DNA of 64,000 nucleotides from Dipteris shenzhenensis (lineage: Eukaryota): the NCBI GenBank assembly GCA_047967505.1, contig CM106538.1. One strand, 5' to 3'. Positions 1 through 64,000 of the stretch are shown one piece after another. A model generated the notes under the pieces. It did not search any database. It saw only the letters and a list, made by a program, of their open reading frames with translations, and was not told where the DNA came from. Made by a program: the position numbers and the translations under genes. Each line of letters begins with the position of its first letter. Positions within the stretch are counted from its first letter, which is position 1.

Positions 1-356
1 AACTGGCATCTGAAAGATGAGTATCTTGCCATAATCTACCCTATACATTTTGTGGCAGTATAGCAGTGGGAGAATGGCATTGAAAAGCTGAATGTCACAT
101 TTTTGGCTATATTATGCCTTATGTATATCATTGAGAGAATGGAATTTCAAAGATGAATTTCACATTTCTTGCAAGTCTCCAATGTGCAGTGTCATGTGAT
201 TAGTAGGGTAGTGGCATTCATATTGGCACTATGAGAATGGCACATGTGCCAATCTACATGTAAGTTTAGGGTTCATAGTGCTACTTTCTAGGTTCCACCA
301 CTGCCATTTTCCATTGGTGTTTTAGAGGATGGCACCTTTGCCATTCTCCACTAGTG
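1..356. mobile_element. Right terminus of a canonical CACTA DNA transposon (TIR plus subterminal repeats)
   Basis: 337-356 TTTGCCATTCTCCACTAGTG is the reverse complement of CACTAGTGGAGAATGGCAAA. Bases 1-345 carry many TGGCA/TGCCA motifs in both orientations, typical of CACTA subterminal repeats. The other end is not in the window. Confidence 0.6.
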
Positions 357-949
357 GAAAATAGAAGAATGCACATGTGAGTAGGTCAAACATTTGGGAT
401 ACCATTTGATCGCGTAAAAAAATTGAGCTTGCATGGGCATGGATTTCTTCAATGAATGGGTGTGTAGTGATCTAGTGCATGCAACAATTGTTTTGTAAGA
501 ACTCAAATTTGAAAATAAAGAGCATCCGAAATACACATGGAAATTTTCAATGTTGGTGAAACTAAACCACTCAAAAGCAATGTGCAAGATGCAACATCAT
601 TAAAATTTCTAAATAACTTTCACATGAGTCACGACTTCCGATCCTTAGAATGAATTACTAACTTTCCAAGGCAATGGTATATTACGTCAACTAATTCGTA
701 TCTCACACTACTATCGCAATCAGTCATGATCTACTATTATAAAGTGAATTTTGTGAAGTCACTATCGAAAAAAGTACGTACCTTTATTTAAAAAAACATA
801 CTTTTTAAATCCCTGATAAAATAGTACTTTTGTTTGGCTCTATAACCCAAAAATGTCTAAACTTTTGAATTACAAAAAGATTTCTATTATTCAAATTGGA
901 AAACATGACAAATAACAAAGAATAAGAATCTATTCCATTGAACTAGGAG

Positions 950-1575
950 AGTCCTTTAATCTTTTGATTTAAAATATCAATGTTTTTTTGGTGCAAATGT
1001 CAAGAACTTTTGACTCAAATCCCCATACACATGAATTTCTACATCTTGCAAATTAAGAATGTCCACACAGTGATGGCTCTCACTTTTCTTTTTTTTTTCC
1101 CTCTATTTTGTCATCTTTGGATCATACTTTCCCTTGAGTTTATCAATTGAATGAATTCTATACCAATGTACTTCCACAAAAGTAATAACATTGCCCTCAT
1201 AAATAAGCTTTGTGACTTTTACCAACCAAAATGGATGATTTTTTCCATCATCATTAGCAAGAACTGCTGTCATTGTGCCCTCATTTAGCTCATTAACATT
1301 ACCCTCCCATATTTCCTTCTCTTGTAGACAAAGTTTGACTATTGCACTACAATCCATGTTGCTTAGCTCGAACTATTGCACATGCTGTAATGGGTAATAA
1401 GAGCTTGAGTCCCTCCTATGGGATCCAACTTTTAGAGTTGGAATATTATTTGCTCCACTCCATGAGAGTATTTTCATCCTATTTCTCTATTTTAAATTGA
1501 TGTTGAAAGCTATATCATTGAGCTGCACATGTCATAGATACCGTCTCTAGTTCCATATGATCTAAAATCACATGT
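950..1575 (-). pseudogene. 3' half of a degenerate DUF7869-type DDE transposase gene
   Basis: The minus strand reads TCDFRSY...QHQFKIEK*DENTLMEWSK*YSNSKSWIP*EGLKLL, then ORF 1103-1357 (AVLANDDGKNHPFWLVKV...VEVHWY...GKYDP). It appears to continue the fragment ending PMPTIEGIKK at about 41540. Start coordinate is approximate. Confidence 0.55.
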
Positions 1576-1754
1576 TGTTGAGAGGAAGAGAAAGAGGAGA
1601 GAGACGGATACAAGAGTTGTGTTGAGAGGAAGAGACAAAGAAGAGAGACCAACACAAGAGTTGCTCCCAACAAAATGATTCTATTCATAGATCATAGGCA
1701 TATATATAGTTGAGGACTAGGTTGAGTTAGGGCAAGCTATATATAGCTCTAACA
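1576..1754 (-). repeat. 3' LTR of a LARD-like non-autonomous LTR element
   Basis: TGTTGAGAGG...CTCTAACA, followed by CCCCCACTCAAA (a PPT on the minus strand). Homologous LTRs lie at 40802-41011, 17594-17726 and 54076-54210. Confidence 0.85.
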
Positions 1755-2171
1755 CCCCCACTCAAACTAGGCCCTCTAGCTACGGATGAAAAAACCCTTG
1801 GGGAGTACAAGGGAAAAACCCGAGCCACTATATATATCTATGTGAAAATATATATACAAAGGATGGCCATATGCCAATTTGAATGATACAGTGTAATGCT
1901 GGATGATACAATGCAAATTGCATGTGGATAGTACAAGGAAATAAGACAAGCACTTGTCCATAGTATAGTGCAAAGTACAGGCACTATGTTTGGTGCATGA
2001 TAAAGTGCAAAGTATGTGTGAAAAATAGAAAAATCTTCCTAGAAATCTCAACTTGTTTGACATAGTCAAATTTCGTGTGGATAGTACAAGGGAATAAGAC
2101 AAGCACTTGTCCATGGGACAATGCAAAGTATAGGCATTATGTTTGGTGCATGATATAGTGCAAAGTATGTG

Positions 2172-2417
2172 CTCGGGGTGGTCAGTCATCATATGTAACC
2201 CTATCACGTGAGTTCAATAGAAGGATATTTTTAATATCTATAATTTACAAAAATTTACTTACATAAGGGAGTTTTTTAATGGATTTTGGAAAAAAATTAT
2301 AGATTTGTATAGAAAAAGGGTACATTTTATTAATGGAAAAATGACATATAAGGTATTTTACAAATAGGCCTTGAACGCACGTGATATAGAGGGTTTATAC
2401 ATAGTGACCCCCCTGAG
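2172..2417. mobile_element. 246-bp MITE with 8-bp TSD
   Basis: TIRs CTCGGGGTGGTCAGT ... AGTGACCCCCCTGAG. TSD AGTATGTG at 2164-2171 and 2418-2425. An empty paralogous site (AGTATGTGTGAAAAATAG) is at about 2011. Confidence 0.85.
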
Positions 2418-2449
2418 AGTATGTGTGAAAAATAGAAATATCTTCCTAA

Positions 2450-3052
2450 AAATGTCACTTGTGTAGTGTAAGAAAGCCATAGCAACACAATAGAAAGACC
2501 CATAATGATCCTGCAAATCAAGAACCAATAATCTAGAAACACAACGAGCATCCGGACATCCGAAAGTACTGAACAATTGAGCATCCCAGAAGTACATAAC
2601 AACTGGGCAGCTGGAAGTACCAAACAACTAGATTTACCACAACAACACAAAGCACCCACAGACATGCACACAGATGCATTTCCTTAACTAAAAAAAAAAC
2701 TTACGGGTGCATCTATTTGTGCGTCTAAGGACCCACGTCTCTAGGCACGTGAAATGTCGCTTGCGTAGTGTAAGAAAGCCATAGCAACACAAAAGAAAGG
2801 CCCATAATGATCTTGCAAATCACGAACCAATAATCTAGAAACACAACGAGCATTCGAACATCTGAAAGTACTGAACAATTGAGCATCCCAGAAGTACAGA
2901 ACAACTGGGCAGCCGTAAGTACCAAACAACTGGAAATACCACAACAACACAAAGCACCCACATACGCGCACACAGACGCGTTTCCTTAACTAAAAAAAAA
3001 CTTACAGGTGCATCTATTTACGCGTCTAAGGACCCATGTCTCTAGGCGCGTC
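2450..3052. repeat. Tandem duplication (~302-bp unit) including the left end of the CACAA transposon
   Basis: 2450-2751 and 2752-3052 are near-identical. Each contains TAC|CACAACAACACAAAGCACCC (at 2638 and 2940). Confidence 0.85.
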
Positions 3053-3648
3053 TATATAATAGACAGATGCACCTATAGATGCGCCTATAGACGCTTTGTA
3101 GAAATTAAAAAAAAACAAAAAGACACGTACATAGATGCACTTATAGACACTTCTATTTGCAAGGCATGGACAGTGCTCAATCCTCCTACATATTGCATGT
3201 ACACATATAAAGTCTTTTTTTTAATAAAAGCAAAAATTTGTGTGGTTGAACAGAATGCTGTGTATCTTGTGTATGCTATGTGGTTATAAGAATCCCATTT
3301 CCACATTGTGCAATTCAATTCTTATAGCCAACTGCATTTTAAGTAGCACGTTTCCAAGCACGTCTATAGCCAATGATTACAATTCTAAATAAAACATTAC
3401 AACTCCAAAACGTTTAGTTCACAAGGCATTCATAGAATGTTGCACAAGGAAATTGAAAGCCAAAAAAATAAAAGGAGTGTATATTAATTCATAGCCCAAA
3501 AAGTGCTTATATGTACATATAGCATGAACCCAAGCCATGTCCTATGGCTTCAAGTACAAAAAATAAGAGGAGTGTATATACAGGAGAGGCATGAAACCAA
3601 GCCAATGGCTTCAAGTACAAAAAAGAGTAGCTAGCACTACTTCTACGA

Positions 3649-5024
3649 CTAATCTAAGTTCTCCGCATCCTCGCTCCCTTCTTCTCTCCCTTCTTCCTCA
3701 TCTTCTTCCTCCTGATCAGCCCTAGGACCCTGTAAACGAGGGACAACATGTATCAATATATGAAAAATCAAATCTTTATCTATAATATTGACATTATTTA
3801 ATTACTTTTAAATACCTCGGGGGGCGCTCTAGTAGCCCGGATATACTGCTCCTCAATAATCAACCCGTCATCATAGAAGTGCCTCCATGTATCTCCTCTG
3901 CGATGGTGGAGGTGTTAGGCTGTCTCGACAGGAGTAGGGTACCTGCCCACGATATCAAGCTGCAAGATGAAACAATTTGTGGAGGGGTTAGTACAAAGAA
4001 TCAACCTCCTAATAAATCACATAAACACAATATAATTTGAGATCGATACTTATAAATTGGGCCTCCCATGATTCAACACCCCCTGCTCCAAAATGGCTCC
4101 ATTTGGATCCTTCATTCCTCCACGTGCTGCAGACTGGGTCTGTCTTCGGTGCCTTTGCTTTCTTCCACTCACACTTGTGTGGTGTGGGGCTGTCCCTTTG
4201 GTGGTTGACCTCCCTCTCTCCTGGCAATCTCGGCTAGTGCCTCCACTTAAGCAAAGATCTTTTATTGGTAAGTATCATAACAATCTTTGACTTGGCCCAT
4301 TTATTTATGAACTGAACATTGGGGGGATTGGGATACCTAGAGCAAATAGTAGCGAGGGTCTCATCTTCCAACTTTTCAAGCTGGTCTTTGTAGTGAATAA
4401 AGCAATCTCTATAGTTGTTAGCAATTACAGAGCGCATGAAGCCCATGATGTCCTTCCCCCATGCATCCATCAAGATGCCTCCTGTGTGAGTGATGTCATA
4501 GAAGATTGTACCATCACCCTTTGGCATCATTTGAATCATCCTCACCCCTGCCATTACCCCCTCCAAAGCACTATGCCATGCATCCCCCACCGCTCTCCCT
4601 GCTACTACGCCTGATGCCCTATCGTGTCGAGCTAGTACACTCGCCATTCGTAGCTGGAGAAGCGACTCTCAACTGCACGGGACTATGTTGGCCACTCATA
4701 GCGTGGAGAAGTGACTCTCGACTGCATAGGAGTACACTGGCGGCTCTGTGAGGCATAAGGATCTCCTGACCATAGGGGGGGAGAAGGGGCTTGGCTCTGT
4801 AGCCTACTGGGCTATCTCAACTCCACTGGGGTAATCTCAGCTGGTGTGGGATTGGGGTGGTTTGGTGTCTGTACTGCTGACTCTTGGGGGGTGTGTAGAG
4901 TACCCGTCATGTATGTGTATAACTCCCTAGGAATGGGAGGGTGCCCCAAAATGTTATATAACTCTTGAAAGATGGCATCCCAAAGATCAGGTGAGGCTGA
5001 AGAGCTTCCTGTCCAGATGATGAG
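3649..5024 (-). pseudogene. Second (TnpA-like/accessory) spliced gene of the CACAA transposon, degenerate
   Basis: Exon-like segments with GT-AG ends read DGTIFYDIT...FMRSVIANNYRD...RYPNPP...KWAKSKIV, SHFGAGG, GRYPTPVE and an acidic tail ending in TAG at 3649. A diverged paralog at 15213-15808 conserves the protein. TnpA identity is inferred from position. Confidence 0.55.
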
Positions 5025-5221
5025 CTAAAGAAAAGAAAAGAAGAAGATTACCATCAAGCATGCCTTGTTTCCATCATGCATGCCCTCTTTCCATCATGCA
5101 AAAGAAAAAATAGAGTGACAGCCTGACATTCAGCAAGCATTTACAGACTCCTACATTCTTTGAATTAGAGTGACAGAAGTCTGTATCTGCTTGCTCAATG
5201 TTAGGCTATTGAAGCTTCACG

Positions 5222-6290
5222 TGGGGAAAAAGAGAGAAGGAAAGAGAGGAGAAAAGACAGGAAAAGAGAGGGGAAAAGAGAAGGAAGACAGGAGGAAAGA
5301 GAGGAGAAAAGAGAGAAAGTGAAAAGAGAAAAAGTGAGGATAAAAGAGAGAAAAAGAGAGAAGGAAAGAGAGGAGAAAAGAGAGGAAAAGAGAGGAGAAA
5401 AAAGAGAGGAGATAAGAGAGAAAAAGAGAGGAAATGAGACGAAAAGAGAGAAAGTGAAAAGAGAAAAAGCGAGGATAAAAGAGAGAAAAAGAGAGAAGGA
5501 AAGAGAGACGAAAAGAGAGGAGAAAAGAGAGGAAAATAGAGGAAAAGAGAGGAGAAAAAATAGAGAGAAAGAGAGGAGAAAAAAGAGAGAAAAAGAGAGG
5601 AGATAAGAGAGAAAAAGAGAGGAGAAAAGAGACGAAAAGAGAGAAGGAAAGAGAGAATAAAAGAGAAGGAAAAAGAGAAGGAAAGAGAGGATAAAAGAGA
5701 AGGAAAAAGAGAGAAAAGGTGGATAAAGGAGAGAAAAAGAGAGAAGGAAAGAGATGAGAAAAGAGAAGAAAATAAAGGAAAAGAGAGGAGGAAAGAGAGA
5801 GGAGATAAGAGAGAAAAAGAGAGGAGAAAAGAAAAGGAAAGAGAGGAGAAAAGAGAGGAAAAAAGATGAAAAAAAAGAGAGAAAAAGAGAGGAGATAAGA
5901 GAGGAAAAGAGACAAAAAGAGAGGAGAACAGAGAGGAGAAAAAAGAGAGAAAAAGAGAGGAGATAAGAGAGAAAAAGAGAGGAAAAAAGAGGAGGAAAGA
6001 GGTGTGAAAATAGAGGAAAGGAGAGGGGAAAAGAGAGGAACAAAGAGGAGAAAAAAGACTAAAAAAGAATGCTCCATCATGCATGCCCTCTTTCTTTATC
6101 CCGCCCTCATGCTTCAGTCCAATTTTCCTCTTTCTTGGACTTGCCCTCAAGCAATCACTTATTTCCATCATTTATGCAATCCCTTATTTCCTCACGAATG
6201 CTTAAGGGAAAGAGAAGGGGAAGGGGAAGGGGAAGGGAAAGAGAAGGAAAAGGAAGGGGAAGGAGAAGGGGAAGGGGAAAGGGAAGAACA
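5222..6290. repeat. Long polypurine (GA-rich) low-complexity tract
   Basis: About 850 bp of almost only A/G on the plus strand, built from recurring GAGAGGAGATAAGAGAGAAAAAGAGAGG units. A second GGGGAA tract lies at 6205-6290. Confidence 0.9.
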
Positions 6291-6999
6291 CACAGGAAAA
6301 ACTGTCATAGCGCGGAGCTATAGACACGTCTAACAGTGCATCTACAGGCGCGGCTGTCTGTTTTTCTAAAAATTAGACACGCTATTAGATGCATCTATAG
6401 ACATGCTCTGACAGACATCTTTTTAAAAGAAGCTGAAAAGGACATGCACCCGACTCCAAAAAGAACAACACTAGTACCAAAAACATCCCTTTCCTGCATA
6501 CGACAAAGGACAAATCCAAAGAGAGCAACTTCCAAAGAAGACCAACCGCATAGAGACTTACCTTGGATAGAGGTATGGAAGCTTCTTGTCCTTCTTCAAA
6601 GTTGCTTCTCTTTCTTCTCTTCCTTGTTCACCCCCTTCTCTTGTATGCTTGGGGATGACTATGTAAGCCTAGAGATGAGTGTGGGTGCTTGGAGATAAGT
6701 GTGGATGCCTGGAGCTTTGTCTGTCAATAGGAAAGCAAGACACATGACACTAAAAGTATGTGAAGGAAAGAAAGCGCACTAAAAGTAGGTTCAAAAATCA
6801 GCTCGTAGCCTGCGTGTCTAAACACGTGTCTAAAAGTAGGTCTAAAAGCGCATCTATGAGCATGGCTACACTATGTTTTAGACATGTAGACGCATTCCAC
6901 AGTATAGACGCAGTGTTAGACGCGCTTTTAGATGCTACACAAAGTTTTGACATTTACAACTCATGCAAGAGCACATTTTTTGGGTTGTTTATCAGTAGG

Positions 7000-9900
7000 A
7001 TGTCTTCATCTTCAACAAGTAGCTCCAGCGAGGATGAATCCCTTCGTATCCACCATCGCAAAATGTGGTTGGAGAAAAAAATCAAATGTATGTGTGATCG
7101 ATGTCGAGGAAACATGTATCATGCACGCAGAATTACACTCAATCACATCTCAAAGTATGGAGAATGGGATGCGACCATAAACATGGTAAGTGTTAAAGAG
7201 TTAAGGTTGATTGAGATACCTATGGGTGCTCATGTGTTTGATATATGATCCTTTTTTAATTTGATACAGGATGCAGTGCCACACCCGCATATGTTGCCCT
7301 ATGCTCGTCCTGAGGAGGCGAAGCATCGACGATATGAGGTGGGATCTTCAAGAGGGACCATTACGGATGCATGGAGTGATGGTGATAGTAGCCCTCTACC
7401 ATTACCTCAGGAGGCCATGGAGGAGGAGGTGTTTGATGATATGGTGCAGGATTTATATATCCATAATTCCTCAGGTAGGGATGATAGCATGGAGCAGGAT
7501 GATCTTTTTACTGCAGCATCAACTCCACTGTTTGAGGGGTGCACATTTTTTGTTCTATGTGCCTCCCTTGATTTACTAAACTTGCAGACCATCTATGGAT
7601 GGAACAATGCAAGTTTGAATGCATTACTCACGTAAGCTTTAAAGTCTATTTTGCAAACATGGTGAATTATGCTAGTTGGTAAATTCCTCAAATGTTTTTT
7701 CTCATTTATGGTCTTCACGTGCAGGCTATTGTGTAAAATGCTTCCAAGGGAGAATAAATTACTGACCTCAAGAGATATGGCAAGGAAACATGTGACCTCT
7801 CTTGGAGGATTAGATTACAAGTGCACCCATGCATGCGTCAATGATTGTGTTCTGTTTCATGGACCACATAAGGATGGAAGAGAGTGTCCTACTTGTGGAG
7901 AGGCAAGATATAGAGCACATCTCAAAACTTTGGATGTGCCTCATAAGGTTCTGTGACATTTTTCCAATAATCCCTCGCATCCAACATATGTTCAAGTGCA
8001 AATCCATTGCAGAGCTCATGTCATGGCATTCCTCCCATTGATCAACCGATGGCAAGTGGAGAACTCTCGCAGACACTCCTGCGTGGAAGCATATTGAAGA
8101 CACATGGCCAAGCTTCAAGGAAGAACCTAGGAACTTGAGACTTGGGTTGGGTATGGATGGTGTGAATCCATTTGGTCTCAAAAGCACCTCTTATAGTGTA
8201 TGGCCAGTGATATTGGTGAATTATAATCTTCCACCCTCTATGGCGATTAAGAAAGGACATGTTATGTTATCCCTTCCAATTCCAAGGAAACATAAAGTAA
8301 AAAATCATGATGTTTATTTGGAGCCTTTGATTGATGAGCTAGAGATAATTTGGAGAGGTATCGAGGTGCATGATGTGAGCAGGCCTCCCTTGTCACGAGA
8401 CTTCAACTACAAAGCAATCTTGATGTGGATGATGCATGACTTTCCAGGCTATGGCGAGTGTTTAGGTAAGCATTGAAATTTTAATTATGAGTAGGCAATC
8501 GAGGTGGCACTCTGAACCCACCTTGAACTCTTGATTGCATCTATTGTTCAGGTCTCACTACATTGGGATGCATTCCATAAGGTCATCTATGAGAATCACC
8601 GTCGATTTCTTCCAGCTGATCATCCTAGATATGTCGCCCCTTGGAATAAAGGCCCCCCACAGTCACTCCCTGTAGGAGATTGGATAAGCATTTGGGACAG
8701 TTCCACGACTCTTCCACCACTTGGCATGAACCAGTAAGGGTTTGTAACTATTATGTGCTATATTGAATGGAAATAAAGATTGAATGCTAACACCAACTTT
8801 TGTTTAGATAATCCATCTTTTTTAGCGACTACCATATTGATCCCACCTCAAGATCAATCACTTGCTTGATCCCATGCATATCTTCAAGAATGTGGCGTCT
8901 ACCATTTGGGAACATTAAATTGGACATGAGATTCCGCAAGCATAAGGGAGGATCTATGCACCACAAGGAGGATGTGTGCACCTTGGCCACAAGAGAGGCC
9001 AAATGGGCATGTTTTTTTACCTCATGCACCATGGAAGTTATCAAAGCTAGAGATGGTAGCAGTGAAACAAGCTATCACTATAATTCATACTCCCACTGGA
9101 TGCATGAGGTGTTTGAAGGGGGCCTTCACAAAGAGTAAGAAAAGAGGTGTAGAGCAATTATATGGCTTGAAATCCCATGATTGGCACAAGATGCTCCAAG
9201 TAAGTATTTTATGTGCATAATATCTTTTTCCTTCCAAATTTGTGAGTGAATTAGAAGTAACTAATCAACCATTCCTCATGTGTTCAGTTCATACTACCTA
9301 CTAGCATTTCTCGTAGTGCATTGAAGGACATGAAGGATTGTATTTACAAGATGGGCGAGCTTGTGAGGTACTTTACAGGATACAAAATGTGAAGCATATC
9401 AATGCTCCATGCAAGGTTTTCATATTACTAATATGGTGTACTTTTTCCTTTCTAGGTATATGAGCTCAAAGGAAATAGATCCCACCATGCTTGAGAATGC
9501 TTGAGTTATGTCAGTGGAGGTGGTTTGTTTAGTGGAGGAGACATTTCCACATTATATTCTCACAAGCCAACTACATCTCATAGTGCATTTGGTGGATGAG
9601 ATTGCTATATGCGCTACTGTACATGCACGATGGTTGTTCTTCCTCGAGCGCTTCATGAAGACATGGAAGGGTTTTCTGAGACAAAATGCAAGGCCCGAAG
9701 GTAGCATGGCCAAGGGTTGGTTGGTACAAGAGTCACTTGTATATATTTCTAAGTTTCTTGTTAATGTGGATAGCTCTCTCCCAAGACTATGGAGAAATGA
9801 TGAAGACCTAAGAATGACCTCTATTGTGCGTCAAGGGAAAGGACGGAGCAAAGTAATAGACACGGAGTTGCTTAATAATATCAACCTTTATTGCATGCTT

Positions 9901-10989
9901 AATAGTGATGTGATGAAAAGATGGGTGACAAGACACAAGGATGCTAAGGCAAGAAGAGAAGGAGAAAGGGCCCTCTTTCGTACACACCATGGATCTCATG
10001 TGCCATACCCTCAGCATCTAAGAGCACTTCCAAAGAATACTCATGTGGATTGGTTACTTGACGAAATGGAGAGAGCAAAGAGAGACGAGGGGATGCATAT
10101 CACAATGGAAGAATGGGAGTATGCTAGGGGATGCATGAGCAAGATCAGTATATAGAATGTTATGCATAAGTTAGGAGCTTTCAACAATTTAGATTGCTTA
10201 TTTAATTGATTTTGTCTTGGTGTAGTGTACTATGTTCAATGCTATATGGTGTGAGGGCAAGCATTTTCGAACACAACGGATTGATGATAAGAGAAACAAA
10301 CAGGATTGCGGCATCATTGCTAGCTTTGAGGGAGCCAACGAAGCCATGGATGATTATTGTGGCATAATCAGAAATATTATTAAGCTCGACTTTCGACGCT
10401 TCTTTGTGTATGTTTTGGATGTAAAGTGGTTTAAGGACGTGGTGGAAAGAGGCCCTAATTCAACAATCAAATGCCATGCAAGTGGCTTTGTAACTATTGA
10501 GTCCACAAAGTTTTGGCAAAGTAAGAAGGACACACTAGTACTACGGCAACAATGTGAACAGGTATTGTACACACATATAAAAATACTCACTTTTAAATAT
10601 TTGATACCTTCGATGCAAGGAAAATAACATGATTGTATTTGTGTTTGATTTAGGTTGTCTATCAACCAATGGTGGATAATAATAGGTGGTGGCATGTCAT
10701 ACCTATTATGCCACATTCCAAAGTGATGTATAGTACATTTACTAATATGGAGTGTATGGAGGATGATCATGGCCATGGAGGTGATGATGACCGTGATATG
10801 AGAGAGGAGGATGATCATGAGATAAGAGATACAGATATTGAGGCCATTGGTGATGTTGATTTTGATGAGAACATCAGTAGCACAAGTACTAGTGGGCTGA
10901 ATGTATTTGTAGATCTCAATATTGGTTTGGATTTTGAAGTAGATAGTTTGGCAAGGGTTGATCTCATTGAGGATGAGATTGAACCATAG
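7000..10989 (+). pseudogene. CACTA Tnp2-family transposase (transposase-associated, Transposase_21, DUF4218, DUF4216-like regions), intron-rich, with stops and frameshifts
   Basis: Motifs KIKCMCDRC..HISKYG; TPLFEGC; HACVNDCVLF..CPTCGEARY; RNLRLGLGMDGVNPFG; WPVILVNYNLPP; DVYLEPLIDEL; HDFPGYG; GLKSHDWH; HLIVHLVDE..WLFFLERFMK..ARPEGSMA; DCGI..DDYCGII. Confidence 0.9.
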
Positions 10990-11629
10990 CCCATCATTGA
11001 TATTGGTAAAACTATTTTACATATTGTCTCATTCTCCTCACCTCACTTAATTTTTGTATATGTGGGTTTGCCAAAAAGCATTGATATTTTTATTAAAATT
11101 ATGTGCTTTGGTAATCATAGGCAATGTTTGGAAAGTAGTGATGTACATTTATCAGCCTGCACCAAAATCTCACTTTCTGTATTCTCTATTTTGCATTTAT
11201 AAAGGCATCTAAGCCGGCATCTAATTCATAGTATAGATGCACTATTAGATGTGTAAATAGATGCACTATTAGATGCGCCCGTACTTTCACTATTCTAGCA
11301 GTGCCTATAGACGCGCCTGCTATTTTGTGCATCTATCAAGTGCATCTATAGTTGCTTTGTCTTATTGTGTATGAACAATTGGGCATCCTAGAACTACCGA
11401 ACAACTAGGTAGCTGGAAGTATCGAACAACTAAAAATACAACGAGAATTTAAGCCACACACGTATGACAAGAGGCAAGCTTGTTTGGATTAGACACATCT
11501 TACATAATTATAGAGGGAATAAAATAACAACCTCTTCGCATCTGAAAGTACCAAACAACTGGGAAGACAAGCATCCGAGATTACAAAGAACATCTAGGAG
11601 TAACCAAGAAAATGGGCATCCGGGAATAG

Positions 11630-12150
11630 TGATCACATCCAAACAAGTACTCAATAGTAATGCATATGTGCCACGTCCAAACGAGTACCCAATAAATAAT
11701 CCATATGTGCCATGTCCAAACGAGTACTGAAGAAGTAATCTATGTGTGTTCATCTGAAAAACATTGAACCTTGCCATGTGCAAATGAGTACGCAATATGA
11801 CCATGTGCAAATGAGTACTCAATATGTGATCCATATGTGTCCATCGTGAAAGCTAGATAAATATGTATCACATCCAAACGAGGACTTAGTAATAATCCAT
11901 GTACCACATCCAGACGAGTAAATATGTGTCATATCCAAATGAGGAGTCAGATATAATCCATGTACCACATGTAGACGAGTACTCTAGTAGCTAGCCATAT
12001 GCCATGTCCAAATGAGTACTCAAGCAATTAGCCATATGTGCTCATAAGTATTGTCACCTGAAAGACGTTGAACCTTGCCACGTTCAAACTAGTATGCAAT
12101 AAGTAATCCATAGATGCCACGGCCAAAGGAGTACTCAATAAGTCAGCCAT
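11630..12150. repeat. Degenerate ~30-bp tandem repeat array inside the LARD
   Basis: Recurring AATAATCCAT(ATGT/GTAC)CACATCCA(A/G)ACGAGTACTC units. Homologous arrays at about 31350-31870, 37190-37640 and 37910-38420. Confidence 0.8.
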
Positions 12151-13519
12151 AGGTGTTCCTCGTGAAAGACATAGAAGTATACCTCGCCACATAAAGGGCA
12201 AAATAAAAGTATGCCTTGCTTGAACCAATAAGTAAATACATACCATAAGTCATCAATAAGTTAATGACAAAGAAGGAACAAATCGTTGGTCTAGCAAGAC
12301 CTTGCATGCACTCGTAAATATAGATGAATATGAAAAACAAAGTAGATGTACTCATCTTGTAGGTATCGAATGTGCATTTAGTCCGTTGTATTGTATATAG
12401 GCATCTATGCAAACCTGCATGTACTTGGAGAAATAACTGAGTGTGATGAAAGAGAAGATATGAGCTCACCTTGGAAATAAACGAGTGTCTTGAAAATGAC
12501 AAGAAAACATGTGAGAAGCACTATCGCATATGTGAAGTAACGTATCCAAGGAGTAATGATATCAAAGCTAAATAGAAAAGAAACATTGAAATAAAACATG
12601 CTAGAATGTCAACAATGTAAAACATTCAGCAAGTCCTTTTCTTTCATAGGATGGACCAACATATGAAAGTGAAGCTAGTGTTGAATACATGACGAGCAAG
12701 TCAAGCAAGATGTTAGCCTATAAGAGAGAAAGAAACATTAGATCGACATTTTCTTTTGCATATCAAGCACACCTACATGATATTTAGCCTACTCCAGATC
12801 TAAAATTTGGGTTGATTGCTTATAATCATTGAAACATAATTATACGTGAAAGTATACAACATCCAAAGCAATAGAAATTTCTCTTCTCAATATGAGTCCT
12901 CCATTCCAAAAGGAAAATAAGTTAGGATTCCAAACCGTCGAAGTCTTATTTTTAAGAAATGGTTCTTTAGAGCTAGTGAAAAGGAAAGTAGGATTCTAGA
13001 ATTGACTTCATATAAAGATTGGGATTTGTATCCTAACCTTAAAGCTTACATTGGTTGTAAAGAAAAGAAATAGCTCTATTTGGGATTCTAGAATCCCAAA
13101 GTTTGGGAAGAATGGATTTCTAGACTCCAACTGAGACGTGAAAGATTTTGGAATCCCAAAACAAAAAGACATGTAGTGGAGGGTTTTTTAAACTTCTAGC
13201 ATCAATGGGGGTTTGGTGGCAGATCCTCGATAGTACGGGGTTTAGGGAGATAGCCCCTTGGGGGGGTCTAGGGGCAACACCCCCCTATGGCAGTGGGTTC
13301 ATGGGGCTACTCGTAGACCCCGAACCATGATGGGAAGACCAATATATGAATTGTCACTCCTTCGCTTGGGGGTGCCTCTTTTATTTTTATCAATTTGGAT
13401 CCCAAAATTCGCGTTTTGTAAACTTGGGAATTTGGAATCCCAAAACAAAACACAATCAAGTGGAACACAGTGCAAAATCTCAAAAAGGGTCATAGAAGCT
13501 TGATCGCCTTATTTGCGTA

Positions 13520-16340
13520 GTTCACCCAGTCTGAAAGACCTTCCTAAAGCATCAAATTTCCTAATAAAAGGGCTGCAATGGGCATTTTTACTTCTATCGA
13601 TATGAATGAGGCTAATCCTATGATTTCTTGAGACTCAGTGATAGGTTCCTTGCCTATTAATTGTGACTCTTTGAAGTTATAAAAGGCTACATTGTCTTCA
13701 TCTTTTAATCATTGTAGGGCTGGGTCCTATTTGAACATAGCTGCATTAGGGTAGATCGCTCTATTTTGAAGGGCATTTCTTCTTCTTCTACCCTCTGCTG
13801 AGGCACTTGCAAGGCCTTATAAGCTGAGGAGGCTGTCTAATAATTAGGATGGATTATATATGCTCCCTTACTTGACTTGATCCTTTGCTCGACTTTGTCT
13901 TGGCACATAGGAGTCATTGATTATTTCCAGGATTGGGTTGGGATATTCACCCTTGCCCTCTGATGTTATTTCTTGGACTTGGGCATATATTATTCTGCTG
14001 CCAACTCGAAGGGTTCCACCAAAGAAAGATGAGGTGGCTGGGATGGTTGTATCTCCATACGACCCATCCTGGATGATTACCTTATTGTGTCTCTTACGAA
14101 TGTTCATAGCACTCTTTGTACTTATTTGTGAAAATTTAGTTGCCACATAGGGCTTTGATGCTAGCCTTATCCTATCTGGTGTGTTTGTCAAGCTCTTTGT
14201 TAAGGGCTTTGGGCTACAACCTTGTGATTACATTTAATGATACTAATGACACTTGGCCTCTCTGAATTGTTAATAGGTTAGGCTTGTGGACTTAGAGATC
14301 CTTCACATGAGGCAATCCTTAAAAAGATGGTCCAACCCATGCCTCGAGCACAATGGATTTGGAGCATTAGACATTGATGTAGCTAGCACAGGTTTATTGT
14401 CTTTGTGGTCGTGCGCACTTATAGCTTTGAATGGGCGGTGTCTTGCTAGGGTTGTGTCCATCCCTCTCATTTTTTGAGAAATCGATGTCGTTTGGTAAAT
14501 GGTATATAGTGGTCATGTTGCATAACTATTGACTTATAACAAAGGCCGATTTGCATTATCATCATAATATTGAGAATAGCCATTTCCCACGAAGGGTATG
14601 TTCAGTTTCTTCCTAATAATTAGGTAGCTTTTCTAGCCATACTTGATTCATGGGAACGATTCATTTGGTGGTGGTGGTTGAGGCACTAGTATTAGAGGGG
14701 TCATGGAATATTTTGAGCCCTAAATTTCCTTTAATTAGTTGGTGTGGCTCCTTGTATTGCCAATTGTGTGCCTAATTGGGAACATTGGGACATGTGAGCA
14801 AGGCAATTTGTGGCCTTGTTTGATCTGTTGCTTGGGGAACCATCTTAGGATACCTTTATTGGAAGGTGTCATGATCTCCCTAGTGAATGAAATGGGCACA
14901 AAAGAGTGACAGCCTAGCCCTAAGGCATGGACACTCACTGTTGGGGTGGTTGCCATTGCATACCCAACACCAAACATTATATCTTCATGGAAAAAAGTGG
15001 GGGTTTTATAGGAGCTTCCTTCGATATTCTTGCCTTCCATTGTTGGCTCAGCTAATTTAATATATTAGTGGCTAATTCCTATATGTTCATCCCTTTGGAG
15101 GTCCAACTTTGGCTAATTCCTCTATGTTCATCCCTTTGGTTGTGACACATCAAATGAAGCTAAATATTTCTCTCATTAGGACTTCACCATATTATGGTCA
15201 CTTAGGACAATCAGCTCCGCTAGTGCCTGCCTCTTAAGCGAAGATATTCTTTTATTGCCAAGTATCGTAACAATCTTTGACTTGGCCCATTTATCTGTGA
15301 ACTGGCGATTGGGGGGGTTAGGATACCTAGAGCGAACAGTAGCGAGGGTCTCATCAGCCAACCTCTTTGGCTGGTCTTTGAAGTGGATAAAGAAATCTCT
15401 ATAATTGCTAGCAATTACAGAGCGCATGAAGGCCATGATGTCCTTCCCCTGTGCATCCATCAAGATGCCTCATGTTTGAGTGATGTCATAGAATATTGTA
15501 CCATCACTCGGAGGCACGTCTAATTCATCTGAATCATCATCGTCCCCACCGCCACCCCTCCCAAAGCACTGTGCCATGCATTCCCCACCGCTCTCCCTGC
15601 TACTATGCCTGCTACCGTGTCGTGTCGAGCTTGTACATTGGCCACTCGTAGCTAGAGACTGCATGGGACTACGCTGACCACTCGTAGTTGGAGAACCGAG
15701 TCTCGACTGCACAGGAGTACACCGACAGCTCTGCAAGACAGAAGGACCTCCTGACGGCATGGGGGAAGGGGCATAAGATGGCATCGCAGAAGGGGCATAA
15801 GACGGCATTAGATGACTTGAATGATCTGGAATTCATTGCGCACAAATGGTCATGAAGCACAGGAGCCTAGAACCCTATGAGGATGGAAACAACTATACAT
15901 CCGCTCTTGGGGTTTTGCATTGAGAGTTTAAATGTTTAATCCTGGTGATTTAATCATGGAGGGATTGCATTTCTTTATTTCACCTCATAGAGGGGTTCCA
16001 CTTGGATCCACTAGGGGTGAATCCCACAATAAATGACTTACCTAGTGTATCCCAATTGATTTCTCATCCGAATTTAGTGCTCTAAACCATTGTCATCAAG
16101 GCTTAAGCCAAAATCATTTACTTTTTTTGGATTTTTGATATCACCAAATTTCTCCAAATCTATTCAAAATGCTCTACATGGGAGGCTGGGTCTCCTTCAC
16201 TTAATAACTTGGTGATTAACTTGGAGATGATGATGGGTTTACTTTCAGAATTGTTTTGGTCTCTTCCTGTAATTATTGGATGAATGACCCCCTTCCTAAT
16301 ACTTGTCCTAAGATCCCCATCGCCTCATTGGTAACTAAGA
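13520..16340 (-). pseudogene. Highly degenerate Ty3/gypsy-like gag region (copy A)
   Basis: Minus-strand pieces GDPASHV, WFRALNSDE and NWDTLGKSFIVGFTP resemble the Retrotrans_gag motif. Many stops. Duplicated at about 43360-44306 plus 51610-52830. Confidence 0.45.
15213..15808 (-). other. Filler insertion copied from the accessory gene of a CACAA-family transposon
   Basis: Absent from the duplicate at about 52320, where about 10 bp occupy the site. No TIR or TSD. The translation matches 4234-4647 (DGTIFYDIT, FMRSVIA, RYPNPP). Confidence 0.8.
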
Positions 16341-17186
16341 TTTGTGAAGTAAGAGAAACATGGATGTGTTTATTGAAGCTATGCTTATATAGTATTATGA
16401 AATATAGGTGAAAGTTTATCTAGCTTATTTTTTTAGTTTCACAATATTGATAGGGTGTAGTATAATTTTATATATTATTTTGGAAGTTGAAGTAAAGAAT
16501 GTAAATCCTAGTGTAAATTTAGATTTTTTTGCATAAAAGTTTCAAATATTGGTGAATTTCTCAAATGTTTATTTTTATTAGGGCATAAAATTTTTTGATG
16601 CCAATATAAAATTTTAGCTTCTAAACAAAACTAGCTTGAAAAAATCATCCATGAAGAGAAACATGAGGATACAGTGACCCTACTTTATATTTTGGTGTTC
16701 TTGATGGAGGATTCCATGTATTTAGCAGCTATACAAATGTAATATGTGAGGATATTGACCCAATAGGAATTTGAATTGTGACTTGTGGTTGGTGGGGCCT
16801 ACCATGCTAGGCTAAAGGACTTCTAGGAAGTGGCATGCTGACCCCATCATTAGAGGCCTATAAGGGGTAATTGTTGCATATGGCCTACCGTGCTTTATGG
16901 CCAATGGAACTTCGGATGTGGGAGATCTTATTTTTTTATTCTTTTGGATTACTCCGTCCACTATTTCTAGGATTTAAAATTCTTGATAGAGTTTGGGGCC
17001 AAATTTAACCCTATACGAATGGATTTCATCAAAGAATGGATGTGATGGTACTTGATTTCCAATAGATATGATTGGACTTGGTTCCCTGAGTTTTAGGAGG
17101 AAAATAAAGAATGGGGAAAAGAGAGTAAAAAAGAGAGAAAGAGGTGAAAAGAGAGGGGAAAAAGAGAGGAAAAGAGAAAAGGAGAA

Positions 17187-17738
17187 TGTTACAGCTCTAT
17201 ATAGCTCGCCCTAAATCAGCCTAGTCCTCAACTATGATGAGGAACATGGTGTTACCACTAAGCAACCTCACTTATCCAAAGATCCTCCTTGTGATTATTG
17301 TTGTGGCAATAATCCATCCTTTTGGTGTTACGAAGGCATTATGATCACAAACGTAATCAAGCATATGCTACTTAGCATCCTCCTATTGTTGATGCCCATA
17401 CACATTAAGAGGAAAATCATATCTGCTGTTTGATGTCTCTCCAGAGAAGATACTTCTTGTTCGAAATCGTTCCAATTTTATTCTTGATTCTCGTGCTATT
17501 GGTAATATGACATATCAATCTCAATGGTTACATAATTATCATGCTCTTCCTCACAAGAAATTGGTTTATCTTGCTGATGACACTACTTGTCAATGTTAGA
17601 GCTATATAGCTTGCCCTAACTCAGCCTAGTCCTCAACTATATATATGCCTATGATCTATGAATAAAATCACTTCCTTGGTATCAACTCTTGTGTCCGTTT
17701 CTCTCCTCTTTCTCTTCCTCCCAACATGGTATCAGAGC
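17187..17738 (+). mobile_element. Truncated LTR + Copia gag/protease fragment + complete LARD-family LTR (17594-17726) + PBS
   Basis: TGTTACAGCT... partial LTR at 17187-17234. 17235-17593 is the reverse complement of about 58620-58970. LTR TGTTAGAG...CCCAACA, PBS TGGTATCAGAGC at 17727-17738. Confidence 0.8.
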
Positions 17739-18571
17739 CTCGACATGCTCTAGCATGACTGTGAGAAGAAAGCAACATAATTTTCGTCAATCTGACAAAT
17801 AGGACATGAGGATGGAAAATGTTCATAGTTTTGTAGAATCAACAATATTTGAAGCAAAAGCAAAAGCAATGAAAAATTAGACTTAATGATAAGAAGCTTC
17901 GTGATATGGCATTTCCCACAACATCAAAGGAATTTGGTTTATCTCTATACCAATAGGCAAAGAAAAGCTCCAACACATAGATCTATGTCATAGTGGTTGG
18001 TGATCTTGGAATTAACCATGGTCGTCTTGCTTAAAACCAATCACATTTTTTGAGGTAGGTCCGAGTATAGATATTGACAGAGCTCTTTGGTTGAAGGATG
18101 TTCTATGAATCCTGAGTAGCAAAGCAATTACACAAAGACTCAACAACCGATGCACTAAACAAGAAGCTGGTGAGTAAAGGATGTGCTACCTAAAAACTAG
18201 CTTAATAGATGTGAAGCATCCTTGGCTTTTACTTTTGCAATAGCAGCATGAAGCCACAGGTGTTGAAGTGATAAACTCTTGTTTTCACTGATGACCTGAT
18301 AGAAAGAATTTTTTTTTTCATATGATAGAAAACCTTTTGTCCAAGTACTTTTCCCAATCAACTTTCTCGTCTGTAGAACGTATATAATTATCATGTAAAA
18401 GCATGGAGATTGGGCTGCCTTACTCTTAATGACAAGATTGAGATTCTACTTGTCATCGATTAGATAAGATTTTCATCCCTAAATATTGACTATGCTTGCA
18501 AAAATGATCCGATGCTCTTGGTTTTTGTGGATATGATCGGCGTGCGTTGGGTCTCCTCTTCATCTAAATTT

Positions 18572-21307
18572 TGTTGAGAGAGAAGAAGAAGAGATGATAG
18601 ACACACCAAATAGACTCCAAAAGATTGATTCATATCGATCACTAGCTACATATTAATAGGTGAGACCTAGTTCAAGTTAGGACAAGCTATATATAGCTCT
18701 AAGACCCCCACTCAAACAAAGGTCTCTAGCTACGGATGAAAAAACCCTTGGGCAGCACAAGGGAAAAGCCCGAGATCCTATATACAAGTATACAAGTTGA
18801 TCATTTGTACAATTATTTACAAGTATGTAATGCAAATGTGCATTTATATACAAAAGGTCACCCATAGGTGTGTTAATCTTGGAAGAGAGAAGCCGCAAGA
18901 ACTCCAAGTTTTGATCGTAGCACTGTGAAGCGTGCCTCACTAAGTCCTTTAGTGAGAATATCTGCAATCATATGACAAGTGGGACAATGTTCAATCATTA
19001 TCATCCCTTTCTTCACTTCATGTCTGACATAATGGTAATGAACAGCAATATGTTTGGATTTGTTATGTTGAACATAGTCTTTAGCCAGACTTATGGCACT
19101 TTGATTATCACATCTGAGAGGAGTACTGGATGATGGAGGATGACCAATATCTACAAGCAATTGTCGTAGCCAAACCAATTCTCGAGCTACTAGAGAAGCC
19201 GCTATATACTAAAATTCTGTGGTAGAAACAACAACACAACGTTGCTTCTTACTTGCCCAAGAGACCAAGCAACCATTGATAAAGAAGCAATTACCACTTG
19301 TAGATTGCATAGAGAAGTCAGAGCTTGCCCAATCTACATCTGTATATCCCAAAAGATCAAGAGACATCACAGAAGATGATTCTGTATGAAGTCGATAAAC
19401 TAATTCAAAATCAGAAGTGCCTTTCAAATACTTTAGAACACGTTTTGCTGCAGATCAATGTTGCATTGAGGGAGCAACCAGATATTGTCCTAGAAAATTG
19501 GCAGTAAAAAGAATATCTGGTCGAGTGTTCAAATCGACAAACTATAGGCAACCAACAAGATTGGCATAGGGTTGATGTGAAACCTCAACATCATGAGTTA
19601 ATCGAGTATTTTGGATAGAGCTCACAAGACAAGGAGTGGTCGCAGAGTGAGCATTCATCAAGCCAAACTTTTGAACTGCATCTTGAATGAATTTTGTTTG
19701 TCGAAGTAGCAGAATTTCCTTGTGACGAAATCACTGAACTTGAATACCAAGACATGAATGAATGTCACCAAGATCAACCATATCAAATGCTGAGGATAAG
19801 ATTTTCTTGACATGTTGCAAGAAATCGAGATTGTTGGAAACAAGTATGGTGTCATCCACATAAAGAGCAAGAATGACAAAAAGAGCACCATCATGTTTGG
19901 CATATAAGTTGGGGTCAAAGAAACAAGAGTTGAAACCTTGAGATCTTAGAAATTGATCAATTTTCATGTACTAAGAACAGGAATCTTGTTTTAGACCATA
20001 AAGAGCACGATGTAGGTGACAAACAAGATGGTCCTGACTGGGAAGTATGAACCCTTTTGGTTGCTCCATATAAATCTTCTCTTTAAGATCTCCATTAAGA
20101 AAAGGAGTTTTCACATCCATTTGATGAATCTCCAAATCAAATTGAGTAGCAAAAGCCAAGAGTACCCGAATACTTGTGCTATGAACAATAGGTGAAAAAG
20201 TATCATGATAATCAACTCCTGCAATTTGTGAGTATCCTTTTGCAACCAGACGAGCTTTAAACTTGTCAAAAGAACCATTAGCTTTAGTTTTGGTTTTATA
20301 AACCGACTTACATTTGATAGGAGTGCGACCAGGAGGTTGTTCAGTAAGAACCCATGTACTTTAGAGATCAAAGAATCAAAATCAGCTTCCATTGACTCTT
20401 TTGTGCAGAAGAGATAGCTTCTGTATAAGTAGTAGGTTCTTCATGAGCAACCATTGCATGCTCAATGATTTCAAAGTCATCAACACAATCATGCGTAGAA
20501 CCATGTTCAGAATCAATAGGCAGATCAACATAAATATCAACACTATCATCAGAGGCTTGTGTATGTGCAGGATGCAAATCAATATTGTCAACACATTGCT
20601 CTACAAATGGAGTAGCAATGATTCCATTAGATGAATGAGTAGTAATGATATCAGAAGTGGAATCATTATCAAATAAAAAAGGAAAGGCAAAAAGTAAGGA
20701 CTCAGTGTCCTGTGCATCCTCGATAGACCATGTCCCTCCCATTAAGTGCTCATTGAATATGGGATCACAATTGATTATCACCTTCTTAGAAGAGGGATCA
20801 TAGAATTTATAACCTTTAGAATTCGGAGAATATCCAATGAATATGACCTTTTTGCCAGGAAGATCTAGCTTTTTCTGTGTCTCTTTTGGTACATGAATAT
20901 AAGTAATGCAACCAAAAGTTTGAAAATGTGATATAGAAGGAGTCTCCCCTGTCCAAGCTATGATTGGTATCTGACCAGAAGGTGCAGTTGTAGGAAGATG
21001 ATTTTGCACAAAGATAGATGTCAGAAGTTCTTTTGCCCAAAAGCTTTGAGATAATCCAGAATGAAGGAGCATACATCGCATAGCATCAAGAGAAGTGTGA
21101 TTCTTACACTCTGCATGAGCATTGTGTTGAGGAGAGTATGGAACAATATATTCACGATGAATGCCACACTCAATGCAATAATCATTAAAAAGATTAGAAA
21201 TATATTCTCCACCGTTGTCACTATGAAGGGTCTTGATCCGAAAACCAGTATGAAGTTCCACAGTAGTTTTATATTGCTTGAATATTGATAAGGCTTCTGA
21301 CTTATGT
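18572..21307 (-). mobile_element. Degenerate Ty1/copia element (3' LTR 18572-18704 plus integrase-RT-RNase H), truncated at a CACTA end
   Basis: Motifs SDNGGEY, QMDVKT.FLNGDL, LYVDD, CDNQSAI, ADILTK, with frameshifts. Duplicate of 55359-58047. Confidence 0.9.
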
Positions 21308-21525
21308 CACTACTACACATGAATCCTATTGCGACGTTTAGGTACCGACGTTTAGCGTGCACGTCGTGCTAATCATCGGTATGAAAAGCACATCCCGTAA
21401 AGCGTCACTATATAGCGACTTTAGGCAAATGTCGCTATATAGCAACTATTACAAAGGTCGCTATATAACGACTTTTAAGTCTCGCTATATAGCGACACTG
21501 AGATACTATTTTATAGCGATGGCGT
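21308..21525 (+). mobile_element. Left terminus of a canonical CACTA element
   Basis: CACTACTACA begins exactly where homology to the Copia copy at 58047 stops. Palindromic subterminal repeats GTCGCTATATAGCGAC follow. No matching right end was seen. Confidence 0.8.
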
Positions 21526-21629
21526 TTCAAATCGAAATTGATAGAGCAATATGAACAAAATTTAAATAAAAAATTCATGATCTTTAACCAAAAATAGAAG
21601 AGATTCTACATAGTTTTCCTTTGCTCAAC

Positions 21630-24330
21630 TGACAAAACATGTGTGCCTCAGGATCTATGGAGCACTCTAAGGTGGATGGAACCTGTGTGGAAACATGATG
21701 AAGAGAGTGCTCATGACATGTATCTCAAGTCAATTAGGTTCCAAGATAGATTAGCTTGGACTCATAAAGAGAATCTTGAGATAGTGCAAAGTGCTTGATT
21801 GATTTCCTTCAAATGAACCTCCCTTTTATAGGTGAGGGTACTTACATCCATTTTGCTTGCTCACATGTGGGATATCTCCTCCATGCCATGTGGCAGCTTA
21901 CCCTTTGCTCATACCTTTGCTCTACATGTGCTCATGGCACCACAACTCTCAACACCTCCCCTTGGTGCCATAATCCTTTGGCTACTGCAAGGTGGTCAGA
22001 TGTGAGTTACAAATCCATCACCTCCCCTTAGTGCATGCATGCTACTTAAGGTGGTCAAGTGTGGTTTTTACATGTCAATACCTCCCCTGGGTGCTTTCAT
22101 AGCTACTCTCAGGTGGTCAGGTTTGATTACAAAACATAGGCAAGGTTGGCAAGGTTTTTGCTTTTCAATACATTCCATTGATGTCATCTTTTGGCTCATG
22201 GCTTGATGACGACTCGTTTGCTTCTTTGTTTGGTGTAGCTACCTGCATGATGCTTTGTTCTTCCATGTGCCTTAATGCTTTGTGTGGATGCCATGCTTCG
22301 TGCTATGGACATCTCATACACTTGTGCTTTTGGCATGCTTGCTACATTCATGCGTTGCTTTTTCATTTGTTGCAAAGGTCTTACCAATTGACTTCTTTCA
22401 ATATTGGCAGTGTCTAATTGCATACAATGATTCTGACTTGACAAGCACGTAGAGCTCAAAAAGACGATCACTTTTCCTTTTTGGAGCATGTCCGAATTCT
22501 TTCTGGATTGCAAGTTACGCCTTGTTGAAGGTTTTGTGAAGAAGAGGGGGCCTTGATGATGTGGCATAGACATTCATATGCTGCTTGCAGAACTGTGCTT
22601 GGCAGGGGCTCTGTGCTTAGGTGGCCCTGTGCCATGTGGCAACCTTCTAACCCAAGTTAGTTCACCCAAGTCTAGATTAACTTAACCATGATCCACGCAA
22701 CTAAACCTAACCATGGTGATCATTAAGGTAACCACAGTTAAGTCCTATCTTGACACGTGTCAATCAATGAAACCTTGGAGAAAGAGAAGAAGGAGATCTT
22801 TGAAGCTTCTGCGACGACGGCGACGTAGACTCTCAGGAGCTGTGAGATGCGGGGTCGTAGGCTGGCTGCTAGCTATCGCGGTTGCTCTTGGAGCTCGTGG
22901 CTTGAGCCTGGCGGTGAAGGGTCGTTGAGGGTCGTGAGGTCTTTGTTGCAAGAGATAGTCATCGTGTTTGCAGTCCGGTTGTGCAGGTTGTACTGGAGAG
23001 GTCTACCTTGCATAGTTCGTTGGAGTCTTCCGTGAAAGGGTCCGTCGGTGCGCTGGCCGTGCAGAAGAGCTGTTCTCCATTGAGGCGGGTGGAGGAGTCG
23101 CAGCTCATCTCGGCCTCCTTGCATCAACCTCGTCGAAACTTTGTCTGTAGCTCACGAAACTTCATCGTTCTTGTGTGTGCTCAGCCGTGTCTGTCTCGCT
23201 GGTTGGTAGTATGAAGATGGAGCTTTGAGGCTTGCTTAAAGCATTGCTCTGTTGAAGTTTATCGTAGCTGTGTCATTGGAAGCCAGCCGCTGTTGTAGGC
23301 AATTCACTGAGGCAGCCGCTGCTGCTGCTGTCGTTCCTTTCAGGTCATAGATCGATGGCCACCCAAAGCCTTAGAGGCAATGCAAGCATAGCTTGCACTT
23401 GTCTGAAACAACCCTCCGGATTGAAGGTACTGAAAGACATATGAGGCGTCCCTGGAAGAGAGAAACAGAGTGCGGATGCAGAGATTCTGTTGCCAGTCGG
23501 TTGAATAGATGAGTCAGTTGTGAAGCTTTCCCGTGAGCTGATAGTTGAGGTTGTAGAGTATATTGCATTTGTAGGAGGAGCAGCAGTCGTTTGAGAGGCT
23601 GGATATGTTGAAGCCTTGGAAGCTTTTCTTCTCTGAGTTGCTCTTGAAGTCGCCTCTAGCCATTCCTTCATTGTAGGGCAGCCTCTGAAGAGTAGTTGAT
23701 AGGCTTTAGAGACTCAAAGTTCTCTAATGAACAAGGGACTCATCTGAAGCAATGGACTCAAATCCCTCCACGTATCTTTTGGAACTCTCTCTCTCTCTTT
23801 CTCTTCAAGAATGACGGAGATATCTCAAAGCAATGAACGGAATTTTCATTCAATGGATGGAATTCTCTCAATCTAGAACAAAAACTAACCTAGGAGAAAA
23901 AACATGAGCTCCTAAGACATGCCTACAACTAATCTAGGAATGGAAGCAATCCTAGTGAACTTCTAATGAGCTAAACTAGGAGAGCTAAACCTATGCTCTG
24001 ATACCATGACAAAACATGTGTGCCTCAGGATCTATGGAGCACTCTAAGGTGGATGGAACCTATGTGGAAACATGATGAAGAGAGTGCTCATGACATGTAT
24101 CTCAAGTCAATTAGGTTCCAAGATAGATTAGCTTGGACTCATAAAGAGAATCTTGAGATAGTGCAAAGTGCTTGATTGATTCCTTCAAATGAACCTCCCT
24201 TTTATAGGTGAGGGTACTTACATCCATTTTGCTTGCTCACATGTGGGATATCTCCTCCATGCCATGTGGCAGCTTACCCTTTGCTCATACCTTTGCTCTA
24301 CATGTGCTCATGGCACCACAACTCTCAACA
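21630..24330 (-). mobile_element. Young non-autonomous LTR retroelement (2.7 kb, TRIM/LARD-like)
   Basis: LTRs 21630-21954 and 24007-24330 (TGACAAAA...ACTCTCAACA) differ by one substitution and one 1-bp indel by eye. TSD TCAAC at 21625-21629 and 24331-24335. PBS-Met at 23995-24006, PPT from 21955. No gag/pol. Empty homologous site at about 62465. Confidence 0.93.
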
Positions 24331-24607
24331 TCAACACCATCCTTCACATGAAACAAAATAGAAAACAATTTCAAGTATGAAGAGGATGCAAATGTATTTA
24401 ATAACTTTTTTTTTTCATATGAGTAATTGTGCATTCATGTGAGACAATAAACATTCTCTCAATGAAAAATATAGATTAAAAGCTCCTCTGACTCACTAAA
24501 ATACATACATTATGCTCTTGGATGCTATGAGCTTTTGCAAACTCCAAGATGAAATTGAAAAATTGGCAAGAGATCTTTAAAACTGATATGATCTGGCTTG
24601 GACATCT

Positions 24608-25241
24608 TTAGAACTGAGCTTTGGAGTAGAATGTCTGGCCGAATTGCCAAGTTGATGGAGCAATGTCGAAAGCATTGATAGTTCTAGAATCACTAGTGGT
24701 GATGCTGAATGATAGAATCTGGCCGACCAAGACCTCCTTGCTTTGCCAGTTCTGACCCCAGTTCCTAGACATGGGTAGCCAGCCAGTTTTTGAGCCCTTG
24801 ATCGCCACTCTCACAATGTCGCCTGCCCCTCCAACGTTGGTTATCAGGACCAGATTGAAATATGGATTACCCTTAATGGTGAATTGGATGCCTCCTTGTT
24901 TTTGACAAGGTACCCTACACATGACCACCGCAACTTGTCAACTCACAAACTTGATTTGCGTGAGCGATTATGCATGACGGCCAGTGGGCGAAACATTTGT
25001 TACCTTCTGTATAGCACTGGGATGATTCCCACTTTATATTTTGTGATTGGCTCAAAGGCAGGTTGTGCCATGTCAAAGTGCTCGAGAGGGGGGTACACCA
25101 TCCACCTGTCATGTTGGGAAGGTCGTAATCCGGTGGACAGAAGTTTGTAGCTGTGATAAAGATAGAGTCGAGAAGGCACCATTGGGGATCATCGTGACAT
25201 ATGATCTCAAGGCACGCTCCGCAAGCGGCTCCCCCATTGAA
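24608..25241 (-). pseudogene. EXPA: Alpha-expansin pseudogene, 5'-truncated and frameshifted
   Basis: Exon 25241-25004 reads FNGGAACGACLEI.C.DDPQWC...TATNFCPP...GGWC, then a 1-bp deletion near 25095, then [27 protein letters not shown] intron at 25003-24915. Last exon 24914-24608 reads [30 protein letters not shown]...[11 protein letters not shown]...WQFGQTF. Signal peptide and GACGYG region are absent. Confidence 0.93.
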
Positions 25242-26159
25242 GGATTCTTCATCATTGTTGAAGTGAAATGATAAGTGTGGAAGGATTCTTCATCATCGTT
25301 GAAGAGCTTGTGGATCTCTGATCAAGCAGGGCCTTTATGTAGGACTTGGAATGATATCCGTCATGTCCGTCGGTCTCTTGTCTCGAGAGAAGACCGACCT
25401 CGTAGCTTTGATCGGTACCTAACAAGTGCGATTGGTGTTTTTATCACGTGATACGTCTACGCCTTGATACGAGCATGGAACCCTATCCAAAATACTTTTG
25501 CTGCATACATATATATGACGTATGTACAACCATATCTTCAAGGAAATGACATCCACCATGTCTGACGAAACTTAGCTATGATCTGCTTGAGATTGGATCT
25601 TGTGAACTTATGATGCCTTGGAGCAGATTAAGAGGTTCTAGAATGCAAACCCTATGTAAAATACCTTTGTCGGGGAAATGCTCAAATTTGAAAAACTATA
25701 CACCTAAAAAAGAATAGCCAAAATACCATATGTAACTTGCGCTTGTAGTGATAAGTCTTGTTATTGTTTATGCATCCCATAGGGTTACTAATGTTACTCA
25801 TAAATCTTTTTTCTCACCATATCTATCACAAAGGGTTCTGTTGGTGGAGGGGAATGAGCACAAGTCCTATCATGAGAATACTCTAGCATGGGCATGTTAC
25901 TAGGTTTGAGGTGGTCACAAATGAAGGAGTAGCATATATTATCAAGATTAATGCAAGTAAGATTTCAAGATTCCTAAATACGTTAAGTGCCATGAAGATT
26001 TTCAAGCCTTAACATAAGGACTTCACTTCATTTGTTATCTCATAGGAAAGCAAGGTCAGTTAATACGTTGATAGCCTATTGGGCCAAACTCATAAAATGA
26101 CAATATACTCAATTAGCAAATTTAAAAACTAGGGTCTGTTTCCTACCAGCATACCTCTA

Positions 26160-26597
26160 CTCTGGCATCATGCCATGTATTGCTATAGTGAGAGTCTTGT
26201 TCATTATGTAGACTACTGTAGCAACTTCTTCAGCCCAATAATAATCTGGCAGGTCTTTTTCATTGAGCATGGCATGAGATACCTCTCCAATATGTCTGTT
26301 TTTCCTTTTTGCAAGTCCATTTTACTATGGGGTATGATTGCATGAATATTGTTGCTTTATGCCATGCTCCTACAGGAACCTTGCAAGCTCATTTGATAGG
26401 TACTCTCCCCCTCCATCTGACCTTAGGCATTTTATTTGTAGGCCTGTTTCTTTTTCAACCATAGCTTTAAAAGCTTTGAAATGCCCAAACACTTCACTTT
26501 TCTTTTTCATAAAATACACCCAAACTTTTTTGTTGTAGTCATCAATAAAAGCAACAAAATAATGATAGCCTCCAATAGATGCAGCTTTAGTAGTCCA
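26160..26597 (-). pseudogene. Integrase fragment from a third Copia family
   Basis: Minus strand reads YFVAFIDDY..KVWVYFMKKKSEVF..FKAMVEKETG.QIKCLRSDGGGEY...YWAEEV, with stops. Confidence 0.8.
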
Positions 26598-27188
26598 CTA
26601 ATTCAAAATCACCTAATCTAAGAGGAGGTCCCAACCTCTAAACAGCCCCTCTAATCCTTTAGTGCAAGAATCTTAGCCTTAGATCTACAATAGCCCGTTG
26701 GCCCATTCTAGTAGTTAGGGAGCAGGAGAGGAAATCCAATCATCAACAGTCCAATCATGTTACAATGTTTTAAAAAGGGTCTACAAAATAATATGTGCTA
26801 CAAAATGCCAAGAGTGCCGAAGTTCAAAATGGCAAATCTGATGAAGTATTGTGCTACAAAATAGAAAAAGTGCCAAAATAAAAAATGACAAAATGTCCTA
26901 TCCTACTAGTACTCATCCTTCGAACTCTCCTTGACCTCGTGATCTTTGCATAGTCTTGATCCCTCGCACTCCTCCGAATCTTCTTCTTGAGATCCATTCT
27001 CCAAGTTTAGATCTTTGGATGGGCCGAAGTCAAAGTTGTGTCTCTAAGAACGAAACAAGTTAGAAAAGATAAGAGTGTCAATTGTAAGACAACGAGATAC
27101 TCAAATGAGAATGATGATGATTAGGATATAGTCACATGGCGCTCCACCACCTTTTTCCAATCAATTCTACATCCTTCTTGCTCCTACA
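26598..27188 (-). mobile_element. Possible partial LTR of another retroelement
   Basis: On the minus strand it starts TGTAGGAG at 27188, directly abutting the LARD PPT. Non-coding. No partner LTR was found. Confidence 0.3.
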
Positions 27189-28308
27189 CCCCCACTCAAA
27201 CTAGGCCCTCTAGCTACAGATGAAAAAACCCTTGGGGAGTACAAGGGAAAAACCCGAGCCATTATATATATCTATGTGAAAATATATATACAAGGATAAC
27301 CATATGCCAATTTGAATGATACAGTGTAATGCTGGATGATACAGTGCAAATTGCATGTGGATAGTACAAGGGCATAAGACAAGCACTTGTCCATAGTATA
27401 GTGCAAAGTATAGGCACTATGATTGGTGCATGATACAGTGCAAAGTATGTGTGAAAAATAGAAAAATATTCCTGGAAATCTCAACTTGTTTGACATAGTG
27501 ATGATGCTTAATCAGGGCTTGAGATCTTCAAGTTCGATGTTTGAGCTCTTCATCTGAATAATAGAGCTTGTTGTCTCCAAGTTCAATATGGTCAAACCTC
27601 CTCAAACCTTTATAATCATGTCTTCATGTTTTGCACAATTCATCCACATAAAATGACCGATTTCATGTAGTGTATATGAACACAACAAATATTCAAGTGT
27701 CTGTTTCTATTGTACCAAGGATGAATGTATGAGGAAATTGCTTCGGTCACTCCAAAGATGAGTATGGAGGGGTGATTTGACCACAAAGCCAGGTCTAAAA
27801 TGTTTCTTGGGTAGTGTAAGAAAGCTGTAGCAACACAATAGGAAGGCCCATGAAGTTCTTGTAAATCAAGAACCAATAATCCAAAAACACAACGAGCATT
27901 CCGGCATCCTGAAGTATCGGATTTAATATGTACATAGAGCCAGCGCTGAAATGTTGCTTGCGTAGTGTAAGAAAGCCATAGCAACACAACAGAAAGGCCC
28001 ATAATGATCTTGCAAATCAAGAACAAATATTCTAGAAACACAACCAGCATCTGGACATCTGAAAGTATCGAACAATTGAGCATCCCAAAAGTACCGAACA
28101 ACTGGGCAGTCGGAAGTACCGAATAGCCAAAAATAAGAGCCCGTAATGATCTTGCAAATCAAGAACCAATAATCTAGAAACACAACGAGCATCCAGACAT
28201 CCAAAAGTACCAAACAATTGAGCATCCCAAAAGTACTGAACAACTGGGCCGTCAGAAGTACTGAACAACTGGAAATACGAACAATTGGGCATCCTAGAAG
28301 TACCGAAC

Positions 28309-29027
28309 TGTTAGATATCAATGCTCCACTCTCGTGTAACTATGCGGGAACCAGCTAACTCTACTTGTAAGCCTCCCATATGAGGAGAAGGCATTTGAGT
28401 AGCTCGGTTATCCGGTAGGTCCTGGTTTGGACACCAGATGGGGGCCATGTGTGGCCTGATGGCTGGACACGTTCAAATAGAGTTGGCACACCGCCAACTA
28501 GGCTACATGCAAGTGTGAGAAGGCATCCCTTGACTGACCGCACTGAGGGTAGATGGAGCATTTCTCGGGATAGCCCACTCTCGGGTTGCGAGGCCCGTTT
28601 GGAGCCTCAGATGATCTCGGATGGCTGTGGAGTCCGTAGGTTAGTTGGTTTGTTTTGCGCACCAGTTCTATCGTATGGTCGGTGGCCTATTTCGGGACCA
28701 ACCCCTATTCGACCATTTTGGGCGGACTGGGTCGGCCACCCAATTGAGCCTAACTGACTACGACTAGTGGCTATATAAGAGCAAGCCTGTGAAGCCCATT
28801 TCATCACTGGCTATAGCAACCTTGATTCCTTAGCATTTAGCCTCCGTCTTCTACTGTTTCCAACACGCCATCGAAGCTTTTTTCACAGGAGCGCATGGCT
28901 GGGAGGCAGCGCCATCTATTGCATCAGTTCTATAGTAATCAAATTTTTGATTCTCCATACTATCTTGTTTTCTCTCTTGCGTCGAGATCCTGTTATCTGT
29001 TGAGCATAGACATATTATTTTCTTACA
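28309..29027 (+). mobile_element. Solo LTR (719 bp) of an unrelated family
   Basis: TGTTAGA...TCTTACA, with TSD CGAAC/CAAAC. Flanks rejoin into the LARD sequence seen uninterrupted at about 37700. TATA-like CTATATAAG at about 28771 suggests plus orientation. Confidence 0.8.
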
Positions 29028-29173
29028 CAAACAACAAAAAATATAACGAGAATAAGCCACACACGTATGACAAGAGGCAAGCTTGTGTGGATTAAACACA
29101 GCTTACATAATCATATCGGGAATGAAATAACAACCTCTTTCCATTTGACAGTACCAAAGAATCGGAAAGACAA

Positions 29174-31290
29174 CACAACAACACAAAGCAACTATAGATG
29201 CGCTTGGTAGACGTGCAAAATAGCGGGTGCATCTATAGGCGTTGCTTTAGTAGAGGAATTACGGGCGCGTCTAAATGGGTGTCTCAAAGCTCGTCTATTT
29301 GTGCGTAAATTACCGCGTCTACGTGCTCGTCTAAACTGAGAAAATACGGGCCCATCTAACGTCGCGTTTATTAGCGTGTCTATTTGCGTGTGTATTAGCG
29401 CATTTATTTGCACGTTTACACTGAGAATCAGACGTGCATTTAGATGCGTAGATAGACGCAAACTAGAGAATACAGAAAGTGAGATTTTGGTGTACATCAT
29501 TGCTTTCCAAACATTGCCCATGATTACCAAAGCACATAATTTTTTGCAAGCCCACATATACAAGAATTAAGTGAGATGAGGAGAATGAGACAATATGTAA
29601 AATAGTTTTGCCAATATCAATTATGGGGCTACGGTTCAATCTGATCCTCAATGAGATCAACCCTTGCCAAACTATCTACTTCAAAATCCAAACAAGTGTT
29701 TAGATCTACAAATACATTCAACCCACTACTACTTGTGCCACTCATGTGCTCATCAAAATCAGCATCTCGAATGGTAGGCTCATCCTCACAGGTAATGGCC
29801 TCAATATCTTTATCTCCTATCTCATGATCATCCTCCTCTCTCGTATCACGGTCATCATCAAATCCATGGCCATGATCATCCTCCATACGCTCCATATTAG
29901 TAAATGTGCTATACATCACTTTGGAATGTGGCATAATAGGTATGACATGCCACCATCTATTATTATCCACCATTGGCTGATAGACAACCTAATTCAAACA
30001 CAAATACAATCATGTTATTTTTCTTGCATCAAATATTTAAAAGCGAGTATTTTTATATGTGTGCACAGTACCTGTTCACATTGTTGCGGTAGTACTAGTG
30101 TGTCCTTCCTACTTTGGCAAAATTTTGTGGAGTAAATAGTTACAAAGCCACTTACATGGCGTTTGATTGTTGCATTAGGGCCTCTTTCCACCACGTCCTT
30201 AAACCACTTTACATCCAAAACATACACAAAGAAGCGTTGAAAGTCAAGCATAATAATATCTTGGATTATGCCACAATAATCATCCATGGCTCCATTGGCT
30301 CCCTCAAAGCTAGCAATGATGCCGAAATCTTGTGTGTTTCTCTTATCATCAATCCGTTGTGTTCGAAAATGCTTGCCCTCACACCATATAGCATTGAACA
30401 TAGTGCACTACACCAAGAAAAAATCAATTAAATAAGCAATCTAAATTATTGAAAGCTCCTAACTTATGCATAACATTCTATATACTGACCTTGCTCATGC
30501 ATCCCCTAGCATACTCCCATTCTTCCATTGTGATATGCATCCCCCTCGTCTTTCTCTGCTTTCTCCATTTCATCAAGTAGCCAATCCACATGAATATCCT
30601 TTGGAAGTGCTCTTAGATACTGAGGGTATGGCACACGAGATCCGTGGTGTGTACAAAAGAGGGCCCTTTCTTCTTGTCTTCTTGCCTTTGCATGCTCATA
30701 TCTTGTCACCCATCTTTTCATCACATCACTATTAAGCACGCAAAAGAGGTTGATACTATTATGCAACTCCATGTCTATTACTTTGTTGTGTCCTTTCCCT
30801 TGAGGCACAATAGAGGTCATCCTTAGGTCTTCATCATCTCTCCATAGTCATGGGAGAGAGCTATCCACATCAACAAGTAACTCAAAAATATATACAAGTG
30901 ACTCTTGTACCAACCAACCCTCGGCCATGCTACCTTCGGGTCTTGCATTTTGTCTCACAAAGCCCTTCAAGGTCTTCATGAAGCACTCCAGGAAGAACAA
31001 CCATCGTGCATGTATAGTACCGCATATAGCAATCTCATCCACCAAATGCACTATGAGATGTAGTTGGCTTGTGAGAATAGAACGTGGAAATGTCTCCTCC
31101 ACTAAACAAACCGCCTCCACTGACATAACTCGAGCATTCTCAAGCGTGGTGGGATCTATTTCCTTTGAGCTCACATACCTAGCATTCTCAAGCAGGTCTC
31201 CAGATGCGAAAATAGACGCGCCCATAAGTTTTTTATTTAGTTCAGTAAACGCATATGTGCGCATGTCTATGGGTGCTTTGTCTTGTTGTG
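29174..31290 (-). mobile_element. Non-autonomous internal-deletion derivative of the CACAA transposon (2.1 kb)
   Basis: Both TIRs present (CACAACAACACAAAGCA at 29174; TGCTTTGTCTTGTTGTG ending 31290). TSD CAA/CCA, with CGA or CAA at empty sites near 37845 and 11568. Retains the DUF4218 and DUF4216-like exons. Confidence 0.85.
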
Positions 31291-34124
31291 CCAGCATCCG
31301 AGATTACAAAGAACATCTATAAGTAACCAAGAAAATGGGCATTCGGGAACAGTGATCACATCCAAAACAAGTACTCAACAGTAATGCATATGTACCACAT
31401 CCAAATCAGTACTTAAAATATAATCCATATGTGCCATGTCCAAACAAGTACTCAAGAAGTAATCCATATGTATTCATCTAAAAGATGTTGAACCTTGCCA
31501 CGTGCAAATGAGTATGCAATATGACCATGTCAAAATGAGTACTCAATAAGTAATCCATATGTGTACATCATGAAAGCCAGATAAATATGTGTCACATCCA
31601 AACAAGGACTTAGTAATAATCCATGTACCACATCCAGATGAGTAAATATGTGTCACATCCAAACGAGGAGTCAGTAATAATCCATGTACCATCTCCAAAC
31701 GAGTACTCAAGTAGTTAGCCATATGCCACGTCCAAAGAAGTACTCAAACAATTATCCATATGTGTTCATAAATATTGTCCCTTGAAAGACATTGAACCTT
31801 GCCACGTTGAAACGAGTATGCAATAAGTAATCCATAGATGCCACGGCCAAATCAATACTCATTAATTCAGCCATAGCTGGTGTTCAACATGAAAGACATA
31901 TAAGTATACCTCACCCCATAAAGGGTGAAATAAAAGTATGCCTTGCTTGAACCAATAAGCGAATACATACCATAAGTCATCAGTAAGTTAATCGACAAAG
32001 AAGGAAGAAATCATTGGTCTAGCAAGACCTTGCATGCACTTGTAAATATAGATGACTATGAAAAACAAAGTAGATATACTCATCCTATAGGTATCGAATG
32101 TGCATTTAATCCGTTGGGTTGTATCTAGGCATCTATGTAAACTTGCATGTACTCGGAGAAACAATTGAGTGTGATGAAAGATAATATATGAGCTCACCTT
32201 GGAAATAAACTAGTGCCTTGAAAACGACAAGAAAACATGTGAGAAGAACCTTTGCATATGTGAAGTAACGTATCCAAGGAGTAATAATATCAAAGCTAAA
32301 TAGAAAAGAAACATTCAAAGAAAACATGTTAGAATGTTAACAATGTAAAACATTCAGCAAGTCCTTTTCTTTCATAGGATGGACCAACTTATGAAAGTGA
32401 AGCTAGTGTTGAATACATGACGAGCAAGTCAAGCGAGATGTTAGCTGCTTATAAGAGAGAAAGAAACATTAGATCGACATTTTCCTTTGCAAATCAAGCA
32501 TACCTACATGATATTTAGCCTACTCCAGATCAAATACAATGGATGCCCTATAGGCATGCTTGATAAACAAAGATGAAAGAGAGCCTGCTTTCAAAATCAT
32601 AAGATAATCGAAAGTAACTCTCACCTTCAAAATAACATAAAACATTTAGGAAATCAAAAGTAAATGATAAGATAATCGAAGAAAATCTAGCCTTCAAAAC
32701 AATACAAAATATTATGGAAGCTCCTTTGAATCAATTAGCTCATGCTGAAAGTAAAGCTTGATATAGAATATTTGGCAAGTCTCTTTAACCGAGATTTATG
32801 GAAACTTGAAGCTATAGCTAAACTTGCTAGCAAAACATAATAATACATGTATTATCATTGTGAATAAAGCACCAAGCATATGAATGTAGTGGAATACAAA
32901 TAACATAACCTTTCAAGTAGAATATCAAGAACAAGGCATTGTATTGAACTACGATGATATCATGGTTCCCAATCATGTAGAACATTAAAGAAAGTTGGTG
33001 TAGCTCTATACCAACAGGCAAAGAAAAGCTCCAACACATAGATGTATGTCATAGTAATTGCTGAAAAACAATCAAGTTTTGTGAGGCACCCGAGTATAGA
33101 TATTGACAGAGCTCTTTGGTTGAAGGACGCTCTATGAATGTTGAGTTGTAAAGCACTTACACAAAGACTTAGCAAGCGATTAACTAAATAAGAAACTAGT
33201 CAGTAAAGGATGCACTAAATAAAAACTAGCTTAATATATGTGAAGCATCATTGGCTTTTACTTTTGCAAAAGTAACATGAAACCACAAGTGACGAAGCAC
33301 TAACCTCTTGTTTTCACTAATGACCTAAGAGAAATAAAAAATTGCTTTCATATGATAGATAACCTTTTGTCCAAGTGATTTTCTCAATTAACTTTCTTGT
33401 CCGTTGAACTCATATAATTATCACTACAAAAGCATGTAGATTGGGCCACTTTACTCTTAATTACAAGATTGAGACTCTACTTGGCATCGATTAGATAAGA
33501 CCTTGATCCCTCAAGATTGACTACGCTTACAACAACGATCCTAGATTGAAACTCTACTTGGCATCGATTAGATAAGATCTTGATCTGTAAAGATTTACTA
33601 TGCTTACAACAATGACCCTACGCTATTGGTTTTTATGGATATGAACGATGGAATTGGGTCTCCTCTTTATCTAAATTTTATGGAGTCCTATAGCTAAAGA
33701 AGTTTTCTTTATGTGTTTGAGCATCTTATTTCTTCATGTGGGAATGTAAAAGCATAATATGCCAGTGTGTTCAATCCAAGGGAACACAAATACTGAGTGC
33801 AAGATGGTGTGATCAACTGGTGGAGATTGAAAGCGGGAGGGCGACATCGTATCAGGAAGCTTCTTATCATTATGTATATATATATATATATATATAAATT
33901 GCTTTTGCTTTTGCTTCAAATATTGTTGATTCTATGAAAGTATGAACCTTTTTCATCCTCATGTCCTAGATCAATTCTTCTCTATTATGAGTGTTCATCT
34001 TCTTGTCCAAACACTCTTCTACCAGTTTATTGACAGTAGGCAGCAAAAAGAAATAATCATAACTTTCTTACCTGAAATCGGAATATAGTGATCCAACCAC
34101 TCAAAATAGCCGGCACATACACTT

Positions 34125-34850
34125 CCCATTTTCTTGGTTACTTCTGGATATTCTTTGTAATCTCGGATGCTCGTCTTTCTAGTTTTTTGATACTTTCAGA
34201 TGCAAAGAGGTTGTTATTTCATTCCCGCTATGATTATGTAAGCTGTGTCTAATCCACACAATCTTGCCTCTTGTCATACGTGTGTGGCTTATTCTCATTG
34301 TATTTTTTATTGTTCGATACTTCTGTCTGCCTAGTTGTTCAGTACTTCTAGGATGCCCAATTGTTCGTATTTCTGGTTGTTCGGTACTTTCGACGGTTCT
34401 GTTGTTTGGTACTTCTGGGATGCTCAATTGTTTGGTACTTTTGGAAGTCTAGATGCTCGTTGTGTTTCTAGATTATTGGTTCTTAATTTGCATGATCATT
34501 ATCGGCTCGTATTTTTGGCTGTTCGGTACTTCCGACTGCCCAGTTGTTCAGTACTTCTGGGATGCTCAATTGTTCAGTACTTTCAGATGTCCAGATGCTA
34601 GTTGTGTTTCTAGATTATTGGTTCTTGATTTGCAAGATCATTATGGGCCTTTTTGTTGTGTTGCTATGGCTTTCTTACACTATGTAAGCGACATTTCAGA
34701 CTTGGCTTTATGGACATATCAAATCTGATACTTCAGGATGCCGGAATGCTCGTTGTGTTTTTGGATTATTGGTTCTTGATTTGCAAGATCTTTATGGGCC
34801 TTCCTATTGTGTTGCTATGGCTTTCTTACACTACCCAAGAGACATTTTAG
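34125..34850 (+). repeat. Inverted LARD internal fragment
   Basis: Reverse complement of the LARD segment seen at about 27795-28308, 29033-29170 and 31294-31340, without the nested insertions. Confidence 0.8.
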
Positions 34851-34916
34851 AAATAAAAAAAATCCTTCTGTTGAACTCACGTGATAGGGTTACATACGAT
34901 GAGTGACCCCCCCGAG
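34851..34916. mobile_element. Single terminus of the 8-bp-TSD MITE family
   Basis: Reverse complement of about 2172-2235. Ends GAGTGACCCCCCCGAG. Confidence 0.8.
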
Positions 34917-36926
34917 TTTACAGGATACAAAATGTGAAGCATATCAATGCTCCATGCAAGGTTTTCATATTACTAATATGGTGTACTTTTTCCTTTCTAG
35001 GTATGTGAGCTCAAAGGAAATAGATCCCACCACGCTTGAGAATGTATGAGTTATGTCAGTGGAGGAGGTTTGTTTAGTGGAGGAGACATTTCCACGTTCT
35101 ATTCTCACAAGCCATCTACATCTCATAGTGCATTTGGTGGATGAGATTGCTATATGTGGTACTGTACATGCAAGATGGTTGTTCTTCCTCGAGCGCTTCA
35201 TGAAGACCTTGAAGGGCTTTGTGAGACAAAATGCAAGGCCCAAAGGTAGCATGGCCGAGGGTTGATTGGTACAAGAGTCACTTGTATATATTTTTGAGTC
35301 TCTTGTTGATGTGGATAGCTCTCTCCCAAGACTATGGAGAGATGATGAAGACCTAAGGATGATGTCTATTGTGCGTCAAGGGAAAGGACGAAGCAAAGTA
35401 ATAGACACGGAGTTGCTTAATAATATCAACCTTTATTGCATGCTTAATAGTGATGTGATGAAAGTTGCATGAAAAGACATGAGGATGCAAAGGCAAGAAG
35501 ACAAGGAGGAAGGGCCCTCTTTTGTACACACCATGGATCTCGTGTGCCATACCCTCAGCATCTAAGAGCACCTCCAAAGAATACTCTTGTGGATTGGTTA
35601 CTTGATGAAATGGAGAGAGCAAAGAGAGATGAGGGGATGCATATCACAATGGAAGAATGGGAGTATGCTAGGGGATGCATGAGCAAGGTCAGTATATAGA
35701 ATGTTATGCATAAGCTAGGAGCTTTCAACAATTTAGATTGCTTATTTAATTGATTTTGTCTTGGTGTAGTGTACTATGTTCAATGATATATGGTGTGAGG
35801 GCAAGCATTTTCGAACACAACAGATTGATGATAAGAGAAACACACAAGATTGCGGTGTCATTGCTAGCTTTGAGGGAGCCAATGGAGCCATGGATGATTA
35901 TTGTGGCATAATCCAATATATTATTAAGCTTGACTTTTGACGCTTCCTTGTGTATGTTTTGGATGTAAAGTGGTTTAAGGAGGTGGTGGAAAGAGGCCCT
36001 AATGCAACAATCAAACGCCATGCAAGTGGCTTTGTAACTATTGACTCCACAAAGTTTTGGCAAAGTAAGAAGGACACACTAGTACTACTGCAACAATGTG
36101 AACAGGTATTATACACACATATAAAATATACTCACTTTTAAATATTTGATACCTTCGATGCAAGGAAAATAACATGATTGTATTTGTGTTTGAATTAGGT
36201 TGTCTATCAACCAGAGGTGGATAATAATAGGTGGTGGCATGTCATACCTATTACGCCACATTCCAAAGTGATGTATAGTACATTTACTAATATGGAGTGT
36301 ATGGAGGATGATCATGGCCATGGAGGTGATGATGATCGTGATACGAGAGAGGAGGAAAATCATGAGATAAGAGATACAGATATTGAGACCATTACCCATG
36401 AGGACGAGCCTAGCATTGGTGATGTTGATTTCGATGAGCACATCAGTAGCACAAGTAGTAGTGGGCTGAATGTATTTGTAGATCTCAATAGTGGTTTGGA
36501 TTTTGAAGTAGATAGTTTGGCAAGGGTTGATCTCATTGAGGATGAGATTGAACAATAGCCCATCATTGATATTGGCAAAACTATTTTACATATTGTCTCA
36601 TTCTCCTCACCTCACTTAATTTTTTTATATGTGGGTTTGCCAAAAAGCATTGATATTTTTATTAAAATTATGTGCTTTGGTAATCATAGGCAATGTTTGG
36701 AAAGCACTGATGTATATTTATCAGGTTGCACCAGAATCTCACTTTCTGTATTCTCTATTTTGCATTTATAAAGGCGTCTAGACCTGCATCTAATTCATAG
36801 TGTAGACGTGTAAATAGATGCGCTATTAGACGTGCCCATACTTTCACTATTCTAGCAGTGCCTATAGATGTGCCCGCTATTTTGCGCATCTATCAAGCAT
36901 GACTATAGTTGCTTTGTCTTATTGTG
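34917..36926 (+). mobile_element. Right portion of the CACAA transposon (duplicate of 9372-11369)
   Basis: DUF4218 and DUF4216-like exons. TIR ends 36926, followed by TSD TAC. Confidence 0.85.
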
Positions 36927-36929
36927 TAC

Positions 36930-39900
36930 GAACAATTGGGCATCCCAGAAGTACCGAACAACTAGGCAGCTGGTAGTACCAAACAACCAAAAATACAACG
37001 AGAATAAGCCACACATGTATGACAAGAGGCGAGCTTGTGTGGATTAGACACAGCTTACATAATCATAGTGGGAATAAATAACAACCTCTTCTCATTTGAA
37101 AGTACCAAACAACCGAGAAGACGAGCATCCGAGATTACTAAGGACATCTAAAAGTAACCAAGAAAATGGGCATCCGGGAACGGTGATCACGTCCAAACAA
37201 GTACTCAATAGTAATGCATATGTGCCACATCCAAATGATCAGTACTTAATAAATAATCCATATGTGCCATGTCCAAACAAGTACTGAAGAAGTAGTCTAT
37301 GTGTGTTCATCTGAAAGACATTGAACCTTGCCATGTGCAAATGAAGATGCAATATGACCATGTCCAAATGAGTACTCAATAAGTGATCCATATGTGTCCA
37401 TCGTGAAAGCTAGATAAATATGTGTCACATCCAAATGAGGACTTAGTAATAATCCATGTACCACGTCCAGACAAGTAAATATGTGTCACATCCAAACGAG
37501 GAGTCAGTAATAATCCATGTACCACATCCAGACGAGTACTCAAGTAGCTAGCCATATGCCACATCCAAATGAGTACTCAAGCAATTAGCCATATGTGCTC
37601 ATAAGTATTGTCACCTAAAACACATTGAACCTTGCCACGTTCTAGAAGTACTGAACAACTGGGCATCCTAGAAGCACCGAACAACTGGGCATCCAGAAAT
37701 ATCGAACAACAAAAAATACAACGAGAATAAGCCACACATGTATGACAAGTGGCAAGCTTGTGTGGATTGGACACAGCTTACATAATCATAGCGGGAATGA
37801 AATGACAACCTCTTTGCATCCGAAAGTACCGAACAATCGGAAAGACGAGCATCCGAGATTACAAAGAACATCCAGAAGTAACCAAGAAAATGGGCATCCA
37901 AGAACGGTGATCACGTCCAAAAAAGTACTCAATAGTAATGCATATGTGCCAAGTCCAAATGAGTACTTAATAAATAATCCATATGTGCCATGTCCAAATG
38001 AGTACTCATGAAGTAATCCATAAGTATCCATCTGAAAGACGTTGAACCTTGCCACATGCAAATGAGTATGCAATATGACCATGTCAAAATGAAAACTCAA
38101 TAAGTAATCCATATGTGTCCATTGTGAAAGCCAGATAAATATGTGTCACATCCAAACGAGGACTTAGTAATAATCCATGTACCACGTCCAGATGAGTAAA
38201 TATGTGTCACATCCAAACGAGGAGTCAGTATTAATCCATTTACCACATCCAGACGAGTACTCAAGTAGCTAGCCATATGCCACGTCCAAATGAGTACTCA
38301 AGCAATTAGCCATATGTGTTCATAAGTATTGTCACCTAAAAGACTTTGAACCTTGCCACATTCAAATGAGTATGCAATAAGTAATCCATAGATGCCACGG
38401 CCAAAGGAGTACTCAATAAGTTAGCCATAGGTGTTCCTCGTGAAAGACATATAAGTATACCTCACCACATAAAGGGCAAAATAAAAGTATGCCTTGCTTG
38501 AACCAATAAGTAAATACATACCATAAGTCATCAATAAGTTAATGAAAAAGAAGGAACAAATCATTGGTCTAGCAAGACCTTGCATGCACTCGTAAATATA
38601 GATGATTATGAAAAACAAAGTAGATGTACTCATCTTGTAGGTATCGAATGTGCATTTAGTCCGTTGGATTGTATCTAGGCATCTGTGCAAACCTGCATGT
38701 ACTTGGAGAAACAACTGAGTGTGATGAAAGAGAACATATGAGCTCACCTTGGATATAAACGAGTGCCTTGAAAATGACAAGAAAACATGTGAGAAGCACC
38801 GTCGCATATGTGAAGTAACGTATCCAAGGAGTAATGATATCAAAGCTAAATAGAAAAGAAACATTAAAATAAAACATGCTAGAATGTTAACAAAGTAAAA
38901 CATTCAGCAAGTCCTTTTCTTTCATAGGATCGACCAACTTATGAAAGTGAAGCTGGTGTTGAATATATGACGAGCAAGTCAAGCAAGATGTTAGCTTATA
39001 AGAGAGAAACAAACATTAGATCGACATTTTCTTTTACATATCAAGCACACCTACATGATATCTAGCCTACTCCAGATCAAATACAATGGATGGCCTATAG
39101 GCATGCTTGATTAACAAAGATGAAAGAGAACTGGCTTTCAAAATCATAAGATAATCGAAAGTAACTCTCACCTTCAAAATAACATAAAACATTTAGGAAA
39201 TCAAAAGTAAGTGATAAGATAATCGAAGAAAATCTAGCCTTCAAAACAATACAAAATATTTTGGAAGCTCCTTTGAATCAATTAGCTCATGCTGAAATTA
39301 AAGCTTGATATAGAATATTTGGCAAGTCTCTTTAACTAAGATTTATGGAAACTTGTAGCTATAGCTAAACTTGCTAGCAAAACAAAATAATACATGTATC
39401 ATCATTGTGAATAAAGCGCCAAGCATATGAATGTAGTGGAATACAAATAACATAACCTTTCAAGTAGAATATCAAGAACAAAGCATTGTATTGAACTACG
39501 ATGATATCATGGTTCCCAATCATGTACAACATTAAAGAAAGTTGGTTTATCTCTATACCAATAGGCAAAGAAAAGCTCCAACACATAGATGTATGTCATA
39601 GTAATTGCTGAAAAACAATCAAGTTTTGTGAGGCACCCAAGTATAGATATTGACAGAGCTCTTTGGTTGAAGTATGTTCTATGAATGTTGAGTATCAAAG
39701 CACTTACACAAAGACTCAGCAATCGATGAACTAAATAAGAAACTGGTCAATAAAGGATGCACTAAATAAAAACTAGCTTAAAATATGTGAAGCATCATTG
39801 GCTTTTACTTTTGCAAAAGCAGTATGAAACCACAAGTGTTGACGCACTATAATCTTCTTTTCACTGATGACGTAATAGAAATAAAAAATTGCTTTCATAT

Positions 39901-41011
39901 GATAGATAACCTTTTGTCCAAGTGATTTTCTCAATCAACTTTCTGGTCTGTTGAACGTATATAATTATCAGTATAAAAGCATGTAGATTGGGCTACCTTA
40001 CTCTTAACAACAAGATTGAGACTCTACTTGGTATCAATTAGATAAGATCTTGATCCCTAAAGATTGACTACGATTACAACAACGATCTTGCGCTCTTGGT
40101 TTTTATGGATATGATCGATGGGTGTTGGGTCTCCTCTTCATCTAAAATTTTATGGAGTCCTATAGCTAAATAAGTTTGTGTTATGTGATTGAGCATCTTA
40201 TTTCTTCATGTGGGAATGTAAAAGCATGATATGCCAATGTGTTAAATCCAAGGGAACACAAATACTAAGTGCAAGATGGTGTGATCAACTGGTGGAGACA
40301 AAAAGCGGGAGGGCGACACCGTATCAGGAAGCTTTTTATCATTAAGTATATTTTTTCATTGCTTTTGCTTTTGCTTCAAATATTGTTGGTTCTATAAAAG
40401 TATGAACCTTTTCCATCCTCATGTCCTAGATCAAGTATTCTCTTTTATGAATGTTCATCTTCCTGTCCAAAGACTCTTCTACCAGTTTATTGATAGCAGA
40501 CAGCAAAAAGAAATAACCATAACTTTCTTACCTGAAATCAAAATATAGTGATCCAACCAGTCAAAATAACTGATGCATATGCTTGAAACAAGACAGCATG
40601 GGCTGTTTTGATCAATCATGACCATAACACTGATTTGCGATGCATCTTTGATAACTTTTGCATATCAACTCAAAACATAGCAATCAAGTAGTCAAAACGA
40701 TCAGAAAGAACGTTCTGTGAATGATCGTGTTGCCAGAATGACAAAAAACATATCGCTTTCTCCTCACAGTCACGCTAGAGCATAGCCACGCTCTGATACC
40801 ATGCTGAGGGGAAGAGAAAGAAGAGAGAGATGAACACAAGAGTTGTGTTGAGAGGAAGAGAAAGAGGAGAGAGACCAACACAAGAGTTGTGTTGAGAGGA
40901 AGAGAAAGAGGAGAGAGACAAACCCTTAAAAGTGATTCTATTTATAGATCATAGGCATATATATAGTTGAGGACTAGGCTGAGTTAGGGCAAGCTATATA
41001 TAGCTCTAATA
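36930..41011 (-). mobile_element. LARD 5' half with PBS (40790-40801) and 5' LTR (40802-41011)
   Basis: GCTCTGATACCA is the reverse complement of PBS-Met. The LTR is homologous to 1576-1754 and has three internal ~37-bp GA-rich repeats instead of two. Confidence 0.85.
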
Positions 41012-41012
41012 T

Positions 41013-41541
41013 ACTTTACAAATTCATAGAGAATAACAAAGCACATAAAGGAAAAAGTTGGCAAAGCATAGGAAAAAATGTTTGGATTTAAAAAAACCAT
41101 GCTACCTCACTTCATATGCACACTCCAAAAAACATAAAGGAGGAAAACTTCATCCAATGGCATGTTGTTGGAGTGTCGGTGTTCAACGGTGTCTTGTCAT
41201 CAAGATTGTTCATCAATTTTCCAAACACATAATGATCCCAAATTGACAGTTACATGGCCTGGTCAATTACCACCTATTCTTTACTTGTAGCTTGAAAATA
41301 CAATTAGAGCAAACAAAAATCAAGTTCTACTTGCATACTTGAACATGTGAGTGCACATAGGGAGTTTCAAAAAAATAAAATTAGGTTCTTGCTAGTGGGA
41401 CACACACATGATCAGATTGATCAGAGGTTTAGTAGATTTTCCATCAAACTTGCAAAGAAACGTTCCTTTCATGTTCTGCAAATTCGTAGTGTGCTAGAAG
41501 ATGCATATGTTCCAATGCCTACCATTGAAGGAATCAAGAAA
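41013..41541 (+). pseudogene. Catalytic region of the DUF7869-type transposase, inverted relative to the rest of its gene
   Basis: Motifs KKTMLPHF, LPPILYL*LENTIRANKN.VLLAYL and FLLVGHTHDQIDQRFSRFS. Confidence 0.75.
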
Positions 41542-42450
41542 AAAAACTTTTTTAATTTGCTCTGCAATGTATGAGAAAAATGAAAAAAAGATGAGAACAA
41601 CTTCTTAATTTCAATTATGTACCCTTTAAAAATAATTAAAAAATCTTAAGAGAAACTAATGTACTCCCCCTTGTCTTCTTTGGTCTTTGCGGTGTCTCTT
41701 TTGCTTTCAATTCTGCACAAATTTGACAAACACCCATCCTGTTCTTCTTAGGAATTTTCACATGAGAGAAATTTTCCTCTAGACTCTCACAAATGAGGGA
41801 AGGGAGAGAGAGTCTCGCATCTCTCCCTAAATGTATCTACATAAATATTGTAGACTTCCTTCTTTGTGAAACAATCTGGCAAATGATTGAATGTAGAATT
41901 TGGGAGGACTTCCCCATTGAGCAAGACAAAAATTTGAAGCCATTGTCTCAACAATGAAAGTTGTGGTGTTTCTTGGGAACCATAAGTTGGATGAAACTCC
42001 TCAAGTCCTTCGCTTAAAATTATTTTCCCCATTCTTAAGTTTCCAAGGGAAAACACTTTCATGAAGATTTCTATGCAAACCTTCATATTGCTAATAAAGT
42101 ACTTGGATGCCAAGGAGGAGGAGGCTCTCACTGAAGTTCTCAAGAAGAAATTGTGTTATCATCTTTTGAACTCAAAGAATTAATGATGCCTTTCTTGCTT
42201 GATTTTTTTAAATCCTAGTGACCTCAAGCATTTCTTTCTACAACAACTACAAAATGCTCTACTTGCATCATGAATGGAAATTCTTGAAAGTATCCATTCC
42301 TTCCTTGCACCTCTTGAAGTTCTTTGGTTAGCATTGCTAGTGTCAATTATGAATGTGCATGTTGAATTCCCAAATGGAAGTCTCTTTGAGGAGGGGGTGT
42401 GGTTAATTGCTTCAATATCATTGCTACAAGTGGAAGTTTGTGAAGGAGAT
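41542..42450 (-). pseudogene. N-terminal region of the DUF7869-type transposase
   Basis: Motifs QWLQIFVLLNGEVLPN...HLPDCFTKKEVY and FSHVKIPKKNRMGVCQICAELK (CxxC). The upper boundary is approximate. Confidence 0.6.
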
Positions 42451-44306
42451 GGACAAAAAGGGAGGACTTGCTAGGACTGCTTCTGAGCTCCATGTTACCA
42501 CTCTATCACAAAACACAAATGAATTATTGCACCTTGTAAACTTAGGCTTTAGAGACATGGAAAGAGTTTGTGGAACCTTTTTTATGGAATTTAATCATTT
42601 AAAATTAAAAAATATACAAATTTTCTAAAAATAGAGAGAGAGTACTTAAAAAGGAGGTGGAGGGCCTTATTTCTCAATTCAAGAGTTGGAATTGGAGCTC
42701 AAGAGCACTATAGAGGCTTGCACACATTTTGTGCAACTTTTAAGAAAAGGTTGGTCTTGTACTTGTCTTGTTTAAACTACATTCTAAAAATATAGTTTTC
42801 TAGAGAACATTACTTAATTTGTGGTTAATGTTTTGGGGTTCCACAAAGGTTTTTTTTTAAAGAGTTCATACGTTTGAAAAAGATAAGGAACAAATTTTGC
42901 TAGTATGAGGTATAGAGTTAGTTATGAGAAGATATTCTTGTCTATAAAATTTGGGTTGATTGCTTATAATTATTGAAACATAATTATATGTGAAAGTACA
43001 CAACATCCAAAGCAAAAGAAATTTCTCTTCTCAATATGAGTCCTCCATTCCAAAAGGAAAATAAGTTAGGATTCCAAAATCCAAACCGTGGAAGTCTTAT
43101 TTTTAAGAAATGGTTCTTTAGAGCTAGTGAAAAGGAAAGTAGGATTCTAGAATTGACTTCATATAAAGATTGGGATTTGTATCCTAACCTTAAATCTTAC
43201 ATTGGTTGTAAAGAAAAGAAATAGCTCTATTTGGGATTCTAGAATCCCAAAGTTTGGGAAGAGTGGATTTCTTGTAGGGGGTTGAGGGGCGATAGCCCCT
43301 TGGGGGGTCTAGAGGCAACACCCCCCTGTGGCGGTGGCCTCATGGGGCTACTCGATAAAAGGGCTGCAATGGGCATTTTTACTTCTATTGATATGAATGA
43401 GACTAATCCTATGATTTCTTGAGGCTGAGTGATAGGTTCCTTGCCTAGCCTATCAATTATGACTCTTTGAAGTTGTAGAAGGCTACATTGTCTTCTTCTT
43501 TTAATCATTGTAGGCCTGGGTCCTATTTGAGCATATGCTGCATTAGGGTAGATCCCTCTATTTTGAAGGGCATATTATTTCTTCTTCTTCTACATCCCTT
43601 TGAGGAACTTGCAAGGCCTTATAAGCTGAGGAGGTTGTCTAATAATTAGGATGGATTATATATGCTCCCTTACTTGACTTGAGCCTTTGCTCAACTTTGT
43701 CTTGGCACATAGGAGTCATTGATTATTTCCAGGATTGGGGTGGGATATTCACCCTTGCCCTCTGATGTTATTTCTTGGACCTGGGCATATATCATTCTGC
43801 TGCCAACTCAAAGGGTTCCACCAAAGAAAGATGAGGTGGCTGGGATGGTTGTATTTCCATACGACCCATCCTGGATGATTACCTTATTGTGTCCCTTATG
43901 AATGTTCATAGCACTCTTTGTACTTATTTGTGAAAATTTAGTTGCCACCTAGGGCTCTGATGCTAGCCTTATCCTATTTGGTGTGTTTGTCAAGCTCTTT
44001 GTTAAGGGCTTTGGGCTACAACCTCGTGATTACATTCAATGATACTAATGACACTTGGCCTCTATCTCTGAATTGTTAATAGGTTAGGCTTGTGGACTTA
44101 GAGGTCCTTCACATGAGGCAATCCTTAAAAAGATGGTCCACCCCATGCCTCGAGCACAATGGATTTGGTGCATTAGACATTGATGTAGGTAGCACGGGTT
44201 TGTTGTCTTTGTGGTCCTGCACACTTATAGCTTTGAATGGGTGGTGTCTTGCTAGGGTTGTCCATCCCTCTCATTTTTTGAGAAATTGATGTCGTTTGGT
44301 AAATGG

Positions 44307-44563
44307 TGACAAAATATGAAGAGGGGAGAGGAGAAGAGTGGAGATGAGGAGAGAGGGCACAGCTAGAGAGCACACCACAAATGACTAACTGTACACTAGA
44401 ATTAGTTGAAAAAATAGAATATATACAAACCCTTTTAGGGTTAGGGTTAGGGAAGCTAACCCTTTCCTTTATAGCACTCTATAAGGTTAGTGCTATGCAC
44501 ATATGATCACGTGATGGTGCTATGCACACATGATCACATGATGTTGAGCGTGAACTCTCAACA
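44307..44563 (-). repeat. 3' LTR of the intact Copia
   Basis: TGACAAAA...ACTCTCAACA. The adjacent PPT at 44564-44574 reads TTGAGGGAAGG on the minus strand. Confidence 0.97.
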
Positions 44564-44651
44564 CCTTCCCTCAAGATCAACATCATGAAGTAGGCCTTCC
44601 CTCAAGATGATGATTCTGGGGAATCGAAGAAGGACTGAGCATTACATTCCA

Positions 44652-47600
44652 TCACACCCCTTTAATGGGAATGTCCTTCCTCTGCATCAAACCAAGAGCT
44701 AGTCGGTGTTTCTCGAATAGCTCTTTACCGAGTGGTTTGGTAAAGATGTCTGCAACATTTTCTTTGCTATCACAATGCTGCAGTGTGATGTCACCAAGTA
44801 ACACTCTTTCTCTGATGAAGTGCTCTCTGACATCAATGTGCTTTGTCCTGGAGTGATATACTGGATTTTTGGCCAATGCTTGAGCCGATTGATTATCACA
44901 GTATATTGTTGTTGGCTTTGACTCATCAAAGTAATCTGTTTCTGACAATAGTCTTCTGAGCCATATAGCCTCACATGCACCTGTAGTGAGTGCTCTATAT
45001 TCTGCTTCAGTTGAAGACAAAGAAACAGTTGGCTGTTTGTTTGACAACCATGATATAGCACCTTGACCAAGGAAAAATGCATATCCCTGTGTCGATCTCC
45101 TGGTCTCATGATCTCCAGCATAGTCACTATCACAGTATCCATGCAACCGTGGATGACTTCCTCTGTATTCTATCCCAAATTGTCTTGTACCTCTGATGTA
45201 TCGCAAGACTCTTTTGGCTGCATTCCAGTGAGACTGTTTTGGATTTGCCATAAATTGTGCTAGTGAGCTTACTGCATAACAAATATCTGGCCGTGTGATT
45301 GTCAGATATATAAGAGATCCAATGAGTTGCCTGTAGTATCTGTCATTGACTGTAGGCTTTTCTGAATCTTTAGTAAGTTTCAAACTCTGTTCCATGGGAG
45401 TGGCTGCAATCTTGCAATCTGCCATATGAAACTTCTTCAGGAGACTGTCAACATATTTGAGCTGACTCATGAATGTGCTATCTGAATCTCTCCAGAACTC
45501 AATTCCAAGACAATAGTGCATAAGTCCAAGATCTTTCATGTCGAACTCTGCAGATAAGTCTTGTTTTAGTTTTCTGATGAAGCTATCCTTGCTTCCTGTC
45601 ACAATCAGATCATCTACGTACAAAAGTGCAATAGTAATATCTTCCCCTTGAACTGTGTAGTAGAGAGTATGATCTGCATTGGACTTCATGTATCCCAGAT
45701 CAGCAAAATACTTGTCAATTCTGCTGTACCAACTTCTGGGTGCTTGCTTTAAGCCATAGAGACTTTTCTTGAGATGGCAAACCTTGTTCTCCTGTCCTGG
45801 TTCAACATAACCGGCTGGTTGTTGCATGTAGACTTCCTCGTCTAGATAACCATTGAGAAATGCATTCTTGACATCGAGCTGATACACATTCCATTTACTG
45901 AGTGTCGCTAGTGATATCAAGAACCGTATGGAATCCATCTTTGCTACTGGAGCATAAGTCTCATCATAATCTTGACCATATTGTTGTGCAAATCCTTTTG
46001 CAACTAATCTGGCTTTGTATCTCTGAATACTGCCATCTGGATTGTACTTCACTTTGTATACCCATTTGTTGGCTATGGCCTTCTTTCCTGGTGGAAGGTC
46101 GCATAATTCCCAAGTGTTGTTTTTATACAAAGCATCCATTTCTTCATTCATTGCAGTTTGCCATTCTGGCTTATCTACTGCATCTTCGAAGTACACTGGC
46201 TCTTCTGTAGCCAGAATGGTAGTCATAAGAGCATAGTTGGTGGTTTCCACCTGAATTGCTTTGCCTTTCTGAGCATATGTCAATCTGGCTGGTGGTCTGC
46301 TTTCCCTAGTAGACCGTCTGAGCTGCTGTGACGCTGATTGGGGTGTTGCTGGCAATTCTTGCTCTTCTTCATCAACCTGTTCTGTAGATGACTGTGAAGT
46401 CGATGCTTCTATCTCCTGTGTAGGTGAGGTTTTCCATTCTGATTCCTCATCGAAGATTACATCTCTGGAGATGATGACTTTGCGGTTGATGGGATCATAC
46501 AATTTGTATGCTTTACTTTCTTCACTGTAGCCAACCATGATGCATTTGCGTGACTTCGCATCCAATTTCCTGCGATGATCATCATGTATGTGGGCATATG
46601 CTATGCAACCAAATATGCGGAGATGCCCAATGCGTGGCTTGTGTCCAGTGAATGCTTCATAAGGAGTCATTCCTTGTATCGGTTCGGTAGGAAGCCGATT
46701 AAGCAAGTAGTTAGCTGTAGCTATTGCTTCTGCCCAATACTGATTTGGAAGATGCTTTTCACTAAGCATTGCTCTAGCACTGTCTGCTAAAGTCCCATTC
46801 TTCCTTTCAGCTATTGCATTTTGCTGAGGAGTATCTGCACATGTGAATTGTCTTCGAATGCCGTGAGTTTTGCAAAAGTTCATGAAGGCTGAAGACATGT
46901 ATTCACCTCCTCTGTCTGATCTCATGACCTTGATCTTTCTGCCTGTTTGGTTCTCTACCATGGCTTTAAATTCTTGAAATCTTGCAAACACTTCAGATTT
47001 TTCTTTCAGAAAGTAGACCCAACAATATCTGCTGTAGTCGTCGATGAAGGTCAAGTAATAAAGTGAACCATTGATGCTGCGGGTCTGGGCATAACCCCAT
47101 ACATCTGTATGAATTAAATCAAGAATACCTCGTGCACGAGAGGTACTTCTGACAAAGTTGGTTCGCTTTTGTTTACCGAAGCAGCATGCTTCACAAACCT
47201 TTCCAAGAAACTGTAGCTTCGGAATCCCAATTGCCATATTTTGATTCCTTAGATCTAACAAGTACTTGAAGTTGACATGACCATATCTCTTGTGCCATTT
47301 TGCAGATAGTGGCATCTGTTGCATTTGAGCTGACATGGCATGCTTATCTGGTACTGTAGCTAGCATCCTGTATAAGCGTCCTTCCTTGACACCTTTTGCT
47401 ACTAGCTGACCTCTTTTGGATTTGTCTCTGATAGTGCATTCATCACCGTCGAAGATGACTTTGTAGTTGTGTTCCGTCATTTGACCTACTGACAAAAGGT
47501 TCTTACTGAGCTTCGGAACATAGAGCACATCTTTGACTAATCCTTTTGTACCAGTGAAATTGTTCATAGGGATAACACCTGTCCCTTGAACCGGATTCGG

Positions 47601-48908
47601 TGTATTGTCTGCTGTATAGATGACATTCTTTTGACCTTCTAATGGCTTCATTTCTGTGAACCATTCCTGATGATTTGTCATATGAGATGACGCACCGCTG
47701 TCGATGTACCAAGGATCTTGTTCCACTTGGTCGACTTGATAGCTGAAATCCTCTTTGGGATTGAAATCAGTGTCTTGGTGCATTGTATCAGTCTGATGCA
47801 ATTCCTCACTTGCAAGAAACATATTGCCATGTTCATTTGCAAAATGACTGTGACTAGAATGTCCACCACGATGATTTCCTCTTCCTCGGGAATTCCCTCG
47901 ATTACTGCTGGATTGACCGCCTTGGTCATACTGCTTCTTGCGGCAATCTCTTTCATAGTGTCCAAACTTGTGACAATAGTTGCATTGAATGTTTGACACA
48001 TTGGTGGATGCATTCCCTCGTCCTTGGAATCTTCCTCGGTTGGAATGATTTCCTCTTTGCTGATTTTGATGTTGCTGAGGATGCTGCTGATGCTGATGCT
48101 GATTCTGACTTTGATTTTGACCACTTTTCTGATATGATCTACCTCTGTTTCTGCCTTTGCCTCTGCTTCTGTCTGAAGCGGTGAATGCCTGATCATTAGA
48201 ATGACCTTTACGTGCTTGAATGGCCTGAGTCCTGAGTTCTTCACCAAGTAGAATTGACTGAAGTTCTTCCAGTGTTGGAATTTGCCGTTGGATGGCAATA
48301 CTCTGGACCAGATTCTCATATCCTTCTCCTAGTCCATTCAGGATTACTTGAACCATTTCTGCGGGATTCATAGTCTCTCCTGCTGCTGCAAGTTGATTGT
48401 TGTAGTCTTTGATGCGGAGTACATAAGCATGACCGGTTTCACTGCTGTTGCGGAAACTCTGGTTGATCTGGTTTCTCAGGGTGAGAATCCTGGATGTGTT
48501 CTTGGACTCGTAGAGAGCTGCGAACATATCCCATGCTTCTTTTGATGTCTTGACTGTGTTGAGCTGTCCTAGCATGACATCTTGCACATTCTGCTTGATC
48601 AGGTGATAGGCATACTTGTCTTTCTTATCCCATTCTGCTTGAGCTCGGGCAATGGCAGGATCTGCTACTGGTGCGGAAACCGTTTGTGTAGATGTAGATC
48701 CCGATGTAGATCCCGTTGCTGGTGCTGTGACAACAGATGGAGTAGAGCTACTGGTGGCTGGATCGGCAAATGGTCTAGGTATGGATCCATCAACATACTC
48801 CCATTTGTCCTGAAGCACAAGAATGGTCTCCATTCGGTATTTCCATGTACCGTAATTGGAGTTGTCTAACTTAGCAGATGCCTCCAGATTGAGGTTGCTA
48901 GTCGACAT
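44652..48908 (-). CDS. gag-pol: Copia Gag-Pol polyprotein, 1418 aa
   Basis: Gag (NYGTWKYRM, UBN2-like), zinc knuckle CNYCHKFGHYERDC, protease WYIDSGAS, pre-integrase WHKRYGH..CEAC, integrase IHTDVWG/RSDRGGEY/AERKN, RT QLDVKNAFLNG/LYVDD, RNase H DSDYAG/EAEY/CDNQSA/ADIFTK. Domain order is copia. Confidence 0.98.
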   Translation of the reverse strand: MSTSNLNLEASAKLDNSNYGTWKYRMETILVLQDKWEYVDGSIPRPFADPATSSSTPSVVTAPATGSTSGSTSTQTVSAPVADPAIARAQAEWDKKDKYAYHLIKQNVQDVMLGQLNTVKTSKEAWDMFAALYESKNTSRILTLRNQINQSFRNSSETGHAYVLRIKDYNNQLAAAGETMNPAEMVQVILNGLGEGYENLVQSIAIQRQIPTLEELQSILLGEELRTQAIQARKGHSNDQAFTASDRSRGKGRNRGRSYQKSGQNQSQNQHQHQQHPQQHQNQQRGNHSNRGRFQGRGNASTNVSNIQCNYCHKFGHYERDCRKKQYDQGGQSSSNRGNSRGRGNHRGGHSSHSHFANEHGNMFLASEELHQTDTMHQDTDFNPKEDFSYQVDQVEQDPWYIDSGASSHMTNHQEWFTEMKPLEGQKNVIYTADNTPNPVQGTGVIPMNNFTGTKGLVKDVLYVPKLSKNLLSVGQMTEHNYKVIFDGDECTIRDKSKRGQLVAKGVKEGRLYRMLATVPDKHAMSAQMQQMPLSAKWHKRYGHVNFKYLLDLRNQNMAIGIPKLQFLGKVCEACCFGKQKRTNFVRSTSRARGILDLIHTDVWGYAQTRSINGSLYYLTFIDDYSRYCWVYFLKEKSEVFARFQEFKAMVENQTGRKIKVMRSDRGGEYMSSAFMNFCKTHGIRRQFTCADTPQQNAIAERKNGTLADSARAMLSEKHLPNQYWAEAIATANYLLNRLPTEPIQGMTPYEAFTGHKPRIGHLRIFGCIAYAHIHDDHRRKLDAKSRKCIMVGYSEESKAYKLYDPINRKVIISRDVIFDEESEWKTSPTQEIEASTSQSSTEQVDEEEQELPATPQSASQQLRRSTRESRPPARLTYAQKGKAIQVETTNYALMTTILATEEPVYFEDAVDKPEWQTAMNEEMDALYKNNTWELCDLPPGKKAIANKWVYKVKYNPDGSIQRYKARLVAKGFAQQYGQDYDETYAPVAKMDSIRFLISLATLSKWNVYQLDVKNAFLNGYLDEEVYMQQPAGYVEPGQENKVCHLKKSLYGLKQAPRSWYSRIDKYFADLGYMKSNADHTLYYTVQGEDITIALLYVDDLIVTGSKDSFIRKLKQDLSAEFDMKDLGLMHYCLGIEFWRDSDSTFMSQLKYVDSLLKKFHMADCKIAATPMEQSLKLTKDSEKPTVNDRYYRQLIGSLIYLTITRPDICYAVSSLAQFMANPKQSHWNAAKRVLRYIRGTRQFGIEYRGSHPRLHGYCDSDYAGDHETRRSTQGYAFFLGQGAISWLSNKQPTVSLSSTEAEYRALTTGACEAIWLRRLLSETDYFDESKPTTIYCDNQSAQALAKNPVYHSRTKHIDVREHFIRERVLLGDITLQHCDSKENVADIFTKPLGKELFEKHRLALGLMQRKDIPIKGV

Positions 48909-49797
48909 GGTGCAAACAATGTACTCAAAAGTGTCCTGAAAAACTCTGTATGAATCAACTGCAAATACACTGAAGATGCCAAGTGAAATCTCTGTACCGT
49001 CGGTGAAGATAGAACTGCAGTATACAAAATCTGATCTGTGTTACAAGGCTTGTGGCAATGATGCCGGGAATAGCCAAGAGGCTTTACAAGGCTGAAAATG
49101 ATGTGCACGATGCCGTGAGATAGCCAAATAGGCTTTACAATGGTGGCATGTGTGTGTGAAAGCAAGTGCTATCTGCCCACTGTATCAATCTGCAATGCCG
49201 CTGAACTCTGAAGTCTGCTCACTGAACTGATGAACGGAAGATTTCAGGTAATGTAATGATGTGAAATCGGATGTGAGCGTATGGACTGACTCCGAGTAGG
49301 TACTAGTCGGGAATTTCGGGCATGGCTTAGATTGGCAACTTGGGGAATTCAAAGCGTCCCCTCTATGGCGATCTAGTCTACTCTGATCTAGATCTAAACC
49401 AACCGTCGATCGATGAAAGAGCAGCAAATAATTCCTTTTCTTTTGTTCTTTTTAAGTGCTGGGTCAGATGCGTCGATGTAGAGGCAAATGTGCGTGAAGG
49501 AAGTGGTTTTGTCGGCGAAGCTCAAATGTGAGTGTAACTTGCGCCGAAATGTGCGCGTGACATAACGAGCGCGTAGAGCACGAAAAATCGAGCGACTTTC
49601 CTTTTTGGAGCACCCTCAAATTCTTCCTAGATCAAGAGATATGACTTGATCTAGGTGGAGGGGCAAAAGGAGTGCAAATGGTGCTCAATGATGATGTGTC
49701 ACTGTGAGTCACATGCAGTGATGATGTGGCACTGTGCTTAGCAAGAGGTGTGCCAGTGAAGCTCTGTGCTGAGGTGGCAGTGCTGAGGTGTCACTGA

Positions 49798-50220
49798 TGA
49801 CGTGGCACTGATGACGTGGCAATGATGACGTGGCACAGATGACGTGGCTGATGACGTGGCAGGTGACGTGGCCTGATGACGTGTCACTGATGACGTGGCA
49901 GTCAATGCTGACGTGGCAGTCGGTGATGACGTGGCAGTCGGTGCTGACGTGGCAGTCGGTGATGACGTGGCAGTCGGTGCTGACGTGGCCTGCTTACGTG
50001 GCGCTGATGACGTGGCTCCAATGGTGACGTGGCAGATAAGGTCTGCCACGTGTCACAATGTAAACCAAGCTCTCTGACCTATGATCAATCTAACTGGGAT
50101 TAACTTACCCTGACCCAGGTTGGAGCTTATCTGCCACGTGTCATATGGATGTGGTTGCCACGTGGAGGATAAGAGCTTGGGAACATGCCACGTGTCGAGT
50201 GGCTATCTGCCACGTGTCGC
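49798..50220. promoter_or_regulatory. Array of ACGT-core bZIP-type motifs (ABRE/hex-like TGACGTGGC and G-box CACGTG) in the Copia leader
   Basis: 14 TGACGTGGC plus 2 variants in 49798-50033. CACGTG at 50047, 50135, 50159, 50189 and 50211. Function is inferred. Confidence 0.6.
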
Positions 50221-50726
50221 TTGGAAGGAGCTCACGGAATCTGCTGAGATGCCGACAGAATCTTGAAGATTCCGTCGTCGGTTTCGTTGGAGAGCGGCCG
50301 TTGATCGCCTTTGTTGTAGGAGCCATCGGTTGCGTGCGCCTTGCGTTACAGGCTTTTGGAAGCCGGTTTTGGAGCTGAGGCGCTTCACCTTCTTGCAACA
50401 AATGCGGTCGATATGTCGTGTCCTGGGATGCTGAATCTTGCCCTTCGACTTCAGCTGCCGTGTTGGACTCTCCCCTATCTAGTCTGTGCCTGTACGAGTA
50501 CGCCTCGTCAAACAAATTGTCCTCCACCGCCCGTCTGACCAGGCCTTCCTCCGAAGAATCTATAATCCTAATGCTAGCCAATTTGCGCCTCCAGAGTTTG
50601 CGCAGACGACATCTCCGCCGGTTCCAAGACCAATTCGGAGCCTTTCCACAAAGCGTGAGATTCTACACATCGGGGGAGATTCCCTGCGACATGGTCCTTG
50701 TGCTGAAGGCATAATCGTTTGCCTGA

Positions 50727-51059
50727 AGATTTGGAAGAGGCGAGGACGAGGTTGGAAAGGGGGCTGGAGAGAAATCAACCCCCGCGTGGAGAAGGGGCTT
50801 GGCAACCAAGAAAGAACGGAGTGCCAAGGCAGCGAACGGCTCCGTGTCGCAGCCTATGGACGTAGATGTCAAGGCCGCTGCAGGAGACAGCGGCAATTCT
50901 GCTCTCGATTTTGCGCTCAGCGGGCTTCTTGATAAGGGAACCAGCGTGAAAGATAAGCCTAAAACAGAGATGAAGCCTCGCCCTCAATTGAAATCTTTTT
51001 GTGAGAACATGGACTCGGACGGATTGCGCAAGTTCATTGCAGAACATAGTAAAGATTTG
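50727..51059 (+). pseudogene. Captured FRIGIDA-like gene fragment, antisense within the Copia leader
   Basis: 50967-51059 encodes EMKPRPQLKSFCENMDSDGLRKFIAEHSKDL, matching the start of the Frigida domain (PxLxxLCExMDxxGLxKFI). The frame is open from 50727. Confidence 0.75.
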
Positions 51060-51335
51060 AACTCTTCTTCTTCTTTCTCTGGACAGATAATGGACTTACA
51101 AAAGCTCTCTCTCACCATGAAATCTCTCTCAAAAACAAAACATAACTGAAATCTCTCAATGGAAATGTCTCTCGAAACTCTCAAGAGAAGAGAATGGACA
51201 GAATTCTCCACTCATTGAACGGAATTTTCTATCACTCTACGGAAGTGAAAGAATGAACACAAACTCTCAATCTCTCAATCAATCAATCACTCTCACTCTC
51301 TCAAGAATCGCAATGTCTCAGCGGAAGACAAGGGA

Positions 51336-51347
51336 GCTCTGATACCA
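51336..51347 (-). other. Primer-binding site (initiator tRNA-Met)
   Basis: TGGTATCAGAGC on the minus strand, abutting the 5' LTR. Confidence 0.95.
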
Positions 51348-51604
51348 TGACAAAATATGAAGAGGGGAGAGGAGAAGAGTGGAGATGAGGAGAGAGGGCA
51401 CAGCTAGAGAGCACACCACAAATGACTAACTGTACACTAGAATTAGTTGAAAAAATAGAATATATACAAACCCTTTTAGGGTTAGGGTTAGGGAAGCTAA
51501 CCCTTTCCTTTATAGCACTCTATAAGGTTAGTGCTATGCACATATGATCACGTGATGGTGCTATGCACACATGATCACATGATGTTGAGCGTGAACTCTC
51601 AACA
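51348..51604 (-). repeat. 5' LTR of the intact Copia
   Basis: Matches 44307-44563 base for base by eye. Confidence 0.97.
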
Positions 51605-53665
51605 AATGGTATATAGTGGTCATATTGCATAACTATTCACTTATAACAAAGGCCGATTTGCATTATCATCATAATATTGGGAATAGTCATTTCCCATGAA
51701 GGGTATGTTCAATTCTTCCTAATAATTAGGTAGCTCTTCTAGCCATACTTGATTCATGGGAATGATTCATTTGGTGGTGGTGGTTGAGGCACTAGTACTA
51801 GAGGGGGTCATGGAATATTTTGAGCCCTAAATTTCCTTTAATTAGCTGATGTGGCTCCTTGGATTGCCAATTGTGTGACTGATTGGGAACATTGGGAGGT
51901 GTGAGCAAGGCAATTTATGGCCTTGTTTGATCCGTTGCTTGGGGAACCATCTTAGGATACCTTTATTGGAAGGTGTCATGATCTCCCTAGTGAATGAAAT
52001 GGGCACAAAAGAGTGATGGCCTAGCCCTAAGGCATGGACACTCATTGTTGGGATGGTTGCCATTGCATACCCAACACCAAACATTATATCTTCATGGAAA
52101 AAAGTGGGGGTTTTATAGGAGCTTCCTTCGACATTCTTGCCTTCCATTGTTGGCTCAGCTAATTTAATATATTAGTGGCTAATTCCTATATGTTCATCTC
52201 TTAGGAGGTCCAACTTTGGCTAATTCCTCTATGTTCATCCCTTTGGTTGTGACACATCAAATGAAGCTAAATATTTCTCTCATTAGGACTTCGCCACATT
52301 ATGGTCACTTAGGTCAATCGTCGTCTTACTAGATGACTCAAATGATCTGGAATTCATTGCGCACAAATGGTCATGAAGCACAGGATCCTAGAACCCTATG
52401 AGGATGGAAACAACCATACATCTACTCCTGGGGTTTTGCATCGAGAGTTCAAATGTTTAATCCTGGTGATTTAATCATGGAGGGATTGCATTTCTTTATT
52501 TGACCTTATAGAGGGGTTCCACTTGGATCCACTAGGGGCAAATCCCACAATAAATGACTTACCTAGTGTATCCAAATTGATTTCTCATCCGAATTCAGTG
52601 CTCTAAACCATGGTCATCAAGGCTTAAGCCAAAATCATTTACTTTTTTTGGATTTAGGATATCACCAAATTTCTCCAAATCTATTCAAAATGCTCTACAT
52701 GGGAGGCTGATGGGTTTAATTTCAGAATGGTTTTCGTCTCTTCCCATAATTATTGGATGAATGACCCCCTTCCTAATACTTGTCCTAAGATCCCCATCGC
52801 CTCATTGGTAACTAAGATTTGTGAAGTTCGAGAAACATGGATGTGTTTATCAAAGCTATGCTTATATAGTATTATGAAATATAGGCGAAAATTTATCTAG
52901 CTTATTTTTTTAGTTTCACAATATTGATAGGGTGTAGTATAATTTTATATATTCTTTTGGAAGTTGAAGTAAAAAATGTAAATCCTAGCGTAAATTTAGA
53001 TTTTTTTGCATAAAGTTTCAAATATTGGTGAATTTCTCAAATGTTTATTTTTATTAGGGCATAAAATTTTTTGAAGCCAATATAAAATTTTAGCTTCTTA
53101 ATGAAACTAACTTGAAAAAATCGTCCATGAAGAGAAACATGAGGATACAGTGACCCTACTTTATATATTGGTGTTCTCGATGGAGGGTTCCATGTATTTA
53201 GTAGCTATACAAATGTAATATGTGAGGATCTTGACCCAATAGGAATTTGAATTGTGACTTGTGGTTGGTGGGGCCTACCATGCTAGGCTAAAGGACTTCT
53301 AGGAAGTGGCATGCTGACCCCATCATTAGAGGCCTATAAGGGGTGATTGTTGGGTATGGCCTACCGTGCTCTATGGCCAATGGAACTTCGGATGTGGGAG
53401 ATCTTATTTTTTTATTCTTTTGGATTACTCCTTCATCCACTATTTCTAGGATTTAAAATTCTTGATAGAGTTTGGGGCCAAATTTAACCCTATACGAATG
53501 GATTTCATCAAAGAATGGATGTGATGGTACTTGATTTCCAATAGATATGATTGGACTTGGTTCCCTGAGTTTTAGGAGGAAAATAAAGAATGGGGAAAAG
53601 AGAGTAATAAAGAGAGAAAGAGGTGAAAAGAGAGGGGGAAAAGAGAGGAAAAGAGAAAAGGAGAA

Positions 53666-54222
53666 TGTTACAGCTATATATAGCTCCCCTAAATCAGCCT
53701 AGTCCTCAACTATGATGAGGAACATGGTGTTACCACTAAGCAACCTCACTTATCCCAAGATCCTCCTTGTGATTATTGTTGCGGCAATCATCCATCCTTT
53801 TGGTATTACGAAGGCATTATGATCACGAACGTAATCAAGCATATGCTACTTAGCATCCTCCTATTGTTGATGCCCATACACATCAAGAGGAAAATCATAT
53901 CTACTGTTTGATATCTCTCTAGAGAGGATACCTCTTGTTCGAGATCGTTCCACTTTTATTGTTGATTCTAGTGCTATTGGTAGGTAATATGACATATCAA
54001 TCTCAATGGTTACATAATTATCATGCTCTTCTTCACAAGAAATTGGTTTATCTTGCTGATGACACTACTTGTCAATGTTAGAGCTATATATAGCTCGCCC
54101 TAACTCAGCCTAGTCCTCAACTATATATATGCCTATGATCTATGAATAAAATCACTTCCTCGAGATCAACTCTTGTGTCCATCTCTCTCCTCTTTCTCTT
54201 CCTCCCAACATGGTATCGGAGC
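53666..54222 (+). mobile_element. Duplicate of the partial LTR + gag fragment + LARD LTR (54076-54210) + PBS
   Basis: Collinear with 17187-17738. PBS variant TGGTATCGGAGC at 54211-54222. Confidence 0.8.
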
Positions 54223-55358
54223 CTCGATATGCTCTAGCATGACTGTGAGAAAAAAGCAACATGATTTTCGTCAATTTGACAAAGCGATCATTCAGCGAAA
54301 ACGTCTTTTCTGATCGTTTCGACCACTTGATTGTTAGGTTTCAAGCTAATATGCAAAAGTTGTAAAAGATGCATTGCCAATCAACCTCTCATCATGATGG
54401 ATGAAAACTCCCACAATGGCTTGTTCAAAGAGTATGCATCGGTTATTTTGACTGGCTAGATTACTATATTCCAATTTTAGGTAAGAAAGTTATGGTTATT
54501 TTTGTTTTACTGCCTGCTGTTAATAAACTGGTAGAAGAGTGCTTGAATAGGAAGATGAACACGCACAATTAGAGAGGACTTGATCTAGGACATGAGGATG
54601 GAAAAGGTTCATACTTTTGTAGAATCAACAATATTTGAAGCAAAAGAAAAAGCAATAAAAAATTTGACTTAATGATAAGAAGCTTCGTGATATGGCATTT
54701 CCCACAACATCAAAGGAATTTGGTTTATCTCTATACCAATACGCAAAGAAAAGCTCCAACACATAGATCTATGTCATAGTGGGTGGTGATCTTGGAATTA
54801 ACCATGGTCGTCTTGCTTAAAACCAATCATGTTTTTTGCAGTAGGTCCGAGTATAGATATTGATAGAGCTCTTTGGCTGAAGGATGTTCTATGAGTCCTG
54901 AGTAGCAAAGCAATTACACAAAGAATCAGCAACCGATGCACTAAATAAGAAGCTGGTGAGTAAAGGATGCACTAAATAAAAACTAGCTTAATAGATGTGA
55001 AGCATCCTTGGCTTTTACTTTTGCAATAGTAGCATGAAGCCACATGTGTTGAAGTGCTAAACTCTTGTTTTCACTGATGACCTAATAGAAAGAAAAAATT
55101 TCTTTCATATGATAGAAAACCTTTTGTCCAAGTGATTTTCCCAATCAACTTTCTCGTCTGTAGAACGTATATAATTATCATGTAAAAGCATGGAGATTTG
55201 GCTACCTTACTCTTAATGACAAGATTGAGACTCTACTTGTCATCGATTAGATAAGATCTTCATCCCTAAATATTGACTATGCTTGCAAAAATGATCCGAC
55301 GCGCTTGGTTTTTGTGGATATGACCGGCGTGCGTTGCGTCTCCTCTTCATCTAAATTT

Positions 55359-58300
55359 TGTTGAGAGAGAAGAAGAAGAGATGATAGACACACCAAATAG
55401 ACTCCCAAAGATTGATTCATATTGATCACTAGTTACATATATATAGGTGAGACCTAGTTCAAGTTAGGACAAGCTATATATAGCTCTAACACCCCCACTC
55501 AAACAAAGGTCTCTAGCTACGGATGAAAAAACCATTGGGGAGCACAAGGGAAAAGCTCGAGATCCTATATACAAGTATACAAGTTGATCATTTGTACAAT
55601 TATTTACAACTATGTAATGCAAATGTGCATTTATATACAAAAGGTCACCCATAGGTGTGTTAATCTTGGAAGAGAGAAGCTGCAAGAACTCCAAGTTCTG
55701 ATCATAGCACTGTCACGAAGCGTGCCTCACTAAGTCCTTTAGTGAGAATATCTGCAATCATCTGAGAAGTGGGAAAATGTTCAATCATTATCATCCCTTT
55801 CTTCACTTCATGTCTGACATAATGGTAATGAACAGCAATATGTTTGGATTTGTTATGCTCTGAACATAGTCTTTAGCCAAACTTATGGCACTTTGATTAT
55901 CACATCTGAGAGGAGTACTGGATGATGGAGGATGACCAATATCTGCAAGCAATTGTCGTAGCCAAACCAATTCTCGAGCTGCTAGAGAAGTCGCTATATA
56001 CTCAAATTCTATGGTAGAAACAACAGCACAACGTTGCTTCTTACTTGCCCAAGAGACCAAGCAACCACTGATAAAGAAGCAATTAATGCTTATAGACTGC
56101 ATAGAGAAGTGAGAGCTTACCAGTCTACATCTGTATATCCCAAAAGATCAAGAAACATCACAGGAGATGATTTTGTATGACGTCGATAAACTAATCCAAA
56201 ATTAGAAGTGCCTTTCAAATACTTGAGAACACATTTTGCTGCAGACCAATGTTGCATTGAGCGAGTAGCTAGATATTGTCCTAGAAAAGTGGCAGTAAAA
56301 AGAATATATGGTCGAGTGTTCAAACCGACAAACTGTAGGCAACCAACAAGATTGGCATAGGGTTGATGTGAAACCTCAACATCATGAGTCAATCGAGTAT
56401 TTTTGACAGAGCTCACAAGACAAGGAGTCGTCGCAAAGTGAGCATTTGTCAAGCCAAACTTTGAACTGCATCTTGAATGAATTTTATTTGTCAAAGTAGC
56501 AGAATTTCCTTGTGACAAAATCACAGAACTTGAATACCAAGACATGAATGAATGTCACCAAGATCAACCACATCAAATGCTGAGGATAAGATTTTCTTGA
56601 CATGTTGCAAGAAATCGAGATTGTTGGAAACAAGTATGGTGTCACCCACATAAAGAGCAAGAATGACAAAAAGAGCACCATCACATTTGGCATATAAGTT
56701 GGGGTCAGAGAAACAAGAGTTGAAACCTTGAGATGTTAGAAATTGATCAATTTTCATGCACGGGAAGCTTGTTTTAGACCATAAGAGCACGATGAAGGTG
56801 AAAAACAAGATGATCCTGACCGGGAAGTATGAACCCTTCCGGTTGCTCCATATAAATCTCCTCTTTAAGATCTCCATTAAGAAAAGTAGTTTTCACATCC
56901 ATTTGATGAATCTCCAAATCAAATTGAGTAGCAAAAGCCAAGAGTACTCGAATACTTAATGTGCTACGAACAATGGGTGAAAAAGTATCATGATAATCAA
57001 CTCTTGCAATTTGTGAGTATCCTTTTGCAACCAGACGAGCTTTAAACTTGTCAAAAGAACCATTAGCTTTAGTTTTGGTTTTATAAACCCACTTATATTT
57101 GATAGGAGTGTGACGAGGAGGTTGTTCAGTAAGAACCCATGTACCTTTAGAGATCAAAGAATCATATTTAGCTTCCATTGACTCTTTTGTGTAGAAGAGA
57201 TAGCTTCTATATAAGTAGTAGGCTCTTCATGAGCAACCATTGCATGCTCAATGATTTCAAAGTCATCAACACAATCATGCATAGAACCATGTTCAAAATC
57301 AATAGGTAGATCAACATAAATATCAACACTATCATCAGAGGCCTGTGTATGTGCAGGATGCAAATCATTGTCAACACATTGCTCTGCAGATGGAGTAGCA
57401 GTGATGCCATCAGATGAACGAGTAATGACATCAGAAGTGGAATCATGATCAAATAAAAAAGGAAAGACAACAAGTAAGGACTCAGTGTCCTCTGCATCCT
57501 CGATAGACCATGTCCCTCCCATTAATTGCTCATTGAATATGGCATCACAATTGATTATCACCTTCTTAGAGGAGGGATCATAGAATTTATAACCTTTAGA
57601 ATTCGGAGAATATCCAATGAATATGACCTTTTTGCTAGGAAGATCTAGCTTTTTTCGTGTCTCTTTTGGTAATGAATATAAGCAATGCAACCAAAAGTTT
57701 GAAAATGTGATATAGAAGGAGTCTCCCCTGTCCAAGCTGTGATTGGTATCTGACTAGAAGGTGCAATTGTAGGAAGATGATTTTGCACAAAGATGGCTGT
57801 CAGAAGTTCTCTTACCCAAAAGCTTTGAGATAATCTAGAATGAAGGAGCATACATCGCATAGCATCAAGAGAAGTGCGATTCTTACACTCTGCATGAGCA
57901 TTGTGTTGAGGAGAGCAATAATCATTAAAAAGATTAGAAATATGTTCTCCACCATTGTCACTATGAAGGGTCTTGATCCAAAAACTAGTATGAAGTTCCG
58001 TAGCAGTTTTATATTGCTTGAATATTGATAAGGCTTCTGACTTATGTCGCAAGAGAAATGCAGTTGTATATCTTGACCAATCATCAACGAAAGTGATAAA
58101 ATACCTGTAGAAAGACTTGGATGGAGGAAAAGGTCCACATATATTAGTGTGAACAAGATCCAATAAAGCATGTAATGAGTTGAAGTAGATGCATGAAAGG
58201 GTTCTCGATGATGCTTGCCAAGAGCACATATTCACAAAGGCCCATGTGAGGACGAGTTGGGAGATTCATACCATCCACAAGATCATCACGATTTATAGCA

Positions 58301-60542
58301 AGTAGCTTGGAAAAATCCAAATGAACAAAACGATGATGCCATAGCTTGCAGTCCAGATCACCAGGGGCTGTAACCACATTAGCAATATCATCATTTAAGG
58401 AAAGTTGAAAGAGGTTACCATTCTAAGGAGCAACTGCTATGGTATGTCCATCTTTTTCAATCCGACACTGTGTGTGGTCAAAGCCAATAAAGAGACCAAG
58501 ATCAACCAGTCATGCAACAAAAAGAAGATTTTTTTGAAGATCTGGAACATGGAGAACACCTCGCAAGACTCTTGTTGAAGAAAAAGTGCCAAGATATAAA
58601 TCACCAACACCCATGACTTGACAAGTAATGTCATCAGTAAGATAAACCAATTTCTTGTGAGGAAGAGCATGATAATTATGTAACCATTAAGATTGATATG
58701 TCATATTACCAGTAGCACGAGAATCAAGAATAAAAGTGGAACCATCTCGAACATGAAGTATCCTTTCTGGAGAGACATCAAAATAGATATGATTTGCCTC
58801 TTGATGCGTATGGGCATCTTAATTGTTGTTGAGTAGCATATGCTTGAGTATGTTCACGACCATAACGTCTCTTGTAACACCGAAAGGATGGATGATTTCT
58901 GCCACAATATTCGCAAGGAGGATTATTGGGTAAGCGGGGTTGCTAAGTGGTAACACCATGTTCCTCATCATATTACCGAGCCCAACAATCAAAGATAACA
59001 TGACCATGCTTATCACAGTAAGAACAATGTTTCTCAGGATATTTGAGATGAGAAGAATTGCCACCTCTATACGGATGACCACCACGTCCATTATAACTAC
59101 CACATCCATATTTGGAGAAAGGACGCTTGCGAGCAACACAAGCTATCTCTGAATCTGCATCATTCATTGTTATCATGACAGATTCATGACTTTATGACGC
59201 TCGCATCGTTGAGCGTACTCAATCGAAGAAATACATGTTTTATGAAAATCAATCTCGTTTTTGTTGGAAAGGATGGTAACAATATTATCATATAATGGAT
59301 CCTGGGCTGTGTCGAGAAGATAGGTCACCAATTGATTTTGTGGAACAGGTGCACCAACAGCAGCAAGTTGATTGACGATATTCTTGAATGAGTCAATATG
59401 AGTTGTCATAGGAGCTCCAACTTTGTACGGAGTGCTCAAAAGATTACGAAGATAAAGAATCTCTGTGACAAATTTCTTCTCAAAAGTAGCAACGAGATAT
59501 TCCCTTATTGCATGAGAAGAAGGAAGGGCAAATACATCCAGCATAAGAGAATCATGTAGAGCAGATAAAATATACCGACGAGCTACTTTATCACGAGAAT
59601 GCCAATCAGCAGAGTCAGATCTCCATTGCTCAAAGAGAGAGCCTTGAGTCACAAGAGCATGATTCGGAGTTGCATCAACAGGTTGAGATGGACAAACGAG
59701 ATCACCAGGAACAGATCGTTGGCCAGAAGGAAAGCCGTTGACAATTATAGACATTGCCATCATACTTCGAGAGAATATGTTTGTCAGAGCTCACGTCAAT
59801 GATCGAGAATACACCAGTTGCTCTAAAAATATAGAACTCAAGATACCCCAAAAATAGGATAGAACATGAGACGGGGGTATACTAGAAATAGCATGCATGC
59901 CAAGAAAGCACTTTGAGCTTGTTAATCACGAAACCACGATATTTTTGGAGAAAAGCAGAACTTGTCGATCAGAAAATAGAGGTGTTTTTGGTGAAAAGCA
60001 CTACAATCATGTCAATCATGAAACCAATACATTTATCATGAAGCCACGTGATTCTTGTCGAAAAGCAGTACGAGTGTGCCGATCACGAAACCAAGAAAAA
60101 AGTAGTCGTCATGAAAACTGACGTAACTTTCTGCTCCAAAGTCCGATTAGGCTGTTTAAGTACTCATAACGAAGAGCACGACGAGAGCTACGTCTACAAA
60201 TCAATCTGCAATCCATTTGCCACTGATAACTTTCTCAAAATTGCACCAGAAAACCTCTAAAAAACCACATCAAGTTAGACATGTCAAAATCGACAAGAGA
60301 AAATAAGCGATGAGATATTGAAAGCACTATGTAATCAAATCAACAACTAATACTTCTTGTCTTTCTTCATTATAGTGCATACAATAGCAACACCTTTGTA
60401 GCTCTGATACCATGTTGAGAGAGAAGAAGAAGAGATGATCTAGACACACCAAATAGATTCCCAAGGACTAATTCATACTGATCACTAGTTACATATATAT
60501 ATGTGAGACCTAGTTCAGGGCGAGCTGTATATAGCTCTAACA
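55359..60542 (-). mobile_element. Full-length but decayed Ty1/copia element with ~130-bp LTRs
   Basis: LTRs 55359-55491 and 60413-60542 (visibly diverged). TSD AATTT. PBS at 60401-60412. Fragments of gag (CSYCDKHGH..DC), integrase (WHHRFVH, SDNGGE), RT and RNase H. Empty sites at about 33673 and 40145. Confidence 0.93.
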
Positions 60543-61421
60543 AATTTTTGTGGAGTCATGTAGGTAAAGAAGTTTTCTTTATGTGATTGATCCTCTTATT
60601 GCTCCATGTGGGAATGTGAAAGCATGATATGCTAGTGTGTTAGATTTAAGGGAACACAAATACTGAGTGCAAGATGCTGTGATCAATTGGTCGAGACTAA
60701 AAGCGGAAGGGAGACGCTGTATCAGGAGGCTTCTTATCATTAAGTCTAATTTTTCATTGATTTTTCTTTTGCTTTAAATATTGTTGATTCTATAAAAGTG
60801 TGAACCTTTTCCATCCTCTCTCATTATGGGTGTTCACCTTCCTGTCTAAACACTCTTCTACCTATTTATTGGCAGCAAGAAGCAAAAGGAAATAACCATA
60901 ACTTTCTTACCCGGTCAAAATACCCGACGCATTATACTCTTTGAACAAGCCATCGAGGGTTGTTTTCATCAATCATGATCACAACACTCATTTGCGATGC
61001 ATCTTTGATAACTTTTTCATATCAACTCAAAACCTAGCGATCAAGTGGTTGAAACAATCAGAAAGCACATTCTGCGAATGATTGCATTGTTAGATTTGAC
61101 GAAGATTACGTTGCTATCTTCTCACAATCAGATTAGTGTCAATTTTGGTTACTATCCTAAAAAGGAGTCTTTGGACTCACTTGCACAACAGAGGGCCTTT
61201 TTGGTTATGGTCTTGCAAGTTTTCTAGGGAGACTAGAGCTTCAAGTAGGATGCCTTACTCATTGATACTACTTTTGATATATATTCTCCATTCTCCACAA
61301 TATAGAGTTACCAACTTGAGTGATGAGGGATGCCCTAAGAGGGGAGATAGCATCAAAAGGTGAGAATAGATTGAGTGATAGGACCATGAGAGGTGGATGC
61401 AGTGAGTAAGTGCGACACAAT

Positions 61422-61646
61422 TTTAGGGGGGTCACTCATAAAGATGTAAGAATAGCATGTGGGGCAAACAAAAGAATTTTTTAAACTCAACTTGTTTTGG
61501 CACATTTTTTACATAAGAAGGGTACCATTAAAAGGGGGTATTCACAGATTGGATACAAAAAGGGTGCTTTTTTTTCTTAATTAAGGGACTCTTCAATTAG
61601 TCCTTGAATGCACATGATACAGAACTTACATAAAGTGAACCCCAAG
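61422..61646. mobile_element. MITE related to 2172-2417
   Basis: TTTAGGGGGGTCACT...AGTGAACCCCAAG with TSD GACACAAT. Internal similarity to the 2172 MITE. Confidence 0.7.
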
Positions 61647-62378
61647 GACACAATTGAGTTTGAATGAGATTCGAAATGATCAAGACAAAACTGTAACAAG
61701 AGAGACCTTTGCAACGATGGGTATTGGCACAAGGGAGAGTATGAGTTTGACTTTGTAATATTTTTTCTCTCATGCCCGCTTTCCAAAATCAAATTCATAC
61801 TCTACCTGCTAAACTCATATTTTCTAGGAGTTAGAGATATAGTCTTATTGTTAAATTTTCTTGATCAACCCTCCAGAAACAATTGCCCTGATAATGGGTT
61901 CCTTTGCTACCTCGTCCTCTTCTGCCAGTATTATGTGGATTCTCCCAACCAGCCCCTTCTCATTACCAAATTTAAGAGGTAAGTCTTCTAATCCTCTCTC
62001 CATCTTGCCATTCGCCATCCTGACATTCGAATGCTAATCCATAAGTGCAATTGCCAAATTCCAGAGGTAAGCTTTTTATTCATTTCATCTAAGAAAGTCT
62101 GCAATCTTGCATCGAATGTTTGACTAATCATATCAATCTATAATGCTTGTCTCATAACTCCGCTCATTCGGTGCTAGCAGCATCCGGAAAAATCTCCCAC
62201 ATTGTCAATTGAAACAACATTTGACAACAAGCTAAGAAAGAAGACTTTTCACCGCTCGTAATCGTTTCTGCCCCAATCCGAGTTGAAGATATCAGTTATT
62301 TCTTTGAAGTCTATGTTGTTTCAAAATGATCGAATGATTTTAAAGATCTTTCAATGATCTAACATACATTTAAAAAAG

Positions 62379-62790
62379 AAATTGATAGAGCAATATGGAC
62401 AAAAATATGATAAAAAATTTATGCTCTTCCTCCAAATATAGAAGAGATTCTACGTAGTTCTCCTCTGCTCAACACCATCCCTAACATGAAAGAGAATAGA
62501 AAATATTTTCAAGTATGAAGAGGACGGAACTGAATTAGATAAAAATAAATTATTTCATATGAGTAATTGTGCGACCATGTGAGCCAAAAAAAGTAACAAA
62601 AGATGTATGTTGTTCCTACAAATATAGAAGAGATTCTACGTTGTTCTCCTCAATGCAACACCATCCCTCACATGAAAGAGAATAAGAAACATTTTCAAGT
62701 ATGGAGAGGATAGAGATGAATTAGATAAATATAAAAATTTTAATATGAGTAATTGTGTGGAGATGCGAGCCAATAACATTTTATCAAAGA
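62379..62790. repeat. Dispersed AT-rich repeat (two tandem partial units), homologous to the target sequence around 21534-24470
   Basis: GAAATTGATAGAGCAATATG...GAGATTCTAC...CTCAACACCATCC...GAGTAATTGTG is shared. Confidence 0.65.
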
Positions 62791-63279
62791 AAAATCTTTG
62801 AAAGAAGACAATTCAATGAAGCACAAGCTGAAACAAATTCATGAGCAAACCTTTAAGGCAATAAATATTGGCTTATGTGAGCCTCGATAATCCTAAGGTG
62901 AATGCAAACAATGCATTTAACTACGGATATTAAGGAGGTAGATACCATTAAAAAAGTGAATACAGTGCATGTCACTCAACTCAAAGCAAAAGTGACACTT
63001 TTGATATATATTCTCCATTCAACATGGGTGCAGATAAAGGTGTCAACAATCCTGGCCATGGTAAAATGCAAGAGGTAAACATAGTTGTGGAAGTGTATGC
63101 CTTTTACCAAATATTTTTAGGAACATAATTCTTTGTCATTGGGTAAAACTTTCCACAATATAGAGTTACCAACTTGAGTGATGAGGGATGCCCTAAGAGG
63201 GGAGATAGCATCAAAAGGTGAGAATAGATTGAGTGATAGGACCATGAGAGGTGGATGCAGTGAGTAAGTGCGACGCAAT

Positions 63280-63504
63280 TTTAGGGGGGTCACTCATAAA
63301 GATGTAAGAATAGCATGTGGGGAAAACAAAAGAATTTTTTAAACTCAGCTTGTTTTGGCACATTTTTTACATAAGAAGGGTACCATTAAAAGGGGGTATT
63401 CACAGATTGGATACAAAAAGGGTGCTTTTTTTTCTTAATTAAGGGACTCTTCAATTAGTCCTTGAATGCACATGATACAGAACTTACATAAAGTGAACCC
63501 CAAG
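63280..63504. mobile_element. Duplicate of the MITE at 61422-61646
   Basis: Same termini. TSD GACGCAAT/GACACAAT. Confidence 0.7.
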
Positions 63505-64000
63505 GACACAATTGAGTTTGAATGAGATTCGAAATGATCAAGACAAAACTGTAACAAGAGAGACCTTTGAAACCATGGGTATTGGCACAAGGGAGAGTAT
63601 GAGTTTGACTTTGTAATATTTTTTCTCTCATGCCTGCGTTACAAAATCAAATTCATACTCTACCTGCTAAACTCATATTTTCTAGGAGTTAGAGATATAG
63701 TCTTATTGTTAAATTTTCTTGATCAACCCTCCAGAAACAATTGCCCTGATAATGGGTTCCTTTGCTACCTCGTCCTCTTCTGCCAGTATTATGTGGATTC
63801 TCCCAACCAGCCCCTTCTCATTACCAAATTTAAGAGGTAAGTCTTCTAATCCTCTCTCCATCTTGCCATTCGCCATCCTGACATTCAAATGCTAATCCAT
63901 AAGTGCAATTGCCAAATTCCAGAGGTAAGCTTTTTATTCATTTCATCTAAGAACGTCTGCAATCTTGCATCAAACGTTTGATTAATCATATCAATCTATA

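Follow-up and report, generated by a model that had tools for sequence, protein, structure and literature searches.

In the maize LTR retrotransposon Bs1, most of the element's own genes are missing, and captured host-gene pieces form an expressed hybrid reading frame in sense orientation. The transduced pieces of Bs1 stem from three host genes, and the capture of gene fragments by plant LTR retrotransposons is described in print (PMC13317346, PMC7264820). Furthermore, 1343 transduced sequences have been reported for the LTR retrotransposons of sorghum (PMC13317346), and Muyle et al. (10.1101/777037) describe fragments of exons from 1,629 donor genes in 1,263 maize transposable elements (TEs), Copia-type Sireviruses among them. 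According to the same study, the donor genes have more siRNAs and more methylation, and the expression of conserved donors is maintained (10.1101/777037). The standard route of acquisition for LTR elements is a switch of the reverse transcriptase (RT) to a co-packaged host mRNA, which results in sense insertions (PMC13317346, PMC7264820); indeed, transduced sequences in LTR retrotransposons are usually found in the sense of gag-pol (PMC7264820). Open frames antisense to gag-pol are described for the elements Grande, RIRE2 and Retand, in which they are placed downstream of pol, ahead of the 3' LTR; they are conserved among copies and have no host-gene match (PMC7264820).

Here we analyse a window of 64,000 nucleotides (the whole stretch of Dipteris shenzhenensis DNA under study), in which the leader of a Ty1/Copia element contains a fragment of a FRIGIDA-like (FRL) gene next to a piece of a second host gene. 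As in Bs1, pieces of more than one host gene are present between the LTRs of the Dipteris element, and none of them is whole (PMC13317346, PMC7264820). In contrast to Bs1, the Dipteris element has a complete gag-pol gene and harbours its captured pieces in the leader; moreover, the FRL piece runs antisense, and we see no sign of a hybrid frame. Like the Sirevirus, Helitron and Pack-MULE captures of maize, the element holds a host exon fragment that appears near enough to its donor for shared siRNAs; the maize study, however, measured small RNAs, methylation and expression genome-wide, whereas the present comparison concerns one element and is made from sequence alone (10.1101/777037). Like Grande, RIRE2 and Retand, the element contains an open frame that runs antisense to gag-pol (PMC7264820); here, however, the frame is situated in the leader, one related copy lacks it, and its host origin is clear. 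In the literature library searched, judged by title and abstract, the capture of a FRIGIDA fragment by a retrotransposon seems unreported, and the words "orientation" and "antisense" do not occur in the text of Jiang & Ramachandran 2013 (PMC3726574). We regard the locus as a clean, well-delimited case of host-gene capture in a non-seed plant, by a Copia element that is still intact. What this case adds is the exact borders, the empty paralogous insertion site, the second piece and the fact that the FRL piece, unusually, is antisense in the leader.

Structure and age of the Copia element

The element occupies positions 44307-51604 on the minus strand and is complete. It is bounded by two direct copies of a 257-bp LTR (5' LTR, 51348-51604; 3' LTR, 44307-44563; both on the minus strand), which are 100% identical to each other and, in element orientation, start with TG and end with CA. 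The same five bases (AATGG on the plus strand) are found outside both LTRs as target-site duplication, at 44302-44306 on the left and at 51605-51609 on the right. Sequence inspection revealed a primer-binding site (PBS), TGGTATCAGAGC, directly after the 5' LTR (51336-51347, minus strand) and a polypurine tract, GAGGGAAGG, directly upstream of the 3' LTR (44564-44572, minus strand). We take this PBS to be of the initiator-Met tRNA type that is usual in plant Copia elements. The LTRs with their 5-bp duplication are thus of Ty1/Copia type, and so are the PBS and the polypurine tract. Three perfect TTAGGG units are present in each LTR (44435-44452 and 51476-51493); this telomere-like hexamer is unlike the plant-type heptamer.

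The gag-pol polyprotein gene (44652-48908, minus strand) is uninterrupted; counted from its first ATG (48908), it has 1418 codons, and the stop codon is at 44652-44654. The open frame as such extends over 44652-49040 (1462 codons) and contains the whole Copia domain set in one frame. Pfam recognized Retrotran_gag_2, Pol_BBD, gag_pre-integrs, rve, SH3_retrovirus and RVT_2 (E 4.2e-79) in the polyprotein, and the DSG motif of the protease is visible in its translation. The integrase (rve, residues 642-737) is located ahead of the reverse transcriptase (RVT_2, residues 974-1217), which is the Copia order; the open frame as a whole follows the Ty1/Copia arrangement of gag, protease, integrase and RT/RNase H.

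The element is inserted in one copy of a segmental duplication of ~8.5 kb (12801-21308 and 42945-58048, ~94-96% identity). The second copy (42945-58048) is broken by the Copia element, and in the first copy the insertion site is empty: at the paralogous position around 14500 (14497-14503), AATGG occurs once only. Hence the element inserted cleanly and after the segmental duplication had arisen, and the identity of the LTRs implies that the insertion is very young. The Copia element is thus recently inserted and structurally complete.

The FRIGIDA-like fragment

An open frame of 140 codons is present on the plus strand at 50727-51149, i.e., antisense to the Copia element, and its FRL-like part ends with KPRPQLKSFCENMDSDGLRKFIAEHSKDL. 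Pfam detected the Frigida domain (PF07899) in this frame with E 1.9e-7 and 31.2 bits, above the curated gathering score of 25.7. The match spans residues 81-113, which correspond to profile positions 2-34 of 289; the sequence is thus a fragment, with neither a whole Frigida domain nor a complete member gene. A phmmer search among 1.84 billion representative sequences resulted in 10 proteins with E <= 0.001, the best of which was an Adiantum protein (E 4.1e-8, 44% identity over residues 30-116). Those matches that bear a name are annotated as FRIGIDA-like and belong to a fern, Adiantum capillus-veneris, and to the lycophyte Selaginella; two further matches are unnamed entries from Psilotum and Ginkgo. 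These nearest relatives point to a fern, or some other vascular plant without seeds, as the probable source of the window. All five matches that were scanned possess the full Frigida domain (positions 2-3 to 287-288). The full-length FRL proteins (Adiantum A0A9D4V509, Selaginella FRL3) have 567-616 residues, with an N-terminal coiled-coil region and 286-287 of the 289 domain positions. They align with the fragment over the linker and the first domain motif, whereas the fragment itself comprises 85 residues and 33 domain positions. Indeed, when FRL proteins were compared with the window by tblastn, similarity was confined to about 50811-51074, where the alignment takes in the variable linker, in which an MDVD-like motif is shared, and the domain's first conserved motif. 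In the 64-kb window, tblastn revealed no other convincing FRL piece and no counterpart of the N-terminal coiled-coil part or of the remaining Frigida domain. A word-indexed protein search returned no relatives; note that this index misses relatives at ~44% identity.

Six public runs hold parts of 50400-51347, and four of them (X1-X4) were aligned to 48800-51700. Their sequences are assembled contigs of guessed kind, which are called expressed here on account of contig shape and depth. Note also that these runs may come from related species, so that the 2-3% difference from the window may be partly interspecific. They give no cover at 50061-50351 and 51128-51224, nor, in X1 and X2, beyond 51061. 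Contigs of 733, 1055 and 1220 nt (X1, X2 and X3, respectively) match exactly 50805-51061, with 6, 6 and 9 mismatches per 257 bases and without gaps, and two short X4 contigs stop at 51061 and 51056. Beyond both borders, the FRL contigs continue for hundreds of letters that do not resemble the window. Ahead of 50805, X1, X2 and X3 share identical letters, from which X4 deviates at one letter, and this stretch is open in frame; behind 51061, the letters of X2, X3 and X4 agree among the loose ends listed. The letters behind 51061, translated manually in the reading frame of the FRL piece, read N-A-L-S-A-E-L-P-F-A, where the Adiantum protein has NAISTELPFA. As their flanks continue the FRL frame, the contigs are FRL coding sequence, of which the window holds an internal excerpt of 257 bases (50805-51061, plus strand) with the variable linker and Frigida-domain positions 2-34. 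The contig borders at 50805 and 51061 also mean that the FRL similarity stops abruptly. Neither AG nor GT is present in the window at these borders, i.e., no intron remnants were kept.

The original prediction had placed a FRIGIDA-like host-gene fragment at 50727-51059, antisense inside an intact retrotransposon, with its similarity ending abruptly about 280 bp from the PBS. The Frigida score of the frame ending with KPRPQLKSFCENMDSDGLRKFIAEHSKDL bears out its FRL-like nature, and its host origin is confirmed by the FRL relatives and by contigs that continue as FRL. The orientation was also recognized correctly, since the FRL piece is on the plus strand of a structurally complete minus-strand Copia element, and the abrupt end proved to be the contig border at 51061, 274 bp from the PBS. 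The coordinates held for the main part, which lies at 50805-51061, and failed at the left end, where the frame opens with 26 codons (50727-50804) of non-FRL sequence. A truncated peptide, which had likewise been considered, is not supported as a useful product, with 33 of 289 domain positions. The frame starting with Met (50856-51149, 97 codons) could yield no more than a peptide of linker sequence followed by a foreign tail. The start of the FRL gene itself is absent as well, and the fragment cannot encode a working Frigida domain.

The second captured piece

Besides the FRL piece, the leader contains at least one other host-gene piece, and this mosaic had escaped the original prediction. Contigs of 1553, 1621 and 1414 nt (X1, X2 and X3, respectively) match exactly 50383-50775 (393 bp) with 6-9 mismatches and one gap, and their flanks are unlike the window on both sides. 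The X4 version is more diverged (33 mismatches and 7 gaps in 291 bases). Window base 50582 is absent from all four runs. If this base is removed, one frame of the minus strand stays open through all 130 codons; with the base in place, every frame contains a stop. A fully open frame was obtained by chance in 83 of 5000 shuffles (1.7%). Furthermore, 8 of 12 X4 differences in 50413-50537 (among the rows listed) are at the third codon position of the minus frame. The piece is probably coding sequence of another expressed host gene, oriented like the Copia element (i.e., probably on the minus strand), where both coding status and orientation are judged by the single argument of the open frame. We infer that it was frameshifted after capture by the extra base at 50582.

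Searches with this piece gave the following picture. Pfam assigned no family to five of its frames or to its two halves, and comparison with PDB sequences resulted in chance-level rows only (E >= 0.02). The ESM Atlas, queried with the plus frame only, returned a best value of 0.81 with low recognition and nothing usable, and the word-indexed protein search, which misses relatives at ~44% identity, returned nothing.

The two captured pieces are separated by a spacer of 29 bp (50776-50804), which is possibly part of a third short patch at 50763-50797. For this patch, loose ends at 50763 and 50797 together with extra depth in X2 are a hint only, and the same applies to another possible patch at 50353-50394, with loose ends and extra depth in X1. 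Both candidate patches would stem from other transcripts and share 12-13 bases with the respective end of the 393-bp piece. Such overlaps would be as expected of microhomology-guided template switches.

The leader: array, native and variable parts

The leader between the PBS and the ATG of gag (48909-51335, minus strand) is ~2.4 kb long and contains, apart from the captured pieces, a tandem array in which ~20 TGACGTGGC-type units recur every 12-18 bp (49716-50035). The array is followed by four GCCACGTGTC-type motifs (50040-50225). When the whole 64-kb window was counted, all 15 occurrences of ACGTGGC and all 14 occurrences of TGACGTGG were inside 49700-50260. The ACGT motifs are presumably of the bZIP type that confers a stress response, and the array could act as a bZIP-type enhancer downstream of the transcription start. 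Other runs contain contigs that connect over parts of the array, with 45-200 bases skipped; the array is therefore native to the element, and its copy number differs between copies of the family. The only inverted repeats in the leader are the ACGT motifs. No match to the leader was found in the plasmid collection.

Parts of the leader (49000-49777 and 51286-51347) are common to related copies in the public runs, and many contigs at 80-95% identity extend over 49000-49777 and 51225-51604; the latter two regions are the Copia family's own sequence. Record 12 of X2 (2425 nt) is a related copy, which matches 49498-49777 and 51286-51604 and has 1643 other letters in place of the 1508 letters of the window (49778-51285). 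At least one related copy is thus without both captured pieces, and the presence across family members, which the original prediction had named as a check, does not extend to it. Among the contigs listed, none bridges a captured piece and the Copia leader, the chimera being seen in the window alone. A joint from 49156 to 51348 (X1, X3) has only 24 letters on its short side. The summed contig depth is by far the highest at 49285-49769, both in X3 (2000-3600) and in X1 (67-240). The contigs there are only 85-90% identical to the window, and this part of the family is either the most abundant in these two runs or the one shared most widely.

Origin of the mosaic

Host-derived sequence is thus present between the LTRs, as two host-gene patches, 29 bp apart and of mixed orientation, in the variable middle of the 2.4-kb leader. 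The FRL piece (plus strand) does not have the same sense as gag-pol (minus strand), which RNA template switching would give, and, as transductions are usually in sense, it does not fit the textbook route. We consider it likely that a young Copia element carries an ancestral host-gene mosaic in its leader, the patches of which are now passengers with a plausible activity at the RNA level only. The patches would most likely have been copied in by template switching or by patch-wise "filler" synthesis. Patchwork at the DNA level could result from filler synthesis in break repair or from switching during plus-strand synthesis on the cDNA, and the mixed orientation together with the lack of transposon ends favours such DNA-level repair or cDNA switching over a simple RNA-to-RNA switch. 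As to time, we infer that the capture took place in an ancestor of the present copy and was followed by at least one round of retrotransposition, in which the patches would have been passengers. The patches differ from all four runs at 50481, 50714, 50970 and 51002 and, in addition, by the extra base at 50582. Set against the identical LTRs, these differences argue for more time since the capture than since the insertion; this argument is weaker if the runs are of other species. Since sense capture via RNA template switching is the usual model, the mixed orientation is of interest, and together with the possible short overlaps at the joints it bears on how LTR retrotransposons acquire host DNA.

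Alternatively, the patches could have been added to this one copy after its integration, as filler in break repair, and never been mobilised. Such an origin would account for short pieces of mixed orientation that form a mosaic around a 29-bp spacer, for the possible overlaps of 12-13 bases with further short patches, for the fact that transposon ends were not found and for the related copy without the block. We nevertheless regard it as unlikely, as the identical LTRs indicate a very young insertion, yet the patches are diverged and one of them carries the disabling base 50582 (here, too, the divergence counts for less if the runs are of other species). There is only a very slim chance that a fragment-carrying DNA transposon (Pack-MULE, Pack-CACTA or Helitron) within the leader brought both pieces. 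Several gene pieces in mixed orientation are typical of Pack-type elements and Helitrons. Elements of these kinds are indeed described with such contents (PMC13317346, PMC7264820), but the borders of the block show no terminal inverted repeats of at least 8 bases and no flanking direct repeats of at least 7 bases, and the ACGT motifs are the only inverted repeats of the leader; Helitron ends were checked by eye only. Finally, the similarity to FRL could be due to chance, or a native Copia leader could merely resemble FRL. The Pfam profile match comprises only 33 residues, which would be in line with this, but its score is above the curated cut-off, the similarity to fern and lycophyte FRLs extends over 85 residues, and near-identical contigs run on as FRL past both borders. 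The probability of a chance resemblance is therefore negligible, and it was rejected on the Pfam, phmmer, tblastn and contig evidence.

Possible effects at the RNA level

RNA is the only level at which the FRL piece could plausibly be active. Inclusion of the leader in the transcript initiated in the 5' LTR is standard LTR-retrotransposon biology. Such a transcript would carry 257 bases complementary to FRL mRNA. Furthermore, siRNAs silencing the element could match the donor FRL gene, as for captured fragments in maize. By simple arithmetic, 6-9 mismatches in 257 bases leave at least one perfect run of 25-36 bases. A divergence too large for shared siRNAs, which the original prediction had named as the weak point of its regulatory part, was thus not found, and the FRL piece appears close enough to its donor to share 21-24-nt RNAs, provided that the runs are from the same or a very close species.

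The same features could be combined into a working TE-host module, in which the ACGT/G-box array activates the element and antisense RNA or siRNAs tune FRL. The antisense position of the FRL piece within a transcribed leader would suit such a module, as would the near-identity to the FRL contigs, which forces perfect runs of at least 25 bases, and the striking array that this leader also contains, together with all 15 ACGTGGC motifs of the window; moreover, such cross-talk is documented in maize (10.1101/777037). However, the block is absent from one related copy and so is no family feature, the neighbouring piece is frameshifted and probably has the opposite orientation, as for random patches, and in maize the expression of important donor genes is not lowered (10.1101/777037). 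On balance, we regard a working module as improbable. That a currently mobile Copia lineage, with an antisense FRL copy beside ~20 bZIP-type ACGT motifs, is activated by the environment and lowers the FRL chromatin regulator through siRNAs or an antisense RNA acting in trans is a highly improbable proposal; if true, it would amount to a transposon-borne, stress-gated switch on a developmental regulator. The concept is not new in any case. The original prediction spoke of an undescribed TE-host regulatory system, but the regulatory idea is an already described cross-talk scenario, and both capture and siRNA cross-talk are in print (10.1101/777037, PMC13317346, PMC7264820).

Other features of the window

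The region 5225-6069 is internally repetitive and strongly purine-skewed (GC skew 0.28, AT skew 0.36). It contains three overlapping minus-strand open frames of 285-321 codons and is presumably an array of tandem or low-complexity type. A repeat of 2-4 kb is found in several copies of ~90-93% identity and in both orientations (9372-12804, 29540-33540, 34917-40087), and probably represents another transposon family. Finally, an 849-bp direct repeat with 98.5% identity (61294-62142 and 63152-64000), which reaches the end of the window, possibly consists of LTRs or a tandem duplication.
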